A stretch of 34,379 bases of DNA from a virus (taxonomy: Duplodnaviria; Heunggongvirae; Uroviricota; Caudoviricetes). Where the stretch lies: the IMG/VR virus record IMGVR_UViG_2778261181_000004. The stretch is one strand, 5' to 3'. Positions 1-34,379 of the stretch are shown piece after piece. The notes under the pieces were generated by a model, which saw nothing but the letters and a program-made list of their open reading frames with translations, was not told where the DNA came from and did no database searches. The translations under genes were made by a program, and so were the position numbers. Numbering within the stretch: the stretch's first letter is position 1; the number at the start of each line of letters is the position of its first letter.

Positions 1-8044: not shown

Positions 8045-8413
8045 CTACTTGGTGGTATTTGCCTTCGATGAGGCAAGATAGGCATCAAGATCACTTTTTA
8101 GGTAAATAACCTTTCTACCGATTTTTAAAAAAGGTATTCGAACTTTTCCTGTGCTAGCCCAATTAGCTAAGGTTTGCGCTTCTACGCCGATATAGGCTGC
8201 GGCGTCTTCTCTATTCATTTTTTCATGTTGTTCTGACAGAATACTCGTTGCTTCAAAATCAAAGCCCAGCCTTTCAAAGGCATAGATAATAGAGCCCAAA
8301 GCCATTTGTTTAACTGTTCTGTAGTTACTGCTTTCAACTTGGCTTAATGCAGTTTTTGCTGCTTCAATCACCACAAGCCAGGCATCTCGTTGGTTGTCGA
8401 TACTGCCATCCAT
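8045..8413 (-). CDS. DNA-binding protein with C-terminal excisionase/MerR-type helix-turn-helix; first gene left of the repressor
   Basis: ATG 8413 with GGAGA RBS; C-terminal AAAYIGVEAQTLANWASTGKVRIPFLKIGRKVIYLKSDLDAYL resembles HTH_17-type DNA-binding domains. Confidence 0.55.
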   Translation of the reverse strand: MDGSIDNQRDAWLVVIEAAKTALSQVESSNYRTVKQMALGSIIYAFERLGFDFEATSILSEQHEKMNREDAAAYIGVEAQTLANWASTGKVRIPFLKIGRKVIYLKSDLDAYLASSKANTTK

Positions 8414-8419
8414 ATTCAC

Positions 8420-8591
8420 TCTCCTGCCATGTGCGAATCATCCGGTCATTCATACGCCACCGTCGGCTACTTCGTGGGCGTCCTGCCTGTTCGTTATCTT
8501 TGATATAAAAATCTAACTTAACTTAGTTTTGATGGCAAGAGAAAACACCAAACTTTTCTTAGTTCGGTGTTTTGGTTAGAGAAAAGGGGGG
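8420..8591. promoter_or_regulatory. Left operator/promoter region (oL/pL analogue) with a hairpin just downstream of the repressor gene
   Basis: CTAACTTAACTTAG at 8493-8506 is 11/14 identical to the oR-side site; CTTAGTT copies at 8502-8508 and 8538-8544; imperfect hairpin AACACCAAAC...GTTCGGTGTT at about 8524-8552. Confidence 0.4.
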
Positions 8592-9218
8592 CTAGAGTTC
8601 GTATTGAACTCCTTTGACTACACCAATGATGAGGCAATTACCATTGATCGGGATGTTGGGGTACCGGGGATTTAATGGCACTAAAAACTTTTGAGGGCCA
8701 TCGATAACTAATTTTTTTACTGTGGCTTCGTTTGTTCCATCAAGTCTAGCGATGACTATTTTTCCATGCCGGGGTTCTGCATCAGGATCTACAATCACTG
8801 TTGCGCCTTCTGGTATTGTTGGGAGGCCGTTAGGGTTAGTCATGGAGTCGCCTTTAACCTCCAATGCAAATGAGTTATCACCAATCTTTAATGATGTATC
8901 TACCCACTTGTCTACTTCACTAAACACTTCTGCTGTCCTGCACTCAGTAAACTGCCCAGCCTGAACCCACGAGATTACAGGAACTCTGCGCATGTTTGTG
9001 ACGAGTTTGCCTTCAAACTCCGCACCATAAAGAATGTAATCTATTGACGTATTGAAGAACTTCGCTAATTTTGAAAGTGCTTCCCCACCAGGGACATTGA
9101 TGTCTTTCTCCCAGTACCCCACAGCAACGTCACTTACTCCACAAAATTTACCCAATTCTTTCTGGGACGTTCTGGTAACTCTTCTCAGAGCTTTTATACG
9201 CTGACCAACCGTTTCCAT
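8592..9218 (-). CDS. cI-like prophage repressor (N-terminal HTH plus C-terminal S24 LexA-like autopeptidase domain)
   Basis: N-terminal HTH (QKELGKFCGVSDVAVGYWEK); C-terminal domain with GDSM active-site Ser motif; divergent from a cro-like gene. Confidence 0.85.
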   Translation of the reverse strand: METVGQRIKALRRVTRTSQKELGKFCGVSDVAVGYWEKDINVPGGEALSKLAKFFNTSIDYILYGAEFEGKLVTNMRRVPVISWVQAGQFTECRTAEVFSEVDKWVDTSLKIGDNSFALEVKGDSMTNPNGLPTIPEGATVIVDPDAEPRHGKIVIARLDGTNEATVKKLVIDGPQKFLVPLNPRYPNIPINGNCLIIGVVKGVQYEL

Positions 9219-9315
9219 AGGAGCACCATTTCTTTAATTACTAAGTAATCTTAGTTTTTATTGACCTAAGATAGATTGATAATTAACATCTAATAAAACT
9301 TAGTTTGGAGGGCAT
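9219..9315. promoter_or_regulatory. Right operator/promoter region (oR / pR / pRM analogue)
   Basis: Inverted repeat ACTAAGTAATCTTAGT at 9240-9255; CTTAGTT copies at 9250-9256 and 9299-9305; candidate -35 TTGACC (9261-9266) and -10 TAACAT (9284-9289); GGAGGG RBS before the cro-like ATG. Confidence 0.5.
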
Positions 9316-9516
9316 ATGACGACTGACGATATCGAAAGCTACTTCGGCAGCATTGAGAAAGTTGCTGCTTTTTTCGGCATAACAACTGAAGCCGTTTATC
9401 AGTGGCGAAACCGTCCTGGCCAGTTAATTCCAAAAGGACGTGCAGCAGAGGCTGCATATAGAACTTGCGGACGGTTGCCATTTAAACCTGAGCTTTATGA
9501 AAAATCTAATGGATAA
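9316..9516 (+). CDS. Cro-like transcriptional regulator (YdaS-type)
   Basis: 66-aa HTH protein divergent from the repressor; GGAGGG RBS 4 nt upstream. Confidence 0.75.
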   Translation: MTTDDIESYFGSIEKVAAFFGITTEAVYQWRNRPGQLIPKGRAAEAAYRTCGRLPFKPELYEKSNG

Positions 9517-9553
9517 ATCGATTTACAGAAACCACAGATATGAGGGCTTAAAC

Positions 9554-10138
9554 GTGGGTAAAGAACCTGAATGGAAAGTTGATAAGCAACCAGCATGGCT
9601 GGTGGCAGCAATACGAAGAACGATTGCTGATTTACCTCATGGCTATGAGGAAGCAGCAGAAATTCTTGGTTTGTATAAATCTGATGATATCACCCCAGCA
9701 AAAGATCAATTGCATAACAGACTGCGTAGCGGTGGGGATCAAATTTTTCCACTTGAGTGGGCCATGGTTTTACAGGATGCCAGTGGTACCAGGCATGTAA
9801 CGGATGCAATAGCCCGTCGTAGTAATGGGGTGTTTGTGCCGCTGGTGGTCATTGATGACATTGACAATGGTGACATTAATCAGCGGCTGATGGAGTCAAT
9901 AGAATGGATTGGCAAGCATTCCCAGTACTTACGCAAGGCAACTGCTGATGGAGTTATTGACCAAGCTGAGCGTGAGCAAATCGAAGAGAACAGCTACCAA
10001 GTAATGGCGAAGTGGCAGGAGCATTTAACACTGTTATTTCGTGTTTTTTGTGCGCCGGAAAAGAGTAACGCCCGCGAGTGTGCAGCTCCGGGCGTCGTGG
10101 CGTCGATTGCTTCTGGTTGTGGAGAAACTAACGCATGA
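9554..10138 (+). CDS. CII-like regulatory protein (phage CP76 / YdaT-type family)
   Basis: Immediately downstream of the cro-like gene; preferred start GTG 9554 with GAGGG RBS 8 nt upstream (alternative ATGs at 9497 and 9509; ORF-track start 9440 overlaps cro). Confidence 0.6.
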
Positions 10139-10473
10139 ACAGTTTAACAACACACTACCGTCGTTCGCAACTGATTGCGCTTCCTGTACCGGGTGGAAAA
10201 GCGAAGGTGGAATATTGCTATGCAGTGAATGTACCAGGTGACAGGGAAATTGTAACCCACAGCTTTGCAGAGTGGGCTGTGGGTGATTTCAACCGGCAGA
10301 AGGAGACAGTCCTTTGCGACAAGTTAACCGCTGGTTCAAAGATCACTACGGAGTGCCCGTCAGAGTCATTCGTTGGGAGCCGGAAACACAACGGGTTATC
10401 TACCTCCGTGAAGGCTATGAACATGAGTGCTTCAGCCCGCTCGAACAGTTTCGTCGTAAATTCAGGGAAATAG
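10135..10473 (+). CDS. Hypothetical protein between the cII-like and O-like genes; C-terminal third may be out of frame
   Basis: ATGA overlap with the upstream stop; ends 10 nt before the O-like start; a second frame (TTG 10314, AAGGAG RBS, to 10526) encodes more protein-like sequence. Confidence 0.4.
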
Positions 10474-10482
10474 AGGTCGGTC

Positions 10483-11475
10483 ATGAGCCTGTTAATGACA
10501 TCCCAGCCCATTGTGATAAATCGTGATCTTGCATGCCGTATTGGTCTGAATGAGGCAATTGTGTTGCAGCAGCTTCATTACTGGCTGAATGAAACGAATT
10601 CCGGCACTGAGCATGGCGGAATTCGCTGGGTTTATAACACGACAGAACAGTGGCTGGAGCAGTTTCCGTTCTGGTCAGAGTCCACTCTGAAACGCACATT
10701 TGCAAGCCTGAAATCACTTGGGGTTTTGCGTCGCGAGCAACTCAATAAATCGAAGCGTGACATGACCAACTTCTACACGATCAACTATGAAAGTGAGCTT
10801 CTAGAAGAGGTCAAAGTGAACGAATCCATCAGGTCAAAATGCACTTCTCCATCGGGTCAAAGTGACCTGATGGATGGGCGCAAAATGACACGATCCATTG
10901 GTTCAAAACGACACGCTGTCATCGGGTCAAAATGGCCCAATGATCTTACAGAGAATACAACAGAGATTACTACAGAGAATAAAACCTCTTCTCGTCCGGA
11001 CGCTTCGCAACCGGACACGCAGATGGCTGAACAGGATTTTTTAACTCGCCATCCTGATGCGGTTGTATTCAGCCCTAAAAAGCGCCAGTGGGGAACGCAG
11101 GATGATTTGACCTGCGCACAGTGGCTCTGGAAAAAAATCATCGCTCTGTACGAGCAGGCCGCCGAATGTGACGGCGAAGTGGTACGTCCTAAAGAACCGA
11201 ACTGGACAGCCTGGGCAAACGAAATTCGCCTGATGTGTGTACAGGATGGGCGTACTCACAAACAAATCTGCGAGATGTACAGCCGCGTCAGCCGCGATCC
11301 GTTCTGGTGCCGTAACGTGCTCAGCCCGTCGAAGCTGCGGGAAAAATGGGATGAGCTTTCCCTGCGCTTATCGCCGTCCGTCAGCACGCACACAGAAAAA
11401 CGCGAAGACCCGTACTTCAAAGCCAGTTACGACAATGTGGACTACAGCCAGATCCCGGCAGGATTCAGGGGGTGA
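10483..11475 (+). CDS. Replication initiation protein, lambda O-like, with the origin embedded in the gene
   Basis: Position after the cII-like gene; internal iteron array and adjacent AT-rich tract; AGAGG RBS. Confidence 0.7.
   Translation: MSLLMTSQPIVINRDLACRIGLNEAIVLQQLHYWLNETNSGTEHGGIRWVYNTTEQWLEQFPFWSESTLKRTFASLKSLGVLRREQLNKSKRDMTNFYTINYESELLEEVKVNESIRSKCTSPSGQSDLMDGRKMTRSIGSKRHAVIGSKWPNDLTENTTEITTENKTSSRPDASQPDTQMAEQDFLTRHPDAVVFSPKKRQWGTQDDLTCAQWLWKKIIALYEQAAECDGEVVRPKEPNWTAWANEIRLMCVQDGRTHKQICEMYSRVSRDPFWCRNVLSPSKLREKWDELSLRLSPSVSTHTEKREDPYFKASYDNVDYSQIPAGFRG
10805..10940 (+). repeat. Origin iterons: about six direct repeats of a GGTCAAA(A/G)TG-type core
   Basis: Cores at about 10809, 10830, 10855, 10878, 10901 and 10925 (spacing 21-25 bp), followed by an AT-rich ACAGAGA-repeat tract at 10941-10990. 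Confidence 0.6.
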
Positions 11476-11477
11476 TC

Positions 11478-11966
11478 ATGAGTCTTTTGAATGAAGCTCA
11501 GAAATTCATTGAAGCCCATCCGGGGTGTACTTCCGGAGACATTGCGGATGCTTTTGCAGGTTACTCACGGCAGCGCGTTCTGCAGTCAGCAAGCAAGTTA
11601 CGTCAGAGTGGGCGTGTGGCTCACCGTTGTGAAGGAGATACACGCAGACATTTCCCACGCCTGACTGAGAGAGCGCAGGAGCCGGAACCACAACCAGTTC
11701 GTGAAACCAGACCTGTGCGCAATTTCTATGTCGGCACTAACGATCCCCGGGTGATTTTGTGCCTGACCCGCCAGGCTGAAGAACTGGAGTCCAAGGGCTT
11801 ATACCGTCGTGCTGCAACCGTGTGGATGGCGGCATTCCGTGAAAGCCACTCCCAGTCAGAACGAAACAATTTTCTGGCGCGCCGTGAGCGGTGCTTACGG
11901 AAAAGCAGCAAGCGCGCTGCATCGGGTGAAGAGTGGTATCTGTCAGGGAATTACGTGGGGGCTTAA
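11478..11966 (+). CDS. YfdN-like protein; C-terminal region resembles PerC/ANR-type regulators (tentative)
   Basis: ATG 11478 after AGGGGGTG, overlapping the O-like stop; C-terminal LTRQAEELESKGLYRRAATVWMAAF motif; sits where lambda P would be. Confidence 0.5.
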   Translation: MSLLNEAQKFIEAHPGCTSGDIADAFAGYSRQRVLQSASKLRQSGRVAHRCEGDTRRHFPRLTERAQEPEPQPVRETRPVRNFYVGTNDPRVILCLTRQAEELESKGLYRRAATVWMAAFRESHSQSERNNFLARRERCLRKSSKRAASGEEWYLSGNYVGA

Positions 11967-12619
11967 TGAGTAATAAATATTGCCAGGCGCTGGTGGAACT
12001 GCGGAACAAACCAGCCCATGAACTGAAGGAAGTGGGCGATCAGTGGCGCACGCCGGACAACATTTTCTGGGGAATTAACACCCTGTTTGGCCCGTTTGTT
12101 CTGGATCTGTTCACTGACGGTGATAACGCCAAATGTGCCGCGTATTACACGGCGGAAGATAACGCGCTGGCGCATGACTGGTCAGAACGTCTTGCGGAGC
12201 TTAAAGGTGCTGCCTTTGGTAATCCCCCATACAGCCGCGCCAGTCAGCATGAGGGGCAATACATCACCGGCATGCGTTACATCATGAAACATACCAGTGC
12301 CATGCGTGATAAGGGCGGGCGCTATGTTTTCCTGATCAAAGCTGCCACCAGCGAAGTGTGGTGGCCGGAAGATGCGGACCATATTGCTTTTATTCGCGGG
12401 CGTATTGGTTTTGAACTGCCTGCCTGGTTTATCCCGAAGGATGAGAAGCAGGTGCCGACAGGAGCTTTCTTCGCTGGTGCTATTGCTGTTTTCGACAAGA
12501 CCTGGAAGGGACCGGCAATCAGCTACATCGGGCGCGATGAACTTGAGGCATGTGGTGAAGCCTTTCTGGTGCAGGTTCGCCAGCAGGCGGAAAAACTGGT
12601 CAGGGAGATGGCAGCATGA
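11966..12619 (+). CDS. Phage Dam-like N6-adenine DNA methyltransferase
   Basis: Catalytic NPPY motif (FGNPPYS); TAATG overlap with the upstream stop; typical nin-region location. Confidence 0.75.
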   Translation: MSNKYCQALVELRNKPAHELKEVGDQWRTPDNIFWGINTLFGPFVLDLFTDGDNAKCAAYYTAEDNALAHDWSERLAELKGAAFGNPPYSRASQHEGQYITGMRYIMKHTSAMRDKGGRYVFLIKAATSEVWWPEDADHIAFIRGRIGFELPAWFIPKDEKQVPTGAFFAGAIAVFDKTWKGPAISYIGRDELEACGEAFLVQVRQQAEKLVREMAA

Positions 12620-12942
12620 CGACGTTAACTCAATGCCAGCAGCAGGTGCTGGATATGCTGATTTCTTACCAGAAAGAACGTGGCTTCCCGCCAACCAATC
12701 AGGAGGTGGCAACCATGCTGGGATACCGTTCAGTGAATGCAGCGGTGGAGCATCTTCGCGCACTGGAGAAAAAAGGCGTCATTACGATAAAGCGTGGCGT
12801 GGCCCGGGGGATAACGCTTCATACCGCAGTGAAGGACGACGACAGAGAGGCGGTCGGGATTATCCGCTCACTGCTTGCCGGTGAGGAAAACGCAAGGCTG
12901 CGTGCAACCCACTGGTTACATGAGAGGGACCTGAAAGTATGA
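12616..12942 (+). CDS. LexA DNA-binding-domain-like protein lacking the S24 autopeptidase domain
   Basis: N-terminal 70 aa (QQQVLDMLISYQKERGFPPTNQEVATMLGYRSVNAAVEHLRALEKKGVI) closely parallels the LexA N-terminal winged helix; protein ends after about 108 aa. Confidence 0.7.
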   Translation: MTTLTQCQQQVLDMLISYQKERGFPPTNQEVATMLGYRSVNAAVEHLRALEKKGVITIKRGVARGITLHTAVKDDDREAVGIIRSLLAGEENARLRATHWLHERDLKV

Positions 12943-13328
12943 AGCTGATCCTGCCTTTTCCGCCCAGCGTGAACACGTACTGGCGACATCCCAACAAAGG
13001 GGCGTTTGCTGGTAAGAGCCTGATAAGCGCGGCGGGGCGAAAATTCCAGAGCGCGGCGTGCGCAGCAATAGTTGAGCAGTTACGTCGTCTGCCAAAACCA
13101 ACGTCGGCACCTGCTTCAGTGGAGATCGTGTTGTTTCCTCCGGATAACCGGATCCGCGATCTGGACAACTATAACAAGGCGCTGTTTGACGCCCTGACCC
13201 ACGCGGGTGTGTGGGAAGACGACAGTCAGGTGAAAAGAATGCTGGTGGAGTGGGGACCGGTTATCCCGGAAGGGAAGGTCGAGATCACCATCAGTAAGTA
13301 CGAGAAAACGGCGGGTGCAGCCGCCTGA
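12939..13328 (+). CDS. rusA: RusA-family Holliday junction resolvase
   Basis: ATGA overlap with the upstream gene; motif pattern LPFPPSVNTYWRH ... DLDNYNKALFDALT ... WEDDSQV matches RusA. Confidence 0.8.
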   Translation: MKLILPFPPSVNTYWRHPNKGAFAGKSLISAAGRKFQSAACAAIVEQLRRLPKPTSAPASVEIVLFPPDNRIRDLDNYNKALFDALTHAGVWEDDSQVKRMLVEWGPVIPEGKVEITISKYEKTAGAAA

Positions 13329-13347
13329 TCAAGAGGAGAAACGAAGT

Positions 13348-14157
13348 ATGAATAATCTGATGGTCATTGATGGTATTGAAGTTCGTCGTGATGCTTATGG
13401 GCGTTACAGCCTGAACGATCTGCACAGGGCTGCCGGGGGAGAACAAAAAAACCGCCCGAAATACTGGCTCTCCAATAAGCAAACCTGTGAATTGATTGAA
13501 CAACTTTTCACCGAGGGTGGAATTCCGCCTCTGGAACAAAATCAACCAGTTAGCGTCATTAATGGCGGAAATAACCAGGGGACGTATGTCTGCAAAGAAC
13601 TGGTGTATGCCTATGCAATGTGGATCAGCCCGTCATTCCATCTGAAGGTGATCCGTACTTTCGACATGGTAACCAGCGCACCGGAAAAATTATCCGGACA
13701 GGCTGCTGACAAGATGCAGGCTGGCGTGATCCTGCTGGACTTTATGCGCCGGGAATTAAATCTGTCTAACTCATCAGTGCTTGGAGCCTGTCAGAAGCTT
13801 CAGGAGGCTGTTGGCTTACCGAATCTGGCACCGCGCTATGCCATTGATGCTCCTGCTGACGCGCCTGATGGCTCAAGTCGCCCCACGCTGTCGCTGAGTG
13901 CACTGCTGAAGCAGTATGGTATCCGCCTGACAGCTAATCAGGCATATCACCAGATGGCGAAGCTGGGGATCGTTGAACAACGTGAACGATACAGCCGCAC
14001 TGCGATTAACAACATCAAAAAATTCTGGTCGCTGACAGCGAAAGGCTGCATGTTCGGCAAAAACATCACCAGTCCCGCAAATCCGCGCGAGACGCAGCCG
14101 CATTTCTTCGAATCCCGATTCCCTGAGCTGTTAAAGCTGCTCGATACCGTTCATTGA
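13348..14157 (+). CDS. KilA-N domain protein (antirepressor-like) with uncharacterised C-terminal domain
   Basis: ATG 13348 with GAGGAG RBS; N-terminal KilA-N-like region MNNLMVIDGIEVRRDAYGRYSLNDL ... ELVYAYAMWISPSFHLKVIRTFD. Confidence 0.6.
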   Translation: MNNLMVIDGIEVRRDAYGRYSLNDLHRAAGGEQKNRPKYWLSNKQTCELIEQLFTEGGIPPLEQNQPVSVINGGNNQGTYVCKELVYAYAMWISPSFHLKVIRTFDMVTSAPEKLSGQAADKMQAGVILLDFMRRELNLSNSSVLGACQKLQEAVGLPNLAPRYAIDAPADAPDGSSRPTLSLSALLKQYGIRLTANQAYHQMAKLGIVEQRERYSRTAINNIKKFWSLTAKGCMFGKNITSPANPRETQPHFFESRFPELLKLLDTVH

Positions 14158-14158
14158 G

Positions 14159-15154
14159 GTGACCGTGAGAGCACTACTGACCCCTGAAATTGCCCCGCGT
14201 ATGGGGATCGTATTGTTCAGGCCAGGTTCAGAGCTGATGCCCCTGTTTATGCAGGGGCGTGTTCTGCTGGAGCCTGAGCCGGAACGTTACTCATCTTTCG
14301 CCAGTGGTGCCGTTCCGGCGGCATCACAACCGCTGGCGGATGATCCTGCCGTTCGGGCCGTGTTCCGCAATGAGGCAGTGATCCGTCGTGCTGGTGGCGT
14401 GGAATGTCTTGAAAGCTGGTTACTTCGTGAAAAAGGCTGCCAGTGGCCTCATTCCGACTGGCACAGCGAGAACATGACCACAATGCGACACGCTCCGGGT
14501 GCAATCCGTCTGTGCTGGCACTGCGATAACCAGCTGCGCGATCAGTTCACGGAACGGCTGGAATCAATGGCAACGGATAACTGTGCCCGCTGGGTGTTGT
14601 CTGTTGTGCGTCGGGATCTCGGTTTTGATGATAGTCACGTTGTGACAATGCCGGAACTGTGCTGGTGGCTGATTCGTAATGATCTGGCGGATGCCTTACC
14701 GGAAAGTGCAGCCCGTAAGGCACTGAGATTACCGAAGCCTGTTGTGCCGTCTGTTACCCGGGAAAGTGACCTTGTGCCTTCGGTTCCTGCCACCAGCATC
14801 ATCCAGGATAAAGTGAAAAAGGTGCTGGCGCTGAAAGTGGATCCGGAGTCGCCGGAGTCTTTTATGTTACGCCCAAAACGTCGCCGCTGGGTTAATGAAA
14901 AGTACACGCGCTGGGTTAAGACACAGCCGTGTGCATGTTGTGGTAAGCCTGCTGATGATCCCCACCACCTGATAGGTCACGGTCAGGGTGGAATGGCTAC
15001 AAAAGCGCATGACCTCTTTGTGTTGCCTTTGTGCAGAAAGCATCACGACGAGCTGCATGCGGATACCGTGGCATTTGAAGAGAAGTATGGCTCCCAGCTG
15101 GAGCTGATATTTCGTTTTATCGATCGTGCGCTGGCAATAGGCGTGCTGGCCTGA
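14159..15154 (+). CDS. DUF968-family nin-region protein with C-terminal HNH/zinc-finger-like motif
   Basis: GTG start 2 nt after the upstream stop; C-terminal CACCGK ... DPHHL ... LPLCRKHHDELH cluster. Confidence 0.55.
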   Translation: MTVRALLTPEIAPRMGIVLFRPGSELMPLFMQGRVLLEPEPERYSSFASGAVPAASQPLADDPAVRAVFRNEAVIRRAGGVECLESWLLREKGCQWPHSDWHSENMTTMRHAPGAIRLCWHCDNQLRDQFTERLESMATDNCARWVLSVVRRDLGFDDSHVVTMPELCWWLIRNDLADALPESAARKALRLPKPVVPSVTRESDLVPSVPATSIIQDKVKKVLALKVDPESPESFMLRPKRRRWVNEKYTRWVKTQPCACCGKPADDPHHLIGHGQGGMATKAHDLFVLPLCRKHHDELHADTVAFEEKYGSQLELIFRFIDRALAIGVLA

Positions 15155-15171
15155 TTTTGTGGAGAAAGTTG

Positions 15172-15543
15172 ATGCGTGATATTCAAATGGTTCTTGAACG
15201 TTGGGGGGCATGGGTGGCAAATAATCACGAGGATGTGGAATGGTCATCTGTTGCTGCAGGTTTTAAGGGATTAATTCCTTCGAAAGTAAAATCCCGCCCG
15301 CAATGTAGCGATGACGATGGCCTGATCATTAGCTCTGCGATGACAGTTCTTAAGAAAAAGGAACCGTATCAATACGAATTACTGGAAATGTATTATGTGT
15401 ATGGGGTTACATTACGGGCGTTGGGGGTAAAACTGGGGATATCACTTAATCAGGTTGTTATCAGACTGCAGAAAGCTGAAGGGTTTATTGACGGTTGTCT
15501 GGCAATGTTGGGGGTATCTTTAGAAATTGATTGTTACATATAG
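15172..15543 (+). CDS. Late-gene antiterminator Q (phage 82/21-type Q family)
   Basis: ATG 15172 with GGAG 7 nt upstream; N-terminus MRDIQMVLERWGAWVANN matches the Q-family start; lies upstream of the lysis cassette. Confidence 0.7.
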   Translation: MRDIQMVLERWGAWVANNHEDVEWSSVAAGFKGLIPSKVKSRPQCSDDDGLIISSAMTVLKKKEPYQYELLEMYYVYGVTLRALGVKLGISLNQVVIRLQKAEGFIDGCLAMLGVSLEIDCYI

Positions 15544-15618
15544 TAATAAATTCAATCAAAGTAAATAATCATATTTTATTATAACCTCCTGATGATACCT
15601 GTTCATTGGGAGGTTATT

Positions 15619-16236
15619 ATGGATAAAAATGTAGAGCATGTATTAGTTGATGCAATTGAAAATAAGCTATCTTTAACAGTCGTTTACTTAGGAGGGAGCC
15701 AGCCCGGAACATTAAGGAATATTTCTCCGATTAGTATAAATGGGGATAAATTGCGGGCAAGATGCCATAGTTCTGGAGCAGTAAAGGTTTTCAATCTTGG
15801 GAAAATACAGTTACCCAGTGACTCCTGCGCGGTATCTATGCACTATGGAGATTTAGAAGTTAAAGCTTATGAGACGATGCAGAGCGTAAATGACAACTTT
15901 CATGCCCTTTATCCTGAAGGACGATGGGGTGTTGATTTTAATGAGCATCGCTTTGCTTTATTTGATTTTTTTAAAAACGGGAAACGAAAAAAAACGGCAT
16001 TTATGGCAATTGAGTTCAGGGAAAGAGATGAAGAGAAAATAATAACAGGTGTAACAATTGATATTGGTATATCTGGAACAGTGATTTCTGAGAAGTCCCG
16101 AATCCCAAAAAGACGACCATGGGTAGTGGTTGGTCCCGAACACGGAGAATACAGTACTTATTCAACTTTGGACAAGGCTGCTACAGCGTTTTTTGAGAGG
16201 CTATCGTTGATAGCATCCGGCCTGGAAGATAATTGA
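15619..16236 (+). CDS. Hypothetical protein, AT-rich moron directly downstream of Q; function unknown
   Basis: ATG 15619 with GGGAGG RBS; 205 aa; composition clearly more AT-rich than flanking genes; no motif recognised. Confidence 0.6.
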   Translation: MDKNVEHVLVDAIENKLSLTVVYLGGSQPGTLRNISPISINGDKLRARCHSSGAVKVFNLGKIQLPSDSCAVSMHYGDLEVKAYETMQSVNDNFHALYPEGRWGVDFNEHRFALFDFFKNGKRKKTAFMAIEFRERDEEKIITGVTIDIGISGTVISEKSRIPKRRPWVVVGPEHGEYSTYSTLDKAATAFFERLSLIASGLEDN

Positions 16237-16365
16237 TTTTATGTTTGGTATTCAGAGTTCGCCGTGCTTAAGAAAGTCAAGATTCTAAAAATACTGAATG
16301 AGCTACTTGTGTTATAACAAAAATGCTATTAGTGTGTTAAGAGTGGTTACTTCGACACACAACTT

Positions 16366-16390
16366 AAACCCGCCACTGAGCGGGTTTTTT
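16366..16390 (+). terminator. Intrinsic terminator downstream of the moron
   Basis: AAACCCGC / GCGGGTTT stem, CACTGA loop, then TTTTTT. Confidence 0.7.
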
Positions 16391-16488
16391 GTACCTGTAA
16401 ACTTGGTGCAGTACAGTAAACACGCTGGTGGTCGTGAATACTGACTTTTTATCTTGCTGGCTTTTTAGACAAGAGTTATTGGTATGTC

Positions 16489-16716
16489 ATGTTAACCAGA
16501 AGGGAAAAAGACATGCTAAAACAGCAAGATATGACAGAAACCGCCGCCGCAGTCCTTCATTTCTTACCTGCTGACAAGTGGGTAACGCCACGCATGATGA
16601 CGAGAACTACCGGAGTAAGCGAAGCCCGGTGCCAGTTAATACTGACTCAGTTAGTTCTGGCGGGTCTGGCGAAGGATAACGGCGGGTACGGGAATAAATT
16701 CAGACGCTGCCAGTAA
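16489..16716 (+). CDS. Small putative DNA-binding (winged-helix-like) protein upstream of the methyltransferase
   Basis: 75-aa ORF; alternative start ATG 16513 with AAGGGA RBS; weak helix-turn-helix-like segment TRTTGVSEARCQLILTQLVLAGLA. Confidence 0.4.
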   Translation: MLTRREKDMLKQQDMTETAAAVLHFLPADKWVTPRMMTRTTGVSEARCQLILTQLVLAGLAKDNGGYGNKFRRCQ

Positions 16717-16866
16717 TGGCGGTTTCCTGCTGTGAAAATGGGCGGCTGGTGGGTGTTGGTAGCACCTGCCAGCCATTCGCTCATGCTTACTGGTCACAAG
16801 CGAACCACGGCCCACTGCTTTAGCGCAAAAGCAGAGTGAGCCTACCAGAGTTACGCTTACTGATCC

Positions 16867-17919
16867 ATGAAAAATACTGTAAAAATAAACAGTGTTGATT
16901 TAATCAACGCTGATTGCCTGCATTTTATTCAGTCCCTGCCTGATGATTCCATTGACCTGATTGTTACCGATCCGCCGTACTTCAAGGTGAAACCCAACGG
17001 TTGGGACAATCAGTGGAAAGTGGACGAAGATTACCTTAAGTGGCTGGACCACTGCCTGGCCCAGTTCTGGCGGGTGTTAAAACCTGCCGGAAGCCTTTAT
17101 CTGTTCTGTGGGCATCGCTTGGCATCTGATATTGAGATCATGATGCGTGAACGTTTCAACGTGCTTAACCATATCATCTGGGCGAAGCCGTCCGGACGTT
17201 GGAATGGGTGTAATAAAGAAAGTCTGCGCGCATATTTTCCTGCCACAGAGCGCGTTCTGTTTGCTGAACATTACCAGGGGCCATATCGCGGCAAAAGTGA
17301 CGGCTATGCAGCAAAAGAAAGGGAACTCAAACAGCACATAATGGCACCGCTGATATCGTATTTCAGGGATGCTCGTGCCGAACTGGGTATAACGGCAAAA
17401 CAAATTGCCGAAGCCACAGGTAAGAAAAATATGGTTTCCCACTGGTTTGGTGCCAGTCAGTGGCAGTTGCCGAATGAGGCTGACTATCGGAAGTTACAGG
17501 CACTGTTTTCCCGTATAGCGGCAGAGAAGTTTCAGGAACAACAACTGGAACAACCACACCACCAGCTGGTGGCATCTTATGATTCACTGAATCGCAAATA
17601 TTCTGAATTGCTGGATGAGTTTAAATCTCTCCGGCGCTATTTCTCCGTATCAGTCTCCGTGCCTTATACCGATGTCTGGATGCATAAACCCGTTCAGTTC
17701 TACCCGGGGAAACATCCGTGTGAGAAACCGGCGGATATGCTCAGGCAAATAATCAATGCCAGTAGTCGACCAGGTGATCTGGTTGCTGATTTTTTTATGG
17801 GATCCGGTTCCACAATAAAAGCAGCAATGGCGCTGGGGCGTCGGGCCTTAGGTGTTGAGCTTGAGTCAGAGCGGTTTAACCAGACAGTGACAGAGATAAA
17901 CGAGCTGGTGGGGAAATAA
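16867..17919 (+). CDS. Orphan beta-class DNA methyltransferase (N6-adenine or N4-cytosine)
   Basis: DPPY motif near the N-terminus (LIVTDPPYF) and AdoMet-binding FxGxG near the C-terminus (DFFMGSGST); no adjacent restriction endonuclease gene. Confidence 0.8.
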
Positions 17920-17925
17920 TCTGGT

Positions 17926-17950
17926 GGCCACGTCAGGTGGCCTTTTTATT
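17926..17950 (+). terminator. Intrinsic terminator between the methyltransferase and the holin
   Basis: GGCCAC / GTGGCC stem with GTCAG loop, followed by CTTTTTATTT. Confidence 0.6.
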
Positions 17951-17986
17951 TCCATTACACAGCACCCGCATCTGCGAGGTGGGGTT

Positions 17987-18202
17987 ATGAAATCCATGGA
18001 TAAGTTAACAACGGGTGTCGCCTATGGCACCTCAGCAGGTAGTGCCGGGTACTGGTTTTTACAGTTGCTCGATAAAGTCACGCCCTCACAGTGGGCGGCA
18101 ATAGGTGTGCTGGGTAGTCTGGTATTTGGCTTGCTGACGTATCTGACAAACCTTTATTTCAAGATTAAAGAAGACAAGCGTAAGGCTGCACGGGGAGAGT
18201 AA
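17987..18202 (+). CDS. Holin with dual-start motif (class II-like, 71 aa)
   Basis: Tandem starts ATG 17987 and ATG 17996 (M-K-S-M) after GAGGTGGGG RBS; TM segments; charged C-terminus [13 protein letters not shown]. Confidence 0.75.
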
Positions 18203-18206
18203 TTCA

Positions 18207-18557
18207 ATGACTCAAAACTATGAACTGATTGTGAAAGGGATCCGCAATTTTGAGAATAAAGTTACGGTAACTTTAGCATTACAGGACAAAGAACGCTTTG
18301 ACGGTGAAATTTTTGACCTGGACATCTCGCTGGACCGTGTTGAAGGTGCTGCGCTGGAGTTTTATGAGGCAGCGGCCAGAATGAGCATCAGACAGGTCTT
18401 CCTGGATGTCGCTGCCGGGTTATGTGAAGGGGATGAGCAGTCGCCGGAAAAGCGCCCCGTAATTTTAGAGGCGCAGAATGTATGGATAACCTACAAAGGA
18501 AAGCTACCGGGAAGGATTACTGGTTCTCTGAAGACTCCTCCGGAATCACAACCTTAA
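18207..18557 (+). CDS. YdfR-like (DUF1327-type) protein in the lysis cassette
   Basis: 116-aa ORF starting 5 nt after the holin stop; same position as ydfR between essQ and rrrQ in E. coli Qin; family from memory. Confidence 0.5.
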   Translation: MTQNYELIVKGIRNFENKVTVTLALQDKERFDGEIFDLDISLDRVEGAALEFYEAAARMSIRQVFLDVAAGLCEGDEQSPEKRPVILEAQNVWITYKGKLPGRITGSLKTPPESQP

Positions 18558-18620
18558 GTCACTGACCGGAACAGATAAACCTGTCCGTGGGCAGAAACCG
18601 ATAAATCCTGATAAATATCC

Positions 18621-19154
18621 ATGAACGCAAAAATCAGATACGGCCTGTCGGCTGCCGTTCTGGCACTGATTGCCGTCGGTGCGCCCGCGCCTGATATTCT
18701 CGACCAGTTTCTGGATGAAAAAGAAGGTAACCACACAACGGCATACCGCGATGGGTCCGGCATCTGGACCATCTGTCGGGGTGCCACGATGGTGGATGGA
18801 AAACCCGTTTTTCCCGGTATGAAACTGTCGAAGGAAAAATGCGACCAGGTCAACGCCATTGAGCGTGATAAGGCGCTGGCATGGGTGGAGCGCAATATTA
18901 AAGTACCACTGACCGAGCCACAAAAAGCGGGTATCGCGTCATTTTGTCCCTATAACATTGGCCCCGGTAAGTGTTTTCCGTCGACGTTTTATAAGCGGCT
19001 GAATGCTGGTGATCGTAAAGGTGCATGCGAGGCGATTCGCTGGTGGATAAAAGATGGTGGGCGCGATTGCCGCATACGTTCAAATAACTGCTATGGGCAA
19101 GTTATTCGTCGTGACCAGGAAAGCGCATTAGCCTGTTGGGGGATAGATCAGTGA
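18621..19154 (+). CDS. SAR endolysin (phage lysozyme, T4/P21-type)
   Basis: N-terminal weakly hydrophobic Ala/Gly-rich signal-anchor-release segment ([18 protein letters not shown]); catalytic E-x8-D-x5-T triad ([16 protein letters not shown]). Confidence 0.85.
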
Positions 19155-19618
19155 GCAGAGTCGCCGCGATTATTTATGCTCTGGTTATCTGCATCATCGT
19201 CTGCCTGTCGTGGGCGGTCAATCATTATCGTGATAACGCCATCGCCTATAAAGAACAGCGTGATAAAAAAGTCAGTGAGCTGAAGCAGGCGACCGCCACC
19301 ATTACTGACATGCAGCAGCGCCAGCGTGCTGCTGATGCACTCGATGCTAAATACACGAAGGAGTTAGCTGATGCGAAAGCTAAAAATGATGCTCTTCGGC
19401 GCAAGCTTGATAATGGTGGTCGGGTGTTCGTCAAAGGAAAATGCCCTGTGCCATCCTCAGCCGAAACCTCCAGCGCCTCCGGTATGGGCAATGATGCCAC
19501 CGTCGAACTCTCTCCAGTTGCTGGACGAAACGTTCTCGGTATCCGGGACGGAATCATCAGAGACCAGACAGCACTGAGAACGCTTCAGGAATATATCAGG
19601 ACGCAATGCCTTCGATGA
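19151..19618 (+). CDS. Rz: i-spanin Rz
   Basis: GTG 19151 gives [34 protein letters not shown], near-identical in pattern to the lambda Rz N-terminus; overlaps the endolysin stop. Confidence 0.85.
19371..19577 (+). CDS. Rz1: o-spanin Rz1, embedded in the +1 frame of Rz
   Basis: [21 protein letters not shown] with lipobox VVGC and proline-rich mature region, as in lambda Rz1. Confidence 0.8.
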
Positions 19619-19836
19619 TAGAGATAATTTTACTCATCATCCTTCACATCTGGTTCTGTAGACAGGGTGGTGATCACTTCTGGAGTGAATCCAGATTAAA
19701 CATCTCATTGCTGATGCTTAAAGTTGAGCATTTGGCGCGCGGTAAGGGGCTGCGTTTAGATAAGAGCCAGTCATCACAAACACCAGGATTTAGCCTCGCA
19801 TTCGCGGGGCTTTTTATTGCAACAAAGGTAAAGACG

Positions 19837-20124
19837 ATGGATGAAGAATATCGTAAAGACCTGCAACTGTGGTTTGGTCTTACGCATGCGTCGTTCTGCG
19901 TGATGCCGCGAGTATTCATGGAGGCTATGCCTCCAGAATGGCAAGAGAAGATGGCTCAGTTGCTTTTTGAGTATAGCGACACGATCAAAACGGATGTCTG
20001 CGGAGTTCACAGCTGTTTTGTTACTGCCAAAGACGGCAACAACCGCTTTATGAGGATGCCAGAAGATATTCTGAACTATCGTCATCCTCGACGTGAATTC
20101 ATCGAATCATTTCTGAAGAAGTAG
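19837..20124 (+). CDS. Hypothetical protein (95 aa) between the spanin genes and cos
   Basis: ATG 19837 preceded by AAAGG; the ORF-track N-terminal extension from 19606 looks non-coding. Confidence 0.35.
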   Translation: MDEEYRKDLQLWFGLTHASFCVMPRVFMEAMPPEWQEKMAQLLFEYSDTIKTDVCGVHSCFVTAKDGNNRFMRMPEDILNYRHPRREFIESFLKK

Positions 20125-20948
20125 CCATTACAAAGCCTATCTACGGGTGGGTTTGATAATGGCTTATACCCTGCACGGGATAACTTAACTGATATCCCTT
20201 TTAACGGATAAACGGAGCCAACAATGGCAGAGAATGTCGGCATTATGGCAGTGAAATTTGGATAAATCGGGGATTAGAAAGATAGAGGCGAGCCGGTCAG
20301 GTAGAAATGAATCAGGCTCAAAGTGAAGCGGAAAAGGTCTGTGGCACAAACTGATGCTGCCATAATTACAGCCTGATGACTTGTGGAATGAAACATGTTG
20401 AACCTCCTTAATTGATGTGATTCGAGTGAGGAAGGCATTCTGTCCTTCTATAGTGTCCAGTAAATCAAACAGGAAGCTTGTCTCACGTGTGAGACAAGCC
20501 TCTCCCATCAGTGAGTTGTATTGATCTCGACTCTTCAAAGAATTCATTACTGGGTAGATGAAAATAGTTTCACGATGAATGGAGGAGGCTATGTTGGTGG
20601 CTTCTTCATTGGAGTACATATGCCCCCACGAACCCCAAAAACCTGCCGTGTTCGCGGCTACCGCAATACCACCACAGATCCGTCAGGCTATTGCAAAAGC
20701 CACAAAAGCGAAGGCTGGAAGCAATACAAGCCGGGCCAGTCCTGTCATCAGCGCGGTTATGGTTCGCGGGGTTGTCCCTCATGCTCGCCAGTCCTGTGCG
20801 GGGGTGGAAGAAACAGGACACTCACACAGATTCTTGTGGGTCGATGCTATTCCTTTCTGGATTATCCCGATGCCATTCATGCAAGGGCTGTATAAGACGT
20901 TCGTCATGGCTGTCAGGCTGACGGGTCCTCCCGGTGGGGTGGCCTGCC

Positions 20949-20968
20949 ACGGGGCGGGAGCGTCGCGG
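20949..20968. other. Candidate cosN (cohesive end site)
   Basis: ACG-GGGCGGGAGCGT-CGCGG resembles the lambda cosN neighbourhood ACG-GGGCGGCGACCT-CGCGG as I recall it; 12-mer at 20952-20963; lies 196 bp upstream of the terminase small-subunit start, close to the lambda cosN-to-Nu1 spacing. Confidence 0.5.
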
Positions 20969-21147
20969 AAAAAGGCTAGTTTTTGCATTTCCATGGCGGC
21001 GGCAGCATGTTTGGTAATTTATTGATAGTTAAAAGTTATTTCTCTTTTCACCTGTACAATATTTTTTTCTCCCTGTCATTAGACCAGTTTGCAATTAATT
21101 GAAATATATAAATAAACCTGATTTTCACCTGCCAGATGGAGTTGCTT

Positions 21148-21675
21148 ATGTCAAATGTGAGCGGGATCGGTGATGCTTATTACTGGAGTGTTTTTAAAAT
21201 CGCCGAGGCCTTTGGGCTTCACCGGGACACAGTAAAAAAACGGCTCCTCGCGGCCAACACTCCTGTGGCTGCGACTGTCAGGGGGAACCCCGTTTACGCC
21301 CTGCAGCATGTCGGGCCCGCCCTGTTTAGTGTGAAGCATGAGGCAGCAGACTCTGTTCATGATCCATCCCGTATGGAGCCGAAAGAGAGAAAGGACTGGT
21401 ACCAGTCTGAAAATGAAAGGATCAAGCTGGAAAAGGAGCAGCGAAAACTCATCCCAGTTGATGAAGTAGTCATCGTCTATTCGTCCATGAGAAAGGCTGT
21501 CGTCCAGGTTCTGGAGACAATTCCGGATGTTCTTGAACGCGATTGCGCCCTGACTCCTCAGGCCGTCGGCGTTGTACAGCAGGCCATTGATGACCTGCGA
21601 TACACTCTTCAGGAAAAATCCTACGAGGCTTGTGCTGCTGAATTAATTCCTGATGAGGAAGGAGAGAGTCTCTAG
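21148..21675 (+). CDS. Terminase small subunit (Nu1-like)
   Basis: ATG 21148 with GGAG 7 nt upstream; N-terminal HTH-like region; directly precedes the large subunit. Confidence 0.75.
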   Translation: MSNVSGIGDAYYWSVFKIAEAFGLHRDTVKKRLLAANTPVAATVRGNPVYALQHVGPALFSVKHEAADSVHDPSRMEPKERKDWYQSENERIKLEKEQRKLIPVDEVVIVYSSMRKAVVQVLETIPDVLERDCALTPQAVGVVQQAIDDLRYTLQEKSYEACAAELIPDEEGESL

Positions 21676-21683
21676 GAGGAATA

Positions 21684-23783
21684 ATGGGTTTTTCATCAGC
21701 CCGAAATTTGGGAAGGGACATATCGGCAGGATTTTCCCCACCACGTCGCATGCCGATTTCGGAGGCTGTTAAAAAATTCATGCGTGTTCCCAAGGGGGCT
21801 GGTAACTCGGTGCCATGGGATCCTGAACTGACACCCTACATCATTGAGCCCATGAACTGCCTGGCATCGCGTGAATACGATGCGGTGATTTTTGTTGGTC
21901 CTGCGCGAACAGGGAAGACCATTGGTCTGATCGATGGATGGATTGTCTATACCATCGTTTGCGATCCTTCGGACATGCTCGTTGTGCAGATGACCGAAGA
22001 TAAGGCCCGCGAGCATTCTAAAAAGCGCCTCGACAGAACGTTCAGAAGCAGTGCGGCGGTAAAGAAAAGAATGAGTCCACGTCGTAACGACAATAATGTC
22101 CATGATAAGACGTTCAGGGATGGCTCGTTCCTTAAAATTGGTTGGCCCTCGGTCAACATTATGTCGTCGTCGGATTACCGGTTTGTCGCCTTAACCGATT
22201 ACGACCGTTTTCCGGAGAATATCGATAGCGAGGGTGATGGTTTCTCCCTGGCCTCAAAACGTACCACCACATTTATGTCCGCCGGGATGACTCTGGTGGA
22301 GAGCTCGCCGGGACGTGACATCTGCGACAGCAAATGGCGACGTAAGTCGCCTCATGAAGCGCCACCGACGACTGGTATTCTTTCCCTTTACAATCGTGGT
22401 GACCGCCGCCGCTGGTACTGGCCATGTCCGCACTGCGGTGAATATTTTCAGCCAGCCATGGATACCATGACCGGCTACCGTAATGAACCGGATCCCTTTA
22501 AAGCCAGTGAGGCGGCGTATCTACTTTGCCCGCACTGCAGCGGCATTATCACTGCGGAGAAAAAGCGTGAGCTCAATAGTGCAGGAGTCTGGTTGCGTGA
22601 AGGTCAGGTCATTGATCGTAACGGCAACGTTTCCGGTGAACCGCGCCGCTCCCGTATCGCCAGTTTCTGGATGGAAGGGCCAGCTGCTGCGTATCAGACC
22701 TGGGCGCAACTGGTTTACAAATTACTGACTGCAGAACAGGAGTATGAAGCGACAGGAAGCGAAGAAACACTCAGGGCGGTTATCAATACCGACTGGGGAT
22801 TACCTTATCTTCCCCGCGCCAGCATGGAGCAACGAAAAAGTGAACTGCTTGAGCAGCGGGCAGAGCCAGTTCCTTCCCGCAGTGTGCCGGATGGCGTTAA
22901 TTTCCTTGTGGCGACAGTGGATGTGCAGGCGGGACGTCATCGCCGTTTTGTGGTTCAGGTAACGGGCTATGGCAGCCGTGGCGAACGCTGGATTATTGAT
23001 CGTTACAACATCACGCAGTCATTGCGCGGTGACAGCGACGGGGAGAGCCAGCGAATTGATCCGGCCAGCTATCCGGAAGACTGGGATGTCCTGCTGACGG
23101 ATGTTTTTCATAAAAGCTGGCCGCTGGCCTCCGATCCTTCTCAACAAATGCGACTGATGGCAATGGCGGTGGACTCCGGCGGTGAAGACGGGGTCACTGA
23201 TAATGCCTATAAATTCTGGCGTCGTTGCCGTCGTGATGGCCTTGGTAAACGTATTTACCTGTTTAAGGGCGACAGCATCCGGCGCGCAAAACTGATCACC
23301 CGTACATTCCCTGATAACACCGGACGAACGGGCCGACGGGCGCAGGCCGCAGGTGATGTACCGCTCTGGCTTCTTCAGACGGATGACCTGAAAGACCGGG
23401 TGAATAACGCGTTATGGCGTGACTCGCCAGGTCCCGGCTATGTGCATTTCCCTGACTGGCTGGGGAGCTGGTTTTACGACGAACTGACGTATGAAGAGCG
23501 GAGCAGTGACGGGAAATGGAGTAAGCCGGGTCGCGGTGCCAACGAAGCTTTTGACCTGATGGTGTATGCCGAGGCTCTGGTCATTCTGCATGGATACGAA
23601 AAGATCCGCTGGCCGGATGCACCGGAGTGGGCGAGCCGGGAAACCTGGCTGGAGTGTGTCCAGGACAGTACCGAACCGTCATCCTCACCGGAACCGGTAT
23701 CCACGCCTGTTAAAAAACAAAAACGGAAGAAAACAGTAACTGACGATGTTAACCCCTGGCTGACTTCCGGAGGATGGTTATGA
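21684..23783 (+). CDS. Terminase large subunit (lambda gpA family)
   Basis: 699 aa; Walker A-like GPARTGKT; AGGAGG RBS; size and position as lambda A. Confidence 0.85.
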   Translation: MGFSSARNLGRDISAGFSPPRRMPISEAVKKFMRVPKGAGNSVPWDPELTPYIIEPMNCLASREYDAVIFVGPARTGKTIGLIDGWIVYTIVCDPSDMLVVQMTEDKAREHSKKRLDRTFRSSAAVKKRMSPRRNDNNVHDKTFRDGSFLKIGWPSVNIMSSSDYRFVALTDYDRFPENIDSEGDGFSLASKRTTTFMSAGMTLVESSPGRDICDSKWRRKSPHEAPPTTGILSLYNRGDRRRWYWPCPHCGEYFQPAMDTMTGYRNEPDPFKASEAAYLLCPHCSGIITAEKKRELNSAGVWLREGQVIDRNGNVSGEPRRSRIASFWMEGPAAAYQTWAQLVYKLLTAEQEYEATGSEETLRAVINTDWGLPYLPRASMEQRKSELLEQRAEPVPSRSVPDGVNFLVATVDVQAGRHRRFVVQVTGYGSRGERWIIDRYNITQSLRGDSDGESQRIDPASYPEDWDVLLTDVFHKSWPLASDPSQQMRLMAMAVDSGGEDGVTDNAYKFWRRCRRDGLGKRIYLFKGDSIRRAKLITRTFPDNTGRTGRRAQAAGDVPLWLLQTDDLKDRVNNALWRDSPGPGYVHFPDWLGSWFYDELTYEERSSDGKWSKPGRGANEAFDLMVYAEALVILHGYEKIRWPDAPEWASRETWLECVQDSTEPSSSPEPVSTPVKKQKRKKTVTDDVNPWLTSGGWL

Positions 23784-23992
23784 ACCAGAATGATATCGAA
23801 GCCATGATTCAGCGTTATACGGAAGCTGAAATGGCGGTGCTGGACGGAAAATCCGTCACTTTTAATGGTCAGCAGATGACCATGGAAAACTTATCTGAGA
23901 TCCGGCAGGGGCGGCAGGAGTGGGAGCGCCGCCTTGCGGCTCTGATTACACGACGACGGGGGCATCCCGGGTACCGGCTGGCGAGGTTCTGA
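23780..23992 (+). CDS. Head-tail joining protein gpW-like
   Basis: 70-aa product ending RRRGHPGY (lambda W ends RRRGPAGF); ATG 23780 after GGAGGA; overlaps the terminase stop. Confidence 0.75.
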   Translation: MNQNDIEAMIQRYTEAEMAVLDGKSVTFNGQQMTMENLSEIRQGRQEWERRLAALITRRRGHPGYRLARF

Positions 23993-25500
23993 TGGCAATT
24001 CTTGATGATGTGATTGGCGTTTTTTCACCTGGATGGAAAGCGGCAAGGCTGCGTTCCCGTGCGGTGATCCAGGCTTATGAGGCCGTAAAAACGACGCGGA
24101 CACACAAAGCCCGGCGGGAAAACCGAACTGCCGACCAGTTAAGCCAGTACGGGGCCGTGTCGTTACGTGAGCAGGCCCGTTACCTTGATAACAACCACGA
24201 TCTGGTTATTGGTGTATTTGACAAGCTGGAAGAACGGGTGGTGGGGAAAAACGGGATTATTGTCGAGCCACATCCGGTATTACGCAATGGGGCCATTGCC
24301 CGTGACCTGGCAGCGGAGATACGCACCCGATGGAGTGAATGGTCTGTCAGTCCGGAAGTCACCGGGCAGTTCACCCGCCCGATGCTGGAACGTCTGATGC
24401 TGCGTACCTGGCTGCGCGATGGTGAGGTGTTTGCCCAGATGGTTTCCGGGCGCATAAACAGCCTGACGCCTTCTGCCGGTGTTCATTTCTGGCTGGAGGC
24501 GCTCGAGCCGGACTTTATTCCCATGACCAGTGATGAGAGCAACAGGCTGAATCAGGGCGTGTTTGTTGATGACTGGGGGCGTCCCGAAAAATATCTGGTG
24601 TATAAAAGCCGTCCCGTATCCGGACGGCAGATGGAAACCAAAGAAGTGGATGCAGAGCGAATGCTGCATCTTAAATTTGTTCGCCGTCTGCACCAGATGC
24701 GCGGGACGTCTTTGTTGTCCGGTGTGCTGATCCGCCTCAGTGCCCTGAAAGAGTATGAAGATTCTGAGCTGACTGCAGCAAGGATCGCCGCTGCTCTGGG
24801 GATGTACATCCGCAAAGGCGACGGGCAGAGCTATGAACCGGATGGTAATGGCAGCAAGGATAAGGAACGCGAGCTTACCATTCAGCCAGGCATTATTTAC
24901 GACGATCTGAAACCCGGCGAAGAAATCGGAATGGTGAAGTCGGATCGTCCCAATCCTAACCTTGAAACTTTTCGTAATGGTCAGTTGCGTGCCGTGGCGG
25001 CGGGCAGTCGTCTGAGTTTTTCCAGTACAGCGCGCAACTATAACGGCACTTACAGCGCCCAGCGTCAGGAGCTGGTTGAATCCACTGATGGCTACCTGAT
25101 CCTGCAGGACTGGTTTATTGGTGCCGTCACCCGCCCGATGTATCGTGCCTGGCTGAAACAGGCTGTGGCATCCGGTGTTATCAGACTACCCCGCGATCTT
25201 GACCGTTCTTCACTGTATACCGCGGTGTATTCCGGACCGGTGATGCCGTGGATTGACCCTGTTAAGGAGGCTGAGGCCTGGAAAATTCAGATTCGTGGTG
25301 GAGCAGCGACAGAATCAGACTGGGTACGTGCAGGTGGTCGTAATCCGGATGATGTCAAACGTCGGCGCAAGGCCGAAATTGATGAAAACCGCAAGCTGGA
25401 TCTGGTATTTGATACCGATCCGGCCAGTGATAAAGGAGGCAGCAGTGCCGCAACGAAACGACAGGAGCCGCAGCACACCGACGACCAGTCCGAAGAATAA
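23992..25500 (+). CDS. Portal protein (lambda gpB family)
   Basis: ATG 23992 overlapping the W stop (TGATG); about 500 aa; located between W and the protease-capsid gene. Confidence 0.8.
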   Translation: MAILDDVIGVFSPGWKAARLRSRAVIQAYEAVKTTRTHKARRENRTADQLSQYGAVSLREQARYLDNNHDLVIGVFDKLEERVVGKNGIIVEPHPVLRNGAIARDLAAEIRTRWSEWSVSPEVTGQFTRPMLERLMLRTWLRDGEVFAQMVSGRINSLTPSAGVHFWLEALEPDFIPMTSDESNRLNQGVFVDDWGRPEKYLVYKSRPVSGRQMETKEVDAERMLHLKFVRRLHQMRGTSLLSGVLIRLSALKEYEDSELTAARIAAALGMYIRKGDGQSYEPDGNGSKDKERELTIQPGIIYDDLKPGEEIGMVKSDRPNPNLETFRNGQLRAVAAGSRLSFSSTARNYNGTYSAQRQELVESTDGYLILQDWFIGAVTRPMYRAWLKQAVASGVIRLPRDLDRSSLYTAVYSGPVMPWIDPVKEAEAWKIQIRGGAATESDWVRAGGRNPDDVKRRRKAEIDENRKLDLVFDTDPASDKGGSSAATKRQEPQHTDDQSEE

Positions 25501-27472
25501 TTCCTGGTTCAGGATGCAGGCTGGTCACCAGAGTGACGCGGATATTTATATTTATGACGAGATTGGTTTCTGGGGTGTTACAGCGAAGCAGTTTATCAGT
25601 GATCTGAATGCACTGGGCGATATCACCCACATTAATCTCCATATCAATTCACCGGGTGGCGATGTCTTTGAAGGCATCGCCATTTTTAATGCGCTGAAAA
25701 CACATGGTGCGTCCATTACCGTTTATGTCGACGGTGTGGCGGCGTCAATGGCGTCGGTCATTGCGATGGTGGGAAACCCGGTCATTATGCCGGAAAACAC
25801 CTTCATGATGATTCATAAACCATTTGGCTTTACGGGCGGTGATGCGGAGGACATGCGCACCTATGCCGACCTGCTCGATAAAGTTGAGGCGGTTCTGTTA
25901 CCCGCTTATGCACAGAAAACCGGGAAAACCACCGATGAAATTGCTGCCATGCTGGCAGATGAGACCTGGATGTCCGGTGCCGAATGTCTGGCACATGGAT
26001 TTGCTGATCAGGTGACGCCAGCCGTTAAGGCAATGGCATGTATTCAGTCAAAACGTACAGAGGAATTTAAAAAGATGCCGGAATCCATTCGAAACATGAT
26101 TACTCCGCCACGCAACAGTGCTCCACGCGTACAGGATAATGAACCTGCAGCCTCCCGGACGCCAGTGCAGGCAGCAGCACCCATGGTGGATGAAAACAGT
26201 ATCCGTGCGCAGGTACTGGCAGAGCAAAAAGCGCGTGTAAACGGTATTAATGATCTGTTTGCCATGTTTGGCGGGCGTTATCAGACGCTGCAGGCTCAGT
26301 GTCTTGCCGATCCTGAATGTTCGCTGGAGCAGGCCCGCGAAAAGCTGTTGAACGAGATGGGGCGCGAGTCCACGCCATCCAATAAAAATACCCCGGCTCA
26401 TATTTATGCCGGTAACGGTAATTTTGTGGGGGACGGGATCCGCCAGGCGCTGATGGCGCGTGCCGGATTTGAAAAAACCGAACGTGATAATGTCTACAAC
26501 GGGATGACCCTGCGTGAATATGCCCGTATGTCACTGACTGAACGGGGTATTGGGGTTTCCAGTTATAACCCGATGCAGATGGTCGGTGCGGCGTTCACAC
26601 ACAGTACGTCTGACTTCGGTAATATTCTGCTGGATGTTGCGAACAAAGCCATTCTGCAGGGCTGGGAAGATGCTCCTGAAACCTATGAACAGTGGACGCG
26701 GAAAGGTCAGTTGTCTGATTTTAAAATTGCCCATCGTGTGGGTATGGGGGGCTTCAGTGCTCTGCGTCAGGTGCGTGAAGGGGCGGAATATAAATACGTC
26801 ACCACCGGAGATAAACAGGCCACTATTGCACTGGCGACCTATGGCGAGCTGTTCAGTATCACCCGTCAGGCCATTATCAATGATGATCTGAATATGCTGA
26901 CCGATGTCCCGATGAAACTGGGCCGTGCGGCGAAATCCACTATTGCCGATCTGGTTTATGCCATTCTGACGTCTAACCCGAAAATCTCCACAGATAATGT
27001 AAGTCTGTTCGATAAAGCGAAACATGCAAACGTACTGGAGAGCGCTGCAATGGACGTGGCATCGCTGGATAAAGCCCGCCAGTTGATGCGCGTTCAGAAA
27101 GAGGGGGAGCGTCATCTGAATATTCGTCCTGCGTTCGTACTGGTACCGACGGCGATGGAGTCTGTTGCTAACCAGGTCATTCGCTCCTCAAGTGTCAAGG
27201 GGGCTGACATTAACGCCGGTATTATTAACCCGGTGAAAGATTTTGCGACCGTTATTGCAGAGCCTCGTCTTGATGATAACAGCCAGACCACCTTCTACCT
27301 GGCTGCGTCAAAAGGCTCCGATACGATTGAAGTGGCTTATCTCAACGGTGTGGATACGCCATATATTGATCAGATGGAGGGCTTCAGTGTGGATGGCGTG
27401 ACAACGAAAGTGCGTATTGACGCCGGTGTCGCGCCAGTTGATCACCGCGGTCTGGTGAAATGTACGGCGTAA
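25445..27472 (+). CDS. Fused head maturation protease (ClpP/S14-like) - scaffold-like linker - major capsid protein
   Basis: Single ORF with N-terminal ClpP-like domain, Ala/Gln-rich helical middle region and C-terminal capsid-like domain; preferred start GTG 25445 with AAAGGAGG 5 nt upstream, overlapping the portal 3' end (ORF-track start 25253 is deeper inside portal). Confidence 0.75.
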   Translation: MPQRNDRSRSTPTTSPKNNSWFRMQAGHQSDADIYIYDEIGFWGVTAKQFISDLNALGDITHINLHINSPGGDVFEGIAIFNALKTHGASITVYVDGVAASMASVIAMVGNPVIMPENTFMMIHKPFGFTGGDAEDMRTYADLLDKVEAVLLPAYAQKTGKTTDEIAAMLADETWMSGAECLAHGFADQVTPAVKAMACIQSKRTEEFKKMPESIRNMITPPRNSAPRVQDNEPAASRTPVQAAAPMVDENSIRAQVLAEQKARVNGINDLFAMFGGRYQTLQAQCLADPECSLEQAREKLLNEMGRESTPSNKNTPAHIYAGNGNFVGDGIRQALMARAGFEKTERDNVYNGMTLREYARMSLTERGIGVSSYNPMQMVGAAFTHSTSDFGNILLDVANKAILQGWEDAPETYEQWTRKGQLSDFKIAHRVGMGGFSALRQVREGAEYKYVTTGDKQATIALATYGELFSITRQAIINDDLNMLTDVPMKLGRAAKSTIADLVYAILTSNPKISTDNVSLFDKAKHANVLESAAMDVASLDKARQLMRVQKEGERHLNIRPAFVLVPTAMESVANQVIRSSSVKGADINAGIINPVKDFATVIAEPRLDDNSQTTFYLAASKGSDTIEVAYLNGVDTPYIDQMEGFSVDGVTTKVRIDAGVAPVDHRGLVKCTA

Positions 27473-27493
27473 ACGTCGCAGACAACAACTCTG

Positions 27494-27517
27494 ATGGCCC
27501 GTAAGGGCTTTTTTTGT
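27494..27517 (+). terminator. Putative intrinsic terminator after the capsid gene
   Basis: Short GGCCC/GGGC hairpin with GTAA loop followed by TTTTTTT; a second 7-bp hairpin CAGCCCC/GGGGCTG at 27527-27545. Confidence 0.5.
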
Positions 27518-27558
27518 ACCTGAAATCAGCCCCTGAACGGGGCTGTGCGGAGACAGTT

Positions 27559-27882
27559 ATGGCAAAGAATTTTGTAGAAGAAGGAAAAACGGTGGCGATT
27601 GTTGCCAGTGCAGCCATCAGCAGCGGAGATCTGGTGCAGGTGGGTGATGTTTTTGCGGTGGCGCTGACCGATATTCCACAGGGTGAAACAGGCGACGGCA
27701 TGACCGAAGGTGTGTTTATGCTGCCTAAGCTGAAAACGGATGACATGAAAACGGGTAAGAAGGTTTATCTGAAGTCCGGAAAAGTTCAGCTGACTAACAG
27801 CGGCTCTGATCCGCTGGTCGGGGTTGTCTGGGCAGATGCCGGAACCAGTGCAGAAGAAGTGCCGGTAAAACTCAATGTCTGA
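27559..27882 (+). CDS. Small head-associated protein (in the position of lambda FI / decoration proteins; family uncertain)
   Basis: ATG 27559 with GGAG RBS 6 nt upstream; 107 aa; 8-nt overlap with the next gene. Confidence 0.55.
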   Translation: MAKNFVEEGKTVAIVASAAISSGDLVQVGDVFAVALTDIPQGETGDGMTEGVFMLPKLKTDDMKTGKKVYLKSGKVQLTNSGSDPLVGVVWADAGTSAEEVPVKLNV

Positions 27883-28150
27883 TCCCTTTTCCCGGCTGGC
27901 AGCGCGTATGGATGCGATCACGGTCAGAAAGATGGGAAAGACAGCCTCGATTAATGATGTCGATATGACTGTGATCCCGGGAGAAACACTGGCAGAGCTG
28001 AATGCTCTGTCCGGACCTGCGGTCTCTCTGGTGGTGTTTTCTTCGGGATACCGCCCACGGCGCGGGGATCGCGTTGTTTATGACGGACAACAATGGACGG
28101 TCACACGGCATGAACGCTTTAACGGTAAGCCAATGATCTTTATTGAGTAA
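27875..28150 (+). CDS. Head-tail attachment protein, lambda FII-like
   Basis: 91 aa; C-terminal PRRGDRVVYDGQQWTVTRHE parallels lambda FII LRRGDTLTIGEENFWVDR. Confidence 0.65.
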   Translation: MSDPFSRLAARMDAITVRKMGKTASINDVDMTVIPGETLAELNALSGPAVSLVVFSSGYRPRRGDRVVYDGQQWTVTRHERFNGKPMIFIE

Positions 28151-28161
28151 AGAGGTGTGGG

Positions 28162-28752
28162 ATGAAGGGGCTTGAGAATGCCATCCGCAATCTGAACAGC
28201 CTTGATACCCGTATGGTGCCACAGGCCAGCGCATGGGCGATAAACCGTGTGGCACAGAAAGCGGTCTCGGTTGCCACCCGGCAGGTTGCCGGGAATACCG
28301 TTGCGGGAGATAACCAGGTGAAAGGGATCCCCCTGAAACTGGTACGTCAGCGTGTCCGGGTGTTTAAAGCCAGTCCGTCAGGAAAAATGACGGCCAGGAT
28401 CCGCGTTAACCGGGGTAATCTGCCCGCCATCAAACTGAACACAACACGGCGGCGTGCTGGTGAAGGACTGAGAGTGGGAAAATACTTTTTCCGGGGGGCA
28501 TTTGTTCAGCAACTGGCGAATGGCCGCTGGCATGTTCTGAGGCGTCTTCCTGAAGCGCGTTTTGCAACAGGGCATGACCATCAGGGCAGGCCAAGAAAAA
28601 ATCGTCTTCCTGTGGAGGTAGTGAAAATCCCGCTGTCCGGACCGCTGACACAGGCATTTGAAGATGCCCGCGACCGCATCATTGCTGCGGAAATGCCGAA
28701 ACAGCTGGGGTATGCACTGAAACAACAACTGAGATTATGGCTGACCCGATGA
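28162..28752 (+). CDS. Z: Minor tail protein, lambda Z-like
   Basis: 196 aa (lambda Z is of similar size); positioned between FII-like and U; AGAGGTGTGGG RBS. Confidence 0.6.
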   Translation: MKGLENAIRNLNSLDTRMVPQASAWAINRVAQKAVSVATRQVAGNTVAGDNQVKGIPLKLVRQRVRVFKASPSGKMTARIRVNRGNLPAIKLNTTRRRAGEGLRVGKYFFRGAFVQQLANGRWHVLRRLPEARFATGHDHQGRPRKNRLPVEVVKIPLSGPLTQAFEDARDRIIAAEMPKQLGYALKQQLRLWLTR

Positions 28753-29150
28753 ACCGACATACACAAATCCGCCAGGTCGTACTGGCACGCCTTCGGGAAC
28801 AGTGTGGAGACAGCGCCACGTTTTTTGACGGGCTTCCGGCATTTATTGATGCGCAGGAACTGCCTGCCGTGGCGGTGTGGCTGAGTGATGCTCAGTACAC
28901 CGGAAAAATGACGGATGAAGATGACTGGCAGGCTGTTATGCATATTGCCGTCTTCATCCGGGCACAGGCACCGGATTCAGAGCTGGATATGTGGATGGAG
29001 AGCACCATTTTTCCTGCCCTGAATGATATACCGGCACTTTCCGGACTTATCGACACCCTGATCCCACTCGGTTTTAACTATCAACGTGATAATGAGATGG
29101 CCACCTGGGCGATGGCGGAAATCACGTACCAGATTACGTACACGAATTAA
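28749..29150 (+). CDS. U: Tail terminator protein U
   Basis: Strong match to the lambda U pattern (GDSATFFDG ... LPAVAVWLSDAQYTG ... PDSELDMWMES ... DIPALS ... ITYQITY); ATGA overlap with the Z-like stop. Confidence 0.85.
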   Translation: MNRHTQIRQVVLARLREQCGDSATFFDGLPAFIDAQELPAVAVWLSDAQYTGKMTDEDDWQAVMHIAVFIRAQAPDSELDMWMESTIFPALNDIPALSGLIDTLIPLGFNYQRDNEMATWAMAEITYQITYTN

Positions 29151-29160
29151 GGAGGTGGTA

Positions 29161-29904
29161 ATGACCACACCAAATCCACTGGCAAAGACGAAAGGTGCGG
29201 GGACGACGTTCTGGATGTATACCGGCAACGGCGATGCGTTTGCGAATCCTTTGTCGGACACTGACTGGCTGCGTCTTGCGATGGTGAAGGATCTGCAACC
29301 TGGCGAAATGACCGCTGATGCAGAAGATGACACTTATCTCGATGATGAAGATGCAGACTGGAAAACAACAACCCAGGGGCAGAAATCCGTCGGTGATACT
29401 TCGGCGACGCTGGCCTGGCGTCCGGGTGACAGCGGACAGAAAAAACTGGTTCAGTTGTTCGACTCCGGTGAAGTCTGCGCGTTTCGTATCAAATATCCCA
29501 ACGGTACTGTTGATGTTTTCCGTGGCTGGCTGAGTTCACTGGGTAAAACCATTGCCTCAAAAGACGTGATGACCCGCACCGTGAAAATCAGCGGTGTGGG
29601 GCGTCCATATCTGGCAGAGGAGGGCACTGAAACCGTGGGCGTTACCGGGCTGACGGTGGCACCGGCATCCGCCAGTGTCAATGTGGGAGCAACCACCACG
29701 CTGACCTTTACAGTAAAACCTGACGGAGCCAGTGACAAAGCGATCAGTGTGCATTCGACAGATCCACAGACTGCCACGGTGACCCTGAACGGGCTTGTGG
29801 CCACGGTGAAAGGCGTGAAGCAGGGCAGTGTCAGCATTGTGGGCATGACTTCTGACGGCGATTTTGTGGCAGTGGCTACGGTGGCTGTCAGCGCCGCAGG
29901 TTAA
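29161..29904 (+). CDS. V: Major tail protein V with C-terminal Ig-like (Big_2) domain
   Basis: AAGGAGG RBS; KGAGTTFWMYTGNGDAFANPLSD ... YLDDEDADW ... FPNGTVDVFRGW closely parallels lambda V. Confidence 0.9.
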   Translation: MTTPNPLAKTKGAGTTFWMYTGNGDAFANPLSDTDWLRLAMVKDLQPGEMTADAEDDTYLDDEDADWKTTTQGQKSVGDTSATLAWRPGDSGQKKLVQLFDSGEVCAFRIKYPNGTVDVFRGWLSSLGKTIASKDVMTRTVKISGVGRPYLAEEGTETVGVTGLTVAPASASVNVGATTTLTFTVKPDGASDKAISVHSTDPQTATVTLNGLVATVKGVKQGSVSIVGMTSDGDFVAVATVAVSAAG

Positions 29905-29924
29905 CAGGACGATACTCATCATTT

Positions 29925-29948
29925 GCCCCGGTTATCCGGGGCTTTTTT
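29925..29948 (+). terminator. Intrinsic terminator immediately after the major tail gene
   Basis: Perfect 7-bp stem GCCCCGG/CCGGGGC, TTAT loop, then TTTTTT. Confidence 0.7.
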
Positions 29949-29964
29949 GCAGGTGGAGAACATG

Positions 29965-30351
29965 ATGTTTCTGAAACAGGGCACGTTTAATTATGAAAAG
30001 CAGTCCGTGGTGCTCAGTGAGCTGTCCGGGCTGCAGAGAATTGAATATCTGGCGTTTGTTCAGCAGCGAACGGCAAAGTTTGATGCCGAAGAGGGAGAAC
30101 TGCCGGAGGCTGAACGACAGATTGCTTTTCTGCGGATGGGGATGGATATCAATGCCTGGCTGGTTTCCCGCTCACTGTGGAATGCGGAACAGTCTCAGGA
30201 TGTTGAGACGCTTTGCGCATCCGTTATTACAACATGGTCGTATGATGCCCTGGGAGCGGGGGCGGAGATGGTTCTGTCGCTGAGCGGTATGGGAGCCATT
30301 GAGAATGCCGGGGATTTGGAGCATGAGGTGCTGACGCCGGAAAAGTCCTGA
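29965..30351 (+). CDS. G: Tail assembly chaperone G
   Basis: MFLKQG start (lambda G starts MFLK); VLSELSGLQRIEYLAF matches lambda G LSELSALQRIEHLAL; GGAG RBS 6 nt upstream. Confidence 0.85.
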   Translation: MFLKQGTFNYEKQSVVLSELSGLQRIEYLAFVQQRTAKFDAEEGELPEAERQIAFLRMGMDINAWLVSRSLWNAEQSQDVETLCASVITTWSYDALGAGAEMVLSLSGMGAIENAGDLEHEVLTPEKS

Positions 30352-30359
30352 CGCGGGAA

Positions 30360-30689
30360 ATGCAGTTTGTCATGCGGCTTGCCCGGGAGTTCCGGCGGGC
30401 AGACTGGCGGCGGATGCTGTCGGAAATGTCGGCCACTGAGCTTGGTGAGTGGGGCGATTATTTCCGGATGCAGAGCTTCAGTGATGTGTGGATGGATGCG
30501 CAGTTTGCCTCGCTGAAGGCATTGATCGTGAGAATGGTGTCCGGTAGCAGTGATGCTGCGGTGGCTGATTTCAGCCTTTTACCGGAAGAGAACGGGATAC
30601 CGGAGCGAACGGACGAAGAACTGATGCATCTTGGGGAAGGTATTTCCGGAGGTGTGCGTTATGGACCAGATAGCCAACCTGGTCATTGA
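30360..30689 (+). CDS. T: Tail assembly protein T region; expected to be made as a G-T fusion by -1 programmed frameshifting near the end of G (T frame opens at 30327)
   Basis: -1 frame relative to G is open from 30327 through 30689; candidate slip site G GAA AAG at 30339-30345; coordinates given for the in-frame ATG, the fusion would span 29965-30689. Confidence 0.65.
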   Translation: MQFVMRLAREFRRADWRRMLSEMSATELGEWGDYFRMQSFSDVWMDAQFASLKALIVRMVSGSSDAAVADFSLLPEENGIPERTDEELMHLGEGISGGVRYGPDSQPGH

Positions 30690-33600
30690 TTTGGGGATTG
30701 ATGCGGCAGAGTTTAAAAATGAAATTCCCCGTATCAAAAACCTTCTGAATGGTGCAGCCAGCGATGCAGAACGGTCTTCTGCCCGTATGCAGCGTTTTAT
30801 GGAGCGTCAGACTCAGGCCGCCCGGCAGACAATGCAGGCGGCTTCTTCGGCTGCAACAGCCGCATCCGTCCATGCGCAGACGGTGGAGAAGAGCGCACAG
30901 GCTCATGAACGCATGGCCCGCGAGGTGGAGCAAACCCGCCAGCGTATGGAGGCACTGAGCCAGAAAATGCGCGAGGAACAGGCGCAGGCCATGGCTCTGG
31001 CGGAGGCTCAGGATAAAGCGGCTGCCGCGTTTTATCGTCAGATTGACAGTGTGAAACAGGCCAGTGCGGGGCTGCAGGAATTACAGCGTATTCAGCAGCA
31101 GATCCGACAGGCCAGAAACAGTGGCGGGATTGGTCAGCAGGATTATCTGGCGCTGATTTCTGAGGTTACGGCGAAAACCCGTGTTCTTACGCAGGCTGAG
31201 GCAGAGGCTACCCGACAGAAAGTGGCGTTTATCCGTCAGCTTAAAGAGCAGGCAACCCGCCAGAATCTTTCTTCTTCTGAGTTGCTTCGTGCTAAGGCTG
31301 CTCAGCTGGGGGTAAGCAGTGCTGCAGAAGTGTATATCCGCAAAATGGAGCAGGCAGGAAAAGCCACGCATTCGCTGGGTCTGAAAAGTGCAGCGGCCCG
31401 CCAGGAGATAGGCGTTCTGATAGGTGAACTGGCTCGCGGCAATTTAGGGGCGCTGAGGGGATCCGGGATAACGCTGGCTAACCGTGCCGGATGGATAGAC
31501 ACACTGATGTCACCGAAAGGCATGATGCTGGGCGGGGTTATTGGCGGTATTGCCGCGGCTGTCTATGGTCTGGGTAAAGCCTGGTATGACGGTCAGAAGG
31601 AGGGGGAAGAATTTAACCGCCAGCTGTCGCTGACGGGGCATTATGCCGGAGTCACTGCCGGGCAGCTGTGGACGCTCAGTCGTGCTATTTCCGGGAATGG
31701 TATCACGCAACATGCTGCAGCCGGTGCGCTGGCTCAGGTGGTGGGGAGTGGTGCATTTCGTGGAAACGATATCGGTATGGTGGCGAGAGCTGCCGCACAG
31801 ATGGAGCGATCGGTTGGCCAGTCGGTCAGCGATACCATAAGTCAGTTTAAGCGGCTGAAGGATGATCCTGTAAATGCCGCGAAGGCTCTGGACAATGAGC
31901 TGCATTTTCTTACTGCCACTCAGCTTGAGCAGATACGCGTCCTTGGGGAACAGGGGCGGTCCAGTGATGCGGCACGGATAGCCATGTCTGCACTGGCAGA
32001 GGAAACCAGTCGGCGTACTGCGGATATTGATAATAACCTCAATGCGCTGGGTAGTACGCTGCAAACCTTGTCTGACTGGTGGAAGCAGTTCTGGGATGCG
32101 GCCATGAATATTGGTCGTGAAGATTCGCTGGATGCGCAGATTGCCACTTTGCAGGAGAAAGTGTCGCGGGCGAAAAGACTCCCCTGGACGGCATCATCTT
32201 CTCAGGTTGAATACGATCAGCAGCGTCTTAACGATCTTCAGGAGAAAAAACGCCAGAAGGATTTGCAGGATGCAAAAGAGCAGGCAGAGCGGAATTATCA
32301 GGAGCAACAGAAACGCCGTAATGCTGAAAATGCTGCACTGAATCGGATGAATGAAACGGAAGCTGCACGACATCAGCGTGAAATTGCGCGTATTAATGCC
32401 ATGCAGTACGCCGATCAGGCTGTCAGGGATGCTGCGATACAACGTGAAAATGAACGTTACGAGAAAGCCCTGGCATCCGGTAAGAAAAAAACACGCGAAA
32501 CCCGTAATGATGAGGCCACCCGGTTATTGCTGCAGTACAGCCAGCAACAGGCACAGGTGGAAGGACAGATTGCTGCTGCAAGACAGTCAGCAGGCATTGC
32601 CACTGACAGGATGACAGAAGCGCATAAACAGCTTCTGGCTCTGCAGCAGCGCATCAGCGATCTGGACGGGAAAAAACTGACGGCAGATGAAAAGAGTGTG
32701 CTGGCCCGTAAAGATGAACTGATTCAGGCACTGACGCTGCTGGATGTAAAACAGCAGGAGCTTCAGAAACAGACGGCACTCAACGATCTGAAGAAAAAAA
32801 CAATTCAGCTGACCAGTCAACTGGCTGAAGAAGAGCGCGCTCAGCGTCAGCAACATGACCTGGATATCGCCACGGTGGGTATGGGTGATCAGCAGCGGCA
32901 GCGATATCAGGTACAACTGAGTCTTCGCCAGAAATACCAGCAACAGCTGGAGCAGTTGAGGCGGGATAGTGAGCAGAAAGGGACATATAACACGGATGAC
33001 TACAGAAAGGCCGAGCAGGCGCTGACGGAGAGCCTGAACCGACAACTGAATGAGAATCGCCGTTACTGGCAACAGCTTGAAATTGCTCAGGGTGACTGGA
33101 AAAACGGAGTCCTGCGTGCACTCCAGAATGTCACTGAGAATGCGGATAACACAGCCGGGACAGTGGAACAGTTGTTCACGTCTGCGTTCAGTAGCATGAG
33201 TGACTGGCTGGCGACATTCTGTACTACAGGCAAACTCAATTTCAAATCCTTCACCTCTTCTGTGCTGTCAGATATGTCCAGAATCATGGCTCAGATAGCT
33301 TTAATGAAAGCGGTAAAAGGCATTGCTTCCGCGCTGCCTTTTGATTTTGTAGCTAATGCTGATGGCGGTGTTTATCAGTCGGCTGATTTGAGTCGCTACA
33401 GTGGCACGGTGGTTAACCGTCCGACGTTTTTTGCTTTTGCAAAAGGCGCGGGTGTGATGGGGGAAGCTGGACCTGAAGCCATTCTGCCACTGCGTCGTGG
33501 TGCTGACGGTAAGCTGGGGGTTGTGGCGGATATTGGTGGTTCAGGTATGGCGATGTTTGCCCCGCAGTACAACATCGAGATCAATAACGATGGCACGAAC

Positions 33601-33717
33601 GGGCAGATAGGTCCGGCTGCCCTGAAGGTGGTTTATGACCTCGGGAAAAAAGCGGCAGCGGACTTTATGCAACAGCAGGCCCGTGATGGTGGTCGGTTAA
33701 GTGGAGCATATCGGTAA
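30661..33717 (+). CDS. H: Tail tape measure protein H
   Basis: ATG 30661 with GGAGG RBS; C-terminus NNDGTNGQIGPAALKVVYD ... DGGRLSG nearly identical in pattern to lambda H C-terminus; long coiled-coil middle. Confidence 0.9.
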   Translation: MDQIANLVIDLGIDAAEFKNEIPRIKNLLNGAASDAERSSARMQRFMERQTQAARQTMQAASSAATAASVHAQTVEKSAQAHERMAREVEQTRQRMEALSQKMREEQAQAMALAEAQDKAAAAFYRQIDSVKQASAGLQELQRIQQQIRQARNSGGIGQQDYLALISEVTAKTRVLTQAEAEATRQKVAFIRQLKEQATRQNLSSSELLRAKAAQLGVSSAAEVYIRKMEQAGKATHSLGLKSAAARQEIGVLIGELARGNLGALRGSGITLANRAGWIDTLMSPKGMMLGGVIGGIAAAVYGLGKAWYDGQKEGEEFNRQLSLTGHYAGVTAGQLWTLSRAISGNGITQHAAAGALAQVVGSGAFRGNDIGMVARAAAQMERSVGQSVSDTISQFKRLKDDPVNAAKALDNELHFLTATQLEQIRVLGEQGRSSDAARIAMSALAEETSRRTADIDNNLNALGSTLQTLSDWWKQFWDAAMNIGREDSLDAQIATLQEKVSRAKRLPWTASSSQVEYDQQRLNDLQEKKRQKDLQDAKEQAERNYQEQQKRRNAENAALNRMNETEAARHQREIARINAMQYADQAVRDAAIQRENERYEKALASGKKKTRETRNDEATRLLLQYSQQQAQVEGQIAAARQSAGIATDRMTEAHKQLLALQQRISDLDGKKLTADEKSVLARKDELIQALTLLDVKQQELQKQTALNDLKKKTIQLTSQLAEEERAQRQQHDLDIATVGMGDQQRQRYQVQLSLRQKYQQQLEQLRRDSEQKGTYNTDDYRKAEQALTESLNRQLNENRRYWQQLEIAQGDWKNGVLRALQNVTENADNTAGTVEQLFTSAFSSMSDWLATFCTTGKLNFKSFTSSVLSDMSRIMAQIALMKAVKGIASALPFDFVANADGGVYQSADLSRYSGTVVNRPTFFAFAKGAGVMGEAGPEAILPLRRGADGKLGVVADIGGSGMAMFAPQYNIEINNDGTNGQIGPAALKVVYDLGKKAAADFMQQQARDGGRLSGAYR

Positions 33718-34046
33718 TGGAGACGTTTCACTGGAAAGTGCGCCCGGATATGAATGTGGTATCAGAGCCGAAAGTGGTGACAGTGAAGCTGGGCGATGGT
33801 TATGAACAGCGTCGTGCGGCGGGACTGAATAACCAGTTGTCGACTTACAGCGTGACGATACGTGTTCGTAAATGTGAACACCCATCTTTAAAAGCCTTTC
33901 TGGAACGGCACGGTGGCGTCCGCGCATTTCAGTGGACGCCACCTTATGACTGGAAGCCGATCAGGGTGGTTTGTCGTAAATGGTCGGCAAGCGTGGGGGC
34001 GCTGTGGGTAACCATAACGGCAGATTTTGAACAGGTCGTGGCATAG
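33717..34046 (+). CDS. M: Minor tail protein M
   Basis: 109 aa; FHWKVRPDMNV ... GDGYEQR ... TYSVT ... HGG ... WTPPYDW ... FEQVV matches lambda M throughout; TAATG overlap with the H stop. Confidence 0.9.
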   Translation: METFHWKVRPDMNVVSEPKVVTVKLGDGYEQRRAAGLNNQLSTYSVTIRVRKCEHPSLKAFLERHGGVRAFQWTPPYDWKPIRVVCRKWSASVGALWVTITADFEQVVA

Positions 34047-34055
34047 GAGGCCCTG

Positions 34056-34379: not shown

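Follow-up and report, generated by a model that had tools for sequence, protein, structure and literature searches.

The closest described counterparts of the immunity region studied here are the immC switch of phage P22, with its repressor c2, its Cro protein and the operators OR1-3 and OL1-3, and the cI switch of phage 21, which is nearly the same. The P22 operators follow the consensus ATTTAAGATATCTTAAAT, in which TTAAG halves stand on either side of a 4-bp centre (PMC5175364). For the start of the early-left transcript, the nearest described elements are the put RNAs of HK022, and the phages that carry put are without a recognisable N gene (PMC9378689; PMC3851460).

The window analysed in this study, that is the whole stretch of 34,379 nucleotides, belongs to mEp460 (99.9% identity), a proven temperate coliphage (PMC9836094). 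At least 80% of the mEp460 switch region is carried by 513 of 5,426 complete Escherichia coli genomes, and its repressor type is found across Enterobacterales. The literature search returned no paper containing the operator strings (14-15-mers) and no operator information in the papers on mEp460, and no binding, footprint or genetic data for it were found in the searchable literature.

Four copies of CTTAGTT lie on the + strand around the cI-type repressor gene (8522-8528, 8558-8564, 9250-9256 and 9299-9305), and it can be stated with considerable confidence that they are the better-conserved halves of five 18-bp operators of the form AACTAAG-N4-CTTAGTT, which would be bound by the regulators of the mEp460 lysis-lysogeny switch (Table 1). 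The original prediction had drawn attention to these four copies with the right letters and the right coordinates at 9250 and 9299, while its oL-side positions (8502-8508 and 8538-8544) were 20 bases too low; the oL-side variant CTAACTTAACTTAG that it described is likewise present, at 8513-8526 and not at 8493-8506. Its inverted repeat at 9240-9255, ACTAAGTAATCTTAGT, is indeed a perfect 6+4+6 palindrome with 0 mismatches, and its candidate pR is one of only two promoter-like matches in 8300-9450, the other being pL, both of which are overlapped by the operator sites. The half-sites were thus correctly recognised, but the unit is an 18-bp dyad instead of the proposed 16 bp, and the weak OR2 had been missed.

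Table 1. Predicted genes, promoters, operators and RNA elements of the mEp460 switch region (positions in the window)
Feature	Position	Strand	Sequence or elements	Remarks
Early-left operon gene 1	8045-8419	-		124 aa; C-terminal HTH_17 (excisionase/MerR-like), Pfam 3.8e-9
Conserved structured RNA	8428-8497	-		5' end of predicted pL transcript (first ~80 nt)
pL	8510-8538	-	TTGCCA (8538 to 8533), 17-nt spacer, TAGATT (8515 to 8510)	Promoter scan
OL1	8511-8528		ATCTAACTTAACTTAGTT	Fills pL spacer and -10
Hairpin, probable cI terminator	8542-8573	-	Followed by UUUUCUCUU	About 20 nt past cI stop; OL2 in hairpin top
OL2, probable	8547-8564		ACCAAACTTTTCTTAGTT	Consensus half and degenerate half; 36 bp from OL1, just upstream of pL -35
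cI-type repressor gene	8592-9218	-		208 aa; N-terminal HTH and C-terminal S24 self-cleaving peptidase domain
OR3	9239-9256		TACTAAGTAATCTTAGTT	Contains perfect palindrome ACTAAG-TAAT-CTTAGT; covers putative pRM -10
pRM, putative	9248-9276	-	TAAGAT (-10; 9253 to 9248), ATCTAT (poor -35; 9276 to 9271)	-10 in OR3; -35 in OR2 centre
pR	9261-9289	+	TTGACC, 17-nt spacer, TAACAT	Promoter scan
OR2, probable, weak	9264-9281		ACCTAAGATAGATTGATA	Position matches P22 OR2
OR1	9288-9305		ATCTAATAAAACTTAGTT (+ strand)	Overlaps pR -10 end and predicted pR start
cro gene	9316-9516	+	Shine-Dalgarno GGAGGG (9307-9312)	66 aa; divergent from cI

The mEp460 repressor is homologous to P22 c2 and has the same helix-turn-helix and S24 domains (Pfam HTH_3, 3.5e-9; Peptidase_S24, 1.6e-27), with 47% identity over 205 aa and the helix-turn-helix aligned without gaps. 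Its PDB matches are the N-terminal domain of P22 c2 (2R1J, 1ADR) and the C-terminal domain of lambda cI (residues 101-229, E = 4e-28), and the AG cleavage site, the GDSM serine motif and the KK motif are aligned in them. A c2-like helix-turn-helix joined to an S24 autopeptidase with an Ala-Gly site and a Ser/Lys dyad is the composition of the P22 c2/phage 21 cI type. The divergent gene encodes a Cro of the P22 family (Pfam P22_Cro, PF14549; 4.4e-11, 42.8 bits against a gathering cutoff of 30.2) that is 30% identical to P22 Cro. Lambda, a further close counterpart with cI, Cro, OR1-3 and OL1-3, shares the C-terminal domain of the repressor; it differs in that its operators are 17 bp long, are centred on a base pair through which the dyad axis runs and are of unrelated sequence, in that its Cro has a different fold, and in that it has rexAB between cI and pL, plus the N/nut system.

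The likeness to P22 extends to the arrangement of the sites, with 18-bp operators whose 7-bp half-sites end in AAG and flank an uncontacted 4-bp centre. OR is tripartite in both phages, and its layout of 18+6+18+7+18 in mEp460 compares with 18+5+18+7+18 in the annotated 66-bp P22 OR, so that OR2 is 24 bp from OR1 and 25 bp from OR3 in mEp460 as against spacings of 23/25 bp in P22. The -35 of pR is at the OR2 edge, and its placement relative to OR2 and OR1 is that annotated for P22 pR. The putative pRM was not detected by the consensus promoter scan and is proposed by analogy with the annotated P22 pRM, in which TAAGAT occupies the equivalent OR3 register and the -35 falls in the OR2 centre; the TAAGAT of mEp460 is invariant across all relatives. 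At the left end, OL1 and OL2 are 36 bp apart in mEp460 and 35 bp apart in P22, with the pL -35 between the two sites, and OL1 lies between the pL -35 and -10, starting 4 nt past the -35 exactly as P22 OL1 does. With a P22-family Cro, 18-bp dyads, three OR sites and OL sites at pL, the locus has the features of a P22 c2/phage 21 cI-type switch. It departs from P22 in that no third OL site was found, the cI stop being only about 30 nt away from OL2 (in some relatives there is a lone extra CTAAG 13 bp upstream of OL2, which forms no dyad), in that OL2 is fused to a terminator hairpin, and in that cI has a leader of some 24 nt where the pRM transcript of P22 has almost none.

The specificity differs from that of P22. 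The half-site is AACTAAG in mEp460 and ATTTAAG in P22 (operator ATTTAAG-N4-CTTAAAT), and the recognition helix S29-D-V-A-V-G-Y-W-E37 departs from SNVAISQWE of P22 by N32D, I35V, S36G and Q37Y (P22 numbering), while Val33 and Gln21 of c2 are kept; mEp460 therefore has neither the half-site nor the helix of P22/21 specificity. Since both are unlike those of P22, mEp460 shares the architecture and belongs to a different immunity specificity, and the two phages should be heteroimmune. As far as can be judged from sequence, the mEp460 switch is a known P22-type architecture with a new specificity. Comparison with heteroimmune relatives, which the original prediction had named as a check, bears out the reading of the sites as operators: the layout is kept (three 7-N4-7 dyads at unchanged offsets) and the half-site and recognition helix are altered together: ATTTAAG is paired with the helix S(N/H)VAISQWE, and ATGTAGG with NRVTVTGWE.

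Closer relatives were found as 22 prophages of Enterobacter, Kosakonia, Kluyvera, Serratia, Rahnella, Yersinia, Rouxiella, Providencia and Proteus, with repressors 63-90% identical and an almost invariant helix GVSDVAVGYWEK. CTAAG dyads occupy equivalent positions in most of them, and the Rouxiella-type loci have a different layout without OL sites. Over 11 lineages, the operator sites are the most conserved intergenic columns: the half-site columns of OR1 and OR3 have a pairwise identity of 0.88 (means of 0.86 and 0.90, respectively) against 0.55 for the other intergenic columns (P = 2e-6), and flanking coding DNA, at 0.64, is below them. Column identity at OR2 is 0.71, part of which the overlapping pR -35 could account for. 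The OL1 sequence is identical in most relatives. At pR, the relatives retain GGTCAA and their -10 reads TAATAT; at pL, their -35 is TTGACC or TTGACA. When the 34 kb were scanned with a weight matrix built from the relatives only, the top four sites were OL1 (25.9 bits, the highest of the window), OR1 (24.6 bits, against an average shuffled-window maximum of 10.8), OR3 (23.3 bits) and OL2 (14.6 bits). As many relatives have inherited the sites in common, conservation gives evidence that is only partly independent of the window. OR3 has 0 mismatches to ACTAAG-N4-CTTAGT and matches the dyad consensus at 13 of 14 positions, OR1 at 12 of 14.

Motif enrichment, for which the original prediction had also put forward a check against shuffled sequence, was seen for placement in the intergenic regions and not for the whole-window count. 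CTTAGTT occurs five times in the window, where 2.7 copies are expected, and a count of five is attained in 10 of 100 shuffles; this enrichment is not significant, and the signal resides in placement and dyad structure and not in total count. The two intergenic regions together measure 269 bp, or 0.8% of the window, and contain four of the five copies (binomial probability estimated at about 2e-8). Within them CTAAG/CTTAG, the core pentamer, is found six times; the rest of the window predicts 0.09 occurrences (P = 5e-10) and local base composition 0.57 (P = 3e-5); these are six of 17 cores, and elsewhere in the phage the core is depleted (17 observed, 41 expected). The top four matches in a search of the window with AACTAAG-N4-CTTAGTT are exactly the four CTTAGTT sites. 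The idea that these halves serve cI and Cro beside pR has been supported by every available computational test, and that the proteins bind there is what we infer from it. The four CTTAGTT copies, all on one strand, were also considered as direct repeats for a P2 C-like or cII-like protein, and this was rejected, as every one of them faces a dyad partner across 4 bp and the sites of relatives are fully symmetric.

A more sparing account would accept only OL1, OR1 and OR3 as operators and take OL2 as merely the hairpin of the cI terminator and OR2 as merely the -35 sequence of pR. OL2 does lie in a stable hairpin (13-bp stem, -15.6 kcal/mol, z = -4.2) that is followed by a U-run and maintained in relatives (in 10 of them 90% of cells are paired, with one compensatory pair), and since the degenerate half of OL2 doubles as the 3' arm of that hairpin, conservation of this half among E. 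coli-like relatives is confounded with that of the terminator. The score of OL2, with 11 of 14 consensus matches, falls near 15.4 bits, the 95th percentile of the maxima from whole-window shuffles, and OR2 alone reaches 9 of 14 matches and 4.5 bits, its good and conserved half, ACCTAAG, overlapping the GGTCAA of the pR -35. However, P22 has experimentally defined OL2 and OR2 at equivalent positions, the OL2 position is occupied in Yersinia, Providencia and Proteus relatives by clean dyads that lack a hairpin (e.g. AGCTAAG-TTTT-ATTAGAT and ATCTAAA-TCTA-CTTAGAT), conservation extends to the loop-side CTAAG of OL2, which a terminator loop does not require, and relatives carry better, symmetric dyads at OR2, e.g. 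TACTAAT-CTTT-ATTAGGT. A three-operator system is accordingly regarded as rather unlikely.

That not cI but another regulator binds the dyads (Cro alone, a cII/YmfL-like protein or the HTH_17 protein downstream of pL) is suggested by the three other DNA-binding proteins encoded beside the sites. This is very improbable, as the half-site covaries with the cI recognition helix in three immunity groups while the architecture stays constant, and the sites have the geometry seen in the solved complex of the homologous P22 repressor, c2, with its operator. Moreover, cII-type activators work at pRE-like promoters within or beyond cro and not at pL, and the HTH_17 gene is missing from relatives that keep the sites, such as LLS. 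There is scarcely any likelihood that the repeats simply reflect AT-rich promoter DNA (UP elements, -10-like hexamers) or arose by chance, without being recognised by a specific protein. The intergenic regions are AT-rich, a -10 hexamer falls in each of OL1 and OR3, and the 7-mer is not over-represented window-wide, yet the clustering is significant even with local composition, the dyad symmetry of OR3 is perfect, one 18-mer pattern recurs at two unrelated promoters, site conservation exceeds that of coding DNA and the phage has fewer core pentamers elsewhere than expected.

With the five sites read as operators of a cI-type repressor and a P22-type Cro, the regulation can be envisaged as follows, where protein binding, order of occupancy, cooperativity and pRM activation are what we infer. 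A repressor dimer would dock its two helix-turn-helices on the two half-sites, which are one turn of DNA apart. By occupying OR1 and OR2, repressor would occlude pR, the promoter with its -35 in OR2 and its -10 and start at OR1, and from OR2 it would probably activate the weak pRM. At high repressor concentration, occupation of OR3 would cover the pRM -10 and shut off cI synthesis. At the left end OL1 would block pL, and OL2, farther upstream, may add affinity. Cro would be expected on the same sites in the reverse order of preference, and RecA-stimulated self-cleavage of the S24 domain would lift the repression.

The leader of the pL transcript holds a further element. Beginning about 8 nt after the predicted pL start, a conserved structured RNA is formed by a helix P1 of 6 bp and a helix P2 of 5 bp, one nested in the other. 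Between them lie three loops: an internal loop of 26 nt that is invariant (CAGGCAGGACGCCCACGAAGUAGCCG), an apical loop of 12 nt (GGCRUAYGAANN) and a loop of 4 nt (AUGA). The reality of this RNA is well supported: the mEp460 copy matches the covariance model with 79.6 bits (E = 5e-22), 93.9% of cells in the alignment are paired, compensatory changes occur in 9 of the 11 pairs, and the covariation score was reached by 0 of 500 shuffles. Single-sequence folding of the leader was no better than shuffles (z = +0.67), the strong covariation having come from comparative analysis. At least 120 viral contigs contain the RNA, which stands behind repressors of many unrelated types and in phages without an N gene; it is placed alike downstream of pL in SfV, ZF40 and pAEv1818, and it occurs unannotated between ymfK and ymfJ in the E. 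coli K-12 prophage e14 (NC_000913.3, 1,202,108-1,202,178). A scan of 7900-9700 against Rfam (E up to 1) gave no match. The element is previously undescribed and widespread, and is a more novel item than the operators.

Its nearest parallel is put of HK022. Both are conserved structured RNAs of about 70 nt that start within about 10 nt of the pL start, in phages in which no N gene is recognised, and the mEp460 element has the location just downstream of pL that marks put. The helices of the former, however, are nested round a large invariant internal loop, whereas put consists of two adjacent stem-loops, and the covariance model found a single copy in the window, with no second copy on the pR side. 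Homology with HK022 putL was rejected, as BLAST gave no similarity to the HK022 pL leader and the covariance model no match in HK022. It may tentatively be suggested that the RNA represents a new cis-acting class, analogous and not homologous to put, that would act in N-independent processive antitermination or in some other control of the early-left operon.

Overall, the operators would define the immunity specificity of mEp460-type prophages, and mEp460 and P22 offer a natural specificity pair for recognition through the 'valine cleft' of c2, with CTAAG set against TTAAG and four changes in the helix; the switch otherwise appears to follow textbook lambdoid logic. The pL-leader RNA is potentially more important than the operators, being a strongly covarying motif absent from Rfam that stands at the start of the early-left operon of temperate phages numbering in the hundreds, and in K-12 itself, and it is a direct candidate for the element that may allow read-through of early terminators in N-less lambdoid phages.

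Over bases 8000-9600, the window shares 99.9% identity with Escherichia virus mEp460_4F5 (LR595868.1) and with prophages of several E. coli genomes. Among 5,426 complete E. coli genomes, 513 cover 80% or more of the region 8420-9330. Phage mEp460, from the Mexican 'mEp' group of lambdoid phages, has confirmed lytic and lysogenic ability, and no operators of this phage are described in the same report (PMC9836094).

The original prediction considered CTTAGTT copies on both sides of the repressor gene as repressor and Cro operator half-sites. The predicted operator unit is an 18-bp dyad, AACTAAG-N4-CTTAGTT, of which each CTTAGTT is the better half. The 7-mer occurs five times in the window, including plus-strand copies at 8522, 8558, 9250 and 9299; the OR-side pair had been placed correctly, while both oL-side copies, and CTAACTTAACTTAG, had been positioned 20 bases too low. 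The proposed inverted repeat ACTAAGTAATCTTAGT (9240-9255) was confirmed as perfectly palindromic around a 4-bp centre. With regard to enrichment over shuffled sequence, the overall count of the 7-mer is not raised, but four of its five copies fall within 269 bp of intergenic DNA. In these 269 bp the CTAAG/CTTAG core occurs six times; the rest of the window would predict 0.09 occurrences (P = 5e-10) and local composition 0.57 (P = 3e-5). The best four matches in a dyad scan of the window were the CTTAGTT-containing sites OR3, OR1, OL1 and OL2, and three matches scored at least 12 of 14, against 0.1 in shuffles. Over the whole phage the core is rarer than expected (17 observed; 41 ± 6.5 in dinucleotide shuffles), 11 of the 17 lying outside the two operator regions; either selection against stray repressor sites or plain codon usage may explain the depletion.

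A promoter scan of 8300-9450 returned only two promoter-like sites, both overlapped by dyads, one of them being the pR that had been proposed earlier. Within OR, successive dyad centres are spaced by 25 and 24 bp; in OL the spacing is 36 bp.

Predicted features of the mEp460 switch region (window coordinates)
Feature	Coordinates	Strand	Description
HTH_17 gene	8045-8419		124 aa, downstream of cI
Repressor gene (cI)	8592-9218	-	208 aa, HTH_3 + Peptidase_S24; flanked by motifs
cro	9316-9516	+	66 aa, divergent from cI, P22_Cro family
cII/YmfL-like gene			follows cro
OR3	9239-9256		candidate operator
OR2	9264-9281		candidate operator; single good half (ACCTAAG); not noticed in the original prediction
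OR1	9288-9305		candidate operator
OL1	8511-8528		candidate operator
OL2	8547-8564		candidate operator
pR	9261-9289		TTGACC-17-TAACAT; -35 in OR2 edge, -10 abutting OR1 (promoter scan)
pRM	9276 to 9248	-	placed by analogy with P22
pL	8538 to 8510	-	TTGCCA-17-TAGATT; spacer and -10 filled by OL1 (promoter scan)
Hairpin	8542-8573	-	13-bp stem, -15.6 kcal/mol, z = -4.2, then UUUUCUCUU; ~20 nt past cI stop
Leader RNA	8428-8497	-	5' end of predicted pL transcript
Hairpin + T-run	~7780-7823	-	between first and second early-left genes
CCACCTCGCCTGATGTGGCTAAAAGCAGGC	~8000-8035	-	between HTH_17 gene and next ORF

Against P22 c2 the repressor shows 47% identity with an ungapped HTH, and the best solved relatives of its N-terminal domain are P22 c2 N-terminal domain structures. 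The OR layout is 18+6+18+7+18 bp, against exactly 18+5+18+7+18 bp in the annotated P22 feature; both phages place the pR -35 where OR2 meets OR3, and the TAAGAT hexamer in which P22 pRM ends recurs at the same position in OR3. From these correspondences we infer the position of pRM. On the left, the annotated P22 OL reads OL3-11-OL2-17-OL1; its pL -35 occupies the 17-bp gap and is followed 4 nt later by OL1. The 4-nt offset is identical in mEp460, where OL2 and OL1 are 36 bp apart, compared with 35 bp in P22. The six c2 operators follow the consensus ATTTAAGATATCTTAAAT, in which TTAAG halves flank a 4-bp centre; Val33 packs on thymine methyls and Gln37 is the sole base-contacting side chain (PMC5175364). 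The half-site in mEp460 is AACTAAG in place of ATTTAAG, and the recognition helix SDVAVGYWE in place of SNVAISQWE. The Val33 and Gln21 equivalents are retained whereas N32D, I35V, S36G and Q37Y are altered, the contact roles of c2 residues other than Val33 and Gln37 reportedly being found in Watkins et al. 2008.

Repressors 63-90% identical to that of mEp460 were recovered, at one genome per species, from Enterobacter, Kosakonia, Kluyvera, Serratia, Rahnella, Yersinia, Rouxiella, Providencia and Proteus, all with the nearly invariant helix GVSDV(A/S/T)VGYWEK. In most of them all five positions are occupied by CTAAG dyads amid diverged surrounding bases; in the intergenic DNA compared, Rouxiella-type loci arrange their OR-side dyads differently and have no OL sites. 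Across 11 lineages, mean pairwise identity was 0.88 in OR1 and OR3 half-site columns, against 0.55 in other intergenic columns (P = 2e-6; 0.48 for intergenic columns without the pR hexamers) and 0.64 in adjacent coding DNA. A weight matrix built only from other species' OR1, OR3 and OL1 sites, defined by position, scored OL1 at 25.9, OR1 at 24.6, OR3 at 23.3 and OL2 at 14.6 bits, the next best match in the window reaching 6.3 bits. OR2 is weak in mEp460, as its 4.5 bits indicate; in relatives the OR2 position holds symmetric sites.

The hairpin following cI is likely its terminator, with OL2 in its top, and is retained in relatives (90% of cells paired, one compensatory pair). OL2 is a clean dyad without a hairpin in the more distant Yersinia, Providencia and Proteus relatives, which argues that it is an operator and not a terminator alone. 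Terminator, OL2 and pL -35 share about 45 bp. Several relatives, L003 and L002 among them, have an extra lone CTAAG, lacking a dyad partner, 13 bp upstream of OL2, where the window has CTAAC.

A structured leader RNA begins about 8 nt past the predicted pL start. More than 800 further E. coli genomes lacking this cI have intergenic, unannotated matches to its segment 8434-8495, which lies between pL and the following gene. Very different phages match as well (ST64B, SfII, SfV, SfIV, ZF40, YeP1-3, pAEv1818 and others); in the four annotations examined (ST64B, SfV, ZF40, pAEv1818) the matching stretch closely follows a repressor gene whose type varies. Exact 20-mer search placed the element in at least 120 viral contigs, and it occurs in 51 GenBank phages behind many repressor types; the upstream gene is a cI-type repressor in 92 of 108 contigs and the first downstream gene is highly variable in these 108. 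Thirty-three distinct copies align without gaps as two nested helices (93.9% of cells paired), with compensatory changes in 9 of 11 pairs (112 cells). The covariation score is 0.759 compared with 0.19 in shuffles (0 of 500 reach 0.759) and at most 0.16 with partners slid. The helices enclose an invariant 26-nt internal loop, whose invariance is partly forced by the search pattern, a 12-nt apical loop and a 4-nt AUGA loop, and G·U pairs are consistent with the pL-transcript strand. With the covariance model, the window yields a single copy (79.6 bits); further copies follow P22-type repressors in Xenorhabdus and Photorhabdus, and P22, HK022 and phage LLS yield none. In the E. coli K-12 cryptic prophage e14 (L210 7109-7179, minus strand; NC_000913.3 1,202,108-1,202,178) a copy at 72.5 bits (E = 1e-20) sits between the repressor gene ymfK and ymfJ, where no feature is annotated.

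The leader RNA has no match in Rfam, and a literature search found its sequence in no paper; the SfIV genome paper includes a search for cII, cIII and N proteins (PMC3851460). HK022 putL has the same position and similar size, but differs in architecture, lacks sequence or model similarity and has a pR-side twin that the leader RNA does not. We hypothesize that the leader RNA acts in cis to control elongation or termination of the early-left transcript. Further along, the 400-bp gap separating the HTH_17 gene from the next ORF contains a hairpin and T-run, GGTACCAG...CTGGTACC GCTCTTTTT, and also CCACCTCGCCTGATGTGGCTAAAAGCAGGC, a stretch found again immediately after pL in phage LLS; possible roles for them in the early-left operon are a terminator and a leader signal, nut-like or other.

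A literature search found no description of mEp460-type AACTAAG operators. In more distant family members, three 7-N4-7 dyads likewise lie upstream of the repressor gene with unchanged offsets, and their half-sites differ: ATTTAAG with helix S(N/H)VAISQWE in P22 and Photorhabdus/Xenorhabdus prophages, and ATGTAGG with NRVTVTGWE in Proteus/Morganella prophages. In this comparison with heteroimmune relatives the half-site changes with the helix at constant geometry, which favours cI as the binding protein. Overall, the P22-like layout, conservation and helix/half-site co-variation support the reading of the motifs as operators, and, judged from sequence, the putative operators would constitute a classical P22-type lambdoid switch with a new DNA specificity.

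Follow-up and report, generated by a model that had tools for sequence, protein, structure and literature searches.

Two overlapping genes, ymfM and an RgdR-like DUF4222 gene, are very probably encoded in different frames ahead of the replication gene of an e14-like prophage

In phage lambda, one of the two spanin genes, Rz and Rz1, is embedded out of frame inside the other and both are translated; both overlapping peptides are functional and the products interact. Where viral genes arise by overprinting, the younger frame is compositionally biased and its product disordered. Another relation between neighbouring genes is termination-reinitiation coupling, which is found in tightly packed operons with ATGA overlaps or short stop-start spacers. 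YmfM (b1148), from the cryptic prophage e14 of E. coli K-12, has been proposed to be SfiC, an SOS cell-division inhibitor (Ansari et al., bioRxiv 10.1101/2020.11.19.390815). RgdR (ECs1581), from prophage CP-933C/Sp7 of EHEC O157:H7, is a DUF4222-domain protein that activates LEE1/T3SS and represses motility (PMC3378721; PMC10877973), and it binds DNA with low affinity (PMC3378721).

Here we describe a locus related to both genes in a window of 34,379 nucleotides, the whole stretch of DNA that was analysed (IMG/VR record IMGVR_UViG_2778261181_000004), whose host element is an e14-like lambdoid prophage. For positions 10135-10526, an earlier note had proposed either a frameshifted gene, which could be a pseudogene or a sequencing error, or two genuinely overlapping small genes; the second proposal stands and the first does not. 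Taking the explanation as a whole, comparison of homologous sequences makes it very likely that these positions hold two authentic overlapping protein-coding genes in different frames, not one broken gene.

Layout and annotation of the locus

The features to which we refer are the following.

9554..10138, + strand: ymfL, a YmfL-family cII/CP76-like regulator (NCBIfam NF041471, E=1.3e-53; Pfam Phage_CP76)
10135..10473, + strand: ymfM, 112 aa, orthologue of K-12 e14 b1148
10135..10313, + strand: the non-overlapped part of ymfM, a conserved N-terminal domain of ~60 aa
10300..10305, + strand: AAGGAG, Shine-Dalgarno sequence (SD) of the DUF4222 gene as read from the sequence, 8 nt before the TTG start
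10314..10526, + strand: DUF4222 (PF13973) gene, RgdR-like, 70 aa, TTG start, frame +2 relative to ymfM
10314..10473, + strand: overlap segment, encoding DUF4222 residues 1-53 and ymfM tail residues 60-112
10471..10473, + strand: ymfM stop TAG, made of DUF4222 codon 53 (ATA) and the first base of codon 54
10474..10482, + strand: 9-nt spacer AGGTCGGTC from the ymfM stop to the replication-gene ATG; together with the stop it contains GAGG
10483..11475, + strand: replication-initiator-like gene ("O-like"; annotated as Primosomal protein I or hypothetical), in the same frame as ymfM

The ymfL start is the PGAP start mapped from AR_0085, while the longest ORF in the ORF list begins at 9440. The ymfL TGA (10136-10138) and the ymfM ATG at 10135 form an ATGA overlap, preceded by GGAG at 10121-10124, in agreement with the earlier description of this ORF as coupled to a cII-like gene. 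The second frame had been described as starting at TTG 10314 behind an AAGGAG and as running 44 nt into the O-like gene, and both statements are correct, the frame ending at 10526 and the next ATG lying at 10483. The DUF4222 gene shares 160 nt with ymfM and 44 nt with the replication gene, the first 44 nt of the replication gene doubling as the 3' end of DUF4222.

The ORF at 10135-10473 is 96% identical to the 112-aa YmfM cluster, matches phrog_1170 over positions 1-112 of 112 (E=5e-70), and follows ymfL in an e14-like early-right region with the synteny of K-12 ymfK-ymfT-ymfL-ymfM. By full-length identity and position it is ymfM, the orthologue of K-12 b1148 ("cell division inhibitor YmfM"). 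Homology with K-12 breaks at ~10488, which places a module boundary at the replication gene.

Of 5,426 complete E. coli genomes, 2,005 (~37%), K-12 among them, have the two-frame layout, as do 80/81 distinct subfamily-1 sequences and 56/58 distinct loci of a second DUF4222 subfamily, whose proteins are only 40% identical to subfamily 1, have 55 aa and lie wholly inside ymfM. Both frames are retained across ~140 distinct loci from many Enterobacterales, and this recurrence is far from chance. Annotations never show the two genes together: K-12 and phage records carry only ymfM, and PGAP annotates only DUF4222 in ~2,000 complete E. coli genomes.

Conservation of the two coding sequences

The product of the second frame matches Pfam DUF4222 above the gathering score and over the whole domain (66.5 bits, the cutoff being 27, with E=1.5e-18; its residues 2-53 cover profile positions 3-52 of 53), and PGAP annotates it as WP_001250270.1 in an almost identical prophage. 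Twenty-three columns are invariant among 15 DUF4222 homologues, and in the overlap segment diversity is 0.188 at the third DUF4222 codon position compared with 0.042 and 0.024 at the first and second. By these sequence measures, DUF4222 is under selection and conserved for its amino-acid sequence. The AlphaFold2 (AF2) model has a core pLDDT of ~90 and a predicted SH3-like fold or small beta-barrel; a Foldseek search of this model against the PDB gave Spt5 KOW, Tudor, SH3 and KorB-C domains (best E=0.016), generic small beta-barrels that indicate only a fold class for the predicted structure and no function, and a sequence search of the PDB with the DUF4222 profile gave no match.

The earlier impression that the second frame is the more protein-like of the two holds in the alignments, with a pairwise amino-acid identity of 0.95 against 0.79 for the ymfM tail. 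The C-terminal third of ymfM is, as had been remarked, serine-rich and of low complexity: residues 60-112 include 11 Ser in 53 positions, and Ser plus Thr amount to 28% of the tail compared with 12% of residues 1-59 and 4% of the second frame. The tail is of low complexity and the second frame protein-like because the genes overlap. The earlier proposals would have failed had the homologues conserved only the frame beginning at 10135; in their alignment it is the second frame that is better conserved as a protein.

All 59 distinct start contexts of DUF4222 have a start codon and nearly all have an SD (an SD-like motif in 40/41 distinct subfamily-1 contexts). The start may be ATG, GTG or TTG, with TTG or GTG in several lineages, and is aligned with the start of the Pfam domain, while an upstream stop closes the frame 0-117 nt (mostly 18-54 nt) before it. 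The two most divergent loci (L199 and L201) are not nested, and in L199 DUF4222 stands alone after cro, without ymfL or ymfM.

These features bear directly on the proposal that a single ancestral gene, whose true product would be YmfM-N fused to DUF4222, was broken by a frameshift as a pseudogene or through a sequencing error. A few database proteins do fuse the YmfM N-terminus to DUF4222 (P0030, P0052, P0058, P0065, P0090, P0150 and P0165), but they are rare, with 1-14 member sequences against 1,295 in the 112-aa YmfM cluster, and their junctions differ, as expected of sporadic indels or assembly errors. The homologues are not mostly one uninterrupted ORF; the two-frame form is the rule, identical in the 2,005 E. 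coli genomes and recurring in many genera, some of them distant. DUF4222 has its own conserved SD and domain-aligned start, and ymfM-N and DUF4222 each occur separately elsewhere. We regard the broken gene as refuted by these comparative data and give it almost no probability.

A related proposal is that a programmed -1 ribosomal frameshift, of the kind used by phages elsewhere, yields a regulated YmfM-N::DUF4222 fusion as a second product. DUF4222 is indeed in the -1 (+2) frame relative to ymfM, and a local hairpin is predicted around its start, in which the SD (GAAGGA) pairs with UCCUUU, including the first two bases of the TTG. This hairpin was discarded as a regulatory element since its fold z-score is only -1.05 and other lineages show no evident pairing of this kind; an Rfam scan of positions 9000-11000 at E<=1 gave no match. 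A TGA (10284-10286) closes the DUF4222 frame 27 nt before the TTG; the corresponding stop is 0-18 nt upstream in many other loci and directly precedes the ATG in one, which leaves hardly any space, or none, in which a shift site could be conserved. Positions 10287-10314 contain no X XXY YYZ heptamer, and hence no recognisable programmed -1 site, and the independent start and SD of DUF4222 are conserved. A programmed frameshift is in our judgement exceedingly improbable.

The N-terminal domain of ymfM has a conservation of its own. The motif MNSLT..Q..LP..GG..Y..NHSF.EWAVGD is kept in homologues down to 34-45% identity, stand-alone YmfM-N homologues of 59-68 aa exist in which the tail is absent, and an Entomohabitans prophage retains ymfM-N with DUF4222 deleted. 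Diversity in 10135-10313 is 0.185 at the third codon position compared with 0.097 and 0.106 at the others, and AF2 predicts a beta-beta-beta-alpha-alpha layout (pLDDT 58-76). Weak multi-stretch matches of YmfM-N to giant Listeria-Bacteroides-repeat proteins were kept only as a lead, as the Pfam scan of YmfM did not support them.

Such conservation is difficult to reconcile with the view implied by PGAP, which annotates only DUF4222 at this locus in RefSeq E. coli genomes, namely that DUF4222 is the only gene, the ORF beginning at 10135 is spurious, and 10135-10313 is a leader or intergenic sequence. Scans of Pfam and NCBIfam matched ymfM to no family, and its tail is of low complexity and predicted to be disordered, as this view would have it. 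Against it, homologues of ~40-60% identity conserve the first 60 aa at the protein level, stand-alone YmfM-N proteins and a prophage without DUF4222 occur, 10135-10313 has an excess of third-position diversity, and ymfM has both its ATGA overlap with ymfL and a GGAG upstream. The avoidance of stops in the tail, described below, would moreover be inexplicable if the ymfM frame were untranslated. We therefore consider it very improbable that DUF4222 is the only gene.

The ymfM tail and its junction with the replication gene

With both frames taken as genes, the ymfM tail presents an open frame whose sequence is not conserved. Synonymous randomisation gives an open tail with a mean P=0.054 in subfamily 1 and P ~0.067 in subfamily 2, yet the tail is open in 80/81 distinct sequences of the first and 56/58 loci of the second; the sequences are phylogenetically related, so that these counts overstate independence and the site-level tests are the conservative ones. 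At the four or five DUF4222 codons where a G- or A-ending synonym would create a ymfM stop, only T- or C-ending codons are used, whereas 13/13 control four-fold sites use purines (Fisher p=4e-4 in subfamily 1), and the stop-creating synonyms are absent at DUF4222 positions 4, 16, 18, 28 and 43. The subfamily-2 test gives p=0.004 with one of its five sites mis-scored, and without that site 4/4 danger sites against 1/16 controls.

The other frames of the segment behave differently. The +2 frame relative to DUF4222 is closed in 79/80 sequences. An antisense ORF of 97 aa (10218-10511, - strand), codon-aligned with DUF4222, is open in 63/67 sequences, and it was rejected as a passive by-product since it is expected to be open with P=0.57-0.73 under synonymous randomisation.

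The position of the ymfM stop is also maintained. It lies 9 nt before the replication-gene ATG in 80/81 distinct sequences, compared with ~5% expected from synonymous codon choice, and the arrangement of stop, 9 nt and ATG is found in 38/41 distinct junction types, with at least five unrelated N-terminal sequence types of the replication gene downstream. Codon 53 of DUF4222 is always NTA (ATA 58, TTA 7, CTA 1, GTA 1), encoding Ile, Leu or Val, so that the ymfM stop is kept as NTA+R through these changes. In subfamily 2 it is the DUF4222 TGA that overlaps the replication-gene ATG, and the ymfM tail ends at the start of the replication gene in both of these junction designs. As judged from sequence comparison, ymfM is selected for three things: the sequence of its N-domain, a stop-free tail, and a stop exactly 9 nt before the replication-gene ATG. 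Positions 10474..10482 are probably a termination-reinitiation junction.

We infer that the tail may be kept open for the delivery of ribosomes to the replication gene. Ribosomes would be loaded at ymfL/ymfM through ATGA coupling, carried through the embedded DUF4222 segment and released at the replication-gene start, which would provide continuous translation of the early-right operon and tie expression of the replication gene to that of ymfM; DUF4222 would arise by internal initiation at its own, probably lower, level. The sequence of the tail is simply dictated by the DUF4222 codons read in the +1 frame, and is hence Ser/Thr-rich, variable and predicted by AF2 to be disordered (pLDDT <50). 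A tandem ymfM-N / DUF4222 arrangement that lost the ymfM stop is the probable origin of the nested layout; tandem and single-gene forms are still found. A promoter and terminator scan of 9200-10700 gave nothing beyond a pR-like site near 9261, which was expected, and weak terminator-like hairpins no stronger than background.

Alternatively, the tail could be open because its peptide is itself functional, as a Ser/Thr-rich disordered linker, a degron or a region of interaction in division inhibition. The open frame is under selection and tail length is nearly constant across loci, and the only reported ymfM phenotype comes from a full-length ymfM clone, all of which this reading would accommodate. 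On the other hand, the tail sequence is poorly conserved and altered by every synonymous substitution in DUF4222, stand-alone family members lack it, and its end meets the replication-gene start in both junction designs. Truncated forms circulate naturally: in L049 a change from GTT to GTA that is synonymous in DUF4222 (Val4; equivalent to T10325A in the window) creates a TAA that truncates ymfM to 63 aa, and there are a 63-aa form (phrog_20047) and several clusters of 63-100 aa, so that the tail is not indispensable. We consider a functional tail peptide possible but doubtful, and ribosome delivery remains our preferred reading.

Comparison with K-12 ymfM and other known systems

The e14 YmfM of K-12 shares with the window protein its 112 aa, ~96% identity and the gene order ymfK-ymfT-ymfL-ymfM, and differs in its downstream replication module, homology ending at ~10488. 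K-12 has an intact but unannotated copy of the nested DUF4222 ORF (NC_000913.3 1204001-1204180); the accessible ymfM literature treats ymfM as a single gene and does not mention this ORF. The ymfM ORF in pBAD24, the library clone D1-8E and the delta-ymfM deletion all include both frames, with the DUF4222 SD, start and at least 53 of 59 codons, and no frame-specific mutant is described among the accessible published constructs and deletions. It is conceivable, if rather unlikely, that sfiC filamentation comes wholly or partly from DUF4222, or needs both products, with the 3' half of ymfM a mere ribosome conduit.

The sfiC locus is 40 years old, and its filamentation is SOS-inducible and has been assigned to "ymfM".

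If both genes are expressed, the K-12 gene that is now called a cell-division inhibitor also encodes an RgdR-family protein that is missing from the annotation, and frame-specific confirmation is needed before the SfiC phenotype can be assigned to the YmfM polypeptide. The locus is also a clean natural example of selection that acts on whether a reading frame stays open and on where it ends, separately from its amino-acid sequence, and it bears on the origin of overlapping genes and on translational coupling of replication genes in phage early operons.

The window DUF4222 protein is, by sequence, a homologue of RgdR; regulatory activity is known for RgdR only. Both score against the same Pfam domain (82 bits for RgdR, 66.5 for the window protein), with 43% identity over a 47-residue core and an hhalign probability of 96.9%. 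Both are small basic prophage proteins encoded directly 5' of a replication gene and overlapping its start. RgdR differs in its length of 99 aa, being extended at both the N- and the C-terminus, in an RGD motif that aligns with VNR in the window protein, and in lying in a P4-like element upstream of a primase, where the neighbouring annotated gene does not overlap it.

The resemblance to Rz/Rz1 is that a lambdoid phage gene contains, in another frame, an inner gene equipped with its own start and SD. The inner gene is wholly enclosed in subfamily 2; in the window the DUF4222 Pfam domain is inside ymfM, whereas the 3' end of the gene reaches 53 nt beyond the ymfM stop, into a third gene. A further difference is that both overlapping peptides of an Rz/Rz1-type pair are under purifying selection, while here only the DUF4222 frame is conserved in sequence, and the overlapped part of ymfM is maintained only as a frame.

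The locus shares with termination-reinitiation systems the ATGA at ymfL/ymfM, the ymfM stop followed by a 9-nt GAGG-containing spacer and an ATG, and, in subfamily 2, the DUF4222 TGA overlapping the replication-gene ATG; it is distinct in that the putative coupling ORF, ymfM, traverses an entire embedded gene in another frame. With overprinted genes it shares a Ser/Thr-rich, variable and predicted disordered tail riding on a conserved frame, and the existence of tandem and stand-alone forms suggests that the loss of a stop extended the ymfM frame. Here, however, what is clearly selected is the openness of the tail and the position of its stop beside the start of the next gene, which points to a translational role rather than to a new protein function.

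Layout and identity of the two frames

The two frames are found in the early-right operon of a lambdoid prophage, where the genes are arranged as follows.

8592-9218, minus strand: CI/LexA-like repressor gene
9316-9516: Cro-like gene
ending at 10138, plus strand: YmfL-family cII/CP76-like gene
10135-10526, plus strand: the two overlapping frames (ymfM and DUF4222), directly after ymfL
10483-11475, plus strand: replication-initiator-like gene
11472-11966: PerC-like gene

The PerC-family gene (11472-11966) overlaps the stop of the replication gene; the next ORF, at 11933-12619, is annotated 'LexA repressor' in the matching AR_0085 record, and a LexA_DNA_bind gene occurs further downstream in related loci.

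The description in the earlier note stands in its particulars: ORF1 begins with the ATG at 10135, which overlaps the ymfL TGA, and ends at 10473 with a serine-rich tail (11 Ser among the last 53 residues), and the second frame begins at TTG 10314, 8 nt downstream of an AAGGAG, and runs for 70 codons, in +2 relative to ORF1, to 10526, 44 nt into the next gene. Its homologues identify ORF1 as ymfM. DNA searches matched the e14 region of E. coli K-12, whose 112-codon ORF there is b1148, 'cell division inhibitor YmfM'; a large YmfM cluster is about 96% identical to the ORF1 protein, and phrog_1170 matches it end to end. No Pfam or NCBIfam family was found for it. The second frame is assigned to a complete DUF4222 domain protein by PF13973 (66.5 bits, cutoff 27, E=1.5e-18, profile positions 3-52 of 53) and also matches phrog_1343.

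Individually, both ORFs are already in databases. PGAP lists exactly the TTG ORF in a near-identical prophage of strain AR_0085 as 'DUF4222 domain-containing protein', without ymfM, and phage records annotate ymfM and omit DUF4222. The K-12 reference annotation has ymfM only; the DUF4222 ORF, intact within ymfM in MG1655 (59 codons, TTG start, NC_000913.3 1204001-1204180, corresponding to L001 1747-1926), carries no feature. Among 5,426 complete E. coli genomes, 2,005 carry the 339-nt region with an identity of at least 95%, and the PGAP features beneath it, among the matches listed, are DUF4222 and ymfL.

Each frame as a gene

Its homologues show ymfM to be an independent gene. Residues 1 to 55-60 are conserved down to 34-45% identity, with the motif MNSLT..Q..LP..GG..Y..NHSF.EWAVGD, and the remainder is variable and of low complexity. 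An exhaustive HMMER search returned free-standing relatives, 59-68 aa long, whose ends lie just past EWAVGD. In the Entomohabitans teleogrylli prophage (KQ947383.1; L122 2501-2737) the YmfM N-domain gene encodes 78 aa, and all of DUF4222 but a C-terminal remnant of about 12 residues (RERFKRVDR*) has been deleted, yet the end of the ymfM frame still lies 11 nt inside the replication gene. Over 10135-10313, diversity peaks at ymfM third positions (0.185 vs 0.097 and 0.106). AlphaFold2 predicts a beta-beta-beta-alpha-alpha domain for residues 1-66 with moderate confidence (pLDDT 58-76); the tail, residues 68-112, comes out as disordered (pLDDT <50). The exhaustive search also gave weak multi-stretch matches between residues 19-51 (10135-10332) and giant Listeria-Bacteroides-repeat proteins (Flg_new, PF09479), for example 13 stretches in the database protein P0210; a Pfam scan of YmfM itself returned no PF09479-type match, and these matches could be an artefact of the repeats or a hint of a distant fold relationship.

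Conservation likewise identifies DUF4222 as a gene in its own right, with 23 invariant columns across 15 homologues. Each of the 59 distinct start contexts contains a start codon (37 ATG, 18 GTG and 4 TTG), and SD-like motifs precede nearly all of them. The protein is modelled confidently as a small beta-barrel (core pLDDT ~90) of apparently SH3/KOW/Tudor-like class; sequence and structure searches found no specific PDB relative. Nesting is absent from the two most divergent DUF4222 loci: at L199 (1426-1665) the gene directly follows cro, without ymfL or ymfM, and in L201 (969-1650) the arrangement is tandem, a short YmfM-N-type ORF stopping 11 nt past the DUF4222 ATG. These layouts are probably ancestral-like.

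Programmed -1 frameshifting was rejected, given the conserved start and SD of DUF4222 and a fold z of -1.05. A 6-bp hairpin can form at 10299-10316 between GAAGGA, within the DUF4222 SD, and UCCUUU, a stretch that covers two bases of the TTG start, the first and the second; its folding score lacks significance (z=-1.05), and other lineages show no clear sign of it. An antisense ORF of 97 aa (10218-10511, minus strand) spans the whole overlap, codon-aligned with the DUF4222 frame. It is open in 63/67 homologues, where synonymous randomisation expects 0.57-0.73, and looks like a passive by-product of DUF4222, which has few Leu and Ser codons.

Maintenance of the overlap

Loci were gathered through DUF4222 homology alone, and the sample is therefore unbiased as to ORF1. 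The species-level set comprises 39 loci, one genome per species, from Citrobacter, Enterobacter, Kosakonia, Kluyvera, Pantoea, Raoultella, Atlantibacter, Leclercia, Phytobacter and other genera; 80 further loci come from viral contigs. The full set of 120 loci represents 81 distinct core sequences. In 39/39 species-level loci the ymfM frame (+1 to DUF4222) is open from an upstream start, and its stop falls exactly at +160 relative to the start of DUF4222, shifting to +163/+166 in loci whose DUF4222 carries one or two extra codons; the remaining frame is closed. The ymfM frame is open, with its stop at the same aligned position, in 80 of the 81 distinct sequences. The sole exception, IMGVR_UViG_2563366891_000011 (L049), is a natural variant in which a silent GTT>GTA change at DUF4222 codon 4 (Val) creates a TAA at ymfM codon 64, giving a 63-aa YmfM and an intact DUF4222; in PHROGs, truncated forms of this kind make up a 63-aa family of their own, phrog_20047. 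When synonymous DUF4222 codons were randomised with the window's own codon usage, the expected probability of an open ymfM frame averaged 0.054 (range 0.013-0.158), and that of the remaining frame was 0.006.

A conservative test with respect to the relatedness of the sequences is provided by site counts. A ymfM-frame stop can arise only where DUF4222 has NTA followed by A or G, or NTG followed by A. DUF4222 positions 4, 18, 28 and 43 use only T- or C-ending codons, as does position 16 if AGR comes next; these danger sites do mutate, because both pyrimidines occur there (CTT/CTC/GTT, GTC/GTT and CTC/CTT are among the codons seen). The unconstrained Val14 is GTG or GTA in 27/49 and the unconstrained Leu31 is CTG in 37/65. 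Purine-ending codons are absent from 4/4 danger sites vs 0/13 control four-fold sites (Fisher p=4e-4). At codon 53 every sequence has NTA (58 ATA, 7 TTA, 1 CTA, 1 GTA), be the residue Ile, Leu or Val, and the ymfM stop, TAG or TAA, is thereby preserved.

Within the overlap, diversity by DUF4222 codon position is 0.188 at third, 0.042 at first and 0.024 at second positions, and amino-acid identity between pairs averages 0.95 for DUF4222 vs 0.79 for the ymfM tail. Selection thus acts on the sequence of DUF4222 but only on the openness of the tail. The alignment of homologues that the earlier note proposed, to see which frame is conserved, thus finds both kept, each in its own manner, and by these counts selection on the ymfM tail is on frame and stop position, not on sequence.

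A second DUF4222 subfamily, 40% identical to the window protein, was indicated by YmfM homologues of 117 aa; its members have 55 aa, a GTG or ATG start and a Pfam score of 63 bits. Among 58 distinct sequences from 74 viral loci, 56 keep the ymfM frame open over the whole DUF4222 gene (about 0.067 expected under synonymous randomisation), and the four true danger sites are pyrimidine-only vs 1/16 controls; GTG followed by G cannot form a stop and is not a true danger site. This comparison is an independent replicate of the open-frame result.

Taken across loci, the comparisons show that selection preserves the sequences of DUF4222 and of the YmfM N-domain and, in the ymfM tail, the open frame and its end-point. 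Of the readings offered earlier, two genuinely overlapping small genes is the one borne out, both frames being maintained across loci; a frameshift pseudogene or sequencing error is contradicted by the recurrence of the two-frame layout in 80/81 distinct sequences and 2,005 complete E. coli genomes. The idea of a single real frame was rejected, as both are maintained. We consider it very probable that these are two authentic genes, both under selection.

The replication-gene junction and comparison with known systems

The replication gene is in the same frame as ymfM, and in 38/41 distinct junction types its ATG is separated from the ymfM stop by exactly 9 nt, usually containing AGG or GAGG; the other three have spacers of 6 or 18 nt. 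DUF4222 (59-86 aa) ends 11-92 nt within the replication gene, which accounts for its variable, disordered C-terminus; through these overlaps, the tail of each gene is an out-of-frame reading of the beginning of the next. In the second subfamily the junction is designed otherwise, the DUF4222 TGA overlapping the replication-gene ATG and the ymfM stop lying 11 nt further on, yet both frames still end at the replication-gene start. The N-termini of the downstream genes fall into at least five unrelated sequence types; the common junction ...TAG-9 nt-ATGAGC marks a mosaic recombination boundary. In the window, homology to e14/K-12 and most other prophages breaks off at ~10488, a few bases past the ATG.

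Ribosomes entering at ymfL/ymfM would be carried across the embedded DUF4222 gene and released at the replication-gene start by termination-reinitiation, which would be why the ymfM tail is kept open, and DUF4222 would be made through internal initiation. That the disordered tail peptide is itself useful is less probable, considering the stand-alone homologues without a tail, the natural truncations and the lack of tail sequence conservation.

The one characterised DUF4222 family member is RgdR (ECs1581), described in PMC3378721 and PMC10877973 as a prophage-encoded LEE1/T3SS activator and motility repressor of EHEC O157:H7. It scores 82 bits against PF13973 and shares 43% identity over the core with the window family (hhalign probability 96.9%). 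Its gene (L204 28305-28604, Sakai ECs_1581) is immediately 5' of the primase ECs_1582, with a 4-nt overlap, which suggests that DUF4222 genes and prophage replication genes are generally linked in position.

ymfM was named as the sfiC division inhibitor because a pBAD24 clone of 'the open reading frame' caused filamentation and Z-ring loss and delta-ymfM lowered SOS filamentation in a delta-sulA background (Ansari et al., bioRxiv 10.1101/2020.11.19.390815); an earlier library clone contained ymfL(142-185), ymfM and ymfN(1-92). All of these constructs include the SD and TTG start of DUF4222 together with 53 or more of its 59 codons, and delta-ymfM removes both genes, so the filamentation may be due to either product. 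A contribution of DUF4222 to filamentation seems rather improbable: the pBAD24 design favours ymfM translation, and the consulted portions of PMC3378721 do not mention filamentation for RgdR. The searchable papers make no mention of DUF4222 or of an overlap.

Nested and overlapping phage genes are well known, as in Rz/Rz1 and overprinting. Judged by the searchable literature, what is new here is that both frames of a very common E. coli prophage locus are maintained, that an RgdR-family gene lies within a 'cell division inhibitor' gene, and that the ymfM tail is selected for frame and stop position rather than for sequence.

Follow-up and report, generated by a model that had tools for sequence, protein, structure and literature searches.

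The window analysed here is the whole stretch of 34,379 nucleotides in IMG/VR record IMGVR_UViG_2778261181_000004, which belongs to a tailed phage of the class Caudoviricetes. According to the ORF and Pfam analyses, its early genes are arranged in the order repressor, cro-like, CII (CP76)-like, small ORF, and initiator, and the initiator gene is followed by a PerC-like gene. A pR-like site is located between the divergent repressor and cro-like genes; the promoter pattern scan returned two sites against 4.3 expected in shuffled sequences, and the match at this position is weak. The flanking features are listed below.

8592-9218, minus strand: CI-type repressor gene (Pfam)
9261-9289, plus strand: pR-like promoter, TTGACC-17-TAACAT (consensus scan, weak match)
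9316-9516, plus strand: cro-like (P22-Cro-like) gene (Pfam)
10483-11475, plus strand: initiator gene, 330 codons plus stop (ORF; PHROG 391)
11478-11966, plus strand: PerC-like gene, about 162 aa (Pfam PerC, 1.2e-9; PHROG 1324 'transcriptional activator', 1.1e-77)

The initiator was assigned to PHROG 391 ('replication initiation O-like') with an E-value of 6.9e-102, residues 1-330 being aligned to positions 1-298 of the 298-position profile. No match was obtained for it in Pfam (E <= 0.01) and NCBIfam scans or in a sequence search of the PDB. The gene is 99.4% identical to one of Escherichia virus mEp460_4F5, where it is annotated as 'Primosomal protein I'. The N-terminal residues MSLL are conserved across phyla and support the start at 10483; the deposited start of the initiator should probably be moved 12 nt upstream. 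Four parts make up this chimeric protein, namely a winged-helix N-terminal domain, a linker whose coding sequence carries the repeats described below, a lambda-O-like C-terminal domain, and a short tail resembling that of DnaT:

10483-10800, plus strand: N-terminal domain coding region, aa 1-106, predicted winged helix-turn-helix
11050-11364, plus strand: lambda-O-like C-terminal domain, approximately aa 190-294 (BLASTP vs lambda O)
11446-11472, plus strand: C-terminal tail SQIPAGFRG, identical to the E. coli DnaT C-terminus at eight of nine residues

The first-pass annotation had described an O-like gene, a name that suits the C-terminal half and not the N-terminal domain. BLASTP against lambda O aligned residues 147-294 only (34% identity over 148 aa, E 2e-27) and left the N-terminal 146 residues without alignment. 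No Pfam family was found for the N-terminal domain either, including distant members of its family. An AlphaFold2 model of the N-terminal 110 residues (mean pLDDT 87.8) folds as a winged helix-turn-helix, with helices at 54-60 and 66-79, the latter being the recognition helix, and a wing at 82-100. Foldseek comparison of this domain with the PDB returned winged-helix proteins only, all of them weak matches (E >= 6.7e-3, TM ~0.5), and these include the N-terminal domains of plasmid initiators (4pql, 4pt7, and 5kbj). These three structures represent RepA_N plasmid initiators of Firmicutes (pSK41 and pTZ2162 RepA), with which the initiator shares the winged-helix N-terminal fold, but the similarity is at the fold level only and weak (E 0.014-0.1, TM 0.4-0.5); no Pfam or sequence match places the initiator in the RepA_N family. 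RepA_N-type initiators also carry iterons inside the initiator gene.

Between the two domains, the gene contains six direct repeats with a unit of 23 nt (repeat search), which span aa 108-153 of the 330-aa protein:

10804-10826, unstranded: iteron 1, GAAGAGGTCAAAGTGAACGAATC, dyad symmetry weakest of the six
10827-10849, unstranded: iteron 2, CATCAGGTCAAAATGCACTTCTC
10850-10872, unstranded: iteron 3, CATCGGGTCAAAGTGACCTGATG, self-complementary at 18 of 23 positions
10873-10895, unstranded: iteron 4, GATGGGCGCAAAATGACACGATC, left arm degenerate
10896-10918, unstranded: iteron 5, CATTGGTTCAAAACGACACGCTG
10920-10942, unstranded: iteron 6, CATCGGGTCAAAATGGCCCAATG, self-complementary at 16 of 23 positions, adjoining the 12-mer tract
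10943-10985, unstranded: A-rich tract with three 12-nt ACAGAGAnTAC units, candidate unwinding/helicase-entry site

The iteron consensus, CATCGGGTCA-AAA-TGACCCGATG, is a near-perfect palindrome. The presence of about six direct repeats in the coding sequence, as the first-pass annotation had proposed, is borne out; their start-to-start distances are 23, 23, 23, 23, and 24 nt rather than the 21-25 bp given there, and the suggested GGTCAAA(A/G)TG core is exact in four copies (with no further exact match in the 34-kb window), the cores of copies 4 and 5 being degenerate (GCGCAAAATG and GGTTCAAAACG, respectively). A repeat finder had been proposed as a check, and Tandem Repeats Finder (TRF) reports both the iterons and the 12-mers as the two best-scoring arrays of the window: the iterons at 10809-10934, with a period of 23 and the top score of 84, and the 12-mers at 10948-10985, with a period of 12 and 3.2 copies. 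In a leave-one-out weight-matrix comparison, each iteron copy scored above all 68,438 background 23-mers on both strands of the window, and no match to the iterons was found in the window outside the array. Self-identity at a lag of 23 nt reaches 0.59 and exceeds every other periodic signal in the window; other lags give 0.15-0.33. Slightly higher scores come from sliding windows that begin at 10781-10791, which raised a seventh upstream repeat (approximately 10781-10803) as a candidate; it matches the consensus poorly, at about 8 of 23 positions, and was not counted. In one relative (L059), iteron 1 contains a 15-nt insertion.

The tract that follows directly after iteron 6 contains three 12-nt units between 10947 and 10985. 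Its top strand is 51% A, and the least stable 40-nt duplex of the ORF begins exactly at 10943 (98.8th percentile of the window). The A+T content of 10943-10985 is 70%, which is only moderate. The ACAGAGA-repeat tract had previously been noted as AT-rich; it is indeed present after the iterons, but its conservation points to more than base composition. The motif, scored as CAGAGANTWC just downstream of the iteron region, occurs in at least two copies in 44 of 80 distant loci, versus 0.005 expected from flanking DNA. Judged from such comparisons, the tract is a putative sequence-specific 12-mer array that is conserved across phyla, beyond mere low-melting DNA. With regard to other origin signals, a window scan for DnaA boxes yielded one perfect match, at 25906 and distant from the array (3.3 expected), GATC showed no enrichment, and there was no Rfam match.

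Relatives of the locus indicate that these elements are inherited together. Among 80 IMG/VR loci, at least three C-terminal domains (lambda-O-like, Phg_2220_C, and a third variant) are found behind one and the same combination of N-terminal domain, six iterons, and 12-mers, and divergence between the swapped loci begins right past the third 12-mer. The reverse combination is also found. Phage SfII shares the C-terminal half, with 97% DNA identity from window position 10973 on, and differs in the N-terminal domain and in its iterons, TCAAAATCTGACCCG, which have a 15-nt period. SfII-type homology begins at 10973-10979, so that the right-hand mosaic junction of the module coincides with the end of the tract. 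Yet another N-terminal domain, the third, characterizes the SfV/mEp460/Stx2a_1447 type, which combines it with five GTGCAGGAGATTCACC iterons at 21-24 nt and with 12-mers of its own, GAACCAGTCAAW. Since swaps occur in both directions, the N-terminal domain, iterons, and 12-mers behave as one exchangeable specificity module.

A breadth scan with one genome per species detected the N-terminal domain in Enterobacterales, Pseudomonas, Acinetobacter, Moraxella, and Comamonas as well as in Campylobacterota, Bacteroidota, Firmicutes, and Chloroflexota. In 44 loci (43 of the 80 plus the window itself), the N-terminal domain is directly followed by three or more palindromic NNN-CAAWWTG-NNN sites with a phasing of 22-24 nt. 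In a protein search with the N-terminal domain, the matches listed were all shorter than 200 aa; three of the contigs contain truncated or split genes, with arrays that are faint at most. Among these, the gene of locus L089 is interrupted by a resolvase gene, and GA(A/T)AAATG recurs there at 23-nt spacing.

The arms of the iterons vary by lineage with their symmetry kept (GGT/ACC, GGG/CCC, GGA/TCC, GTGC/GCAC, GGAT/ATCC, and TACC/GGTA), and the base next to the core varies with one residue of the N-terminal domain. Across the 44 arrays, which range from Enterobacterales to Firmicutes, Bacteroidota, and Chloroflexota, residue 67 and the base flanking the CAAWWTG core share 1.50 of 1.62 bits of mutual information, compared with 0.97 for the next best column, in a correlation that is confounded and inflated by shared ancestry and uses a half-site consensus drawn from 3-8 sites per locus. 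The predicted recognition helix has residue 67 in its first turn. Ser67 is paired with T in 21 loci, including those of Staphylococcus and Cellulosilyticum, Asp67 with G in nine loci of six genera, Lys67 with A in four, and Asn67 with C in two (Bacillus and Moraxella); both the Asp-G and the Lys-A classes are present in Pantoea. That unrelated hosts repeatedly show identical pairs favours direct read-out despite shared ancestry.

Phage lambda is the textbook case of an initiator gene that contains an origin made up of phased, dyad-symmetric iterons and an A-rich tract. As in ori-lambda, the repeats sit centrally within the initiator gene, where the part coding for the DNA-binding N-terminal domain gives way to that for the C-terminal domain, the phased dyad-symmetric iterons share a central TCAAAA(C/T)G, and an A-rich tract is located immediately to their right. 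The gene itself occupies a comparable place, in a putative rightward operon behind cro and a CII-like gene, and its C-terminal domain is homologous to that of lambda O, with 34% identity. The aligned region opens, in both proteins, where the last iteron and A-rich tract lie (residue 147 here and residue 135, at iteron 4, in lambda O), so the layout matches ori-lambda in position. The likeness to ori-lambda claimed in the first-pass annotation stands for the iterons, the A-rich tract, and their position. On the other hand, the N-terminal domain does not align with that of lambda O, and the lambda iterons, ATCCCTCAAAACGAGGGA, have the arms ATCCCTCA...GAGGGA instead of the GGGTCA...TGACCC found here. 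The 23-bp spacing is regular and the tract is a sequence-specific 12-mer array in the present locus, which in addition has no P gene and ends the initiator with a DnaT-like tail that is absent from lambda O. Six-iteron origins were also described for the Stx phages 933W and P27 (PMC7466680), and the O proteins of lambda and Stx phages bind single-stranded A/T-rich DNA (PMC7466680).

Closer counterparts are the O-like initiators of SfV, SfII, SfIV, mEp460, and some Stx2a phages, which are likewise P-less and carry iterons and short repeats in the linker. They share with the present locus the last 25 codons including the tail, followed by PerC-like, Dam, LexA-like, and RusA genes, and the stretches examined from these phages carry no gene annotated as a helicase or loader. 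The SfII and SfV types differ in having the other N-terminal domains and iterons described above. No paper describing the present iteron and 12-mer sequences was found in the open-access literature, and older accounts may lie outside open access; the replication modules described in a paper on Eru-type Stx phages are others.

Taken together, the iterons and the tract very probably serve a temperate E. coli phage as its origin of replication and lie within the gene that encodes its initiator. That the initiator would bind its own coding region, as proposed in this reading, is supported on comparison with relatives by the module swaps, the constraint at the DNA level, and the co-variation of residue 67 with the flank base. 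The layout is the one already known from lambda, but the DNA-binding domain and the repeat sequence differ here, as probably does the recruitment of the helicase.

Two of the alternatives assign the repeats a role other than that of duplex protein-binding sites. The periodicity might reflect nothing more than a repetitive, low-complexity peptide linker (SxGSK, TExT) with no function at the DNA level. The region does encode a linker rich in Ser, Gly, Lys, Thr, and Glu, and the 12-mers are in one reading frame in 120 of 127 cases. However, a period of 23 is not a multiple of 3, and the first bases of iterons 1-6 fall at codon positions 1, 3, 2, 1, 3, and 3; with every codon phase represented, what repeats is the DNA and not the peptide. 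Diversity by codon position points the same way. In a sample of 48 distinct colinear sequences (76-100% identical), the values at positions 1, 2, and 3 are 0.095, 0.057, and 0.315 in the N-terminal domain, the usual coding signature, and are flat in the iterons (0.126, 0.149, and 0.159), where the core is also less diverse than the flanks (pi 0.089 versus 0.195). The corresponding values for the 12-mers are 0.036, 0.177, and 0.006, which leaves the third position nearly invariant. In the repeated TExT units, picked by the peptide pattern alone, Glu is encoded by GAG in 106 of 106 cases and the first Thr by ACA in 96 of 96, compared with 45% and 25%, respectively, elsewhere in the same genes, and in five lineages one 12-mer copy is read in another frame, as R-D-Y. 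TExT may be under some constraint at the protein level as well, but as a full account of the periodicity the linker has almost no probability left. It is nearly as improbable that the palindromes act as hairpins, in mRNA, cruciforms, or single-stranded DNA, instead of as duplex sites for a dimeric protein. This possibility would accommodate the inverted repeat in every unit and the arms that change together across lineages with complementarity kept. Within the arrays, by contrast, 362 arm positions deviate on one side alone, with loss of pairing, and the double changes keep pairing in 40 cases and break it in 47. Moreover, one half-site is common to all sites of a genome, as expected for protein recognition, the region lacks an Rfam match, and the identity of the flank base goes with that of a recognition-helix residue.

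The other two alternatives accept a function for the DNA and locate the origin or the reason for conservation elsewhere. Plasmid iterons have established roles in copy control and autorepression, and by that precedent the repeats could be sites through which the initiator or another regulator exerts autoregulation or copy control only, with replication beginning at a different place. This is very unlikely given that the 34-kb window contains no comparable repeat array and no weight-matrix match beyond this one, that the array adjoins the least stable stretch of the gene at the position of ori-lambda, and that the N-terminal domain, iterons, and 12-mers travel together across phyla. A similarly small chance is given to the view that the ACAGAGA tract is mainly a recombination joint for lambdoid module exchange and owes its conservation to recombination. 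The mosaic junctions do fall exactly at the end of the tract. Against this, the motif is kept in relatives from Firmicutes, Bacteroidota, and Campylobacterota with a protein identity of only about 50%, a distance at which recent exchange with enterobacterial phages is implausible, and initiators with another N-terminal domain have different 12-mers at the same place. The roles of the tract as a recombination joint and as part of an origin are compatible.

With the origin reading preferred, the loading of the helicase is a step at which the phage departs from lambda. Neither Pfam nor PHROG identified a P-type or other helicase loader directly after the initiator; the PerC-like gene occupies the position of lambda P and, by homology, is not a helicase loader. 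In HannyBb-type relatives, this position is taken by a different small gene, with a LygF or Ren-like annotation. In the complete genome of mEp460_4F5, the closest one deposited, no helicase or loader is annotated and the initiator is the sole annotated replication gene. The lambda loading route is ruled out by these three circumstances, namely the PerC-like next gene, the other small gene of the HannyBb type, and the lack of an annotated loader in mEp460_4F5.

What the initiator has instead is its tail. E. coli DnaT (primosomal protein I) ends in SQIPPGFRG and the initiator in SQIPAGFRG. Among 107 DnaT orthologues, IPxGFRG is the conserved part, the residues ahead of it vary, and a minority carry IPxGFRGAK; phage initiators show both the pattern and its variant, such as IPAGFRGAKP in an Enterobacter locus. 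The likeness to DnaT is confined to these last nine residues. The possibility that the initiator is itself a DnaT was rejected: BLASTP aligned nothing else above chance level, no match to PF17948 or another DnaT Pfam family was obtained, and both the N-terminal domain of DnaT and its three-helix ssDNA-binding domain are absent from the initiator. As only the tail resembles DnaT, the annotation 'Primosomal protein I' is misleading.

The tail is found on every initiator type within the right-hand module, irrespective of the C-terminal domain, and its occurrence is related to the gene that follows. DnaB-type helicases carry the Walker-A motif ARPSMGKT. With a crude P-loop pattern, [AG].{4}GK[ST], applied to only about 1.0-1.6 kb downstream, 22 of 24 tail-bearing initiators have no P-loop ORF behind them (the two matches being short ORFs of 127 and 133 aa), while 25 of 50 tail-less initiators do have one. 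The relation is also seen between individual loci. L057 combines a Phg_2220_C domain with the tail IPPGFRG, and its next gene is PerC-like. L096 matches it in both the N- and the C-terminal domain but lacks the tail, ending in WENTL, and its next gene encodes a lambda P homologue (PF06992, 1.1e-56). IstB/DnaC-like ATPases come next in the tail-less loci L106 and L136. The simplest reading is that the tail would take the place of a phage loader and engage whichever host protein partners the C-terminus of DnaT, a helicase-recruitment step argued from the nine-residue match and the absence of a loader gene. No paper assigning a function to the DnaT C-terminus was found among open-access publications, and the most recent structural paper gives the mechanism by which the preprimosome recruits DnaB/DnaC as unknown (PMC13377028).

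A general scheme of initiation may be proposed from these features. Briefly, dimers of the winged-helix N-terminal domain would bind the iterons, with Ser67 (first turn of helix 66-79) recognizing the T next to the CAAAATG core. At a spacing of 23 bp, or approximately 2.2 helical turns, six dimers could wrap the DNA into an O-some-like complex, the strain of which would open the adjacent ACAGAGAnTAC tract. Given their sequence conservation and their variation with the type of N-terminal domain, the 12-mers are probably read by something, probably the initiator, and we would guess that it may read them as single strands. Host DnaB helicase would then be loaded at the opened tract. IPAGFRG copies the conserved C-terminus of host DnaT, and recruitment would thus probably proceed via the host partner of the DnaT tail, in the DnaB-DnaC pathway. 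Rightward transcription from the pR-like site probably expresses the initiator gene and crosses the origin, and we infer, by analogy with lambda, that the origin may be activated by this transcription.

For annotation purposes, the locus can be treated as an ordinary lambdoid origin, and the analysis corrects a misleading gene name and a probable start. A broader reading, tentative and on balance doubtful, is that the locus belongs to a widespread, undescribed family of origins and initiators in which residue 67 would encode the flank of CAAWWTG, ACAGAGAWTAC 12-mers would be read by a protein, and, in enterobacterial phages, initiators whose P, DnaC, or DnaB partner gene has been lost would recruit the host helicase through mimicry of the DnaT tail. 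The pairing of residue 67 with the flank base would amount to a rule of one residue for one base, governing specificity across a large phage initiator family, and could help to predict or redesign the specificity and incompatibility of origins. The conserved 12-mer element of the origin is a directly testable lead on its reader. In addition, a phage protein that copies the tail of DnaT alone would offer a simple handle on the role of this tail in helicase recruitment and, if the family reading is true, the IPxGFRG tail would be marked as a link between the restart primosome and DnaB-DnaC.

In the deposited record of the closest genome, Escherichia virus mEp460_4F5, the initiator gene begins with MTSQP..., 12 nt downstream of position 10483 of the window (at 10495). 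A start at 10483 rather than 10495 is favoured because the N-terminal residues MSLL are conserved from Enterobacterales to Lactobacillaceae, and this comparison of sequences supports the upstream codon as the true start.

Since the iterons lie within this gene, their number bears on its reading frame. The iteron region of two related IMG/VR loci (L054 and L055) is short of one 23-nt unit; as 23 nt do not make up a whole number of codons, the frame is shifted and a truncated gene of 119 aa is left. It follows that iterons can be gained or lost without a frameshift only in sets of three, and any other change in their number destroys the gene. At another locus, L059, a 15-nt in-frame insertion (GTTACCAACGGTGCG) interrupts iteron 1, the weakest copy, which suggests that this iteron is dispensable. 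With regard to the arrangement of the repeats, a 46-nt period was often preferred by Tandem Repeats Finder at many loci (such as L094, L099, L102, L111, L112, and L130). At these loci, iterons whose outer arms are of the GAAGAGGT type alternate with iterons of the CATCAGGT type, and the iterons may thus be organised in pairs.

The initiator ends in a tail resembling that of a host replication protein:

Window 11446-11472 (aa 322-330): C-terminal tail SQIPAGFRG, 8/9 residues matching the E. coli DnaT C-terminus SQIPPGFRG.

The IPxGFRG motif is conserved in DnaT orthologues (n=107) and, among phage initiators, the absence of a downstream P, DnaC or DnaB gene goes together with the presence of the tail. 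In addition, an E. coli-type copy of the initiator gene was found on two contigs whose MAG labels are 'Veillonella parvula' (L098) and 'Bacillota' (L100). Both share with the window the iteron type and 78% identity in the N-terminal domain, and the tail reads IPPGFRG; they probably represent enterobacterial prophage DNA placed in the wrong genome bin.

Downstream of the replication gene, the following features are found:

Window 11933-12619: Dam-type N6-adenine methyltransferase.
Window 12616-12942: 108-aa ORF, LexA by annotation of the near-identical phage record.
Window 12939-13328: ORF, RusA by annotation of the same phage record.

This right-hand block is common to the window and the SfII, SfV, mEp460, and Stx2a phages. 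GATC sites occur in the origin at 10892 and 10942, and no GATC enrichment was found.

A third initiator type is encoded by the same gene in Stx2a_1447 (locus L174), SfV, and mEp460, and has the same tail as the window's initiator. Its repeat region is as follows:

L174:2023-2171 (Stx2a_1447): five GTGCAGGAGATTCACC iterons, 21-24 nt apart, then three GAACCAGTCAAW 12-mers.

Because this type has its own 12-mers, 12-nt short repeats are, as judged from sequence, a recurrent element after the iterons, with a sequence that varies according to the N-terminal domain type.

Follow-up and report, generated by a model that had tools for sequence, protein, structure and literature searches.

The Dam methyltransferases of phages T1 and HP1 methylate GATC. 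With M.EcoVT2Dam of 933W/VT2-Sa and PamA of Staphylococcus aureus, they are the characterised members of the Pfam family PF05869, in which an NPPY motif is common to all. The GATC methylation by the T1 and HP1 enzymes is cited in PMC7556043, and M.EcoVT2Dam is listed with GATC specificity as well (PMC6602927 Table 3). PamA has an NPPY site, and its DNA turns DpnI-sensitive (PMC12435837). A second group of prophage enzymes, the non-specific adenine methyltransferases, comprises M.EcoGI and M.EcoGII of E. coli O104:H4 C227-11, L24 of phage phiP27, and PhiOS31_p25 of a Serratia phage. They share the motif order DPPY ... FxGxG and a prophage site just before the lysis genes. M.EcoGII methylates adenine in almost any context, is silent in the lysogen and harmful if expressed constitutively, and is thought to turn on at prophage induction (PMC5778455). 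A literature search on M.EcoGII expression upon induction gave nothing useful. PhiOS31_p25 has extremely relaxed specificity, sits directly before the lysis cassette, and gives DNA partial protection from several restriction enzymes that are sensitive to m6A (PMC7556043). Both enzyme families are already described, as are the orphan status of the genes, the location in prophages and the joint occurrence in E. coli strains (PMC5778455, PMC6602927, PMC4659465, PMC7556043).

The stretch of DNA analysed here (the window, 34,379 nt) is a lambdoid E. coli prophage that carries one enzyme of each group. A host DUF2713 gene comes first at its left end. A leftward early block encodes an exonuclease, a DUF551 protein, an Ea22-like protein, an HD-domain YfdR-like protein and a DUF2303/YfdQ protein. 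Rightward, the order is CII-like, O-like, PerC/YfdN, first methyltransferase, LexA-domain protein, RusA, KilA-N, DUF968/HNH and Q. After Q follow a low-GC ORF, a terminator-like hairpin, a small ORF, the second methyltransferase, another terminator-like hairpin, holin, DUF1327 and lysozyme. The features that matter for the argument are these:

8592..9218, minus strand: CI-type repressor (HTH_3 and Peptidase_S24 by Pfam), marker of the immunity region
9261-9289, plus strand: promoter-like site from a consensus promoter scan
10483..11475, plus strand: replication initiation O-like / DnaD-like protein (phrog_391, E 6.9e-102), left edge of the nin-equivalent region
11472..11966, plus strand: PerC-family (YfdN) protein (PF06069); its TAA stop and the methyltransferase ATG overlap by one base (TAATG)
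11966..12619, plus strand: first methyltransferase, 217 aa (PF05869/TIGR01712), the intact form of K-12 yfdM
12221..12232, plus strand: catalytic motif IV NPPY, residues 86-89 (FGNPPYS), from a motif scan
12616..12942, plus strand: 108-aa protein with a LexA DNA-binding domain only (PF01726); its own ATG overlaps the methyltransferase stop (ATGA)
14159-15154, plus strand: DUF968/HNH protein, a nin-region gene
15157..15543, plus strand: antiterminator Q (PF06530, E 5.2e-48), right edge of the nin-equivalent region and late-transcription switch
16366..16390, plus strand: terminator-like hairpin CCCGC...GCGGG followed by six T, read from the sequence, 3' of the low-GC ORF 15592-16236
16489..16716, plus strand: small conserved ORF immediately 5' of the second methyltransferase, 53% identical to phiP27 L23
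16867..17919, plus strand: second methyltransferase, 350 aa, beta-class (PF01555), M.EcoGI/GII family
16969..16980, plus strand: DPPY catalytic motif of the second methyltransferase, from a motif scan
17926..17950, plus strand: G+C-rich hairpin and T run resembling a terminator, 3' of the second methyltransferase gene and 5' of the holin gene
17987..18202, plus strand: holin S of the P21 type (PF04971), first gene of the lysis cassette

The ORFs up to Q (10135-10473, 10483-11475, 11472-11966, 11966-12619, 12616-12942, 12939-13328, 13315-14157, 14159-15154 and 15157-15543) are packed with overlaps or with gaps no wider than 10 nt. The location of the first methyltransferase may fairly be called the nin region. 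The region around the hairpin upstream of the holin gene (17905-17995) folds with -36.4 kcal/mol and a z-score of -3.0; the holin start was taken as the ATG after a GGUGGGG ribosome-binding sequence. Beyond 19154, long ORFs on the same strand parallel the terminase, portal, capsid and tail genes (to the tape-measure gene) that are annotated in a complete related prophage of strain MARGA_3. This relative is 98.6% identical over the 6-kb segment with both methyltransferase genes. It is inserted at dusA, and its integrase is at its far right end. Because of this layout, the window probably includes the entire left end of the prophage, with the right end (tail tip, tail fibres, integrase) outside.

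The first methyltransferase gene has a GGGGG ribosome-binding sequence ahead of its ATG at 11966, and stops with the TGA at 12617-12619. Its product matches PF05869 ('Dam') with an E value of 1.9e-45 (155 bits against a cut-off of 28.1), and the TIGR01712 equivalog 'phage N-6-adenine-methyltransferase' with 252.8 bits against a cut-off of 97.05, over positions 1-165 of the 165 in the profile. A first-pass annotation had reported an NPPY adenine methyltransferase in the nin region, and the ORF, the two profile matches and the position between the O-like gene and Q all bear this out. Its description of the enzyme as Dam-like is apt by function only, since the protein belongs to PF05869, a small family of phage enzymes distinct from that of E. 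coli and T4 Dam (PF02086). In several RefSeq phage records, the gene is wrongly named 'phosphoadenosine phosphosulfate reductase'.

In an alignment of 24 homologues (at least 32% identity), no substitutions occur at P87, P88 or Y89, and almost none at N86. The invariant columns number 16, and include D25, W27, T29, D47, N54, N66, A67, PPYS, G117, G145 and R146. Since all 16 are kept, the copy in the window is intact, and the pattern is consistent with purifying selection. When the enzyme is compared with 933W (VT2) Dam, T1 Dam and the PamA-type enzyme of phage 88, the residues W27, T29, P30, L46, D47, N54, C57, L68, W72, N86-Y89, G145, R146 and F149 are invariant. In the numbering of the phage 88 enzyme, P65 lies within NPPY, matching PamA of PMC12435837. 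A six-frame scan found only two motifs of the form [DNS]PP[YFWH] in the long ORFs of the window, namely the NPPY of the first and the DPPY of the second methyltransferase.

A PDB sequence search with the first protein (E up to 1) found no methyltransferase chain, and a predicted structure was therefore used. The prediction has a confident methyltransferase fold, that of the class I SAM-dependent N6-adenine methyltransferases, and its closest structural match is PCIF1, an mRNA cap adenosine methyltransferase. The SAM-binding region is about 40 residues away from NPPY, and no recognition domain is inserted between them; the enzyme is small and lacks a separate target-recognition domain.

Several candidate relatives of the first enzyme were considered and rejected. 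Membership in the E. coli Dam / T4 Dam / DpnM family (alpha class, PF02086 MethyltransfD12) can be dismissed, as the sole Pfam match of the enzyme is PF05869. The alpha-class order of SAM motif, inserted target-recognition domain and DPPY is absent, and the protein is about 60 residues shorter than those enzymes. The non-specific enzymes Hia5 and Hin1523 are Dam/DpnM relatives and thus of a different family, and the ST131 'Dam homolog' M.EcoMIV is likewise a PF02086 protein. The Stx-phage rRNA methyltransferase M.EcoPA8orf6770P, which acts with PNB-2 on 16S rRNA, resembles the first enzyme in being a small orphan adenine methyltransferase of a prophage with a DNA methylase annotation, but it is an MT-A70 protein with DPPW, encoded in the left arm near the integrase. 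No MT-A70 match was found in the ORFs scanned against Pfam, and no DPPW in any long ORF of the window. M.EcoGV, judging by its position in the Stx2 prophage, is probably this MT-A70 gene near the integrase rather than a counterpart of the first gene.

By analogy with the characterised members of PF05869, the target of the first enzyme is most likely G(m6A)TC. Its identity to the characterised GATC enzymes is 24-42% (30% to 933W/VT2 Dam, and 28% to T1 Dam over the N-terminal half), low enough that its specificity could diverge. Because identity to the tested members is just about 30%, we infer this target from family membership. The window contains 134 GATC sites, compared to 133 expected from a zero-order model and 163 from a Markov estimate, so that GATC is neither enriched nor avoided; the unremarkable counts lend no independent sequence support to a GATC target. 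For the YfdM-type (217-aa) subfamily to which the enzyme belongs, no published specificity or solved structure was found in the accessible literature. Apparently, the specificity of this type has never been read out, with host Dam masking GATC and the gene probably silent in lysogens.

The second methyltransferase matches PF01555 (N6_N4_Mtase) over residues 29-340 (E 6e-42), and has DPPY at residues 35-38 and FMGSGST at 310-316, which is the beta-class order. This agrees with the class and the location that the first-pass annotation had assigned. Over its full length, it is identical to M.EcoGII in 280 of 349 residues (80%), a count that may be affected by a few errors in the M.EcoGII sequence, which was machine-read from the supplement PDF of PMC11551740. 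Identity to phiP27 L24 is 82% (288 of 350 residues), and the Serratia phage enzyme PhiOS31_p25 is in turn 67% identical to L24. Because there are tested relatives on both sides, the second enzyme is likely, judging from its sequence, to be a non-specific adenine methyltransferase. Q (15157-15543) precedes its gene and the holin gene (17987-18202) follows it, the same position as in cdtI, P27 and OS31. The small ORF at 16489-16716 has no Pfam match; phiP27 L23, in the same place, is a TrmB-family regulator by its RefSeq name. Given the 53% identity between the two, the small ORF and the second methyltransferase travel as a cassette.

Both methyltransferases are orphans, in line with what had been claimed for them. 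Among 30 ORFs scanned against Pfam, all within 1-19154, none matched a restriction endonuclease family, and ten of these ORFs that were also scanned against PADLOC gave no restriction endonuclease match either. No restriction gene is annotated in the complete MARGA_3 prophage. An adjacent endonuclease partner, for which the first-pass annotation had allowed, is thus present neither in the scanned ORFs nor in the related prophage. The neighbours of the first gene encode PerC, the LexA-domain protein, RusA, KilA-N, DUF968/HNH and Q, and those of the second a small winged helix-turn-helix-like ORF and holin. Neither gene has the adjoining cognate nuclease of a type II restriction-modification system. 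The DUF968/HNH protein (14159-15154) was considered as a nuclease partner and rejected, since it is the product of a widespread nin-region gene, has no PADLOC match, and is separated from the first methyltransferase by three genes.

We consider it probable that the two proteins are independent, partner-less adenine methyltransferases that act at different stages of the lytic cycle, the first in early GATC upkeep and the second in late m6A coating. The first enzyme would be a delayed-early product, made with the replication and recombination proteins after loss of the CI repressor, because its gene is packed gaplessly between the replication gene and Q. By analogy with lambda, the early operon that contains it would begin just to the right of CI. 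The enzyme would probably keep the fast-replicating phage DNA fully GATC-methylated where host Dam is scarce or missing. The second enzyme would be made only on Q-dependent late transcription, together with the lysis and structural proteins, because its gene sits between Q and holin. Shortly before packaging, it would then most likely coat progeny DNA with m6A in a largely or wholly sequence-independent manner, and in the next host the coat would shield this DNA from many restriction enzymes that are sensitive to m6A. The proposed timing is read from the gene order, since the consensus promoter scan was uninformative, with sites no more numerous than in shuffled sequence.

The first-pass annotation had offered self-protection against host restriction or an epigenetic role as the purpose of the pair. 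Self-protection fits the second enzyme well, in view of its kinship to M.EcoGII and phiP27 L24 and the restriction resistance conferred by the Serratia relative, and it is the best-fitting reading overall. The epigenetic role is the weaker half of the suggestion. It would make one or both enzymes regulators of host or prophage genes in the lysogen, comparable to M.EcoGIII of Stx phage or PamA of S. aureus, and it draws on the finding that PamA, a PF05869 member, alters abscess virulence via its methylase activity (PMC12435837). Moreover, the two terminator-like hairpins flank the late-region cassettes as in 'morons', and by this analogy the cassettes could be expressible from a prophage. However, both genes lie in rightward operons behind CI and Q, which, judging from gene order, should control them, and for homologues of the second enzyme a lack of expression in lysogens is reported (PMC5778455, PMC4659465). 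M.EcoGI and M.EcoGII are silent in C227-11, constitutive expression harms the cell, and RT-PCR on ST131 led to the verdict that its M.EcoGI homologue, M.EcoMV, is inactive. A lysogen would also gain little from a second GATC enzyme, as host Dam methylates about 99% of the E. coli GATC sites. Because the operons are expected to be repressor-controlled and the homologues are reported silent, we regard a regulatory role in the lysogen as unlikely.

It is distinctly unlikely, in our estimate, that the first enzyme acts on another DNA motif or on RNA instead of GATC, possibly directed by the product of a neighbouring gene. There is precedent in the MT-A70 enzyme of Stx phage, which needs PNB-2 to methylate 16S rRNA (PMC10810198), and the low identity to the characterised GATC members, the small size without a separate target-recognition domain, the overlap of the gene with both its PerC-like and its LexA DNA-binding-domain neighbour, and PCIF1 as the best structural match all point the same way. 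Only a slim chance is given to the more specific idea that the YfdM-type subfamily has a non-GATC target, or works jointly with the products of the overlapping yfdN and LexA-domain genes as a phage-encoded switch that couples methylation to SOS or to lysis-lysogeny control. Both methyltransferase genes could also be decaying cargo of a cryptic prophage with no current function, as the reduction of K-12 yfdM to a stump and the presence of less than 80% of the first gene in some 400 among the 2120 genomes with this gene may suggest. This is highly improbable for the copy in the window, which is full length with every invariant residue kept, in a prophage with complete immunity, replication and lysis modules and with a structural-gene ORF layout that parallels the related prophage. 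Nearly identical genes are found in phages deposited as complete genomes, and the gene copies in the 2120 genomes are 95-100% identical. The chance is close to negligible that the first enzyme serves as the modification part of a restriction-modification system with its nuclease encoded beyond the window. The right end of the prophage does lie outside the window, and the best-matching PADLOC models are named 'MTase_II', but cognate nucleases are normally adjacent, and the flanks encode PerC, LexA-domain, RusA, KilA-N, DUF968 and Q proteins instead. Past the equivalent of the window end, the relative at dusA has only tail tip, Lom, tail fibre, invertase, DinI and integrase genes, and the same module occurs in many different phage backbones.

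The early GATC upkeep and late m6A coating that we favour would concern a very common pair of genes. DNA of the first gene is present in 2120 of 5426 complete E. coli genomes with 95-100% identity, the four-gene module around it in 2703 genomes, and the second gene in 1249. The entire 6-kb stretch, with both genes in this order, is found in at least 319 genomes. Phages with the same genes include mEp460, vB_EcoS-569R4, 1720a-02, the PhiR phages from ECOR13, fifteen Stx2c phages and cdtI. The two cdtI proteins have annotations, and their amino acid identity to those of the window is 98.6% (first) and 99.4% (second). That both genes, and the pair, had already been described and are so widespread had escaped the first-pass annotation. 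The observation is real but ordinary, and carries little weight as a discovery, since published phage genomes and hundreds of E. coli chromosomes already have the pair annotated. It does draw attention to a very common YfdM-type enzyme, for which the gap in the specificity and structure literature is small and easily closed, and to a natural allele of M.EcoGII, an enzyme that is used for chromatin and RNA footprinting.

Compared with known systems, the first methyltransferase is closest to those of other E. coli prophages. Over residues 1-89 it shows 100% identity to YfdM, which is encoded by the E. coli K-12 cryptic prophage CPS-53/KpLE1, and yfdN (PerC) lies upstream in both. However, K-12 yfdM is only a 91-aa stump, whereas the gene in the window is full length. 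The corresponding genes of mEp460, cdtI and Stx2c phages encode proteins with 97-99.5% amino acid identity, in an identical PerC / methyltransferase / LexA-domain / RusA module. Like the first gene, the characterised PF05869 members are small orphan phage genes, and the 933W copy is also located in the nin region. Their products share the conserved N-terminal W-x-T-P ... L-D block with the first enzyme, which differs from them by an additional helix at the N-terminus and a long one at the C-terminus (residues 190-216). The second enzyme has the motif order and the prophage site of the M.EcoGI/M.EcoGII group, and differs from M.EcoGII and phiP27 L24 in about 20% of its residues, many of them in the central region.

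The gene for the first methyltransferase (11966-12619, plus strand, 217 amino acids, Pfam family 'Dam', PF05869) carries the name 'phosphoadenosine phosphosulfate reductase' in several RefSeq and GenBank phage records, including NC_019716 (mEp460), PP925833 (Kati) and NC_049941 (WGPS2). The source of this label seems to be phrog_33262, a profile of 495 positions that describes a fusion of PAPS reductase and Dam, and of which the methyltransferase matches positions 283-492 only. Some of its distant relatives do carry this domain in a genuine fusion, with a PAPS reductase or a C5-cytosine methylase domain. In E. coli K-12, the same gene is represented by yfdM (L006, the K-12 locus, 8113-8388), which is named 'putative methyltransferase' and corresponds to 11966-12232 of the window. 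The 91 amino acid yfdM product is identical to the methyltransferase (100%) over its residues 1-89, and is a truncated copy, with the break located exactly at the NPPY motif.

The methyltransferase gene is translationally coupled to the downstream gene (12616-12942), which encodes a 108 amino acid protein that consists of a LexA DNA-binding domain alone, without the protease domain. The two genes are kept together in thousands of genomes, and the small protein could be a non-cleavable LexA mimic. In many database entries (P0002-P0025), the PerC and Dam domains are joined in a single protein of 380 amino acids, and in a few others Dam is fused to the LexA-domain protein. Almost all of these entries are singletons. 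They probably result from errors of one base, or from faulty gene calling, at the junctions, where the PerC and methyltransferase genes overlap in TAATG, and the methyltransferase and LexA-domain genes in ATGA.

The window begins in host DNA, with a DUF2713 gene (region 1-1200), and the left end of the prophage contains two adjacent genes:

1466-1954, SocA/Panacea antitoxin-domain protein
1977-2525, 182 amino acid ORF of unknown function

The two may form a toxin-antitoxin or defence pair; a PADLOC search gave no match for either product. A close relative of the prophage (loci L004 and L005) has integrated into the 5' end of dusA. A dusA fragment remains at the left end of this relative, and at its opposite end the integrase lies next to the intact dusA.

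Two further ORFs lie between the antiterminator gene Q and the second, M.EcoGII-like methyltransferase gene (16867-17919, plus strand):

15592-16236, low-GC ORF (about 0.41), directly after Q
16489-16716, small ORF, immediately before the second methyltransferase gene

A clean terminator-like hairpin (16366-16390) comes after the first of these ORFs, and the layout is moron-like. The product of this ORF has no match in Pfam or PADLOC, and a homologue is annotated by PGAP as 'WYL domain-containing protein'. The longest GATC-free gap of the window (15324-16862, 1.5 kb) is also found here. The product of the small ORF might control, or help, the second methyltransferase. It shares 53% identity with L23 of phiP27, a TrmB-family regulator according to RefSeq, and has a counterpart at the equivalent place in cdtI and in MARGA_3, an E. 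coli strain with a related prophage at dusA.

Follow-up and report, generated by a model that had tools for sequence, protein, structure and literature searches.

The question raised by this locus is what a prophage does with a gene whose product resembles the DNA-binding domain of LexA and ends without a self-cleaving domain. The window analysed here, the 34,379 nucleotides of IMG/VR record IMGVR_UViG_2778261181_000004, begins with E. coli chromosome and continues into a lambdoid prophage; homology to prophage-free genomes ends at about position 1174 of the window. The gene and the features that frame it are as follows:

1-708: DUF2713 gene on the chromosomal side, followed by the 5' end of dusA
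8592-9218, minus strand: gene of a CI-type S24 repressor, in the prophage
9261-9289: pR-like promoter candidate (a CII-like gene is also carried by the prophage)
11933-12619: Dam methylase gene, after replication genes and a PerC-like gene, TGA stop at 12617-12619
12603-12607, plus strand: ribosome-binding site GGGAG as read from the sequence, 8 nt 5' of the ATG and within the 3' end of the Dam methylase gene
12616-12942, plus strand: coding sequence of the LexA-like protein, 108 aa, ATG start, identical to RefSeq WP_000210147.1
12939-13328: rusA, its start overlapping the stop of the LexA-like gene (ATGA at 12939-12942)

The open reading frame assigned to the LexA-like protein in an earlier note on this DNA proved exact in its coordinates and starts with ATG, and its attribution to a phage, here a prophage, holds as well. 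The gene is embedded tightly in its surroundings: its ATG overlaps the TGA stop of the Dam methylase gene (ATGA), as the start of rusA overlaps its own stop, and rusA is followed in the window by genes for a KilA-N protein, a DUF968/HNH protein, Q and a type II-like DNA methylase and by lysis and morphogenesis genes. Between the pR candidate and the LexA-like gene no promoter-like site was found on the plus strand, and we therefore regard the gene as belonging to the early right operon. With this position and no promoter of its own, the protein would be made only after loss of the prophage repressor or on infection, which would be the very time at which host LexA is destroyed. An Rfam search of the window gave no matches, and a palindrome listing of the window contained no stand-out candidate operator.

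How far does the protein follow LexA? Two segments are needed here:

12616-12822, plus strand: winged helix-turn-helix, residues 1-69, three helices and a two-strand wing (from PF01726 and superposition on 3jso)
12871-12885, plus strand: LLAGE, residues 86-90, aligned with the VAAGE cleavage-site segment of LexA (Ala84-Gly85)

The claimed likeness to the N-terminal winged-helix domain of LexA is well borne out and greatly exceeds what chance would give. The Pfam family PF01726 (LexA_DNA_bind) is matched over profile positions 1-65 of 65 with a score of 69 bits (cut-off 23.7; E 2.9e-19), and phrog_362 over positions 1-106 of 106 (E 8.2e-59); pairwise alignment to E. coli LexA (BLASTP), a check which the earlier note had proposed, shows 43% of residues identical over a stretch of 90 (E 9e-22), and the nearest solved structures are those of E. 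coli LexA (1lea, 1jhh; E of about 1e-15). In the AlphaFold2 model of the protein (pLDDT 83.6), helices are predicted at residues 6-22, 28-35 and 40-52 and strands at 56-58 and 66-68, and residues 1-68 superpose on DNA-bound LexA (3jso) with 0.9 A rmsd over 68 columns, at about 50% identity. PADLOC returned a marginal winged-helix match only. The Pfam profile search gave no match to the Peptidase_S24 domain, and the protein stops at residue 108; likewise, the NCBIfam lexA equivalog TIGR00498 is matched only over model positions 1-91 of 203 and, with 71 bits, stays below its cut-off of 110.95. [quoted passage not shown] What it shares with E. coli LexA (1LEA, 3JSO) is the winged helix-turn-helix fold, the RGI motif of the wing and an alignable hinge and cleavage-site segment. 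Unlike E. coli LexA, it lacks the S24 peptidase/dimerisation domain and thus Ser119 and Lys156, carries Val in place of Glu44 and ends in an unrelated two-helix tail; moreover, its gene is phage-borne, lies in an early lytic operon and is not autoregulated.

The alignment to LexA extends through the hinge, and we therefore take the gene to descend from a lexA gene truncated just past the cleavage region. A88-G89 of the LexA-like protein aligns with A84-G85 of LexA, and the statement of the earlier note that no cleavage site is present has to be qualified to this extent: a recognisable trace of the site has been left, whereas the catalytic domain is absent, the AG pair is not conserved and its segment is helical in the AlphaFold2 model. 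Relatives show VG, AN, ERE, TRK or DDQ at the aligned segment. As judged from these alignments, LLAGE is a vestige of descent from lexA and not a conserved cleavage site, and to describe the protein as lacking a functional cleavage site is still fair. A role of LLAGE as a functional cleavage or substrate-mimic site was considered and rejected, as it is not conserved and is predicted to be helical. The resemblance to the strand that holds the LexA cleavage site is also what could be cited in favour of an interference with SOS at the protein level, in which the phage protein would poison LexA through mixed dimers or act as a decoy for RecA*. We consider this highly improbable: the C-terminal domain of LexA is the part that serves dimerisation and contacts RecA* (PMC11442139, and generally known), this domain is missing from the LexA-like protein, and the AG motif lies, unconserved in the family, in a predicted helix. 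The suggestion that the protein interferes with host LexA accordingly finds no support.

The gene as such is not new. It is an already known and annotated accessory gene of lambdoid prophages: the identical RefSeq protein, WP_000210147.1, is named 'LexA family protein', and a search of 5426 complete E. coli genomes found the gene in 2233, mostly with 95-99% of the nucleotides identical; among the E. coli matches listed, it is flanked by the Dam methylase gene and rusA. Fifty phage records carry it as well, including mEp460, SfV, SfII, SfIV, cdtI, 2H10, 15 Stx2c phages and some Stx2a phages. These phage members of PHROG 362, a lambdoid prophage family with PF01726 as its only domain (mEp460_046, SfV orf42, cdtI, the Stx2c phages, pham 237), constitute the window gene's own family, from which it differs little (95-98% DNA identity, same neighbours, Dam upstream and rusA downstream). 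Annotations vary between 'LexA DNA binding domain protein', 'transcriptional repressor' and 'LexA-like protein', and some records wrongly state 'RecA-mediated autopeptidases'; all of these names are automatic or descriptive. In a survey of Stx phages the gene appears as 'pham 237, LexA family transcriptional regulator, pfam01726', and no functional work accompanies the entry (PMC8136144). Our full-text literature search found no functional study of the LexA-like prophage family; it yielded only this entry and gp6 of the Bacillus phage GIL01, which is a published precedent for a phage-encoded truncated LexA.

Could the gene then be a functionless, decaying remnant of a captured lexA gene? Genes of the nin region are usually dispensable, and truncated or frameshifted copies of the gene are numerous in the databases, both of which would fit such a view. 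Against it, however, 2223 complete E. coli genomes contain a copy that spans 80% or more of the gene, most of these copies being 95-99% identical in nucleotides, and in at least nine genera intact open reading frames, mostly of 105-135 aa, are found, always at the same position, with the tail kept at 40-50% identity. We therefore hold decay to be a very improbable explanation. The region beyond the LexA-type domain is the following:

12832-12924, plus strand: two-helix tail, residues 73-103, with helices at 73-88 and 93-103 (from the AlphaFold2 model and alignments)

A homologue search among 1.8 billion representative proteins found 4554 relatives, most of which are genuine LexAs; a subset, mostly of about 105-135 aa, aligns over the full length including the tail. 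Tail-bearing relatives come from Cronobacter, Kosakonia, Enterobacter, Cedecea, Klebsiella, Citrobacter, Salmonella and Hafnia, and the hosts of this family all belong to the Enterobacteriaceae. Across the genera a common tail pattern is visible, which comprises E78, I83, L86, L87, an invariant A97, W, F, Y or L at position 100 and an invariant L101; in the window protein, the conserved hydrophobic positions are I83, L86, L87, A97, W100 and L101. The new element contributed by the present analysis is an Enterobacteriaceae-wide prophage family that combines the LexA winged helix with a conserved two-helix tail. That length, tail and position have been maintained from genus to genus speaks for a functional protein.

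Both tail helices are predicted with good local scores (block pLDDT of about 90 and 88, respectively). In structure comparison, LexA structures gave no match to the tail, and the model as a whole found weak analogues, namely winged-helix repressors that dimerise via C-terminal helices. The BlaI/MecI-like Rv1846c (2G9W), MarR/MepR and MntR have a similar architecture, a winged helix followed by helices (TM about 0.45-0.55), whereas rmsd values of 7-11 A and the absence of any sequence relationship restrict them to an analogy for dimerisation by the tail. The tail is a candidate dimerisation module, which we infer to have probably taken the place of the S24 domain. The point is of consequence. 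The isolated N-terminal domain of LexA binds its operator weakly, and reading of a LexA operator by the phage protein would therefore rest wholly on dimerisation through the tail.

In each lineage examined, the gene order is the same: replication genes, optional methylases, the LexA-like gene, rusA, an optional Rha/ANT or KilA-N antirepressor-like gene, DUF968 and Q. The position upstream of rusA in the early right operon was found in the window, in mEp460 and in the prophages L003, L004-L006, L007-L008 and L009, and the synteny is kept in Kosakonia-like, Enterobacter, Cedecea and Cronobacter prophages. The overlap with rusA measures 4 bp in the window, L003 and L004-L006 and is replaced by a short insert in L007 and L009. 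The place directly upstream of rusA invites the thought that the protein assists recombination or replication as a DNA-binding factor instead of acting as a transcription factor, for example by targeting or modulating RusA or by acting at replicating phage DNA, and weak similarities to DnaD_N (E 0.16) and to an O-like replication PHROG (E 0.009) point in the same direction. These similarities are marginal, however, lambdoid gene order is kept for many unrelated genes, and the recognition helix retains the base-reading residues of a sequence-specific operator binder. We thus give this explanation little credence.

Which DNA sequence would such a protein recognise? The part in question is the following:

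12730-12771, plus strand: recognition helix alpha-3, residues 39-52 (SVNAAVEHLRALEK), placed by alignments to LexA

Compared with E. coli LexA, seven of nine positions of the recognition helix are identical, among them S39, N41, A42 and E45. A review from 2024 on the crystal structure of LexA bound to DNA (3JSO) attributes the main contacts with CTGT to precisely these four residues (PMC11442139). The window protein retains all four, as do five of the nine lineages of the tail-bearing family, while N41, A42 or E45 is altered too in some lineages (P0090, P0125, P0168, P0244); the family shows no variation in the wing motif R64-G65-I66. The systematic change is found at position 44, where Glu of LexA is replaced by Val in the window protein (codon 12745-12747) and by V, T, F, A, L or Y across the family, Glu occurring in none of the nine lineages. 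Genuine lexA genes behave differently: a control set of 80 full-length genes, taken from gamma- and betaproteobacteria, has the pattern S-x-N-A-[AS]-E-[ED]-H-L in helix 3, and position 44 is Glu in 79 of them and Gln in one. This set was obtained by scanning genome contigs with the family alignment and consists of genuine lexA genes only, because the pattern chosen is common to LexA. An older summary lists E44 too among the DNA contacts of LexA (PMC3091678); on this residue, the secondary sources on LexA contacts (PMC11442139 vs PMC3091678) disagree. Position 44 lies beside the reading head, and the loss of Glu44 could alter the preference at a single base of the half-site; alternatively, affinity could rise through removal of a negative charge. 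With the four main contacts intact, the claim of the earlier note that the protein could occupy SOS boxes appears plausible from the sequence, although the replacement of Glu44 and the precedent of GIL01 gp6 speak against it.

The same helix is the starting point of the main competing explanation, a regulator of the gp6 type, which would have drifted to an operator of its own outside the SOS system, would activate or repress a phage promoter there and would so time lytic expression. In GIL01, the truncated LexA homologue gp6 shares 44% identity with the LexA domain of its host; it binds GaCACAnnTGTGaC, a palindrome distinct from the SOS box that overlaps the -35 element of P3, a late promoter, and activates P3 (PMC6182141). 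It shows that a truncated phage LexA can use a different site and act as activator (PMC6182141). [quoted passage not shown] In contrast to the LexA-like family, it belongs to a tectivirus, derives from a Bacillus-type LexA and has no helical tail. The recognition helix of the family is of the gammaproteobacterial LexA type (SxNAAxEHL), which argues for a putative capture independent of that of gp6. Drift to a new operator would agree with the replacement of Glu44 in all nine lineages and with the further changes in the recognition helix of some, and a role in timing with the fixed position immediately 5' of rusA, the antirepressor gene, DUF968 and Q. On the other hand, the window protein and five of the nine lineages keep all four main contacts, and the late genes of the phages that carry the gene already have the Q antiterminator; in lambdoid phages late genes are reached by Q antitermination, in GIL01 by activation of P3 through gp6. 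A shared operator was sought among five independent prophage lineages as a perfect palindrome with arms of 4-6 bp and a spacer of 0-12 bp that recurs in at least 3-5 of them; the shared palindromes all lay inside conserved coding sequence, and no obvious gp6-type site was found in the late region 3' of Q. All in all, we consider a regulator of the gp6 type possible, yet rather unlikely.

If, as we tentatively prefer, LexA-type operators are the targets, the SOS-box-like sites of the window deserve attention, the more so as the earlier note had connected the gene with sites at 1342-1380. In the Enterobacteriaceae, the SOS box has the form CTGT-N8-ACAG. Scored with a matrix for which 20 E. coli SOS boxes served as the basis, a rough tool, four sites of the window reach 17.7-23.2 bits, the next best one reaching 9.8; they lie in two settings:

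1296-1323: perfect sigma-70 promoter TTGACA-16-TATAAT, 5' of the first three boxes
1340-1359, 1363-1382 and 1444-1463: SOS-box-like sites
1466-1954: gene of a Panacea-domain antitoxin, after the three boxes and followed by a 182-aa ORF
16875-16894: SOS-box-like site overlapping codons 3-9 of the late-region DNA methylase gene

In the annotation of a related phage, the Panacea-domain gene and the 182-aa ORF are named PanA/PanT. The sites at 1342-1380, which follow a perfect sigma-70 promoter, look like ordinary operators of host LexA, and their prediction as host-LexA operators of the PanA/PanT toxin-antitoxin promoter is convincing on sequence grounds. Among the 50 phage records with the LexA-like gene, only three have the PanA/PanT promoter, and in the relatives from Enterobacter, Cedecea and Cronobacter no SOS box is present within 6 kb of the gene. 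The proposed link between the gene and these sites therefore lacks support, and a functional tie of the LexA-like gene to the 1342-1380 boxes was rejected on the grounds of this low co-occurrence. The box in the methylase gene is kept, with variable spacer bases, in divergent phages, among them phiP27, which has no LexA-like gene. Boxes of at least 17.7 bits number four in the window, four in mEp460, one in SfV and three in an Stx2c phage, all of which carry the gene, whereas among genomes without it lambda has a single weak site, phiP27 has two boxes and HK97 has nothing that scores above 14 bits; with four genomes against three, this comparison is too small, and depends too much on shared modules, to be decisive. 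As phiP27 has boxes and lacks the gene, the boxes travel with cargo modules (PanAT, a DinI-like gene, the methylase and one cI type) and not with the LexA-like gene. SOS boxes are common in the phages scanned, yet they are not specifically tied to this gene.

Taking these observations together, our preferred reading, which we hold tentatively, is that of a RecA-resistant protein, made early in lytic growth and dimerised through its tail, which would bind DNA at LexA-type operators and repress there when host LexA is gone. Its evolution would have started from an enterobacterial lexA gene, which became a small sequence-specific DNA-binding protein that kept the LexA winged helix-turn-helix, while a two-helix tail of about 35 residues took the place of the RecA-responsive S24 protease/dimerisation domain and probably provides dimerisation. 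Without a promoter of its own, the gene would be expressed from the pR operon, between the replication and Dam genes and rusA. The dimer would bind LexA-type palindromes (CTGT-N8-ACAG or a close variant) and repress at these sites, from which RecA* would be unable to remove it. Its targets might include SOS promoters of the host as well as phage cargo controlled by SOS boxes, namely PanA/PanT, the DinI-like gene and the late-region DNA methylase.

A more specific version of this reading, which we judge unlikely, would see the protein as a RecA-proof stand-in for LexA that re-silences, after induction or infection, SOS-box promoters which host LexA has ceased to control, including those of host SOS genes, of LexA-controlled functions of rival prophages and colicin plasmids and of the phage's own SOS-controlled cargo (PanA/PanT, DinI-like, methylase), so that SOS becomes a short pulse under phage control. 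Should SOS-box binding prove true, about two-fifths of the sequenced E. coli strains, as well as serotype-converting Shigella phages and Stx2c phages, would carry a RecA-proof LexA surrogate. Effects would then be expected on the duration of SOS in induced cells and on the competition among co-resident prophages, on SOS-controlled toxin-antitoxin and DinI-like cargo and possibly on Shiga-toxin output. With the gene present in about 40% of complete E. coli genomes, a RecA-proof stand-in of this kind would represent a widespread and overlooked layer of SOS regulation.

The prophage is inserted at the 5' end of dusA (window ~1040-1180): the match to prophage-free E. coli genomes, annotated there as DUF2713 and dusA, ends at ~1174, leaving behind a short dusA 5' remnant. 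Since one match spanning at least 80% of window 700-1400 was found in 75 complete genomes, these appear to share the same prophage/dusA junction. Immediately inside this extreme end of the prophage, the following elements were found (SOS boxes here and below are predictions, scored with a rough matrix of 20 E. coli sites):

1296-1323, perfect consensus sigma-70 promoter (TTGACA-16-TATAAT)
1340-1359, 1363-1382 and 1444-1463, three predicted SOS boxes 3' of the promoter
1466-1954, Panacea-domain antitoxin gene downstream of the three boxes
1977-2525, 182-aa ORF, likewise downstream of them

The 182-aa ORF had no match in Pfam or PADLOC; the corresponding pair of genes is annotated as PanA/PanT in phage PhiR47_1. 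Judged from this arrangement, window 1296-2525 looks like a toxin-antitoxin cargo module, which would be tightly repressed by LexA and induced during the SOS response.

Another SOS box, predicted to be very strong, lies inside a coding sequence of the late region, where it covers codons 3-9:

16815-16834, palindrome within ~90 bp of conserved non-coding DNA
16867-17919, late-region DNA methylase gene
16875-16894, predicted SOS box TACTGTAAAAATAAACAGTG

In phiNP, Flotzy, Stx2a_EH2201, phiP27 and the Hafnia phage yong2, the ACTGT and CAGT of this box are unchanged and the spacer bases differ. The ~90 bp of non-coding DNA immediately 5' of it, within window 16780-16894, show unusually high conservation, and an Rfam search of the window returned no match.

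Near-perfect predicted SOS boxes were also found in cI repressor genes of an immunity type other than that of the window:

mEp460, 31970-31989, TACTGTTTTTACATACAGTA
PhiR47_1, 6512-6531, TACTGTTTTTACATACAGTA
L003 (a relative prophage locus), 836-855, TACTGTTTATAAATACAGTA

All three are located ~165-230 nt from the coding start, between the HTH and S24 parts, and could possibly serve as a LexA-controlled internal promoter or as a roadblock; the window cI gene does not contain this internal box. A moderate SOS-box-like site in lambda (TACTGGATCTATCAACAGGA, 38660-38679, 16.5 bits), located between cII and the replication gene and common to HK97 (29694-29713, 13.9 bits), may be a chance match.

A 164-aa ORF (window 11472-11966), located two genes 5' of the LexA-like gene, encodes a PerC transcriptional-activator domain (E 1.2e-9). 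In pathogenic E. coli, prophage proteins of the PerC/Pch type are known to regulate virulence genes. As to the LexA-type domain itself, the search of representative proteins revealed several proteins of 140-350 aa (P0128, P0129, P0148, P0150, P0151, P0154 and P0159, among others), in which two stretches matched as a tandem pair of DNA-binding domains; such an arrangement could amount to a pseudo-dimer of the LexA domain within a single chain.

In mEp460, two tandem predicted SOS boxes (23255-23302) lie at the promoter annotated for a DinI-like gene that adjoins the integrase, and the Stx2c phage PV98-693 has a comparable pair near the end of its record (49747-49794). By its predicted operators, the DinI-like gene is a putative further SOS-controlled cargo gene in phages carrying the LexA-like gene.

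Follow-up and report, generated by a model that had tools for sequence, protein, structure and literature searches.

The closest described systems were the wHTH-WYL-WCX regulators, exemplified by DriD, PafBC, CapW, and BrxR, which are encoded beside the operons that they regulate. WYL1 (PDB 6oaw), an accessory protein of type VI-D CRISPR-Cas13d, has an N-terminal ribbon-helix-helix and is encoded beside cas13d. Ligand contacts were available for two of the regulators: (i) in DriD, Y168, S172, and R178 contact the phosphates of ssDNA, while R204 and W206 stack on its bases (PMC9186387); and (ii) in CapW, an RWHVR strand plus conserved Ser and Arg does the same ssDNA-gripping job (PMC11662680). 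The comparison was also applied to prophage cargo genes: lambda rexAB, bor, and lom, together with PD-Lambda-1, resembled the gene described below as AT-rich acquired single genes in variable prophage slots, but they had no sequence or fold relation to its protein.

The window, namely the whole 34,379-bp stretch of Caudoviricetes DNA analyzed here, harbored at positions 15619–16236 (plus strand) an ORF of 205 aa plus stop, encoding a stand-alone WYL-domain protein (WYL-X). The same frame was called by RefSeq in Escherichia coli S88 (WP_000360285.1, 'WYL domain-containing protein'), where it directly followed a gene for an 'antiterminator Q family protein'. A previous sequence-only reading of the window had described a 205-aa, AT-rich ORF with a GGGAGG ribosome-binding site (RBS) between Q and a hairpin/T-run terminator, all of which was confirmed (Table 1). 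The ORF had GC content of 0.396 and GC3 of 0.32, and it belonged to a co-inherited block of about 1 kb with GC content of 0.377 (0.496 for the window). This AT-rich stretch started within Q rather than at the Q stop codon, and likeness to other phages ended near 15333 and returned near 16329–16336. Scanning the window for Rfam families and tRNA genes yielded nothing.

Table 1. Coordinates of the features in and around the WYL gene (positions in the window)
Feature	Position	Strand	Basis or remark
Antiterminator Q, ~123 aa, Q21/Q933W family	15172–15543	+	Pfam PF06530, E 5.2e-48; RefSeq limits in E. coli S88
AT-rich co-inherited block	15334–16335	.	Q C-terminal (HTH) half, spacer, WYL gene, and promoter block
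RNA hairpin burying the Shine-Dalgarno	15581–15617	+	Arms 15581–15595/15603–15617; loop 15596–15602
Shine-Dalgarno GGGAGG	15608–15613	+	5 nt before ATG; read from sequence
N-terminal WYL domain (residues 1–66)	15619–15816	+	One helix plus SH3/Sm-like barrel
C-terminal alpha-beta5-alpha domain (residues 87–205)	15877–16233	+	Low-confidence loop 134–166; matches no known family
Candidate pR' plus Q-specific block	16307–16335	+	TTGTGT 16307–16312; TGnTATAAC 16310–16318; TAGTGT 16330–16335
Leader of small-Q phages	16336–16365	+	GTTAAGAGTGGTTACTTCG.CACACA.CTTAAACCCGCC
Intrinsic terminator, probable tR'	16366–16390	+	8-bp stem 16366–16373/16380–16387; 6-nt loop; T-run

A second allele (see below) retained GGAGG and had a GTG start codon at the position aligned to the ATG of the window gene, and 15619 was therefore accepted as the real start; an upstream ATG at 15592 was also considered as the start and was ruled out by this aligned GTG. 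Over its full length, the protein matched phrog_8498 (E 2e-125; function unknown). This match, together with a 949-cluster family and dN/dS of 0.23 between alleles (see below), shows that the gene is a genuine coding sequence and not a chance ORF.

The Shine-Dalgarno was wholly contained in the 15-bp stem of the upstream hairpin, and an outer 5-bp helix (15575–15579/15619–15623) additionally took in the AUG. The minimum free energy was −23.4 kcal/mol (z −5.0), and none of 200 shuffled sequences was as stable; the second allele folded likewise (−22.3 kcal/mol, z −4.7). Between the two alleles, two wobble pairs of the stem became Watson-Crick pairs (U.G to U.A and G.U to G.C), two Watson-Crick pairs became wobble pairs, and one pair was lost. 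Since no U-run followed it, this hairpin was not taken as an intrinsic terminator. No terminator was found between Q and the WYL gene, nor any before 16366, and early read-through RNA would therefore cover the gene; such RNA would be poorly translated, since a hairpin of about 20 bp would sequester both the RBS and the AUG. The two alleles had no convincing gene-specific promoter in common, and the −10-like hexamers at the stem base had a matching −35 in the O113 allele only (score 7.9). Translation would need either a transcript starting inside the 5′ arm or processing of the stem. Fold-back inhibition operates in IS10, and the stem in the lambda N leader is processed by RNase III. As in the IS10/IS50 fold-back structures and the lambda N leader, a long stem here paired the Shine-Dalgarno and start codon with upstream RNA, but the likeness was purely structural, and the candidate promoter scores here were unremarkable. 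An RBS insulated in this manner fits a moron shielded from read-through.

The AlphaFold model, built on 71 homologues (mean pLDDT 81.7), displayed one domain at residues 1–66 and another at residues 87–200, with a disordered linker between them. The sequence-only reading had recognized no motif in this protein, the N-terminus of which was in fact a WYL domain, with a five-stranded SH3/Sm-like barrel following a helix. With the single sequence, Pfam WYL (PF13280) matched residues 8–64 at 14 bits (E 0.052), below the cutoff of 21.8. The 71-sequence family profile matched the WYL segment of DriD in PDB (E 1.7e-4), with 'YhGGSqPGavReIaP' aligned to 'YEGGSTPGRTREVTP'. Accordingly, the protein shared the Y-GGS-PG-x2-R-E-x2-P signature of DriD, considered together with PafBC, CapW, and BrxR, and kept the ssDNA-contact positions: Y23, S27, and R33 aligned with DriD Y168, S172, and R178, while K56-x-F58 corresponded to DriD R204-x-W206 and K44-V-R46-A-R48 to CapW RWHVR, the latter two being placed by pattern rather than by superposition. 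These pocket residues were conserved at 83–100%, each being found in 59 to 71 of the 71 homologues.

PADLOC (PADLOC-DB v2.0.0) gave only its generic WYL model PDLC01457, and weakly (E 0.019, 12.6 bits), with no defence family beyond it, and Foldseek against the BFVD viral structures returned nothing at E ≤ 1e-3. The protein also had no match in NCBIfam, matched none of the HTH families in Pfam, NCBIfam, and PADLOC, and lacked a WCX dimerization domain. Neither conserved catalytic residues nor any clue to an effector activity was found in the C-terminal domain, and a literature search on the protein accessions yielded no paper naming the protein. It is thus well supported that WYL-X is a WYL sensor domain joined to a new C-terminal alpha/beta output domain.

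Compared to the wHTH-WYL-WCX regulators, WYL-X had no wHTH (its WYL helix began within about 8 residues of the start, at residue 3), no WCX, and no defence operon adjoining it; for these reasons it cannot bind DNA to repress or activate transcription, and it was not assigned to that family. Compared to WYL1, it lacked the ribbon-helix-helix and the cas13d neighbour and had a different C-terminal domain. DriD, CapW, and BrxR grip 3–4 nt of ssDNA through residues that are retained in the WYL pocket of WYL-X, which therefore most likely senses or binds ssDNA (possibly ssRNA); its ligand is likely of the same class as that of the wHTH-WYL-WCX factors. Ligand binding would alter what the C-terminal domain does, and, given the lack of conserved catalytic residues there, the output is probably protein binding or oligomerization.

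An exhaustive HMMER search recovered 949 clusters at 50% identity, 191 of them at E ≤ 1e-30. The members were nearly all stand-alone proteins of 187–210 aa (typically about 195 aa); rare fusions carried either an N-terminal membrane helix with a coiled coil or, at the C-terminus, zinc ribbons with membrane segments, and these may be effector-bearing forms. The homologues resided in two major kinds of mobile context. (i) Integrons: in CP053448 (Pseudomonadota; locus L006), a 195-aa gene constituted a single-gene cassette between attC sites (repeats CTAACAA...GACGTTAG) within an extended chromosomal integron rich in toxin-antitoxin pairs; a Dokdonella homologue directly followed an integron-integrase fragment and headed an attC array; and attC-like repeats were present at a Leucothrix locus. 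Counted by locus, attC arrays were present at L008 and L026 in addition to L006. Homologues thus occurred as single ORFs bounded by attC, while the window copy had no attC site. (ii) Prophages: a Spongiibacter homologue was located between the large terminase and Rha/ClpP; in another prophage, a CI-like repressor (PF07022, E 4.6e-4; divergent from Cro) preceded the homologue by 15 bp, which gives this homologue the position of lambda rexAB; and further homologues adjoined an integrase or lay among prophage cargo.

No recurring neighbour gene was found among the loci read, and the genes immediately downstream of the L006 and L010 homologues were unrelated; the neighbours differed in every context, unlike those of wHTH-WYL-WCX regulators. 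On this ground, it is well supported that the family represents an autonomous accessory gene, which integron cassettes and prophages carry as single-gene cargo. Searching 50,697 phage records by tblastn gave two distant matches only (a Pseudoalteromonas phage and a Dolichospermum phage), and none of the isolated coliphages in these records carried the gene. A related-locus search seeded with five sequences recovered seven environmental loci.

The gene is accordingly supported as a moron, namely accessory cargo that was acquired horizontally and occupies a variable slot adjoining Q. The preferred role would be host-protective: the ssDNA of an invader, exposed as it replicates, would set off superinfection exclusion or defence. 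A benefit to the lysogen is considered most likely because of the integron cassettes, the rexAB-like position, the occupation of the same slot by a PD-Lambda-1 homologue in phiP27 (see below), and the insulated RBS; a high content of defence systems has been reported for integron cassettes (bioRxiv 10.1101/2024.07.02.601686). The profile of a conversion or defence gene, drawn from the sequence-only reading, therefore survived in part: accessory cargo in a variable slot, shared with PD-Lambda-1 in phiP27, spoke for it and the role is plausible, while the promoter premise behind it did not stand (see below).

A counter-defence role was the strongest rival with regard to function, although it is doubtful: the HTH-less protein would be made early after induction together with Q, would soak up or cap the ssDNA fragments by which WYL repressors such as CapW and BrxR are otherwise released, and would keep host CBASS, BREX, and similar systems repressed during prophage replication. 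The gene did lie in the early operon, adjoining Q on the same strand, its ligand pocket was conserved while the DNA-binding output was missing, and CapW-controlled CBASS is derepressed by lambda induction via ssDNA at the WYL domain, with phage yield cut about 100-fold (PMC11662680). However, the homologues in chromosomal integrons and the one after the CI-like repressor are placed as if the host or lysogen profited from them, the buried RBS argues against strong early translation, stoichiometric sequestering of polymeric ssDNA would be demanding, and no paper reporting an HTH-less WYL decoy was found.

The location of the late promoter pR' was addressed by comparing six small-Q phages (Q of 120–130 aa): the window, O113, PhiR40_1, phiP27, SfIV, and cdtI. 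Of the elements of a Q21/Q933W-type cassette, the PF06530 Q and the terminator were present in the window, and the promoter and −10-like elements were candidates only. The match of Q to the Q21 structures 6jnx and 6p18 was limited to residues 13–89, and its HTH region did not align with Q21. The leader was near-invariant in all six small-Q phages and missing in long-Q phages (Q of 234–250 aa; SfV, Ayreon, and Stx2c phages), which shared the terminator and downstream sequence only. The terminator was kept with compatible substitutions in the five other small-Q phages and was annotated as such in SfV and Ayreon.

The slot between Q and terminator displayed different contents in related phages: (i) a forward 409-aa gene in phiP27, which was a PD-Lambda-1 homologue (E 2e-89) and occupied a Q-to-pR' slot identical to that of the WYL gene; (ii) a reverse lipoprotein gene in PhiR40_1; (iii) reverse ORFs in cdtI and SfIV; and (iv) nmpC in a DLP12-type hybrid, 434B. 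Downstream of these contents, a TAnnnT hexamer abutted the leader in six of six phages (TAGTGT in the window), and a TTG-type hexamer was situated 16–17 nt further upstream in four of the six (TTGTGT in the window and O113, TTGCGG in phiP27, and TTTACA in PhiR40_1), with none evident in the alignment of SfIV and cdtI. All 17 nt of TTGTGTTATAACAAAAA (16307–16323), which also read as an extended −10 TGnTATAAC, were identical in both alleles, while the non-coding DNA around them was otherwise diverged and contained a 36-nt indel. The block from the −35-like to the −10-like hexamer tracked the HTH class of Q: the window and O113 had one version, cdtI and SfIV another, and PhiR40_1 and phiP27 each a unique one. 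Such covariation would be expected of a Q-binding element, which in phage 21 lies between −35 and −10 (PMC6606751).

From these comparisons, pR' probably lies downstream of the WYL gene within the block listed in Table 1, giving the order Q, cargo, pR', leader, and tR'. Promoter scoring was of little help at this site: the position-weight score of TTGTGT-17-TAGTGT was 4.9, unremarkable next to a mean best of 6.3 per 200 nt; no candidate was told apart from background in the position-weight scan; and the consensus scan found no plus-strand promoter at either candidate position of pR'. Direct repeats that would clearly mark a Q-binding element were not found. Transfer of the phage 21 element (TGAGCA repeats) was tried and failed, with TGAGCW not enriched (45 matches versus 41 expected) and Q21 aligning only with the N-terminal part of Q; TGAGCT at 16299 was not used as evidence.

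It is unlikely that pR' instead lies in the 75-bp spacer after Q, as had been assumed in the sequence-only reading; the WYL gene would then be the first on the pR' transcript, upstream of tR', and constitutively expressed in the lysogen without Q. This placement follows the lambda and Q21 paradigm, in which pR' comes directly after Q (bioRxiv 10.1101/651190), and it agrees with the absence of an earlier terminator. The spacer also contained −10-like hexamers (TATTAT at 15577–15582 and TATAAC at 15580–15585) and a 13-nt block CTCCTGATGATAC identical in both alleles, but this conserved block is explained by the hairpin, and there was no shared −35 and an 11-nt indel where a −35 would be expected. 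Moreover, the five small-Q relatives kept leader, terminator, and TAnnnT whatever filled the slot, reverse genes included; the block upstream of the leader covaried with the Q HTH class; and other Stx2 phages shared sequence only from the TAnnnT hexamer onward. In cdtI, Q ended 23 bp from the reverse ORF, and therefore no room was left there for a promoter, pause site, and terminator. With pR' placed downstream of the cargo, expression in the lysogen by way of the late promoter without Q, which the sequence-only reading had proposed, is unlikely, the gene being outside the inferred pR'-to-terminator leader.

The distribution of the gene was surveyed in 5,426 complete E. coli genomes: the window allele (≥99% identity) was present in 51, and the second allele (DNA identity of 80%, protein identity of 70%) in 22 more. 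Both 90% clusters were confined to E. coli and Shigella. The gene was present in 74 of the 75 E. coli genomes having this 3′ half of Q. Its slot would explain this constant inheritance, since the cargo would sit between the DNA-binding half of Q and the promoter block that Q must recognize. One genome had the gene broken by an IS and others had truncated copies, and the gene is therefore dispensable. Between the two E. coli alleles, dN/dS was 0.23 overall at dS of 0.82, with 0.15 for the WYL domain, 0.21 for the C-terminal domain, and 1.19 for the linker; both domains are evidently under purifying selection, and the divergence of the alleles is evidently old. A passenger without a role, trapped between the DNA-binding half of Q and its cognate promoter such that its removal would break the late switch, would accord with the linkage to Q, the IS insertion and truncated copies, and the occluded RBS, but it is very improbable because of the purifying selection on both domains with the linker free, as well as the conservation of start codon, Shine-Dalgarno, and hairpin and that of the family across about 950 clusters in unrelated contexts.

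The reading preferred here, in which a mobile WYL cargo located between Q and pR' senses ssDNA, protects the lysogen, and is insulated by a hairpin, would, with all these parts taken jointly, have roughly even chances of being correct.

The comparison was further extended to the stx slot, in which the sequence-only reading had placed the gene. The WYL gene did reside in the same general region, downstream of Q and close to the late operon, and STEC strains including O113:H21 and O104:H21 carried the second allele in their Stx2 prophages; at least 12 complete genomes (O113:H21 and O104:H21 included) had this allele 2 kb ahead of stx2. The gene order in these prophages was Q, WYL gene, terminator, 65-aa ORF, methyltransferase, tRNA-Ile-Arg-Arg, and stx2AB. 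The stx slot thus lay after tR', about 2 kb further downstream in the O113:H21 relative and beyond the terminator, the 65-aa ORF, the methyltransferase gene, and three tRNA genes, whereas the WYL gene preceded the terminator and the inferred pR'. The placement in the stx slot was accordingly not upheld, and the two are predicted to be separate slots under different transcriptional control.

WYL domains are known chiefly as the switch through which transcription factors governing DNA-damage responses and immune systems sense ssDNA. If the prediction holds, a large mobile family in which the sensor is retained and every known output domain replaced would represent a different use of this switch. 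As a tentative prospect to which we give a low probability, the stand-alone WYL protein may constitute a new single-protein nucleic-acid-gated module, either a minimal ssDNA-triggered exclusion or defence factor disseminated by integrons and prophages or a phage decoy silencing the CapW/BrxR alarm, coupled to a Q-pR' cargo slot that is hard to lose. A pR' on the far side of the cargo would change the reading of the Q-to-stx region in these phages. One allele resides in Stx2-converting prophages of LEE-negative STEC, adjoining the Q gene that governs toxin expression, and if WYL-X had any effect on induction, late transcription, or competing phages, this would matter for the release of toxin and the spread of the phage.

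In the Stx2e phage phiP27, the slot from Q to the leader, which holds the 205-aa stand-alone WYL-domain gene in the window, was occupied by a 409-aa gene with a T5orf172/MUG113 domain; the C-terminal 215 residues of its product matched PADLOC PD-Lambda-1 (E 2e-89), and a 14-bp hairpin was likewise present between Q and this gene. In at least 12 complete genomes of STEC (O113:H21, O104:H21, and O43 among these), stx2 was preceded at a distance of 2 kb by the variant allele of the WYL-domain gene (70% protein identity) together with its own Q allele, and the same Q plus variant-allele module was found without stx in UPEC and wastewater strains. An ISVsa5 insertion (IS4-like) interrupted the WYL-domain gene of strain 266917_2, and other E. 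coli assemblies had a version shortened to 144 aa; loss of this gene is therefore compatible with an intact prophage.

The top sigma-70 consensus match of the region (TGAACA-16-TATAAT, 10/12 positions) lay on the minus strand within the hairpin DNA whose stem buries the Shine-Dalgarno of the WYL-domain gene, and it was directed back into Q. By analogy with lambda paQ, this candidate may serve as a promoter antisense to Q; as read from the sequence, the variant allele kept the match in part (TGAACG-16-TACTGT).

Downstream of the first terminator, the 75-aa ORF, conserved in many lambdoid and Stx phages, was followed by an N6/N4 DNA methyltransferase gene, and a second terminator-like hairpin was located immediately 3' of the latter and ahead of the holin gene, at a place equivalent to that of an annotated terminator in phage Ayreon. 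Late transcription would probably have to pass at least two terminators.

Coordinates of the compared features (positions in the window unless a locus is named)
Feature	Location	Details
DUF2713 protein	1-708	
SocA/Panacea-domain antitoxin-like protein	1466-1954	
182-aa ORF	1977-2525	without family match; adjoins SocA/Panacea-domain gene
Sigma-70 match	15578-15605	minus strand
75-aa ORF	16489-16716	directly 3' of first terminator; phrog_331; weak MarR/TrmB-like winged-helix matches
Methyltransferase gene	16867-17919	
Second terminator-like hairpin	17926-17942	GGCCAC-GTCAG-GTGGCC then TTTTTATTT
Region of variant-allele module and stx2	L015 3873-8215	E. coli O113:H21 FWSEC0010
409-aa slot gene	L018 551-1780	phiP27
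IS-interrupted WYL-domain gene	L014 4332-6287	strain 266917_2
Shortened WYL-domain gene	L034 3001-3435	144 aa
Region of repressor-adjacent homologue	L022 5570-6570	marine prophage

Window 1-2525 formed a second AT-rich block (GC <0.42), in which the SocA/Panacea-domain protein and the 182-aa ORF may constitute a Panacea-type toxin-antitoxin pair; PADLOC gave no matches in this block.

Rare architectures were found among the family members: P0203, P0219, and P0220 combined a coiled coil with an N-terminal transmembrane helix, while P0167 differed in having C-terminal double zinc ribbons and then membrane segments, and these four may be effector-bearing forms of the same sensor. In a marine prophage, 15 bp separated a homologue from the upstream gene for a 138-aa CI-like repressor, itself divergent from a Cro/YdaS gene; this position of the homologue, equivalent to that of lambda rexAB, suggests that the homologue would be expressed in the lysogen of that phage.

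Follow-up and report, generated by a model that had tools for sequence, protein, structure and literature searches.

E. coli prophages encode M.EcoGII, an adenine methyltransferase that has been characterised as non-specific (Murray et al. 2018, PMC5778455). According to that publication, the gene is silent in its lysogen, clones expressing it constitutively grow slowly and are unstable, and the enzyme was expressed in a host carrying an mcrC-mrr deletion. M.EcoGII, Anc291 and SUPREM are all three reported as non-site-specific there and in the SUPREM paper (PMC5778455, PMC11551740). M.EcoGII and M.EcoGI, from prophages of E. coli O104:H4 C227-11, share with the enzyme of our study a length of about 350 aa, a beta-class order of DPPY, recognition region and FxGxG, a prophage-borne orphan status and a lysis-proximal position. 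The accessible text of the M.EcoGII publication describes the enzyme, and the terminators, winged-helix gene and leader RNA reported below are absent from it.

At the level of gene order, the nearest counterparts are SfV orf47-orf48 and the equivalents in mEp460, cdtI, Ayreon and Stx2 phages, which have the same module with the same boundaries and both terminators annotated, but differ in the types of Q and holin and in what lies between Q and the first terminator. The com-mom genes of Mu and the Com-linked Hin1523, Nma1821 and Hia5 (Drozdz et al. 2012, PMC3299994) are alike in combining a toxic, broad anti-restriction gene expressed late with an upstream gene for a tiny nucleic-acid-binding protein and an RNA structure near the start codon. 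However, Com is a zinc finger and its translational activation is proven, whereas the protein of our locus is a predicted winged helix and such activation is hypothesised; Hin1523 and Hia5 are Dam-related, unlike PF01555 beta-class enzymes, and Mom is an enzyme of acyltransferase fold. The C-proteins of type II systems also have a gene for a small DNA-binding-type protein just upstream of the modification gene, but they are Xre-type HTH proteins (~80 aa) that act on C-boxes and time a restriction enzyme, whereas our locus has a predicted winged helix and no restriction gene. Finally, riboswitches and translational leader switches resemble the leader described here in having a multi-helix junction that abuts the start codon and two exclusive conserved folds, one of which would occlude initiation. 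Our leader differs in having no Rfam match, and its trigger could equally be a protein.

We analysed a stretch of 34,379 nucleotides of a caudoviricete genome (IMG/VR record IMGVR_UViG_2778261181_000004), hereafter the window. The conserved module within it runs from a tR'-type terminator through a 67-aa winged-helix gene, a leader RNA of ~140 nt and an M.EcoGII-family gene to a second terminator and the lysis genes. The methylase module is a well-known lambdoid late-gene anti-restriction unit and as such is ordinary. We consider it likely that the region is the standard late-operon methylase module of lambdoid and N15-like phages, with the leader as a second lock, a role deduced from its anatomy. 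The features are as follows:

15157..15543, + strand: late-gene antiterminator Q, 5' of the module, given for context (Pfam Phage_antitermQ PF06530, E = 5e-48)
15544..16365, + strand: low-GC, lineage-specific insert from Q to the terminator, outside the conserved module
16366..16390, + strand: upstream intrinsic terminator, hairpin with U-run, at the putative tR' position of the late operon; left edge of the conserved module
16513..16716, + strand: small gene for a predicted winged-helix protein, 67 aa (mechanical ORF 16489-16716, 75 aa)
16703..16726, + strand: hairpin across the stop codon of the small gene (folds of the window and of relatives L004, L102 and L164)
16729..16866, + strand: conserved structured leader RNA of the methyltransferase mRNA (conservation, covariation, covariance model)
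16739-43 with 16810-14, + strand: leader structure, helix P1
16744-74, + strand: leader structure, hairpin P2
16776-81 with 16799-804, + strand: leader structure, helix P3
16815-34, + strand: leader structure, P4
16839-57, + strand: leader structure, P5
16861-65, + strand: UGAUC directly 5' of the AUG, the only Shine-Dalgarno-like element
16867..17919, + strand: M.EcoGII-family beta-class N6-adenine DNA methyltransferase, 350 aa (Pfam, identity, motif order)
17926..17950, + strand: downstream intrinsic terminator, between methyltransferase and holin (terminator scan, fold, annotation in relatives)
17987..18202, + strand: P21-type holin S, 71 aa, with Met1/Met4 dual start, the first lysis gene, given for context (PF04971, E = 2e-35)

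The first-pass annotation had already placed the two terminators, the small ORF, the methyltransferase and the holin, and re-examination of the sequence found all of them at those coordinates. The upstream terminator consists of a stem AAACCCGC (16366-16373), a CACTGA loop, a second stem strand GCGGGTTT (16380-16387) and TTT to 16390, with a folding energy of -14.3 kcal/mol (z = -3.3). A simple terminator scanner run on the window did not list this hairpin, probably because the longest stem absorbs three T residues. The identical 24-mer carries a terminator annotation in Ayreon (two copies) and SfV, and an equivalent hairpin lies 50-110 nt 3' of Q in SfV, Hafnia phage yong2 and Morganella phage IME1369_02, which have three unrelated Q genes. 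The downstream terminator, recovered by the terminator scan, reads GGCCAC-GTCAG-GTGGCC followed by TTTTTATT (17926-17950), with a folding energy of -12.2 kcal/mol (z = -2.5), and is annotated as a terminator in SfV and Ayreon. The hairpin at 16703-16726 is a weak terminator in the window, where its U-run is UUU only, but a strong intrinsic terminator occupies the same place in relatives; the SfV counterpart is listed as terminator-like (SfV 2753-2768). The edges of the module are real mosaic junctions: homology with other phages starts exactly at 16367, and it stops at 17981 in the comparison with SfV.

The Q gene is annotated as quuD in an E. coli genome with the same module. The PF06530 match is followed by the terminator at 16366-16390 and then by the holin and, 3' of it, DUF1327, lysozyme and Rz, which is the Q, terminator and lysis order of a lambda-type late operon. 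The insert between Q and the terminator has a GC content of 34-41% and showed no match among 50,697 phage records until position 16366; in other prophages the same interval holds a minus-strand porin or other ORFs. It encodes a 205-aa ORF (15619-16236) of phrog_8498 (E = 3e-125), a family of no assigned function, and searches with this ORF and with the small protein in PADLOC and the PDB gave no match. When the pR'/qut of this Q was sought, only a weak promoter-like site (15592-15620) was seen, in the region after Q that has no phage-record match. Promoter-like sites in the region number 7, against 7.0 in shuffled sequence. We infer that the upstream hairpin is a tR'-like terminator of the late operon, an assignment that leans on relatives given a Q-terminator spacing of 0.8 kb in the window. 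Given this assignment and the lack of a conspicuous promoter, expression of the methyltransferase would depend on Q antitermination. The proposal of the first-pass annotation that the gene pair is an independently regulated insertion marked by terminators is not supported: the upstream hairpin belongs to the conserved post-Q position, and promoter-like sites are at the shuffled level. The real insertion in the window is a different one, the low-GC stretch 15544-16365.

The small ORF, given as 67-75 aa in the first-pass annotation, is a genuine gene. Its best start is ATG 16513, which follows an AAGGGA and agrees with the annotation in Ayreon, PhiR40_1 and RefSeq. The changes across relatives are those of a protein-coding sequence (3149 synonymous and 1379 non-synonymous). 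Its product is predicted to be a minimal winged-helix fold, with sub-threshold matches to the TrmB, DprA_WH and MarR winged-helix models, and compared with Xre-type C-protein models it gave no HTH_3 match. The SfV allele has diverged (48.6% identity), and the SfV leader is identical. The gene accompanies the methyltransferase across genera, also in relatives that have no leader. In particular, the winged-helix gene occurs without the leader in L348-L372 and the leader without the winged-helix gene in L096, L100 and L142, and because each occurs alone a strict partnership between protein and RNA is unproven.

No restriction endonuclease family adjoins the methyltransferase in the window, where it is flanked by the small winged-helix gene and the holin, which agrees with the first-pass observation. 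The same was found in relatives: a restriction enzyme was absent from 35 non-redundant downstream neighbours standing for 68 species loci, all of which were holins or unrelated morons. The locus therefore lacks the cognate endonuclease of a Type II restriction-modification system. The first-pass annotation regarded the pair as an independently regulated cassette bracketed by terminators; in such a self-contained, insulated unit the small DNA-binding protein would be a C-protein-like transcriptional controller of the methyltransferase. A winged-helix fold is typical of transcription factors, the protein is tied to the methyltransferase across genera and there is one weak promoter-like site within the small gene (16571-16598), yet we judge this arrangement unlikely. 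The promoter-like sites show no excess over shuffled sequence, the upstream terminator is the conserved post-Q one, a strong terminator parts the two genes in many relatives, and the homologue in N15-like phages is placed upstream of the late promoter. Moreover, the small protein is not a C-protein, because it is a predicted winged helix with no Xre/HTH_3 match and there is no restriction enzyme gene to control.

A second alternative is that the winged-helix protein is unrelated to gene control and acts together with the methyltransferase or after it, for example by binding m6A-rich DNA and shielding it from methylation-dependent (type IV, Mrr, DpnI-like) restriction. Winged-helix domains are known m6A readers (PMC11037411), hypermethylated DNA would be a target of such enzymes (the host of Murray et al., PMC5778455, had an mcrC-mrr deletion), and leaderless relatives keep the protein and the methyltransferase linked. 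We nonetheless give this role little credence, and retain the late-operon module with a guarded methyltransferase as the preferred reading.

Beta-class enzymes carry the catalytic motif IV (DPPY) on the N-terminal side of the recognition region and the SAM-binding motif I (FxGxG) after it. The window enzyme matches Pfam N6_N4_Mtase (PF01555, E = 6e-42, residues 29-340) and has DPPY at residues 35-38 and F-M-G-S-G (FxGxG) at 310-314, both invariant in 10 diverse homologues; the beta-class assignment of the first-pass annotation, made from the order of these motifs, is thus borne out. It is identical to M.EcoGII at 280/349 residues (80%) over the full length, with 2 gap positions, to Anc291 at 89% and to SUPREM at 71%, and the recognition region aligns without gaps; the reference sequences of this comparison were machine-read from a supplementary PDF and a few of their residues may be wrong. 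Identity to the methylases of SfV, cdtI and PhiR55_1 is 98-99% (97.7-99.4% across the SfV, mEp460, cdtI, Ayreon and Stx2 equivalents). M.EcoGII itself had no entry when searched against PDB sequences, and its nearest solved relatives are M.RsrI and M.MboIIA-type enzymes.

We infer from these comparisons that the window enzyme would methylate adenine in essentially any context, with 20% of its residues unlike those of M.EcoGII. It could instead be a sequence-specific orphan methyltransferase that serves epigenetic regulation or protects from one restriction system only, in keeping with the majority of PF01555 enzymes, which are sequence-specific; the residues that differ from M.EcoGII include some in the central recognition region, and specificity is unreadable from sequence. 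However, the enzyme sits between M.EcoGII and the reconstructed ancestors Anc291 and SUPREM, all reported non-site-specific (PMC11551740), and the recognition region needs no gap in the alignment; we thus find sequence specificity quite improbable.

The 150 nt between the two genes, which had been treated as empty, proved to be the most conserved non-coding part of the module and a structured RNA. Conservation of this leader exceeds that of the flanking small ORF. In the MAFFT alignment, 81% of the cells pair, compared with 27-49% in slid controls, and a covariance model found one leader copy per locus at 70 loci. Compensatory changes occur in 27/35 leader pairs, the covariation score is 0.219 (0.094 in shuffles), and many G-U pairs are oriented so that they are workable only on the + strand. 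RNAalifold on the MAFFT alignment gave P1 and part of P2 only, and the variable helices needed a manual structure and realignment to the covariance model. A first IMG/VR scan, with a single protein as query, yielded no copy below 98% identity and so was of no use for covariation; a scan of species-representative genomes took its place. In IMG/VR, 78/80 matches to the leader pattern are followed by this methyltransferase. Without exception, a start codon directly follows the leader. In Vibrio and Aeromonas phages that AUG belongs to a CxxC...CxxC mini-ORF located ahead of the methyltransferase. In Photorhabdus and Xenorhabdus it is shortened and P1 is impossible.

Neither the window nor seven diverged loci matched any Rfam 15 family on the + strand at E <= 1, and we found no described RNA motif upstream of phage methyltransferases in the literature. 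The leader is a conserved structured RNA, apparently undescribed, and a well-supported candidate for a new cis-regulatory RNA family. A leader peptide from ATG 16738 was rejected, as its length and frame are unconserved (6 to >30 codons by lineage); 1-nt indels argue that the leader is not coding. We also rejected the idea that folding of the leader is coupled to termination of the small ORF, whose stop codon lies 23 nt upstream of P1. Among other searches of the window, a tRNA scan found none, an STnc130-like Rfam hit on the minus strand over the first terminator (E = 0.077; 30 bits, with the gathering score at 55) was taken as chance, and an anti-sRNA of the AgvB/AsxR type (PMC4104026) was dropped after no match to any prophage sRNA family in Rfam at permissive thresholds. 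It is very improbable that the 140-nt stretch is a DNA-level element (recombination junction, Chi hotspot) or a short coding sequence and no RNA regulator: the Chi octamer at 16745-16752 is kept in 45/70 copies while the opposite P2 strand varies, ATG 16738 opens a 33-codon frame and the module junctions of these phages are recombination hot spots, but the compensated and strand-specific pairs, the indels that wreck any reading frame, the helices retained in diverged copies without Chi and the constant position next to a start codon all argue for a leader RNA.

The leader RNA also has an alternative fold, in which a long helix (16792-16802 with 16854-16865) buries the UGAUC before the AUG. For the sequence of the window, this fold has the minimum free energy (z = -2.9). 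It is 88-89% paired, a percentage of cells that is inflated as the fold was derived from the window's own sequence, and 9-10 pairs have changed on both sides, compared with 5.5 +/- 1.2 in shuffles. The 5' strand of the long helix (UGGGCG) is invariant, so the helix itself is without compensatory changes. The GGUCAC loop is kept in variants without UGAUC, and pairing with UGAUC is therefore not its sole role. The anatomy of the alternative fold suggests a translational gate that sequesters the start region, and the leader and the winged-helix protein probably keep a toxic enzyme off.

In the late-operon module as we read it from Murray et al. 2018 (PMC5778455), the SUPREM paper (PMC11551740) and lambda Q biology, Q-modified RNA polymerase would read through the terminators late in lytic growth, so that the enzyme would be made only then and would methylate progeny DNA, protecting it from many restriction systems of types I, II and III in the host. 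In the lysogen the enzyme would be kept silent, since constitutive expression would harm the cell. The leader, with its two mutually exclusive conserved folds, may form a second, post-transcriptional lock, such that transcripts from leaky read-through would stay untranslated until a late factor shifts the leader fold; this factor could be the winged-helix protein, in a role like that of Com for Mu mom, or a metabolite. More tentatively, and less likely than not, the leader may represent an undescribed bistable cis-regulatory RNA class dedicated to M.EcoGII-type genes of gammaproteobacterial phages, in which a GAUCAC (16S-rRNA-like) loop and its neighbours would pair with the start region, block translation of the toxic enzyme and be opened late by the 67-aa protein (a Com-like zinc ribbon in Vibrio and Aeromonas phages) or by a metabolite, e.g. 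SAM.

The Com-like CxxC...CxxC mini-ORFs were found only in the relatives L089, L090, L307, L313 and L322, and the window encodes a predicted winged helix instead. In a Pfam scan of the L089 and L090 mini-ORFs, the Vibrio one matched generic zinc-ribbon models only and the Aeromonas one none, so that the likeness to Com is that of the motif CxxC...IKCPRCK alone. Relatives without the leader have a LexA box and a Com-like ORF instead, which argues that the methyltransferase family is under special control in the sampled lineages.

The same module is annotated in SfV, mEp460, cdtI, Ayreon, PhiR40_1 and Stx phages. Among 5426 complete E. coli genomes, 1476 contain its DNA. In Stx2a_WGPS2 it lies upstream of tRNAs and stx2, and it is also found in Hafnia and Morganella phages. 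More broadly, the methyltransferase family adjoins lysis genes in lambdoid, N15-like, Vibrio, Aeromonas and P2-like phages. The cassette thus confirms textbook biology, namely a non-specific adenine methyltransferase in the late operon, directed against host restriction and very common in E. coli prophages. Its leader is a candidate cis-regulatory RNA family with a directly testable switch model, and since M.EcoGII is in wide use as a research reagent but difficult to express constitutively, the natural control elements could aid its expression. Finally, the family apparently never occurs unguarded: terminators, the winged-helix protein, the leader, Com-like zinc ribbons and LexA boxes are combined by lineage, so that the family lends itself to studying how phages keep a self-toxic enzyme in check.

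The first-pass annotation described a small ORF and an orphan methyltransferase held between two intrinsic terminators, and each of these elements was found in the window, in a lambdoid prophage setting and at the coordinates first proposed; both terminators fold well. The cassette was correctly described; it is the module of a late-operon anti-restriction methyltransferase of the M.EcoGII family, already known and very common among phages. The gene order is:

14159-15154, DUF968 protein
15157-15543, antiterminator Q (PF06530)
15619-16236, 205-aa ORF of unknown function (phrog_8498)
16366-16390, hairpin terminator (fold -14.3 kcal/mol, z = -3.3)
16489/16513-16716, small ORF
between the small ORF and the methyltransferase, 150 nt without an annotated gene
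16867-17919, methyltransferase, 350 aa
17926-17950, second terminator (fold -12.2 kcal/mol, z = -2.5)
17987-18202, P21-type holin, then DUF1327, lysozyme and Rz

Megablast also recovered the module in PhiR40_1, mEp460, cdtI, Ayreon, SfV and many Stx-converting phages, and the DNA of 16340-17960 was found in 1476 out of 5426 complete E. coli genomes. The SfV and Ayreon annotations cover both terminators, the small ORF (orf47) and the methylase (orf48). The left homology edge against other phages falls at exactly 16367, in the first base pairs of the terminator stem, and the right edge in SfV at 17981, just 5' of the holin start. Given these sharp edges and the existing annotations, the module is a discrete mosaic unit, already in databases and partly annotated. 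Ayreon carries two copies of the terminator hairpin around a two-ORF insert (locus L001, 2417-2460 and 3096-3134), which suggests that the hairpin acts as a recombination junction for gaining extra genes.

The methyltransferase matched the Pfam N6_N4_Mtase family (E = 6e-42), and the beta-class motif order read from the sequence was confirmed, with DPPY at residues 35-38 and FMGSG at residues 310-314, both invariant across ten diverse homologues. It showed 80% identity to M.EcoGII over the full length with two gap positions (reference GenBank EGT69837.1 from Table S1 of PMC11551740, machine-read, with a few letters possibly wrong), 89% to the reconstructed ancestor Anc291 and 71% to SUPREM/Anc284. 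PMC5778455 describes M.EcoGII as methylating adenine in any sequence context, and its gene as prophage-borne and silent in the lysogen, with constitutive expression leading to slow and unstable cell growth. Both ancestors are likewise reported to be non-site-specific (PMC11551740). Similarity to these enzymes argues strongly that the window methyltransferase would methylate adenine non-specifically.

The absence of an adjacent restriction gene also held in relatives. The first ORF 3' of the methyltransferase was taken from 68 loci of different Enterobacterales species, and 35 non-redundant representatives were scanned with Pfam: these were holins of at least five families and occasional unrelated genes, with no endonuclease family among the 35. 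The methyltransferase is a true orphan enzyme. In some species (loci L093-L172), a HicA toxin, a ParD-like antitoxin, a Tad2-like anti-Thoeris domain, a protein kinase or a cold-shock protein was located between methyltransferase and holin.

The proposed small ORF stood as well: its 67-aa frame from the ATG at 16513 is the one annotated elsewhere, and it has a Shine-Dalgarno-like AAGGGA. The protein matched phrog_331 (function unknown) and has 89 homologues. Differences among 21 diverged alleles were most numerous at third codon positions (7044 vs 3761 and 3092), and single-base codon changes were 3149 synonymous vs 1379 non-synonymous; the small ORF is a gene under purifying selection. It contains the invariant segment RCQLILTQL..AGL, and its AlphaFold model (pLDDT 86.6) comprises three helices and a two-strand wing. 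An Xre-type C-protein identity was rejected, since the predicted fold is a winged helix and family members gave sub-threshold matches to the TrmB, DprA_WH and MarR models. Profile comparison (hhalign) identified N15 gp51 (L007 2506-2733) and PY54 ORF59 (L088 992-1225) as remote homologues (probability 78-79%, E about 2e-5). In these N15-like phages both genes lie just 5' of the late promoter, followed by terminator, leader and methyltransferase, which indicates that the linkage between winged-helix gene and methyltransferase is old.

The independently regulated insertion of the first-pass annotation was not borne out. In SfV, Hafnia phage yong2 and Morganella phage IME1369_02, each with a different Q gene, an equivalent of the upstream hairpin occurs 50-110 nt 3' of Q, and this is the position of tR', the terminator after Q in the lambda-type late operon; promoter-like sites in 14500-20000 were not in excess (7 vs 7.0 in shuffles). 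The small gene and the methyltransferase would then be part of a Q-antiterminated late transcript, with both terminators acting as barriers passed solely by Q-modified polymerase. Such late transcription is the most economical reading, a step that we only infer because pR' (the late promoter) and qut (the Q-binding site) of the window's Q were not located. In many relatives, among them Stx-type, Enterobacter and Yersinia ones (L004 3200-3225; L102 and L164 about 1340-1365), a third intrinsic terminator, a strong one, spans the small gene's stop codon directly 5' of the leader, so that two terminators lie 5' of the leader; the corresponding window hairpin (16703-16726) is weak, with a short U-run. 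On the minus strand, 16358-16494 gave a sub-threshold Rfam match to the Salmonella sRNA STnc130 (30.1 bits, gathering score 55, E = 0.077), with its end at the terminator hairpin as seen from that strand; the match may be due to chance, or may represent an antisense sRNA sharing a bidirectional terminator.

Between Q and the terminator lies a low-GC (34-41%) insert of 0.8 kb (15544-16365), with no match in the phage collection searched; its place in E. coli strain A20 is taken by a porin gene on the minus strand. Its 205-aa ORF had no Pfam, PADLOC or PDB match, and the Shine-Dalgarno of this ORF lies within a strong hairpin (15575-15622, -23 kcal/mol, z = -5.0). If pR' were just 3' of Q, the ORF would be transcribed in the lysogen.

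In relatives ranging from E. coli to phages of Hafnia and Morganella, conservation of the 150-nt gap exceeds that of the small gene, and one-nucleotide indels led us to reject a coding role. It holds a leader RNA (16729-16866) directly 5' of the methyltransferase start codon, with five covarying helices:

P1, 16739-16743/16810-16814
P2, hairpin 16744-16774
P3, 16776-16781/16799-16804
P4, 16815-16834
P5, 16839-16857

By nhmmer, the element was found directly 5' of the methyltransferase ATG in about 65 of 80 species-representative loci gathered via the methyltransferase protein. The helices were proposed by hand. When 65 sequences were aligned with MAFFT alone, 81% of cells pair vs 27-49% with slid partners, and 20 pairs changed on both sides vs 10.8 +/- 1.6 in shuffles. 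A covariance model built from this alignment found a single copy in each of 70 loci, and one in the window at 16729-16869 (153.9 bits). In the model-based alignment, which is fitted to the model and so leans towards structure, the MAFFT result being the unbiased control, 83% of cells pair, compensatory changes occur in 27 of 35 pairs and the covariation score is 0.219 vs 0.094 +/- 0.005. G-U pairs, which can form on the + strand only, are frequent. An IMG/VR search with an RNA-core pattern, independent of the protein, returned 80 loci; the methyltransferase ORF starts 53-55 nt past the pattern in 78, and the other two are a leader without a methyltransferase gene and a chance match within a coding region. 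Neither the window nor seven diverged loci gave an Rfam match for the leader, and our literature searches found no published description. The leader is a strongly supported structured RNA that is apparently unrecorded. Chi octamers (GCTGGTGG) numbered 16 vs 1.25 expected, 13 on the + strand, all within the first 19 kb of the window (2880-19046); one lies in P2 (16745-16752), where 45 of 70 leaders retain it while the opposite strand varies.

The leader was found only before this methyltransferase family or before a Com-like mini-ORF preceding the methyltransferase: in one Vibrio and one Aeromonas phage a CxxC...CxxC mini-ORF, followed by the methyltransferase, has its AUG at the leader's 3' end. 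It lies directly 3' of the late terminator in N15-like phages (N15, PY54, 48ST307) and is shortened in Photorhabdus and Xenorhabdus, while other lineages of the same methyltransferase family are without it altogether. In one IMG/VR contig (L215 5035-5420), winged-helix gene and leader are intact and the methyltransferase is deleted past its fourth codon. Further arrangements in IMG/VR relatives are:

L307, L313, L322: LexA box and clearly Com-like zinc-ribbon ORF, no leader
L296-L306, L308: LexA box and a different conserved leader (GAUGCCUUGAGUACCUGAGACCCA...UUCAAGGCUCU)
L348-L372: winged-helix homologue, terminator and normal Shine-Dalgarno, no leader

The minimum-free-energy fold of the window leader (-56.9 kcal/mol, z = -2.9) differs from the covariation consensus. 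UGGGCG (16739-16744) pairs with CGCUCA (16778-16783) in place of P1, 16792-16802 with 16854-16865, covering UGAUC just 5' of the AUG, and GGC (16809-16811) with GCC (16840-16842); every alternative helix is incompatible with one of P1, P3 and P5. Across the family the alternative pairs are 88-89% paired vs 26-44% when slid, and 9-10 changed on both sides vs 5.5 +/- 1.2 in shuffles, for a fold derived from the window's own sequence in which one strand never varies. The methyltransferase has no canonical Shine-Dalgarno. UGAUC is complementary to GAUCA near the 16S rRNA 3' end, and the P3 loop motif GRUCAC, which persists in variants without UGAUC, is identical in sequence to this stretch of 16S. 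Because a conserved alternative fold buries the start region and a canonical Shine-Dalgarno is absent, we propose that the leader forms a translational gate: one of its two folds would hide the initiation region. Beyond the known module, the added value is this leader RNA; taken with the conserved winged-helix protein that accompanies it, it raises the testable possibility that a toxic enzyme is locked at a post-transcriptional step.

Follow-up and report, generated by a model that had tools for sequence, protein, structure and literature searches.

HK97 gp74 is the functional archetype of the cos-associated zinc-ribbon HNH endonucleases (ZR-HNH). As the literature on HK97 gp74 and on lambda terminase has it, terminases of the HK97 type need an HNH protein for the cleavage of cos whereas lambda gpA does not; the gpA terminase possesses a nuclease domain of its own and cuts cos without an HNH partner, which is established lambda biology. 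The closest kin of the sequence described here are two cos-associated zinc-ribbon HNH proteins of HK97-like phages, SfIV gp54 and SfV orf53. The intact SfIV protein has 116 residues, of which residues 66–112 make up the Pfam HNH domain PF01844, and it neighbours a terminase composed of a Terminase_4 small subunit and a TerL_ATPase/TerL_nuclease large subunit. ZR-HNH nicking enzymes were described as 'Group 1' by Xu & Gupta 2012 (PMC3592412). According to the same work, the N-terminal zinc ribbon is of the type CxxxxC...CxxH, and the cos-associated HNH genes adjoin cos and the terminase genes (PMC3592412).

The window, i.e. the whole stretch of 34,379 nucleotides of tailed-phage DNA analysed here (IMG/VR record IMGVR_UViG_2778261181_000004), carries a piece of such a gene. 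Positions 20620–20769, on the plus strand, are very probably a defunct piece of an HNH endonuclease gene, of the cos-associated zinc-ribbon-plus-HNH type that occupies the right genome end in HK97-like phages such as SfIV and SfV. The original prediction, made from the letters alone, had proposed a remnant of a terminase-associated HNH gene that keeps only the N-terminal zinc-binding part, and this core reading is correct. In tblastn, residues 1–50 of the SfIV HNH protein align with 20620–20769 at 84% identity (E = 6e-28), and a profile HMM of 56 intact homologues aligns through its positions 1–50 only (E = 2.8e-21), so that the resemblance is far above chance. PHROG 144, 'HNH endonuclease', likewise matches residues 1–49 of the open reading frame (E = 3.5e-08). 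The frame-aware search that had been proposed together with the prediction does find HNH similarity, in codons 1–50 of about 116 in the SfIV protein. Within this part, three of the four zinc-ribbon ligands are left (Cys9, Cys25 and His28) and the fourth, Cys14, is replaced by a tyrosine; the four-ligand CxxxxC...CxxH ribbon of a functional ZR-HNH protein is thus no longer there. Like SfIV gp54, the fragment is positioned directly 5′ of cos, and the window shares with SfIV the non-coding DNA upstream of the gene and the ribosome-binding site. It differs from SfIV gp54 in the loss of the zinc ligand and in having no HNH catalytic domain.

The remnant makes up the 5′ part of a 91-residue ORF that runs from an ATG at 20620–20622 to a TAA at 20893–20895 and is preceded by a ribosome-binding site, GGAG, at 20611–20614. 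The peptide quoted in the original prediction, MPPRTPKTCRVRGYRNTTTDPSGYCKSH, is present in the frame that was given for it, and the end of the ORF at 20895 was also placed properly. The start is a different matter: 20614 had been taken as the ATG, whereas it is an in-frame GTA two codons 5′ of the true start. Upstream, 20400–20619 (plus strand) is a non-coding stretch from an SfIV/SfV-type (HK97-like) phage, which holds the GGAG and a palindrome described further below. Downstream of the remnant, the ORF has a tail of 41 codons and the TAA (20770–20895, plus strand) from non-HNH DNA, with no homology to HNH proteins. The ORF ends just 5′ of cos, as had been stated, with its stop codon 57 nt before position 20952, which corresponds to the first base of the cdtI and Tritos phage records.

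A junction between two kinds of phage DNA is demonstrated by the alignments inside this ORF. With megablast against phage genomes, positions 20400–20766 match the right end of SfIV at 86.4% identity, as well as related SfV/SfI-type phages, and in these phages the matching region includes an annotated HNH endonuclease. Positions 20752–20991 match mEp460, PhiR40_1 and similar phages at 94–97% identity. The two sets of matches overlap at the 15 nt 20752–20766, CGCGGTTATGGTTCG, a stretch common to the HNH gene, in which it encodes QRGYGS, and to the mEp460-type DNA upstream of cos. Past this stretch, the window follows the mEp460-type DNA while SfIV carries on with the HNH gene. The segment from 20767 to 20951 is therefore of the mEp460/cdtI type that precedes cos in lambda-like prophages, and from 20952 onward the window runs parallel to cdtI and Tritos, starting at base 1 of their records; identity is 98–99% across the first 199 bases and 99.3% across 4 kb.

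The position of cos can be fixed by comparison with lambda, in which the order of the sub-sites is cosQ-cosN-cosB. Two blocks are colinear with lambda: ACGGGTCC.T.CCGGTG at 20921–20936 with lambda 48471–48487, and ACG followed by GGGCGG...CGCGG at 20949–20968 with the cohesive-end region of lambda, aligned as joined ends. Each block alone is weak (E = 0.26), and the spacing between them is 28 nt in the window versus 29 nt in lambda. From the colinear order of the blocks and from the first base of the cdtI and Tritos records, the cosN cohesive end, GGGCGGGAGCGT, can be assigned to 20952–20963. It differs from the lambda cohesive end, GGGCGGCGACCT, only at bp 7, 8, 9 and 11, and has the same flanks as in lambda, ACG and CGCGG. 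A cohesive end of 12 nt with the conserved left half GGGCGG, flanking CG dinucleotides and coincidence with the end of virion genomes make this a lambda-like cos. On its 5′ side, GGGTCCT at 20923–20929 is identical to lambda bp 48473–48479 near the lambda right end, with matching spacing, and is a candidate cosQ, which Wieczorek & Feiss 2001 reportedly placed at these lambda bases. It has been reported that cosQ is a highly conserved element of 7 bp within lambda bp 48446–48502 (PMC4669245 and a further paper), and that variation of the cohesive end among lambda-like phages is confined to bp 7–12 (PMC4669245); the cohesive end of the window agrees with this pattern of bp 7–12 being free to vary.

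The terminase genes that follow are of the lambda gpA type rather than the HK97 type. The small subunit, encoded at 21136–21675 (plus strand), belongs to the DUF1441 family (Pfam PF07278, E = 1.7e-44; PHROG 141, 'terminase small subunit'), and the large subunit at 21684–23783 (plus strand) is a lambda gpA-type protein with its own endonuclease domain (Pfam GpA_ATPase, E = 3.4e-81; GpA_nuclease, E = 3e-86). A gpA-type large subunit downstream of cos is shared with lambda, in which, however, the small subunit is Nu1 and not DUF1441. The remnant thus has the location of a functional ZR-HNH gene, beside cos and 5′ of the terminase genes that start at 21136, but not the HK97-type terminase partner, since DUF1441 and GpA_ATPase/GpA_nuclease occupy the place that Terminase_4 and the HK97-type TerL have in SfIV.

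The same arrangement recurs in Escherichia coli. Of 5426 complete E. coli genomes, 38 cover at least 80% of a 161-bp query that spans the junction (IAI39 with 100% identity), and the intact HNH gene is covered to at least 80% in 1055 genomes. Some part of the junction query is matched in 1855 E. coli genomes, and matches that begin at 20752 and do not include the HNH 5′ part recur throughout among the matches listed. In six loci inspected, the junction is identical base for base, and in all six the same 150 bp is annotated in RefSeq as a partial pseudogene, called 'HNH endonuclease' in five and 'DUF8602 domain-containing protein' in one, with the remark 'incomplete; partial in the middle of a contig; missing C-terminus'. 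These PGAP pseudogenes, e.g. ECIAI39_RS24845 of E. coli IAI39, AABE75_RS09760 and KIM92_RS05605, have the same junction and the same place between the lysis genes and the DUF1441/gpA genes, and over the 431-bp remnant region they are 97–100% identical to the window, with nothing material different; the surrounding lysis modules and the DUF1441 alleles vary among the carriers. A decayed gene would be hard to reconcile with related phages that keep this frame as an intact, conserved small protein; the ORF is found only in near-identical prophages. As far as annotation goes, the feature is already known; it is real and ordinary.

Several other readings of the locus can be weighed against these data. 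In the original prediction, fragments of the HNH core had been suspected in another frame that would cross cos, which amounts to a full HNH gene decayed in place, with its catalytic core slipped into that frame. Other forward frames are indeed open at the locus, at 20579–21025 and 20691–20921. However, SfIV residues 51–116 have no significant match in any frame by tblastn at a permissive E-value (best near the locus, E = 15), an HMM of the C-terminal part of the 56 homologues, run on the entire 34-kb window in six-frame fragments, finds nothing (its best score, E = 2, falls at unrelated places), and the Pfam HNH domain is absent from all three overlapping forward-frame ORFs. The DNA past 20766, moreover, has the 94–97% identity to mEp460-type phages given above, and the full HNH profile has no match in mEp460, nor in HannyBb or in the right-end DNA of lambda. 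As residues 51–116 and the C-terminal HMM are unmatched in all frames, the gene is truncated and not frameshifted, and decay in place is extremely improbable. The suggestion of a decayed HNH gene is borne out for the remnant of the N-terminal zinc-binding part, but not for a frameshift in place, the 3′ two-thirds of the gene being absent. With them the HNH catalytic domain with His-Asn-His and [CxxC]2 that characterizes functional phage HNH endonucleases (PF01844/PF14279) is missing, and partial homology with an essential domain absent is what defines a pseudogene. It might also be argued that the frame-3 ORF at 20691–20921 is the real gene, akin to mEp460 gp59 and phrog_17397, and that the HNH-like frame is incidental, given that an 82-residue hypothetical protein is annotated over the homologous DNA of mEp460 and that phrog_17397 is matched with E = 4.4e-10. 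That match spans 20 residues only; mEp460 and the window differ by an indel, which changes the frame of the annotated hypothetical ORF and puts the remainder in a different one; the segment holds cos sub-sites; and most E. coli genomes among the matches listed have no RefSeq annotation on this DNA. A frame-3 gene is accordingly very improbable. As for a chimeric join or an indel arising from sequencing or assembly of a single record, for which only the abruptness of the junction speaks, the junction recurs in 38 complete E. coli genomes that were obtained independently (in IAI39 all 161 bp are identical), and six loci agree on it base for base, so that such an artefact is practically inconceivable.

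A further alternative to a dead fragment is a small zinc-ribbon protein, consisting of a DUF8602-like domain and a new tail, that functions for instance as a DNA binder near cos or as a decoy against HK97-type phages. The ribosome-binding site, the ATG and the 91-codon frame are intact, late transcription runs through the fragment, an identical peptide is encoded by four of six relatives, and zinc-ribbon proteins next to phage HNH genes have been described (PMC3592412). A peptide could, judging from these features, be made from the 91-codon frame. The signs of decay argue the other way. The window has A8T, C14Y and R42C, each at a position at least 95% conserved in the 56 intact homologues, and Cys14 is one of the four N-terminal zinc-ribbon ligands. 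One relative with the remnant (L007) retains Cys14, which indicates that C14Y came after the truncation. Between copies of the remnant there are 5 non-synonymous versus 3 synonymous codon differences, albeit small numbers, whereas intact genes compared with SfIV are mostly biased towards synonymous changes (synonymous to non-synonymous 11:4, 17:6 and 23:6, with one exception of 10:10 in L015). The TAA of the window is TCA in two relatives, in which the frame crosses the cos cut site and encodes 119 residues rather than 91. Substitutions at conserved sites, the inconstant length of the ORF and the 5:3 ratio, small as these numbers are, all indicate the relaxed constraint of a pseudogene, which is also the RefSeq label. 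The exact 91-residue peptide is absent from a collection of 15 billion proteins, in which exact look-up found neither its TTG-start version nor a 144-residue ORF on the minus strand; the miss of the TTG-start version may stem only from the first residue. A functional small protein is thus very unlikely, and the dead fragment of an HNH gene remains the preferred reading. As far as sequence can tell, the fragment most likely does nothing.

To see how strictly the HNH gene goes with one kind of terminase, one genome per species was scanned for relatives of the SfIV HNH protein and the terminase downstream of each of the resulting 61 loci was typed. Both SfIV-type terminase genes lie directly downstream in 49 loci, and one of the two in a further 3. 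Neither terminase type was detected in 8 loci; in four of these the contig breaks off no more than ~700 bp from the HNH gene. The one locus with DUF1441 and gpA is from Morganella psychrotolerans (L062). Its HNH ORF (4001–4339) is broken at about residue 101 and ends in ...NLQSLRWCDWVKLTGS and a stop codon, while an intact copy in the same genome (L047), which lies beside an HK97-type terminase, reads ...NLQSLCWPCHYRKTATERT and a stop codon. It follows from the comparison of the two ends that L062 lacks the final zinc and catalytic motif: CWPCH is replaced by RWCDWVKLTGS and a stop, ~900 bp 5′ of the DUF1441 and gpA genes. The Morganella locus provides a second instance, independent of the window, in which a broken HNH gene lies beside a gpA-type terminase. 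Near-full-length HNH genes in the loci sampled stand beside HK97-type terminases, and both gpA-type cases are broken. The Morganella case fits the published placement of HNH genes beside cos and terminase genes (PMC3592412).

How the present arrangement arose may be imagined from the two kinds of DNA that meet at the junction, and it is in this way that we infer the direction and mechanism of the event. Two phage arms would have been joined by recombination at the 15-nt stretch 20752–20766, one of them the lysis-to-HNH part of an HK97-like phage (SfIV/SfV-like) and the other the packaging module of a lambda-like (mEp460/cdtI-type) phage, comprising the DNA upstream of cos, cosN, DUF1441 and gpA. 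The recombination would have taken away the HNH codons from 51 onward, and hence the whole catalytic domain. With the start codon and ribosome-binding site surviving, the frame runs 41 codons into unrelated DNA that contains the cos sub-sites, until a chance TAA, and it is this reading on into unrelated DNA that makes the locus look like a small Cys-rich ORF. If gpA cuts cos alone in this phage as well, the loss of the HNH protein would carry no cost, and the fragment would be left to drift.

The 15-nt overlap itself could be explained in two ways: it could be a one-off microhomology join, or all that is left of an HNH gene once carried by the ancestor of all mEp460-type segments. The mEp460-type DNA has 14 of the 15 junction bases (CGCGTTTATGGTTCG), and SfIV and mEp460 agree at 13 of 15. 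By a rough estimate, a match as good as 13/15 between a 350-bp gene and a 200-bp target has a chance of ~6%. Apart from the failure of the full HNH profile on mEp460, a local alignment in search of an HNH trace 5′ of the junction in mEp460 scores below the mean of shuffled sequences; therefore, nothing beyond the 15 nt points to an older HNH remnant there. That all mEp460-type cos-upstream segments descend from an HNH-bearing ancestor, with the 15 nt as the last trace, is unlikely but still conceivable. That the 91-residue zinc-ribbon peptide is produced and has taken on a function appears, from what the sequence offers, less likely than this. If the common HNH ancestry were true, a widespread lambda-like packaging module would once have been grafted onto the arm of an HK97-like, HNH-bearing phage, and the window would be the least-eroded intermediate.

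Some further features were observed upstream of and around the remnant. A perfect palindrome, GCTTGTCTCAC-gt-GTGAGACAAGC, is located at 20476–20499, 120 nt 5′ of the remnant ATG, and the corresponding scan hit, 20502..20473 on the minus strand, was scored as terminator-like. SfIV has a different palindrome at the same place (GTCCAACG/CGTTGGAC), with two compensatory pair changes. Across genera, a hairpin at a similar distance is present in only ~8 of ~60 HNH loci, its sequence not being conserved, and Rfam at the gathering threshold has no match in the whole window. The 144-residue minus-strand ORF mentioned above (20185–20619), which abuts the remnant ATG and contains the palindrome, is probably spurious; it has no Pfam or PHROG match and is unannotated in the RefSeq relatives. 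Between Rz and the remnant, a 172-residue ORF (19606–20124) looks chimeric, its residues 1–50 corresponding to all of the 50-residue phrog_11822 and its residues 33–172 to positions 99–230 of the 233-residue phrog_3527; RefSeq relatives have in this region a partial Rz pseudogene and a 95-residue hypothetical protein. The whole interval from Rz to cos seems to be a pile of gene fragments. Three E. coli relatives possess a second, shorter HNH 5′ fragment (L004, 2660–2783; L005, 2374–2497; L006, 2660–2783), which matches HMM positions 1–21 (E = 1e-4) with 89% DNA identity and lies 287 bp 5′ of the 50-codon remnant, implying repeated recombination at the site; the window has a single copy of the HNH fragment.

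For annotation, the 91-residue ORF is not to be called protein-coding, and ORFs that run across 20952 are to be disregarded. The fragment matters little in itself. It lends modest support to the known coupling of cos-associated HNH endonucleases with HK97-type terminases, and it provides a clean example of lambdoid mosaicism, in which a module boundary falls inside a gene at a 15-nt shared stretch and leaves an annotated pseudogene behind.

Follow-up and report, generated by a model that had tools for sequence, protein, structure and literature searches.

The DNA analysed here, called the window below, is a single stretch of 34,379 nucleotides and corresponds to the late region of a lambda-like prophage of E. 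coli. An endolysin gene and an Rz-like ORF lie upstream of cos, the genes for the small and the large terminase subunits (TerS and TerL) and a lambda-family portal gene follow downstream, and cos occupies the gap of about 1 kb that separates the terminase genes from those for lysis, a place equivalent to that of cos in lambda. The features are collected in Table 1, where signed positions are counted from the first base of the predicted cohesive end (+1, position 20952). We also noticed an ORF of 739 amino acids at 25253-27472, downstream of the portal gene.

Table 1. Features of the cos region and its neighbourhood in the window.
Feature	Position	Strand	Remarks
Endolysin gene	18621-19154		Phage_lysozyme; upstream of cos
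cosQ-like heptamer GGGTCCT, candidate packaging-termination subsite	20923-20929	+	ends 22 bp before the top-strand nick
Putative cosN, ACG-GGGCGGGAGCGT-CGCGG (20-mer ACGGGGCGGGAGCGTCGCGG)	20949-20968	+	match to the lambda ends
Predicted 12-nt 5' cohesive end GGGCGGGAGCGT	20952-20963	+	by homology
I2-type spacer CGCGGAAAAAGGCTAGTTTTTG	20964-20985	+	A5 tract and T5 tract; shared between packaging specificities
R3-like zone CCATGGCGGCGGCAGCATGTTTGG, candidate small-terminase binding site	20991-21014 (+40 to +63)	none	tentative
IHF consensus TATCAATAAATTA (WATCAANNNNTTR), candidate I1 bend site	21015-21027 (+64 to +76)	-	
TTTTCACCTG, copy 1, candidate R2	21045-21054 (+94 to +103)	+	exact 10-mer repeat
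TTTTCACCTG, copy 2, candidate R1	21122-21131 (+171 to +180)	+	ends 6 nt before the GGAG ribosome-binding site
Small terminase gene (terS), DUF1441 family, 175 aa	21148-21675	+	Pfam and PHROG
Large terminase gene (terL), lambda gpA type	21684-23783	+	Pfam
Portal gene, lambda-family	23920-25500		downstream of the terminase genes

Just upstream of cos there is a truncated gene for an HNH endonuclease, of which an N-terminal fragment is present at approximately 20600-20766 (ORF 20521-20895). Residues 31-82 of the fragment match positions 14-70 of the 175 positions of PHROG 144, and the DNA at 20700-20766 shows 94% identity to the HNH genes of SfI, SfIV and SfV. The fragment is probably the relic of an HK97/SfV-type packaging module that was left upstream of cos by recombination, and its presence indicates a past rearrangement. 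In L143, a metagenomic relative whose TerS is 75% identical to that of the window, a gene at 69-317, likewise just upstream of cos, encodes an Acb2/Tad1-hairpin protein of an anti-defence family; this shows the segment to the left of cos to be a slot for variable cargo.

The terminase subunits

The product of terS was assigned to the small terminases by its matches to Pfam DUF1441 (E 1.6e-44) and to PHROG 141, 'terminase small subunit' (E 8e-65). Its ATG at 21148 has GGAG 6 nt upstream and is aligned with the starts of related proteins (MSNVSG... or MSNISN...); the in-frame ATG at 21136, which is the start given in the record of phage cdtI, is without a Shine-Dalgarno sequence. The protein is 100% identical in the phages cdtI, Tritos and HannyBb.

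In the initial annotation this protein had been described as Nu1-like, which did not hold as far as the family is concerned. TerS matches only DUF1441 and falls outside Phage_Nu1 (PF07471), the family that lambda Nu1 matches at 2.5e-100. A direct BLASTP comparison of TerS with lambda Nu1 was not significant (E 4.6), and hhalign gave a probability of 30% with 8 sequences and of 1% with 46. The predicted fold of the protein was more favourable to the description. A single-sequence AlphaFold model was discarded owing to its pLDDT of 44.7; the model (AF2) built on 46 homologues had a pLDDT of 85. In the latter, residues 7-60 form a MerR-like winged helix-turn-helix of beta-alpha-alpha-beta-beta-alpha topology, after which long helices follow. 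The best structural matches of this N-terminal domain were RacA, BldC, Pukovnik Xis, MerR regulators and the DNA-binding domain of pSK1 Par, and no direct match to the gpNu1 structure was obtained. Lambda Nu1 itself gives weak Pfam matches to MerR and HTH_17. Because of these matches and the predicted MerR-type N-terminal domain of TerS, the protein plausibly works like Nu1 without belonging to the Nu1 family.

The large subunit matches the Pfam families GpA_ATPase (3e-81) and GpA_nuclease (3e-86) and can be aligned by BLASTP with lambda gpA at 25% identity over 624 columns (E 5e-22). This gpA-type protein would be the nuclease that nicks cosN. Terminases of the gpA type go with 5' cos ends.

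cosN, cosQ and the ends of related phage genomes

The segment at 20949-20968 had been singled out in the initial annotation for its likeness to lambda cosN, and comparison with the lambda ends taken from NC_001416 (...CCGACAGGTTACG-GGGCGGCGACCT-CGCGGGTTTTCGC, that is, ...GTTACG before and CGCGGG after the 12-mer) bore this out. The flanks ACG and CGCGG are identical in both and the 12-mers agree at 8 of 12 positions; the left half is the same at 6/6 positions, and the mismatches lie at positions 7, 8, 9 and 11. Even when up to 3 mismatches are allowed, the 20-mer ACGGGGCGGGAGCGTCGCGG has no second copy in the window, and 0 are expected by chance. Likewise, it is the sole site in the window that matches the lambda 20-mer at 16 or more of 20 positions, against an expectation of 0.025. 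As in lambda and Gifsy-1, each of the two nick positions has a CG dinucleotide, at a distance of 12 bp from the other. The claim that the spacing to the small-terminase start is near that of lambda also proved right: counted from base 1 of the 12-mer, the terS ATG at 21148 lies at a distance of 196 bp, and nu1 of lambda at 190 bp.

In the 60 bp upstream of the nick, the heptamer GGGTCCT is the only 7-mer common to lambda, Gifsy-1, LLS and the window. We take this heptamer to be exactly cosQ. It ends 22 bp from the nick in the window and LLS; in lambda and Gifsy-1 the interval is 23 bp. A 7-bp cosQ is highly conserved in lambda-like phages (Feiss et al. 2015, PMC4669245). According to the same authors, lambda-like phages are defined by 12-base 5' extensions similar to those of lambda; the left half of cosN is conserved, as is the CG dinucleotide at each nick, and bp 7-12 are naturally variable, Gifsy-1 differing at 8, 9 and 11 (Feiss et al., PMC4669245). 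All four mismatches between the window and lambda fall within these variable base pairs. From this homology we infer nicks at 20951/20952 in the top strand and at 20963/20964 in the bottom strand, and a 5' polarity of the overhang. A full-text search of the literature for the 12-mer GGGCGGGAGCGT returned only one unrelated paper.

The Salmonella phage Gifsy-1, the cos of which is listed by the Feiss laboratory among lambda-like cos sites, comes very close to the window in this segment. Its cos has the order GGGTCCT, 23 nt, GGGCGGCAGCGT, CGCAGG, and its 12-mer GGGCGGCAGCGT differs from that of the window at position 7 only. Gifsy-1 is different in having a TerS of the Nu1/phage-21 type, lambda-type head genes and clear R3, R2 and R1 repeats.

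We then compared 20700-21400 with phage records using megablast. Base 1 of both the cdtI (AB285204.1) and the Tritos (OV696610.1) record aligns to position 20952 of the window, the first bases being GGGCGGGAGCGTCGCGG..., so that both records start at GGGCGGGAGCGT. Both finish with ...CTGCCACG (...CCACG), which corresponds to the predicted nick and is the equivalent of 20951; the last bases are ...GGCCTGCCACG in cdtI and ...CCCCTGCCACG in Tritos. The two phages share with the window an identical cosN 12-mer with its flanks, a cosB with 99-100% identity from +1 to +200, and an identical TerS. They differ from it upstream of about -30, where the sequence is mosaic; in cdtI there is one change beside cosQ (GGGTCCTTCC) and other DNA further to the left. 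In neither record is cos an annotated feature. Tritos is prophage 3 of E. coli LF82, yields virions and was plaque-purified. Its paper mentions no cos and gives no account of how the record was opened, and in the infant-gut phage papers the determination of ends is not described. The authors of LLS inferred their own cos from homology and from the type of TerL. With the LLS cos obtained in this way and the Tritos paper silent on the opening, the starts of the deposited records may in turn have been set by analogy with lambda. Those who work on these phages evidently put the end of the chromosome at precisely this site, which is not the same as proof of measured ends.

Other phages with a TerS of the DUF1441 family were examined at the homologous place. 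LLS (PQ299149.1) carries there the annotation '5' extended single-strand cohesive site GGGCGGCGCGCT', 12 nt long, and the record of Hafnia phage yong2 begins at the other nick, in register and 12 bp further right. Cyanophage Cr-LKS3, with a TerS 38% identical to that of the window, reportedly has 5'-extended cohesive ends that start with GGGC between lambda-like flanks and are 9 nt long; since this is not 12 nt, the length of the overhang is not fixed in the wider clade. Fels-1 and PSTCR8lys have ACG, a 12-mer and CGCGG, and seven metagenomic or genomic relatives (L142-L149) have ACG or GAG, a 12-mer and CGCGG or a near variant of it. In most of these seven the first 3-4 bases of the 12-mer, GGG(G/C), are kept and the rest is variable.

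Several irregular sites were also seen. The flanks in Gifsy-2 (L015:385-425) are CCACG and CGCGGG with 14 nt between them, and in VT1-Sakai (L018:339-385), with ACACG-GGGCGGGCGGG-CGCGG, the distance is 11 nt, or 12 nt if the flank is shifted. Either these prophages have damaged cos sites or the overhang is variable in length. The virion-derived record LR595868.1 (mEp460_4F5; L008:1-30, L005:1180-1197) begins 5 nt to the left of the nick (CCACGGGGCGGGAGCG-CGG...), and 3 nt are missing in or beside the 12-mer of the cohesive end. This has the look of an artefact that arose in assembly where the DNA physically ends. In LR597641.1 (mEp460_ev081; L007:1212-1407) about 98 bp are repeated as a perfect tandem duplication, which takes in the right-hand part of the spacer and the greater part of the mEp460-type cosB with its R3-, IHF- and R2-like elements.

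Candidate cosB elements and packaging specificity

The initial annotation had placed cosB within 20964-21147. Divergence between packaging modules does begin inside this interval, at +35, but its first 22 bp (20964-20985) turned out to be an I2-type spacer that window-type and mEp460-type modules have in common, and the specificity-determining cosB starts at approximately 20986. The spacer is kept in relatives whose TerS is 55-85% identical, and its A/T tracts are conserved with lambda and Gifsy-1; the I2 region of lambda (bp 18-50) contains poly-dA and poly-dT tracts.

To the right of the spacer we aligned nine cos regions from phages with a TerS 55-85% identical to that of the window. The positions conserved among them were the R3-like zone, TAA....TGAT, an A.CTG core at +94 to +103 and a second A.CTG core just before the ribosome-binding site of terS. 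In the R3-like zone the pattern [C/G]AT..C..CA.CA.GT is kept in position in the 9 related regions, and the location of the zone agrees with that of lambda R3, about 47 bp from the nick. The IHF consensus occurs 2 times in the window against 1.67 expected and is not significant alone; it lies where lambda and Gifsy-1 have I1, and TAA....TGAT stays in place across cosB regions that have otherwise diverged. The pair of exact TTTTCACCTG repeats, which the repeat search had not reported, was confirmed by a pattern search. The motif is found at the same two positions in L143 and at the second position in PSTCR8lys. When R3, R2 and R1 were tested for a shared motif, the best shared 8-mer scored 6.22 within a phage and 5.89 between phages; because the contrast is weak, the R sites are regarded as candidates only. 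With up to one mismatch, TTTTCACCTG occurs at 11 sites in the window (13227 and 24022 among them) against 2.56 expected, a number that no shuffle reached, and the sites beyond the two cosB copies are mostly inside coding regions.

Compared with lambda, in which the order is cosQ-cosN-I2-cosB with R3-I1-R2-R1 inside cosB, the window has an unrelated cosB sequence and a DUF1441 instead of a Nu1-family TerS. In addition, R2 of lambda is inverted relative to R1 and R3, whereas the candidate R2 and R1 of the window (TTTTCACCTG) are direct repeats. Closer to the window are phages of the mEp460 type (mEp460, ev081, 4F5), which have the same core of cosQ, cosN and spacer, and those of the mEp213/LLS type, in which this core is nearly the same; the TerS of both belongs to the DUF1441 family. 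In both types, however, TerS is only about 41% identical to that of the window and cosB is unrelated from +35. Between the window and mEp460 types, TerS is most divergent in its N-terminal DNA-binding part. It is known that cosB differs with packaging specificity and that lambda and phage 21 share cosQ and cosN (Feiss et al., PMC4669245). The different cosB and TerS on a shared cosN point to a different packaging specificity, in parallel to lambda versus phage 21.

To see how these parts are combined in a larger sample, IMG/VR was scanned with GGGCGGGAGCGTCGCGGAAAAAGG. More than 120 loci were obtained, of which 113 were usable, with 98 unique sequences; nearly all are prophages inside isolate genomes, so contig ends at the nick are uninformative. 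A core from -31 to +34 was conserved in the 113 loci, and its parts from -31 to -1 and from +25 to +34 lay outside the search pattern. To the left of the core the sequence is mosaic and assorts independently of the right side. To the right, from +35 on, the loci fall into two discrete classes, 33 of the window type and 80 of the mEp460 type. The window-type loci are at least 97% identical through cosB into terS, and the mEp460-type sequence is unrelated to theirs. In 96 of the 98 unique sequences, the type of cosB co-segregated with the 5' coding sequence of terS. This combination of a shared cosQ-cosN core and interchangeable modules of cosB and terS for specificity is the pattern of lambda and phage 21. 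Of 5,426 complete genomes of E. coli, 736 contain the cos/terS module of the window.

Probable packaging from cos and its alternatives

Taken together, the segment 20923-21147 is very probably the cos of a prophage that is lambda-like and of the cdtI/Tritos type. The lambda-type reading proposed at the outset is upheld by the cdtI and Tritos records opened at this place, the cosQ heptamer, the CG dinucleotides, the A/T-tract spacer and the gpA-type TerL. By homology with lambda, TerS of the DUF1441 type would bind during late growth to sites in cosB (approximately 20986-21131), and an IHF-induced bend at 21015-21027 would aid this binding; protein binding to the R-like and IHF candidate sites would be expected by analogy. 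TerS would then position the gpA-type TerL, and cosN would be nicked 12 bp apart, after 20951 in the top strand and after 20963 in the bottom strand. Virion DNA would have the 5'-protruding ends GGGCGGGAGCGT with the left end starting at 20952, and packaging would proceed to the right, from the terminase genes through those for head and tail, and terminate at the next cos of the concatemer, where cosQ (20923-20929) and cosN would both be needed for the final cut.

The distribution of Chi octamers (GCTGGTGG) was also determined and supports this reading independently. The window contains 16 of them against 1.25 expected, all at 2880-19046 and thus left of cos, and 0 in the 13.4 kb to the right with the terminase, head and tail region; the chance that all 16 would lie to the left is about 4e-4. 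Thirteen of the 16 are on the + strand. As this strand ends 3' at the cosQ end, they are in the orientation that is active for RecBCD entering there, at the free right end that cleavage of cos produces. A class with 'right-end clustered Chi' has already been described for Tritos-like and LLS-like phages.

It could be argued that cos is genuine by descent and has fallen into disuse in a defective prophage. The truncated HNH endonuclease fragment just upstream would agree with this, as would the fact that only 34 kb of the element is visible in the window. On the other hand, all subsites are intact and the same as in Tritos and HannyBb, both of which form plaques, TerS is 100% identical, and TerL, the portal protein and the downstream ORFs are full length. 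With a site and a TerS identical to those of phages that form plaques, and with intact packaging genes, a relic cos is quite improbable. Less probable still is a cos with nicks that are not exactly those of lambda and an overhang other than GGGCGGGAGCGT, for instance a shorter one. The 9-nt 5' overhang reported for Cr-LKS3 with its related TerS speaks for such a shift, together with the 14 nt and about 11-12 nt between the conserved flanks of Gifsy-2 and VT1-Sakai, respectively, and a cosQ spacing that is 1 bp off that of lambda. However, exactly 12 bp separate the bracketing CG dinucleotides, which is also the distance in lambda and Gifsy-1. The cdtI and Tritos records start at the left nick and yong2 at the right one, again 12 bp apart and in register.

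We give hardly any credence to a chance likeness, or to another element at this place (the ORF 20579-21025, a terminator or a structured RNA), with packaging initiated elsewhere or by a headful mechanism. The ORF of 148 amino acids does span the site and small hypothetical proteins are annotated there in some records, but its product has no Pfam match and only fragmentary matches to PHROGs of unknown function. Folding of the DNA at cos showed no excess over shuffled sequence (z = -0.22) and promoter and terminator scans called none at cos, by which the structured-element reading was ruled out. These readings are also opposed by the chance expectation of 0.025, by conservation that is centred on the motif with mosaic sequence on both flanks, and by the association of gpA-type terminases with 5' cos ends.

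Beyond the identification of cos, we consider, as a doubtful proposal, that two things hold jointly: the cosB of the DUF1441 clade would be laid out unlike that of lambda, and two specificities would share one cosQ-cosN core. As for the layout, the R3-like site may be inverted relative to the two direct repeats with the CACCTG core. Because the last of these repeats ends 6 nt before the ribosome-binding site, binding of the terminase might also autoregulate the expression of terS. The window-type and mEp460-type specificities would probably be without cross-reaction, on one core that extends across hundreds of E. coli prophages. If this is true, hybrids with mismatched ends would be possible and cos could serve as a recombination joint.

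The cos site is already known both in kind and in this instance, as the variation of cosN, the conservation of cosQ and the cosB/TerS modules are established for lambda-like phages and genomes of this phage type opened here have been deposited; it brings nothing new in principle. Its value lies in fixing the zero coordinate and the direction of packaging for a type of prophage carried by roughly one in seven complete E. coli genomes, and some prophages of the cdtI/Tritos type carry toxin genes such as cdt-I. The position of cos aids annotation and the reading of PhageTerm or virome coverage, and it helps to predict the DNA that cos-dependent transduction can mobilise or that satellites can hijack.

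Follow-up and report, generated by a model that had tools for sequence, protein, structure and literature searches.

The capsid gene of an mEp460/cdtI-like lambdoid prophage: a Gifsy-2-type protease/scaffold-like/capsid fusion starting within the portal gene, with a candidate nested start

The gene at 25445–27472 of the 34,379-nt window (the whole stretch of DNA analysed) is a member of an already known family, the Gifsy-2-type capsid genes, and as a fusion gene it presents nothing new. In our reading, which we hold with high confidence, it encodes the head shell of an mEp460/cdtI-like lambdoid prophage and is a Gifsy-2-type fusion translated from GTG 25445, whose product would be assembled and self-processed as a polyprotein, by analogy with its relatives as far as assembly and cleavage are concerned. 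Its domain content, start site and family membership are supported by the sequence and by the predicted fold (Table 1). Furthermore, given the signature found around ATG 26075, the gene may have another product besides the full-length protein.

Table 1. Features of the fusion gene and its neighbourhood (window coordinates)
Feature	Position	Strand	Details
Lambda-family portal gene	23992..25500	+	502 aa; Pfam Phage_portal_2, E 6e-82
Shine-Dalgarno AAAGGAGG	25432..25439	+	5 nt 5' of GTG; portal codons Asp-Lys-Gly-Gly
Protease/scaffold-like/major capsid fusion gene	25445..27472	+	GTG start, 675 aa, 73.6 kDa
N-terminal extension, aa 1-20	25445..25504	+	Basic, Ser/Thr/Pro-rich, poorly conserved, predicted disordered
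ClpP-fold serine protease domain, aa 21-192	25505..26020	+	Ser101, His124, Glu173
Candidate nested start	26060..26077	+	GAGGAA (AGGA 26061-26064), 10-nt A/T-rich spacer, ATG 26075 (Met211, then Pro212)
Pro/Ala-rich linker, aa 224-246	26114..26182	+	Disordered, pLDDT <50
Three-helix block, aa 250-307	26192..26365	+	Putative scaffolding (delta-like) domain
HK97-fold major capsid domain, aa 327-675	26423..27469	+	Mu gpT-like family
Intrinsic-terminator-like hairpin GGCCCGTAAGGGC + T7	27496..27516	+	Between capsid and decoration genes; sequence scan
Head-decoration (cement) gene	27559..27882	+	107 aa; PHROG 122 'head decoration' E 3e-47; Pfam Phage_cement_2 E 1.4e-20

The 675-aa protein matched the NCBIfam model NF045540 ('ClpP-like prohead protease/major capsid protein fusion protein', curated cut-off 475 bits) with 985.2 bits, with aa 32-674 aligned to profile positions 2-651 of 652. 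Besides this score, the features of a family member that we found were an N-terminal ClpP-fold domain with its Ser and His and, in the same frame, a C-terminal HK97-fold domain. The RefSeq protein WP_001360054.1 covers the same span (99.8% nucleotide identity), and the RefSeq CDS of E. coli IHE3034 encodes 675 aa from an identical start. Matches are present in 2,125 of the 5,426 complete E. coli genomes (~40%); the arrangement is among the commonest head-gene types of E. coli prophages and has its own NCBI family model. The fusion of a ClpP-like protease, a scaffold-like region and a capsid domain in a single ORF, proposed in a preliminary description of this DNA, was thus borne out by the domain matches, the family score and the predicted folds. 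The observation is correct but ordinary, since such a gene has been described for Gifsy-2 and occurs in so large a share of E. coli genomes.

Both the ClpP and the HK97 folds are visible in the structure predicted with AlphaFold from 122 diverse sequences (mean pLDDT 88.6), which is the usable model; the one built on a shallow alignment of 27 close sequences reached a mean pLDDT of 40.8. Residues 1-17 have pLDDT <50, and the first strand of the ClpP fold is formed by residues 22-26. The preliminary description had named the failure of a domain search to find a protease as a possible refutation, and the search returned the ClpP-like domain at aa 21-192. In this domain the conserved residues include Ser101 (nt 25745) and His124 (nt 25814), while the position of the ClpP catalytic Asp is occupied by an invariant Glu173, so that the third catalytic residue aligns as Glu and not as Asp. 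A central region is present and conserved between protease and capsid, where the linker and the three-helix block together span aa 203-307. The linker itself varies in length and sequence, producing gaps in the homologue alignment. The three helices (250-273, 280-288 and 294-307) are predicted with pLDDT 91-97 and are confident also in the shallow-alignment model; no family annotation was found for the block, whose putative scaffold role we infer from its position and from Gifsy-2 and MD8. The C-terminal capsid domain falls into the Pfam family of Mu gpT (PF10124; hhalign E 7e-5).

A long ORF of this kind could in principle be an artefact, in which a sequencing frameshift or prophage decay joined a separate protease gene and a separate capsid gene; in its extreme version the portal would be included too, as in the 1159-aa proteins found in databases. 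Indeed, database entries of 1080-1159 aa fuse portal, protease and capsid, and in one genome (L090) the protease and scaffold-capsid parts lie in different frames. However, an uninterrupted fusion of the 675-aa type occurs in 79 loci from several orders, in 74 phage records, some of them of plaque-forming phages, and in some 2,000 complete E. coli genomes; we regard the artefact as practically excluded. The 1159-aa portal-protease-capsid proteins were not accepted as real: their frame switches are scattered (25259 to 25469) and each is a singleton, thus matching the expectation for random indels. Antisense ORFs (117-194 aa) within the gene were also discarded, as the stop-free stretches shift among homologues and are absent in an AT-richer Providencia phage.

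Concerning the start site, the fusion gene begins inside the portal gene and overlaps its 3' end by 56 nt (the homologous portal CDS of mEp460 is 1509 nt long). Within the portal frame, the Shine-Dalgarno and the GTG are under synonymous constraint: among 34 unique homologues, AAA is the only codon used for the portal Lys, and the Gly is encoded by GGA or GGG and in no case by GGC or GGT, whereas the portal codons beside the Shine-Dalgarno wobble. The AAGGAGG-N5-GTG arrangement is conserved across genera, and the duplex energy of AAAGGAGG (-11.6 kcal/mol) is similar to that of the major tail gene site. Other starts have been annotated, namely ATG 25349 in Tritos and ATG 25514 in mEp460 (RefSeq), PhiR40_1 and a Providencia phage. 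Translation from ATG 25514, just past the portal stop, would yield 652 aa with no overlap and would make AAAGGAGG-GTG a by-product of portal coding, and the Met at this position is retained in many enterobacterial homologues. However, its Shine-Dalgarno is poor (-2.2 kcal/mol), and Gifsy-2, Fels-1, Pasteurellaceae and several Pseudomonas loci carry Ile at this position and have no start downstream of Trp21. This Trp is retained in 78/78 scored related loci; in about 30 of them no in-frame start codon follows it, and three start with MK(S)W. The Ser-Trp-Phe/Tyr motif just 5' of ATG 25514 is invariant, even where it falls past the portal stop, and makes the first strand of the fold in the predicted structure; the alignments of PHROG 133 and of distant phage ClpP proteases begin at residues 15-21. 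The 675-aa form is also the one used by PGAP and by NCBIfam-based annotation. A start at ATG 25514 is therefore very unlikely, and GTG 25445 is the better supported of the two on sequence grounds. The choice of GTG 25445 with its 56-nt overlap, already made in the preliminary description, agrees with conservation, synonymous constraint and the 675-aa RefSeq product; mEp460, PhiR40_1, Tritos and other GenBank/RefSeq phage records probably carry a wrong start, and the 675-aa GTG form would be preferable.

Besides making the full-length polyprotein, ribosomes could also initiate at ATG 26075, giving a protease-free scaffold-capsid protein of 465 aa (50.7 kDa) that would co-assemble with the protease-bearing subunits. 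Such a nested product would extend the explanation given above, not replace it. ATG 26075 lies directly after the ClpP domain, and all 79 unique homologues have it. Wherever codon 206 encodes Glu, it is GAG (65/65); it is the sole column at 100% among 34 conserved Glu columns (0.10-0.79 in the others) and ranks first among 140 two-fold-degenerate columns, followed by Lys203 (AAA in 68/69). AGGA or GGAGA is retained in 79/79 homologues, even when the Glu is replaced by Gln or Lys. Synonymous entropy reaches its lowest value in the gene at aa 200-206 (0.41, against a mean of 0.80), and the mRNA is least structured near aa 203-219 (-2 to -3.4 vs -7.6 +/- 1.9 kcal/mol). The Shine-Dalgarno energy of the AGGA site (-6.0) is like those of the portal (-7.1) and decoration (-6.6) starts in the window. 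Furthermore, nested starts are annotated at the equivalent place in lambda (Nu3 within C) and Mu (Z within I), and the nested product would have the layout of the HK97 protein in which a delta domain precedes the capsid domain.

On the other hand, of 113 more distant fused proteins (30-57% identity) no more than 7 carry Met at position 211, the others having Ile, Ala, Val or Leu there, while Pro212 is 91% conserved; thus Met211 could be a hydrophobic residue kept at the protein level. The distance of 10 nt between AGGA and ATG is at the long end of the functional range, and the Shine-Dalgarno of GTG 25445 is much stronger than that of the AGGA site. In addition, by our estimate a T=7 procapsid has room for ~415 N-terminal parts, so a nested product is not required. 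Overall, we consider initiation at ATG 26075 a serious possibility, although the balance tilts somewhat against it. The corollary, to be taken just as tentatively, is that in the gammaproteobacterial branch one gene may act as two nested genes, whose start ratio would set the number of protease copies per procapsid. Separate products from internal starts, which the preliminary description had listed among the results that could refute it, may accordingly be produced in part, as far as the signature at ATG 26075 indicates. In the literature we found no description of a nested product for this fusion family; the Gifsy-2 paper may address the point.

Some further candidates in this part of the gene were rejected. 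The standalone 'MP...' scaffold-capsid homologues that could have represented an ancestral Met211 start (P0257, P0272, P0371 and P0288) are truncated by contig ends, and P0250, from genome L090, is really the fusion with a one-base frameshift. Programmed -1 frameshifting at TTT AAA AAG, 5' of ATG 26075, was discarded: the site is not a canonical in-frame X XXY YYZ, and both codons vary among homologues. The internal ATG 25853 (Met137) was rejected as a start because its GGAGG lies just 2 nt upstream and the site falls within the protease domain.

Downstream of the fusion gene, the counterparts of the hairpin GGCCCGTAAGGGC in mEp460 and mEp213 are annotated as rho-independent terminators, and the mEp460 counterpart of the following gene is annotated as 'head decoration'. 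This decoration protein is of the PF09956 type, and no solved structure matched it by sequence. A scan of 25000-28200 found no sigma-70-like promoter.

On this basis, head assembly could proceed as follows. Translation would begin at GTG 25445, from the strong Shine-Dalgarno located in the 3' end of the portal gene, and yield a polyprotein of 73.6 kDa. On the model of Gifsy-2, HK97 and lambda, its capsid domains would build a T=7 procapsid that encloses the scaffold-like helices and the protease domains, the protease would remove everything N-terminal of the capsid domain, with the cut expected around aa 308-326, where the predicted structure has low confidence, and the shell would then expand and bind the separately encoded decoration protein.

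Compared with the NF045540 family, the gene shows no material difference and is an ordinary member. The Pseudomonas phage MD8 gp5, another member, is 57% identical to it and has been described as a protease, scaffold and capsid protein in one gene (PMC8508860). The resemblance to Gifsy-2, already put forward in the preliminary description, is confirmed: the Gifsy-2 tripartite capsid gene (NC_010393 STM1034.3n) shares 69.6% amino-acid identity over residues 18-674 and Fels-1 shares 72%, with matches spanning 97% of the length. The Gifsy-2 gene was reportedly characterised structurally by Effantin et al. in 2010 (Virology 402:355), work cited elsewhere for such a tripartite gene, and its proteolytic maturation is said to leave a shell protein made of the capsid domain only. 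The Gifsy-2 capsid is reported as T=7 and the cement protein as trimeric. Gifsy-2 and Fels-1 likewise combine a ClpP-like N-terminus with a central domain and an HK97-fold C-terminus, start within the portal 3' end and have a separate decoration gene next; the gene order (terminase, small adaptor, lambda-type portal, fusion, decoration, head-tail genes) is shared. They differ in the N-terminal extension: AAGGAGG-GTG is absent, the annotated start is an ATG lying more to the 5' side, which makes the overlaps 86 and 83 nt, and the position of ATG 25514 holds no Met.

What the gene has in common with lambda is the succession of functions behind a lambda-family portal, the separate decoration protein and possibly the nested scaffold start after the protease domain, Nu3 in lambda and, as a candidate, ATG 26075 here. 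The start inside the portal 3' end, pointed out in the preliminary description, is present; it is normal for lambdoid phages, since in lambda the protease gene C starts inside the portal gene B with a 20-nt overlap. In lambda, however, C, D and E are separate genes, with D between Nu3 and E. The proposal that one gene replaces lambda's C, Nu3, D and E holds for the protease, scaffold-like and capsid functions but not for D, which has its counterpart in the separate decoration gene. Likewise, the C and E modules have functional analogues here and not orthologues: lambda gpC is an S49 peptidase to which the S14 ClpP-like protease is weakly related (hhalign E 4e-4, probability 35%), and no match between the capsid domain and lambda gpE was detectable. 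In Mu, protease and scaffold are encoded by gene I, inside which Z has its nested start, and the capsid protein comes from a gene of its own, T; the stop of I overlaps the start of T by 4 nt, thus a one-base frame change would yield a tripartite gene. No similarity was detectable between the Mu I protease and the one described here. In summary, the protease differs in family from lambda gpC (S49) and Mu gpI, and the capsid is fused, not separate as in lambda and Mu. If the nested start were true, a polyprotein capsid gene could control protease dosage in this way, which would be a mechanistic tie to lambda C/Nu3 and Mu I/Z. In HK97, the scaffold-like N-terminal (delta) domain of gp5 is fused to the HK97-fold capsid protein and cut off by the phage protease gp4, which is encoded by a separate gene and belongs to a different family, and covalent cross-links take the place of a decoration protein. 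The layout of HK97 gp5 is exactly that of the putative Met211 product.

The fusion-gene frame (+) stays open in the window sequence between 25244 and its stop codon at 27472, and translation from GTG 25445 gives a product of 675 aa (73.6 kDa). The preliminary description had proposed that a single ORF joins a ClpP-like head protease to a capsid domain, and had named a domain search for the protease as the check. The Pfam matches to both parts, the PDB search and the AlphaFold model bear this out (see table), and the presence of the fusion gene in the window is confirmed. An additional, weaker Pfam match was to Mu-like_gpT. In the PDB sequence search ClpP scored E 4e-16, its alignment taking in both the GxAASM Ser and the IHxP His, and the C-terminal profile matched the solved Mu-gpT-type capsid proteins 8rkx/8rkc (E 1e-8) and 9jod (E 4e-5). 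The residue aligning with the ClpP catalytic Asp is Glu173 (25961-25963), an invariant Glu across the fusion family; the adjoining Asp172 is not conserved. The AlphaFold model was built on an alignment of 122 diverse homologues, with a mean pLDDT of 88.6. Antisense ORFs within the fusion gene were rejected, as they are not conserved.

Features of the fusion gene and its surroundings (nt, window positions; aa, numbered from GTG 25445)
Feature	Position	Evidence or remark
Portal gene (+)	23992-25500	Pfam Phage_portal_2, E 6e-82; stop TAA 25498-25500
AAAGGAGG before fusion-gene start	25432-25439	5-nt spacer to GTG 25445
Fusion gene (+)	25445-27472	overlaps portal gene by 56 nt
Disordered N-terminus	aa 1-17	AlphaFold model
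ClpP fold	aa 21-192	AlphaFold model
CLP_protease	aa 31-191	Pfam, E 2.8e-36
Two short helices	aa 203-219	AlphaFold model
Candidate nested start, AGGA-N10-ATG (Met211)	26060-26077	directly after protease domain
Disordered Pro/Ala linker	aa 224-246	AlphaFold model
Three confident helices	aa 250-307	AlphaFold model
Short disordered stretch	aa 316-324	AlphaFold model
Alpha/beta domain	aa 327-675	AlphaFold model
Phage_capsid_4	aa 377-672	Pfam, E 2.1e-54
Terminator-like hairpin and T7 run	27496-27516	directly after capsid gene
Decoration gene, 107 aa (+)	27559-27882	PHROG 122 'head decoration', E 3e-47; Pfam Phage_cement_2
91-aa gene	27875-28150	Pfam 'Gifsy-2' PF13856 (described as ATP-binding sugar transporter); weakly Phage_attach

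GenBank/RefSeq phage records (loci L001, L002, L003, L006 and L007) carry three start annotations for this gene: ATG 25514 in mEp460 and PhiR40_1, ATG 25349 in Tritos, and a start corresponding to GTG 25445 in mEp213, the Stx2d phage and RefSeq (PGAP) E. coli genomes. These records call the product anything from 'Nu3' to 'terminase protein'. GTG 25445 is favoured on four grounds. First, of the 78 loci scored, nearly all place Trp21, in a Ser-Trp-Phe/Tyr motif, 16 residues before YDEIG (a few, 14-17), and it is kept even where the portal stop lies well upstream; an in-frame start 3' of it is lacking in about 30 loci, Gifsy-2, Fels-1 and Pasteurellaceae among them, and in three loci the protein begins with MK(S)W. 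Second, the first beta-strand of the modelled ClpP fold spans residues 22-26, and alignments with PHROG 133 and distant phage ClpP proteases begin at residues 15-21. Third, the Shine-Dalgarno energy is −11.6 kcal/mol at GTG 25445, comparable to that of the window's major tail gene, versus −2.2 (almost none) at ATG 25514. Fourth, where the portal reading frame runs through the Shine-Dalgarno, 34 unique enterobacterial sequences use AAA but never AAG, and GGA/GGG but never GGC/GGT; CAGTG is likewise retained, though adjacent portal codons wobble freely. The region 5' of the GTG lacks protein-level conservation and contains in-frame stops in other lineages. The GTG start with its upstream ribosome-binding site and portal overlap, as first described, is upheld as the best supported. 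Such an overlap is ordinary: in lambda, C overlaps B by 20 nt, the protease gene likewise starting inside the portal gene.

The capsid frame has no stop in the 67 codons that precede the GTG, so any indel in 25244-25500 creates a portal-capsid fusion. We rejected the 1080-1159-aa 'portal-protease-capsid' database proteins (P0006-P0017, P0043, P0044, P0070, P0072) as genuine; since their frame switches are scattered from 25259 to 25469 and each is a singleton, they are indel artefacts or decayed copies.

The fusion gene is an ordinary member of a known and very common family. It is >99% identical to that of mEp460, cdtI, Tritos, Ayreon and other phages, and the remainder of the window is, from its sequence, an mEp460-like lambdoid prophage. 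A named model already exists (NCBIfam NF045540, 'ClpP-like prohead protease/major capsid protein fusion protein'), against which the window protein scores 985 bits (cut-off 475). The same 675-aa CDS is annotated in E. coli IHE3034 in RefSeq, and 2,125 of 5,426 complete E. coli genomes match the gene. Full-length relatives occur in 74 phage records, and relatives in Enterobacterales, Pasteurellaceae, Pseudomonas and Shewanella. The scaffold-capsid part, used as query, retrieved 10,617 cluster representatives at E <= 1e-3, the best being mostly 600-800 aa long, i.e. fused. The protein shares 69.6% identity with that of Gifsy-2 and 72% with that of Fels-1 across 97% of its length. In all examples examined the gene order is constant: large terminase, small adaptor, lambda-type portal, fusion, decoration and head-tail genes. 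The tripartite capsid gene of Gifsy-2, cited in the preliminary description, proved a sound parallel, in both identity and gene order. The literature is in agreement. The Gifsy-2 capsid is reported as T=7, with its cement protein standing as trimers on the threefold axes. For Pseudomonas phage MD8 (protein 57% identical to ours), PMC8508860 reports protease, scaffold and capsid protein encoded by a single gene.

Stenotrophomonas phage S1 (L097, 1502-3484) and NCBIfam NF045541 join this capsid family to a non-ClpP N-terminal module of ~330 aa, with 36% identity to the window family over the capsid domain. Therefore, it seems that this capsid protein either gained a fused protease/scaffold module more than once or underwent module swapping.

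Downstream, the separate decoration gene, also found in mEp460, mEp213, MD8 and Gifsy-2, refutes the proposal that the fusion replaces lambda D. A second GC-rich hairpin, CAGCCCC-TGAA-CGGGGCTG (27528-27546), lies just 5' of the decoration-gene ribosome-binding site, and 27470-27565 folds at −31.2 kcal/mol (z −1.9). This structure might tune the capsid-to-decoration expression ratio. No sigma-70-like promoter was found in 25000-28200. By position, the 91-aa gene most likely encodes a head-tail joining protein. Records name it 'DNA breaking-rejoining protein', 'minor tail protein' or 'head completion protein', and names other than head-tail joining look like annotation errors.

Potential novelty is confined to the signature of a possible nested start. 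We scanned every in-frame start codon across 79 unique homologues, and ATG 26075 (Met211) was the sole column with both a start codon in 100% of sequences and a strong Shine-Dalgarno score on average (energy −6.0 in the window, close to the values of genuine starts nearby). Glu206, five codons before it, is GAG in 65/65 and the Gln or Lys variants use CAG or AAG, so that AGGA (78/79) or GGAGA (1/79) stands 10 nt before the ATG in all 79. Among 34 conserved Glu columns, Glu206 alone is 100% GAG (the rest 0.10 to 0.79), and it ranks first of 140 two-fold-degenerate columns, with Lys203 (AAA in 68/69) second. Coherently, the gene's minimum of synonymous entropy in a six-codon window falls at aa 200-206 (0.41 versus a mean of 0.80), and its least-structured mRNA, across homologues, lies around aa 203-219. 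The putative product is a scaffold-capsid protein of 465 aa (50.7 kDa). Against this, the more distant fused relatives (113 sequences) carry Ile, Ala, Val, Met or Leu at position 211 and conserve only Pro212, so Met211 may be no more than a hydrophobic residue. Any nested start would be confined to the window's clade. Weighing both, we regard a start at ATG 26075 yielding a protease-free product as a tentative proposal, of somewhat less than even likelihood. Apparent stand-alone homologues beginning at Met211 lend it no support, as they proved to be contig-end truncations or a frameshifted copy. In the latter locus (L090, GCA_000755365.1, 2357-4332), the ClpP and scaffold-capsid parts are 38 nt apart and not in the same frame; homologous peptide sequence runs on through the break, which has the look of a one-base frameshift in the fusion gene. 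If that prophage were functional, a start equivalent to Met211 would be required.

Overall, the core of the original interpretation is right and its lambda D claim is wrong. Regarding the proposed replacement of lambda's head genes, protease and capsid parts do share one ORF, but the modules are not lambda's own. Indeed, the protease is only weakly related to lambda gpC (hhalign E 4e-4), and for the capsid domain the match is Mu gpT (E 7e-5), with none to lambda gpE. The candidate Met211 product of the fusion gene would parallel the nesting of lambda Nu3 in C and of Mu Z in I, and the putative 465-aa protein would have the layout of HK97 gp5.
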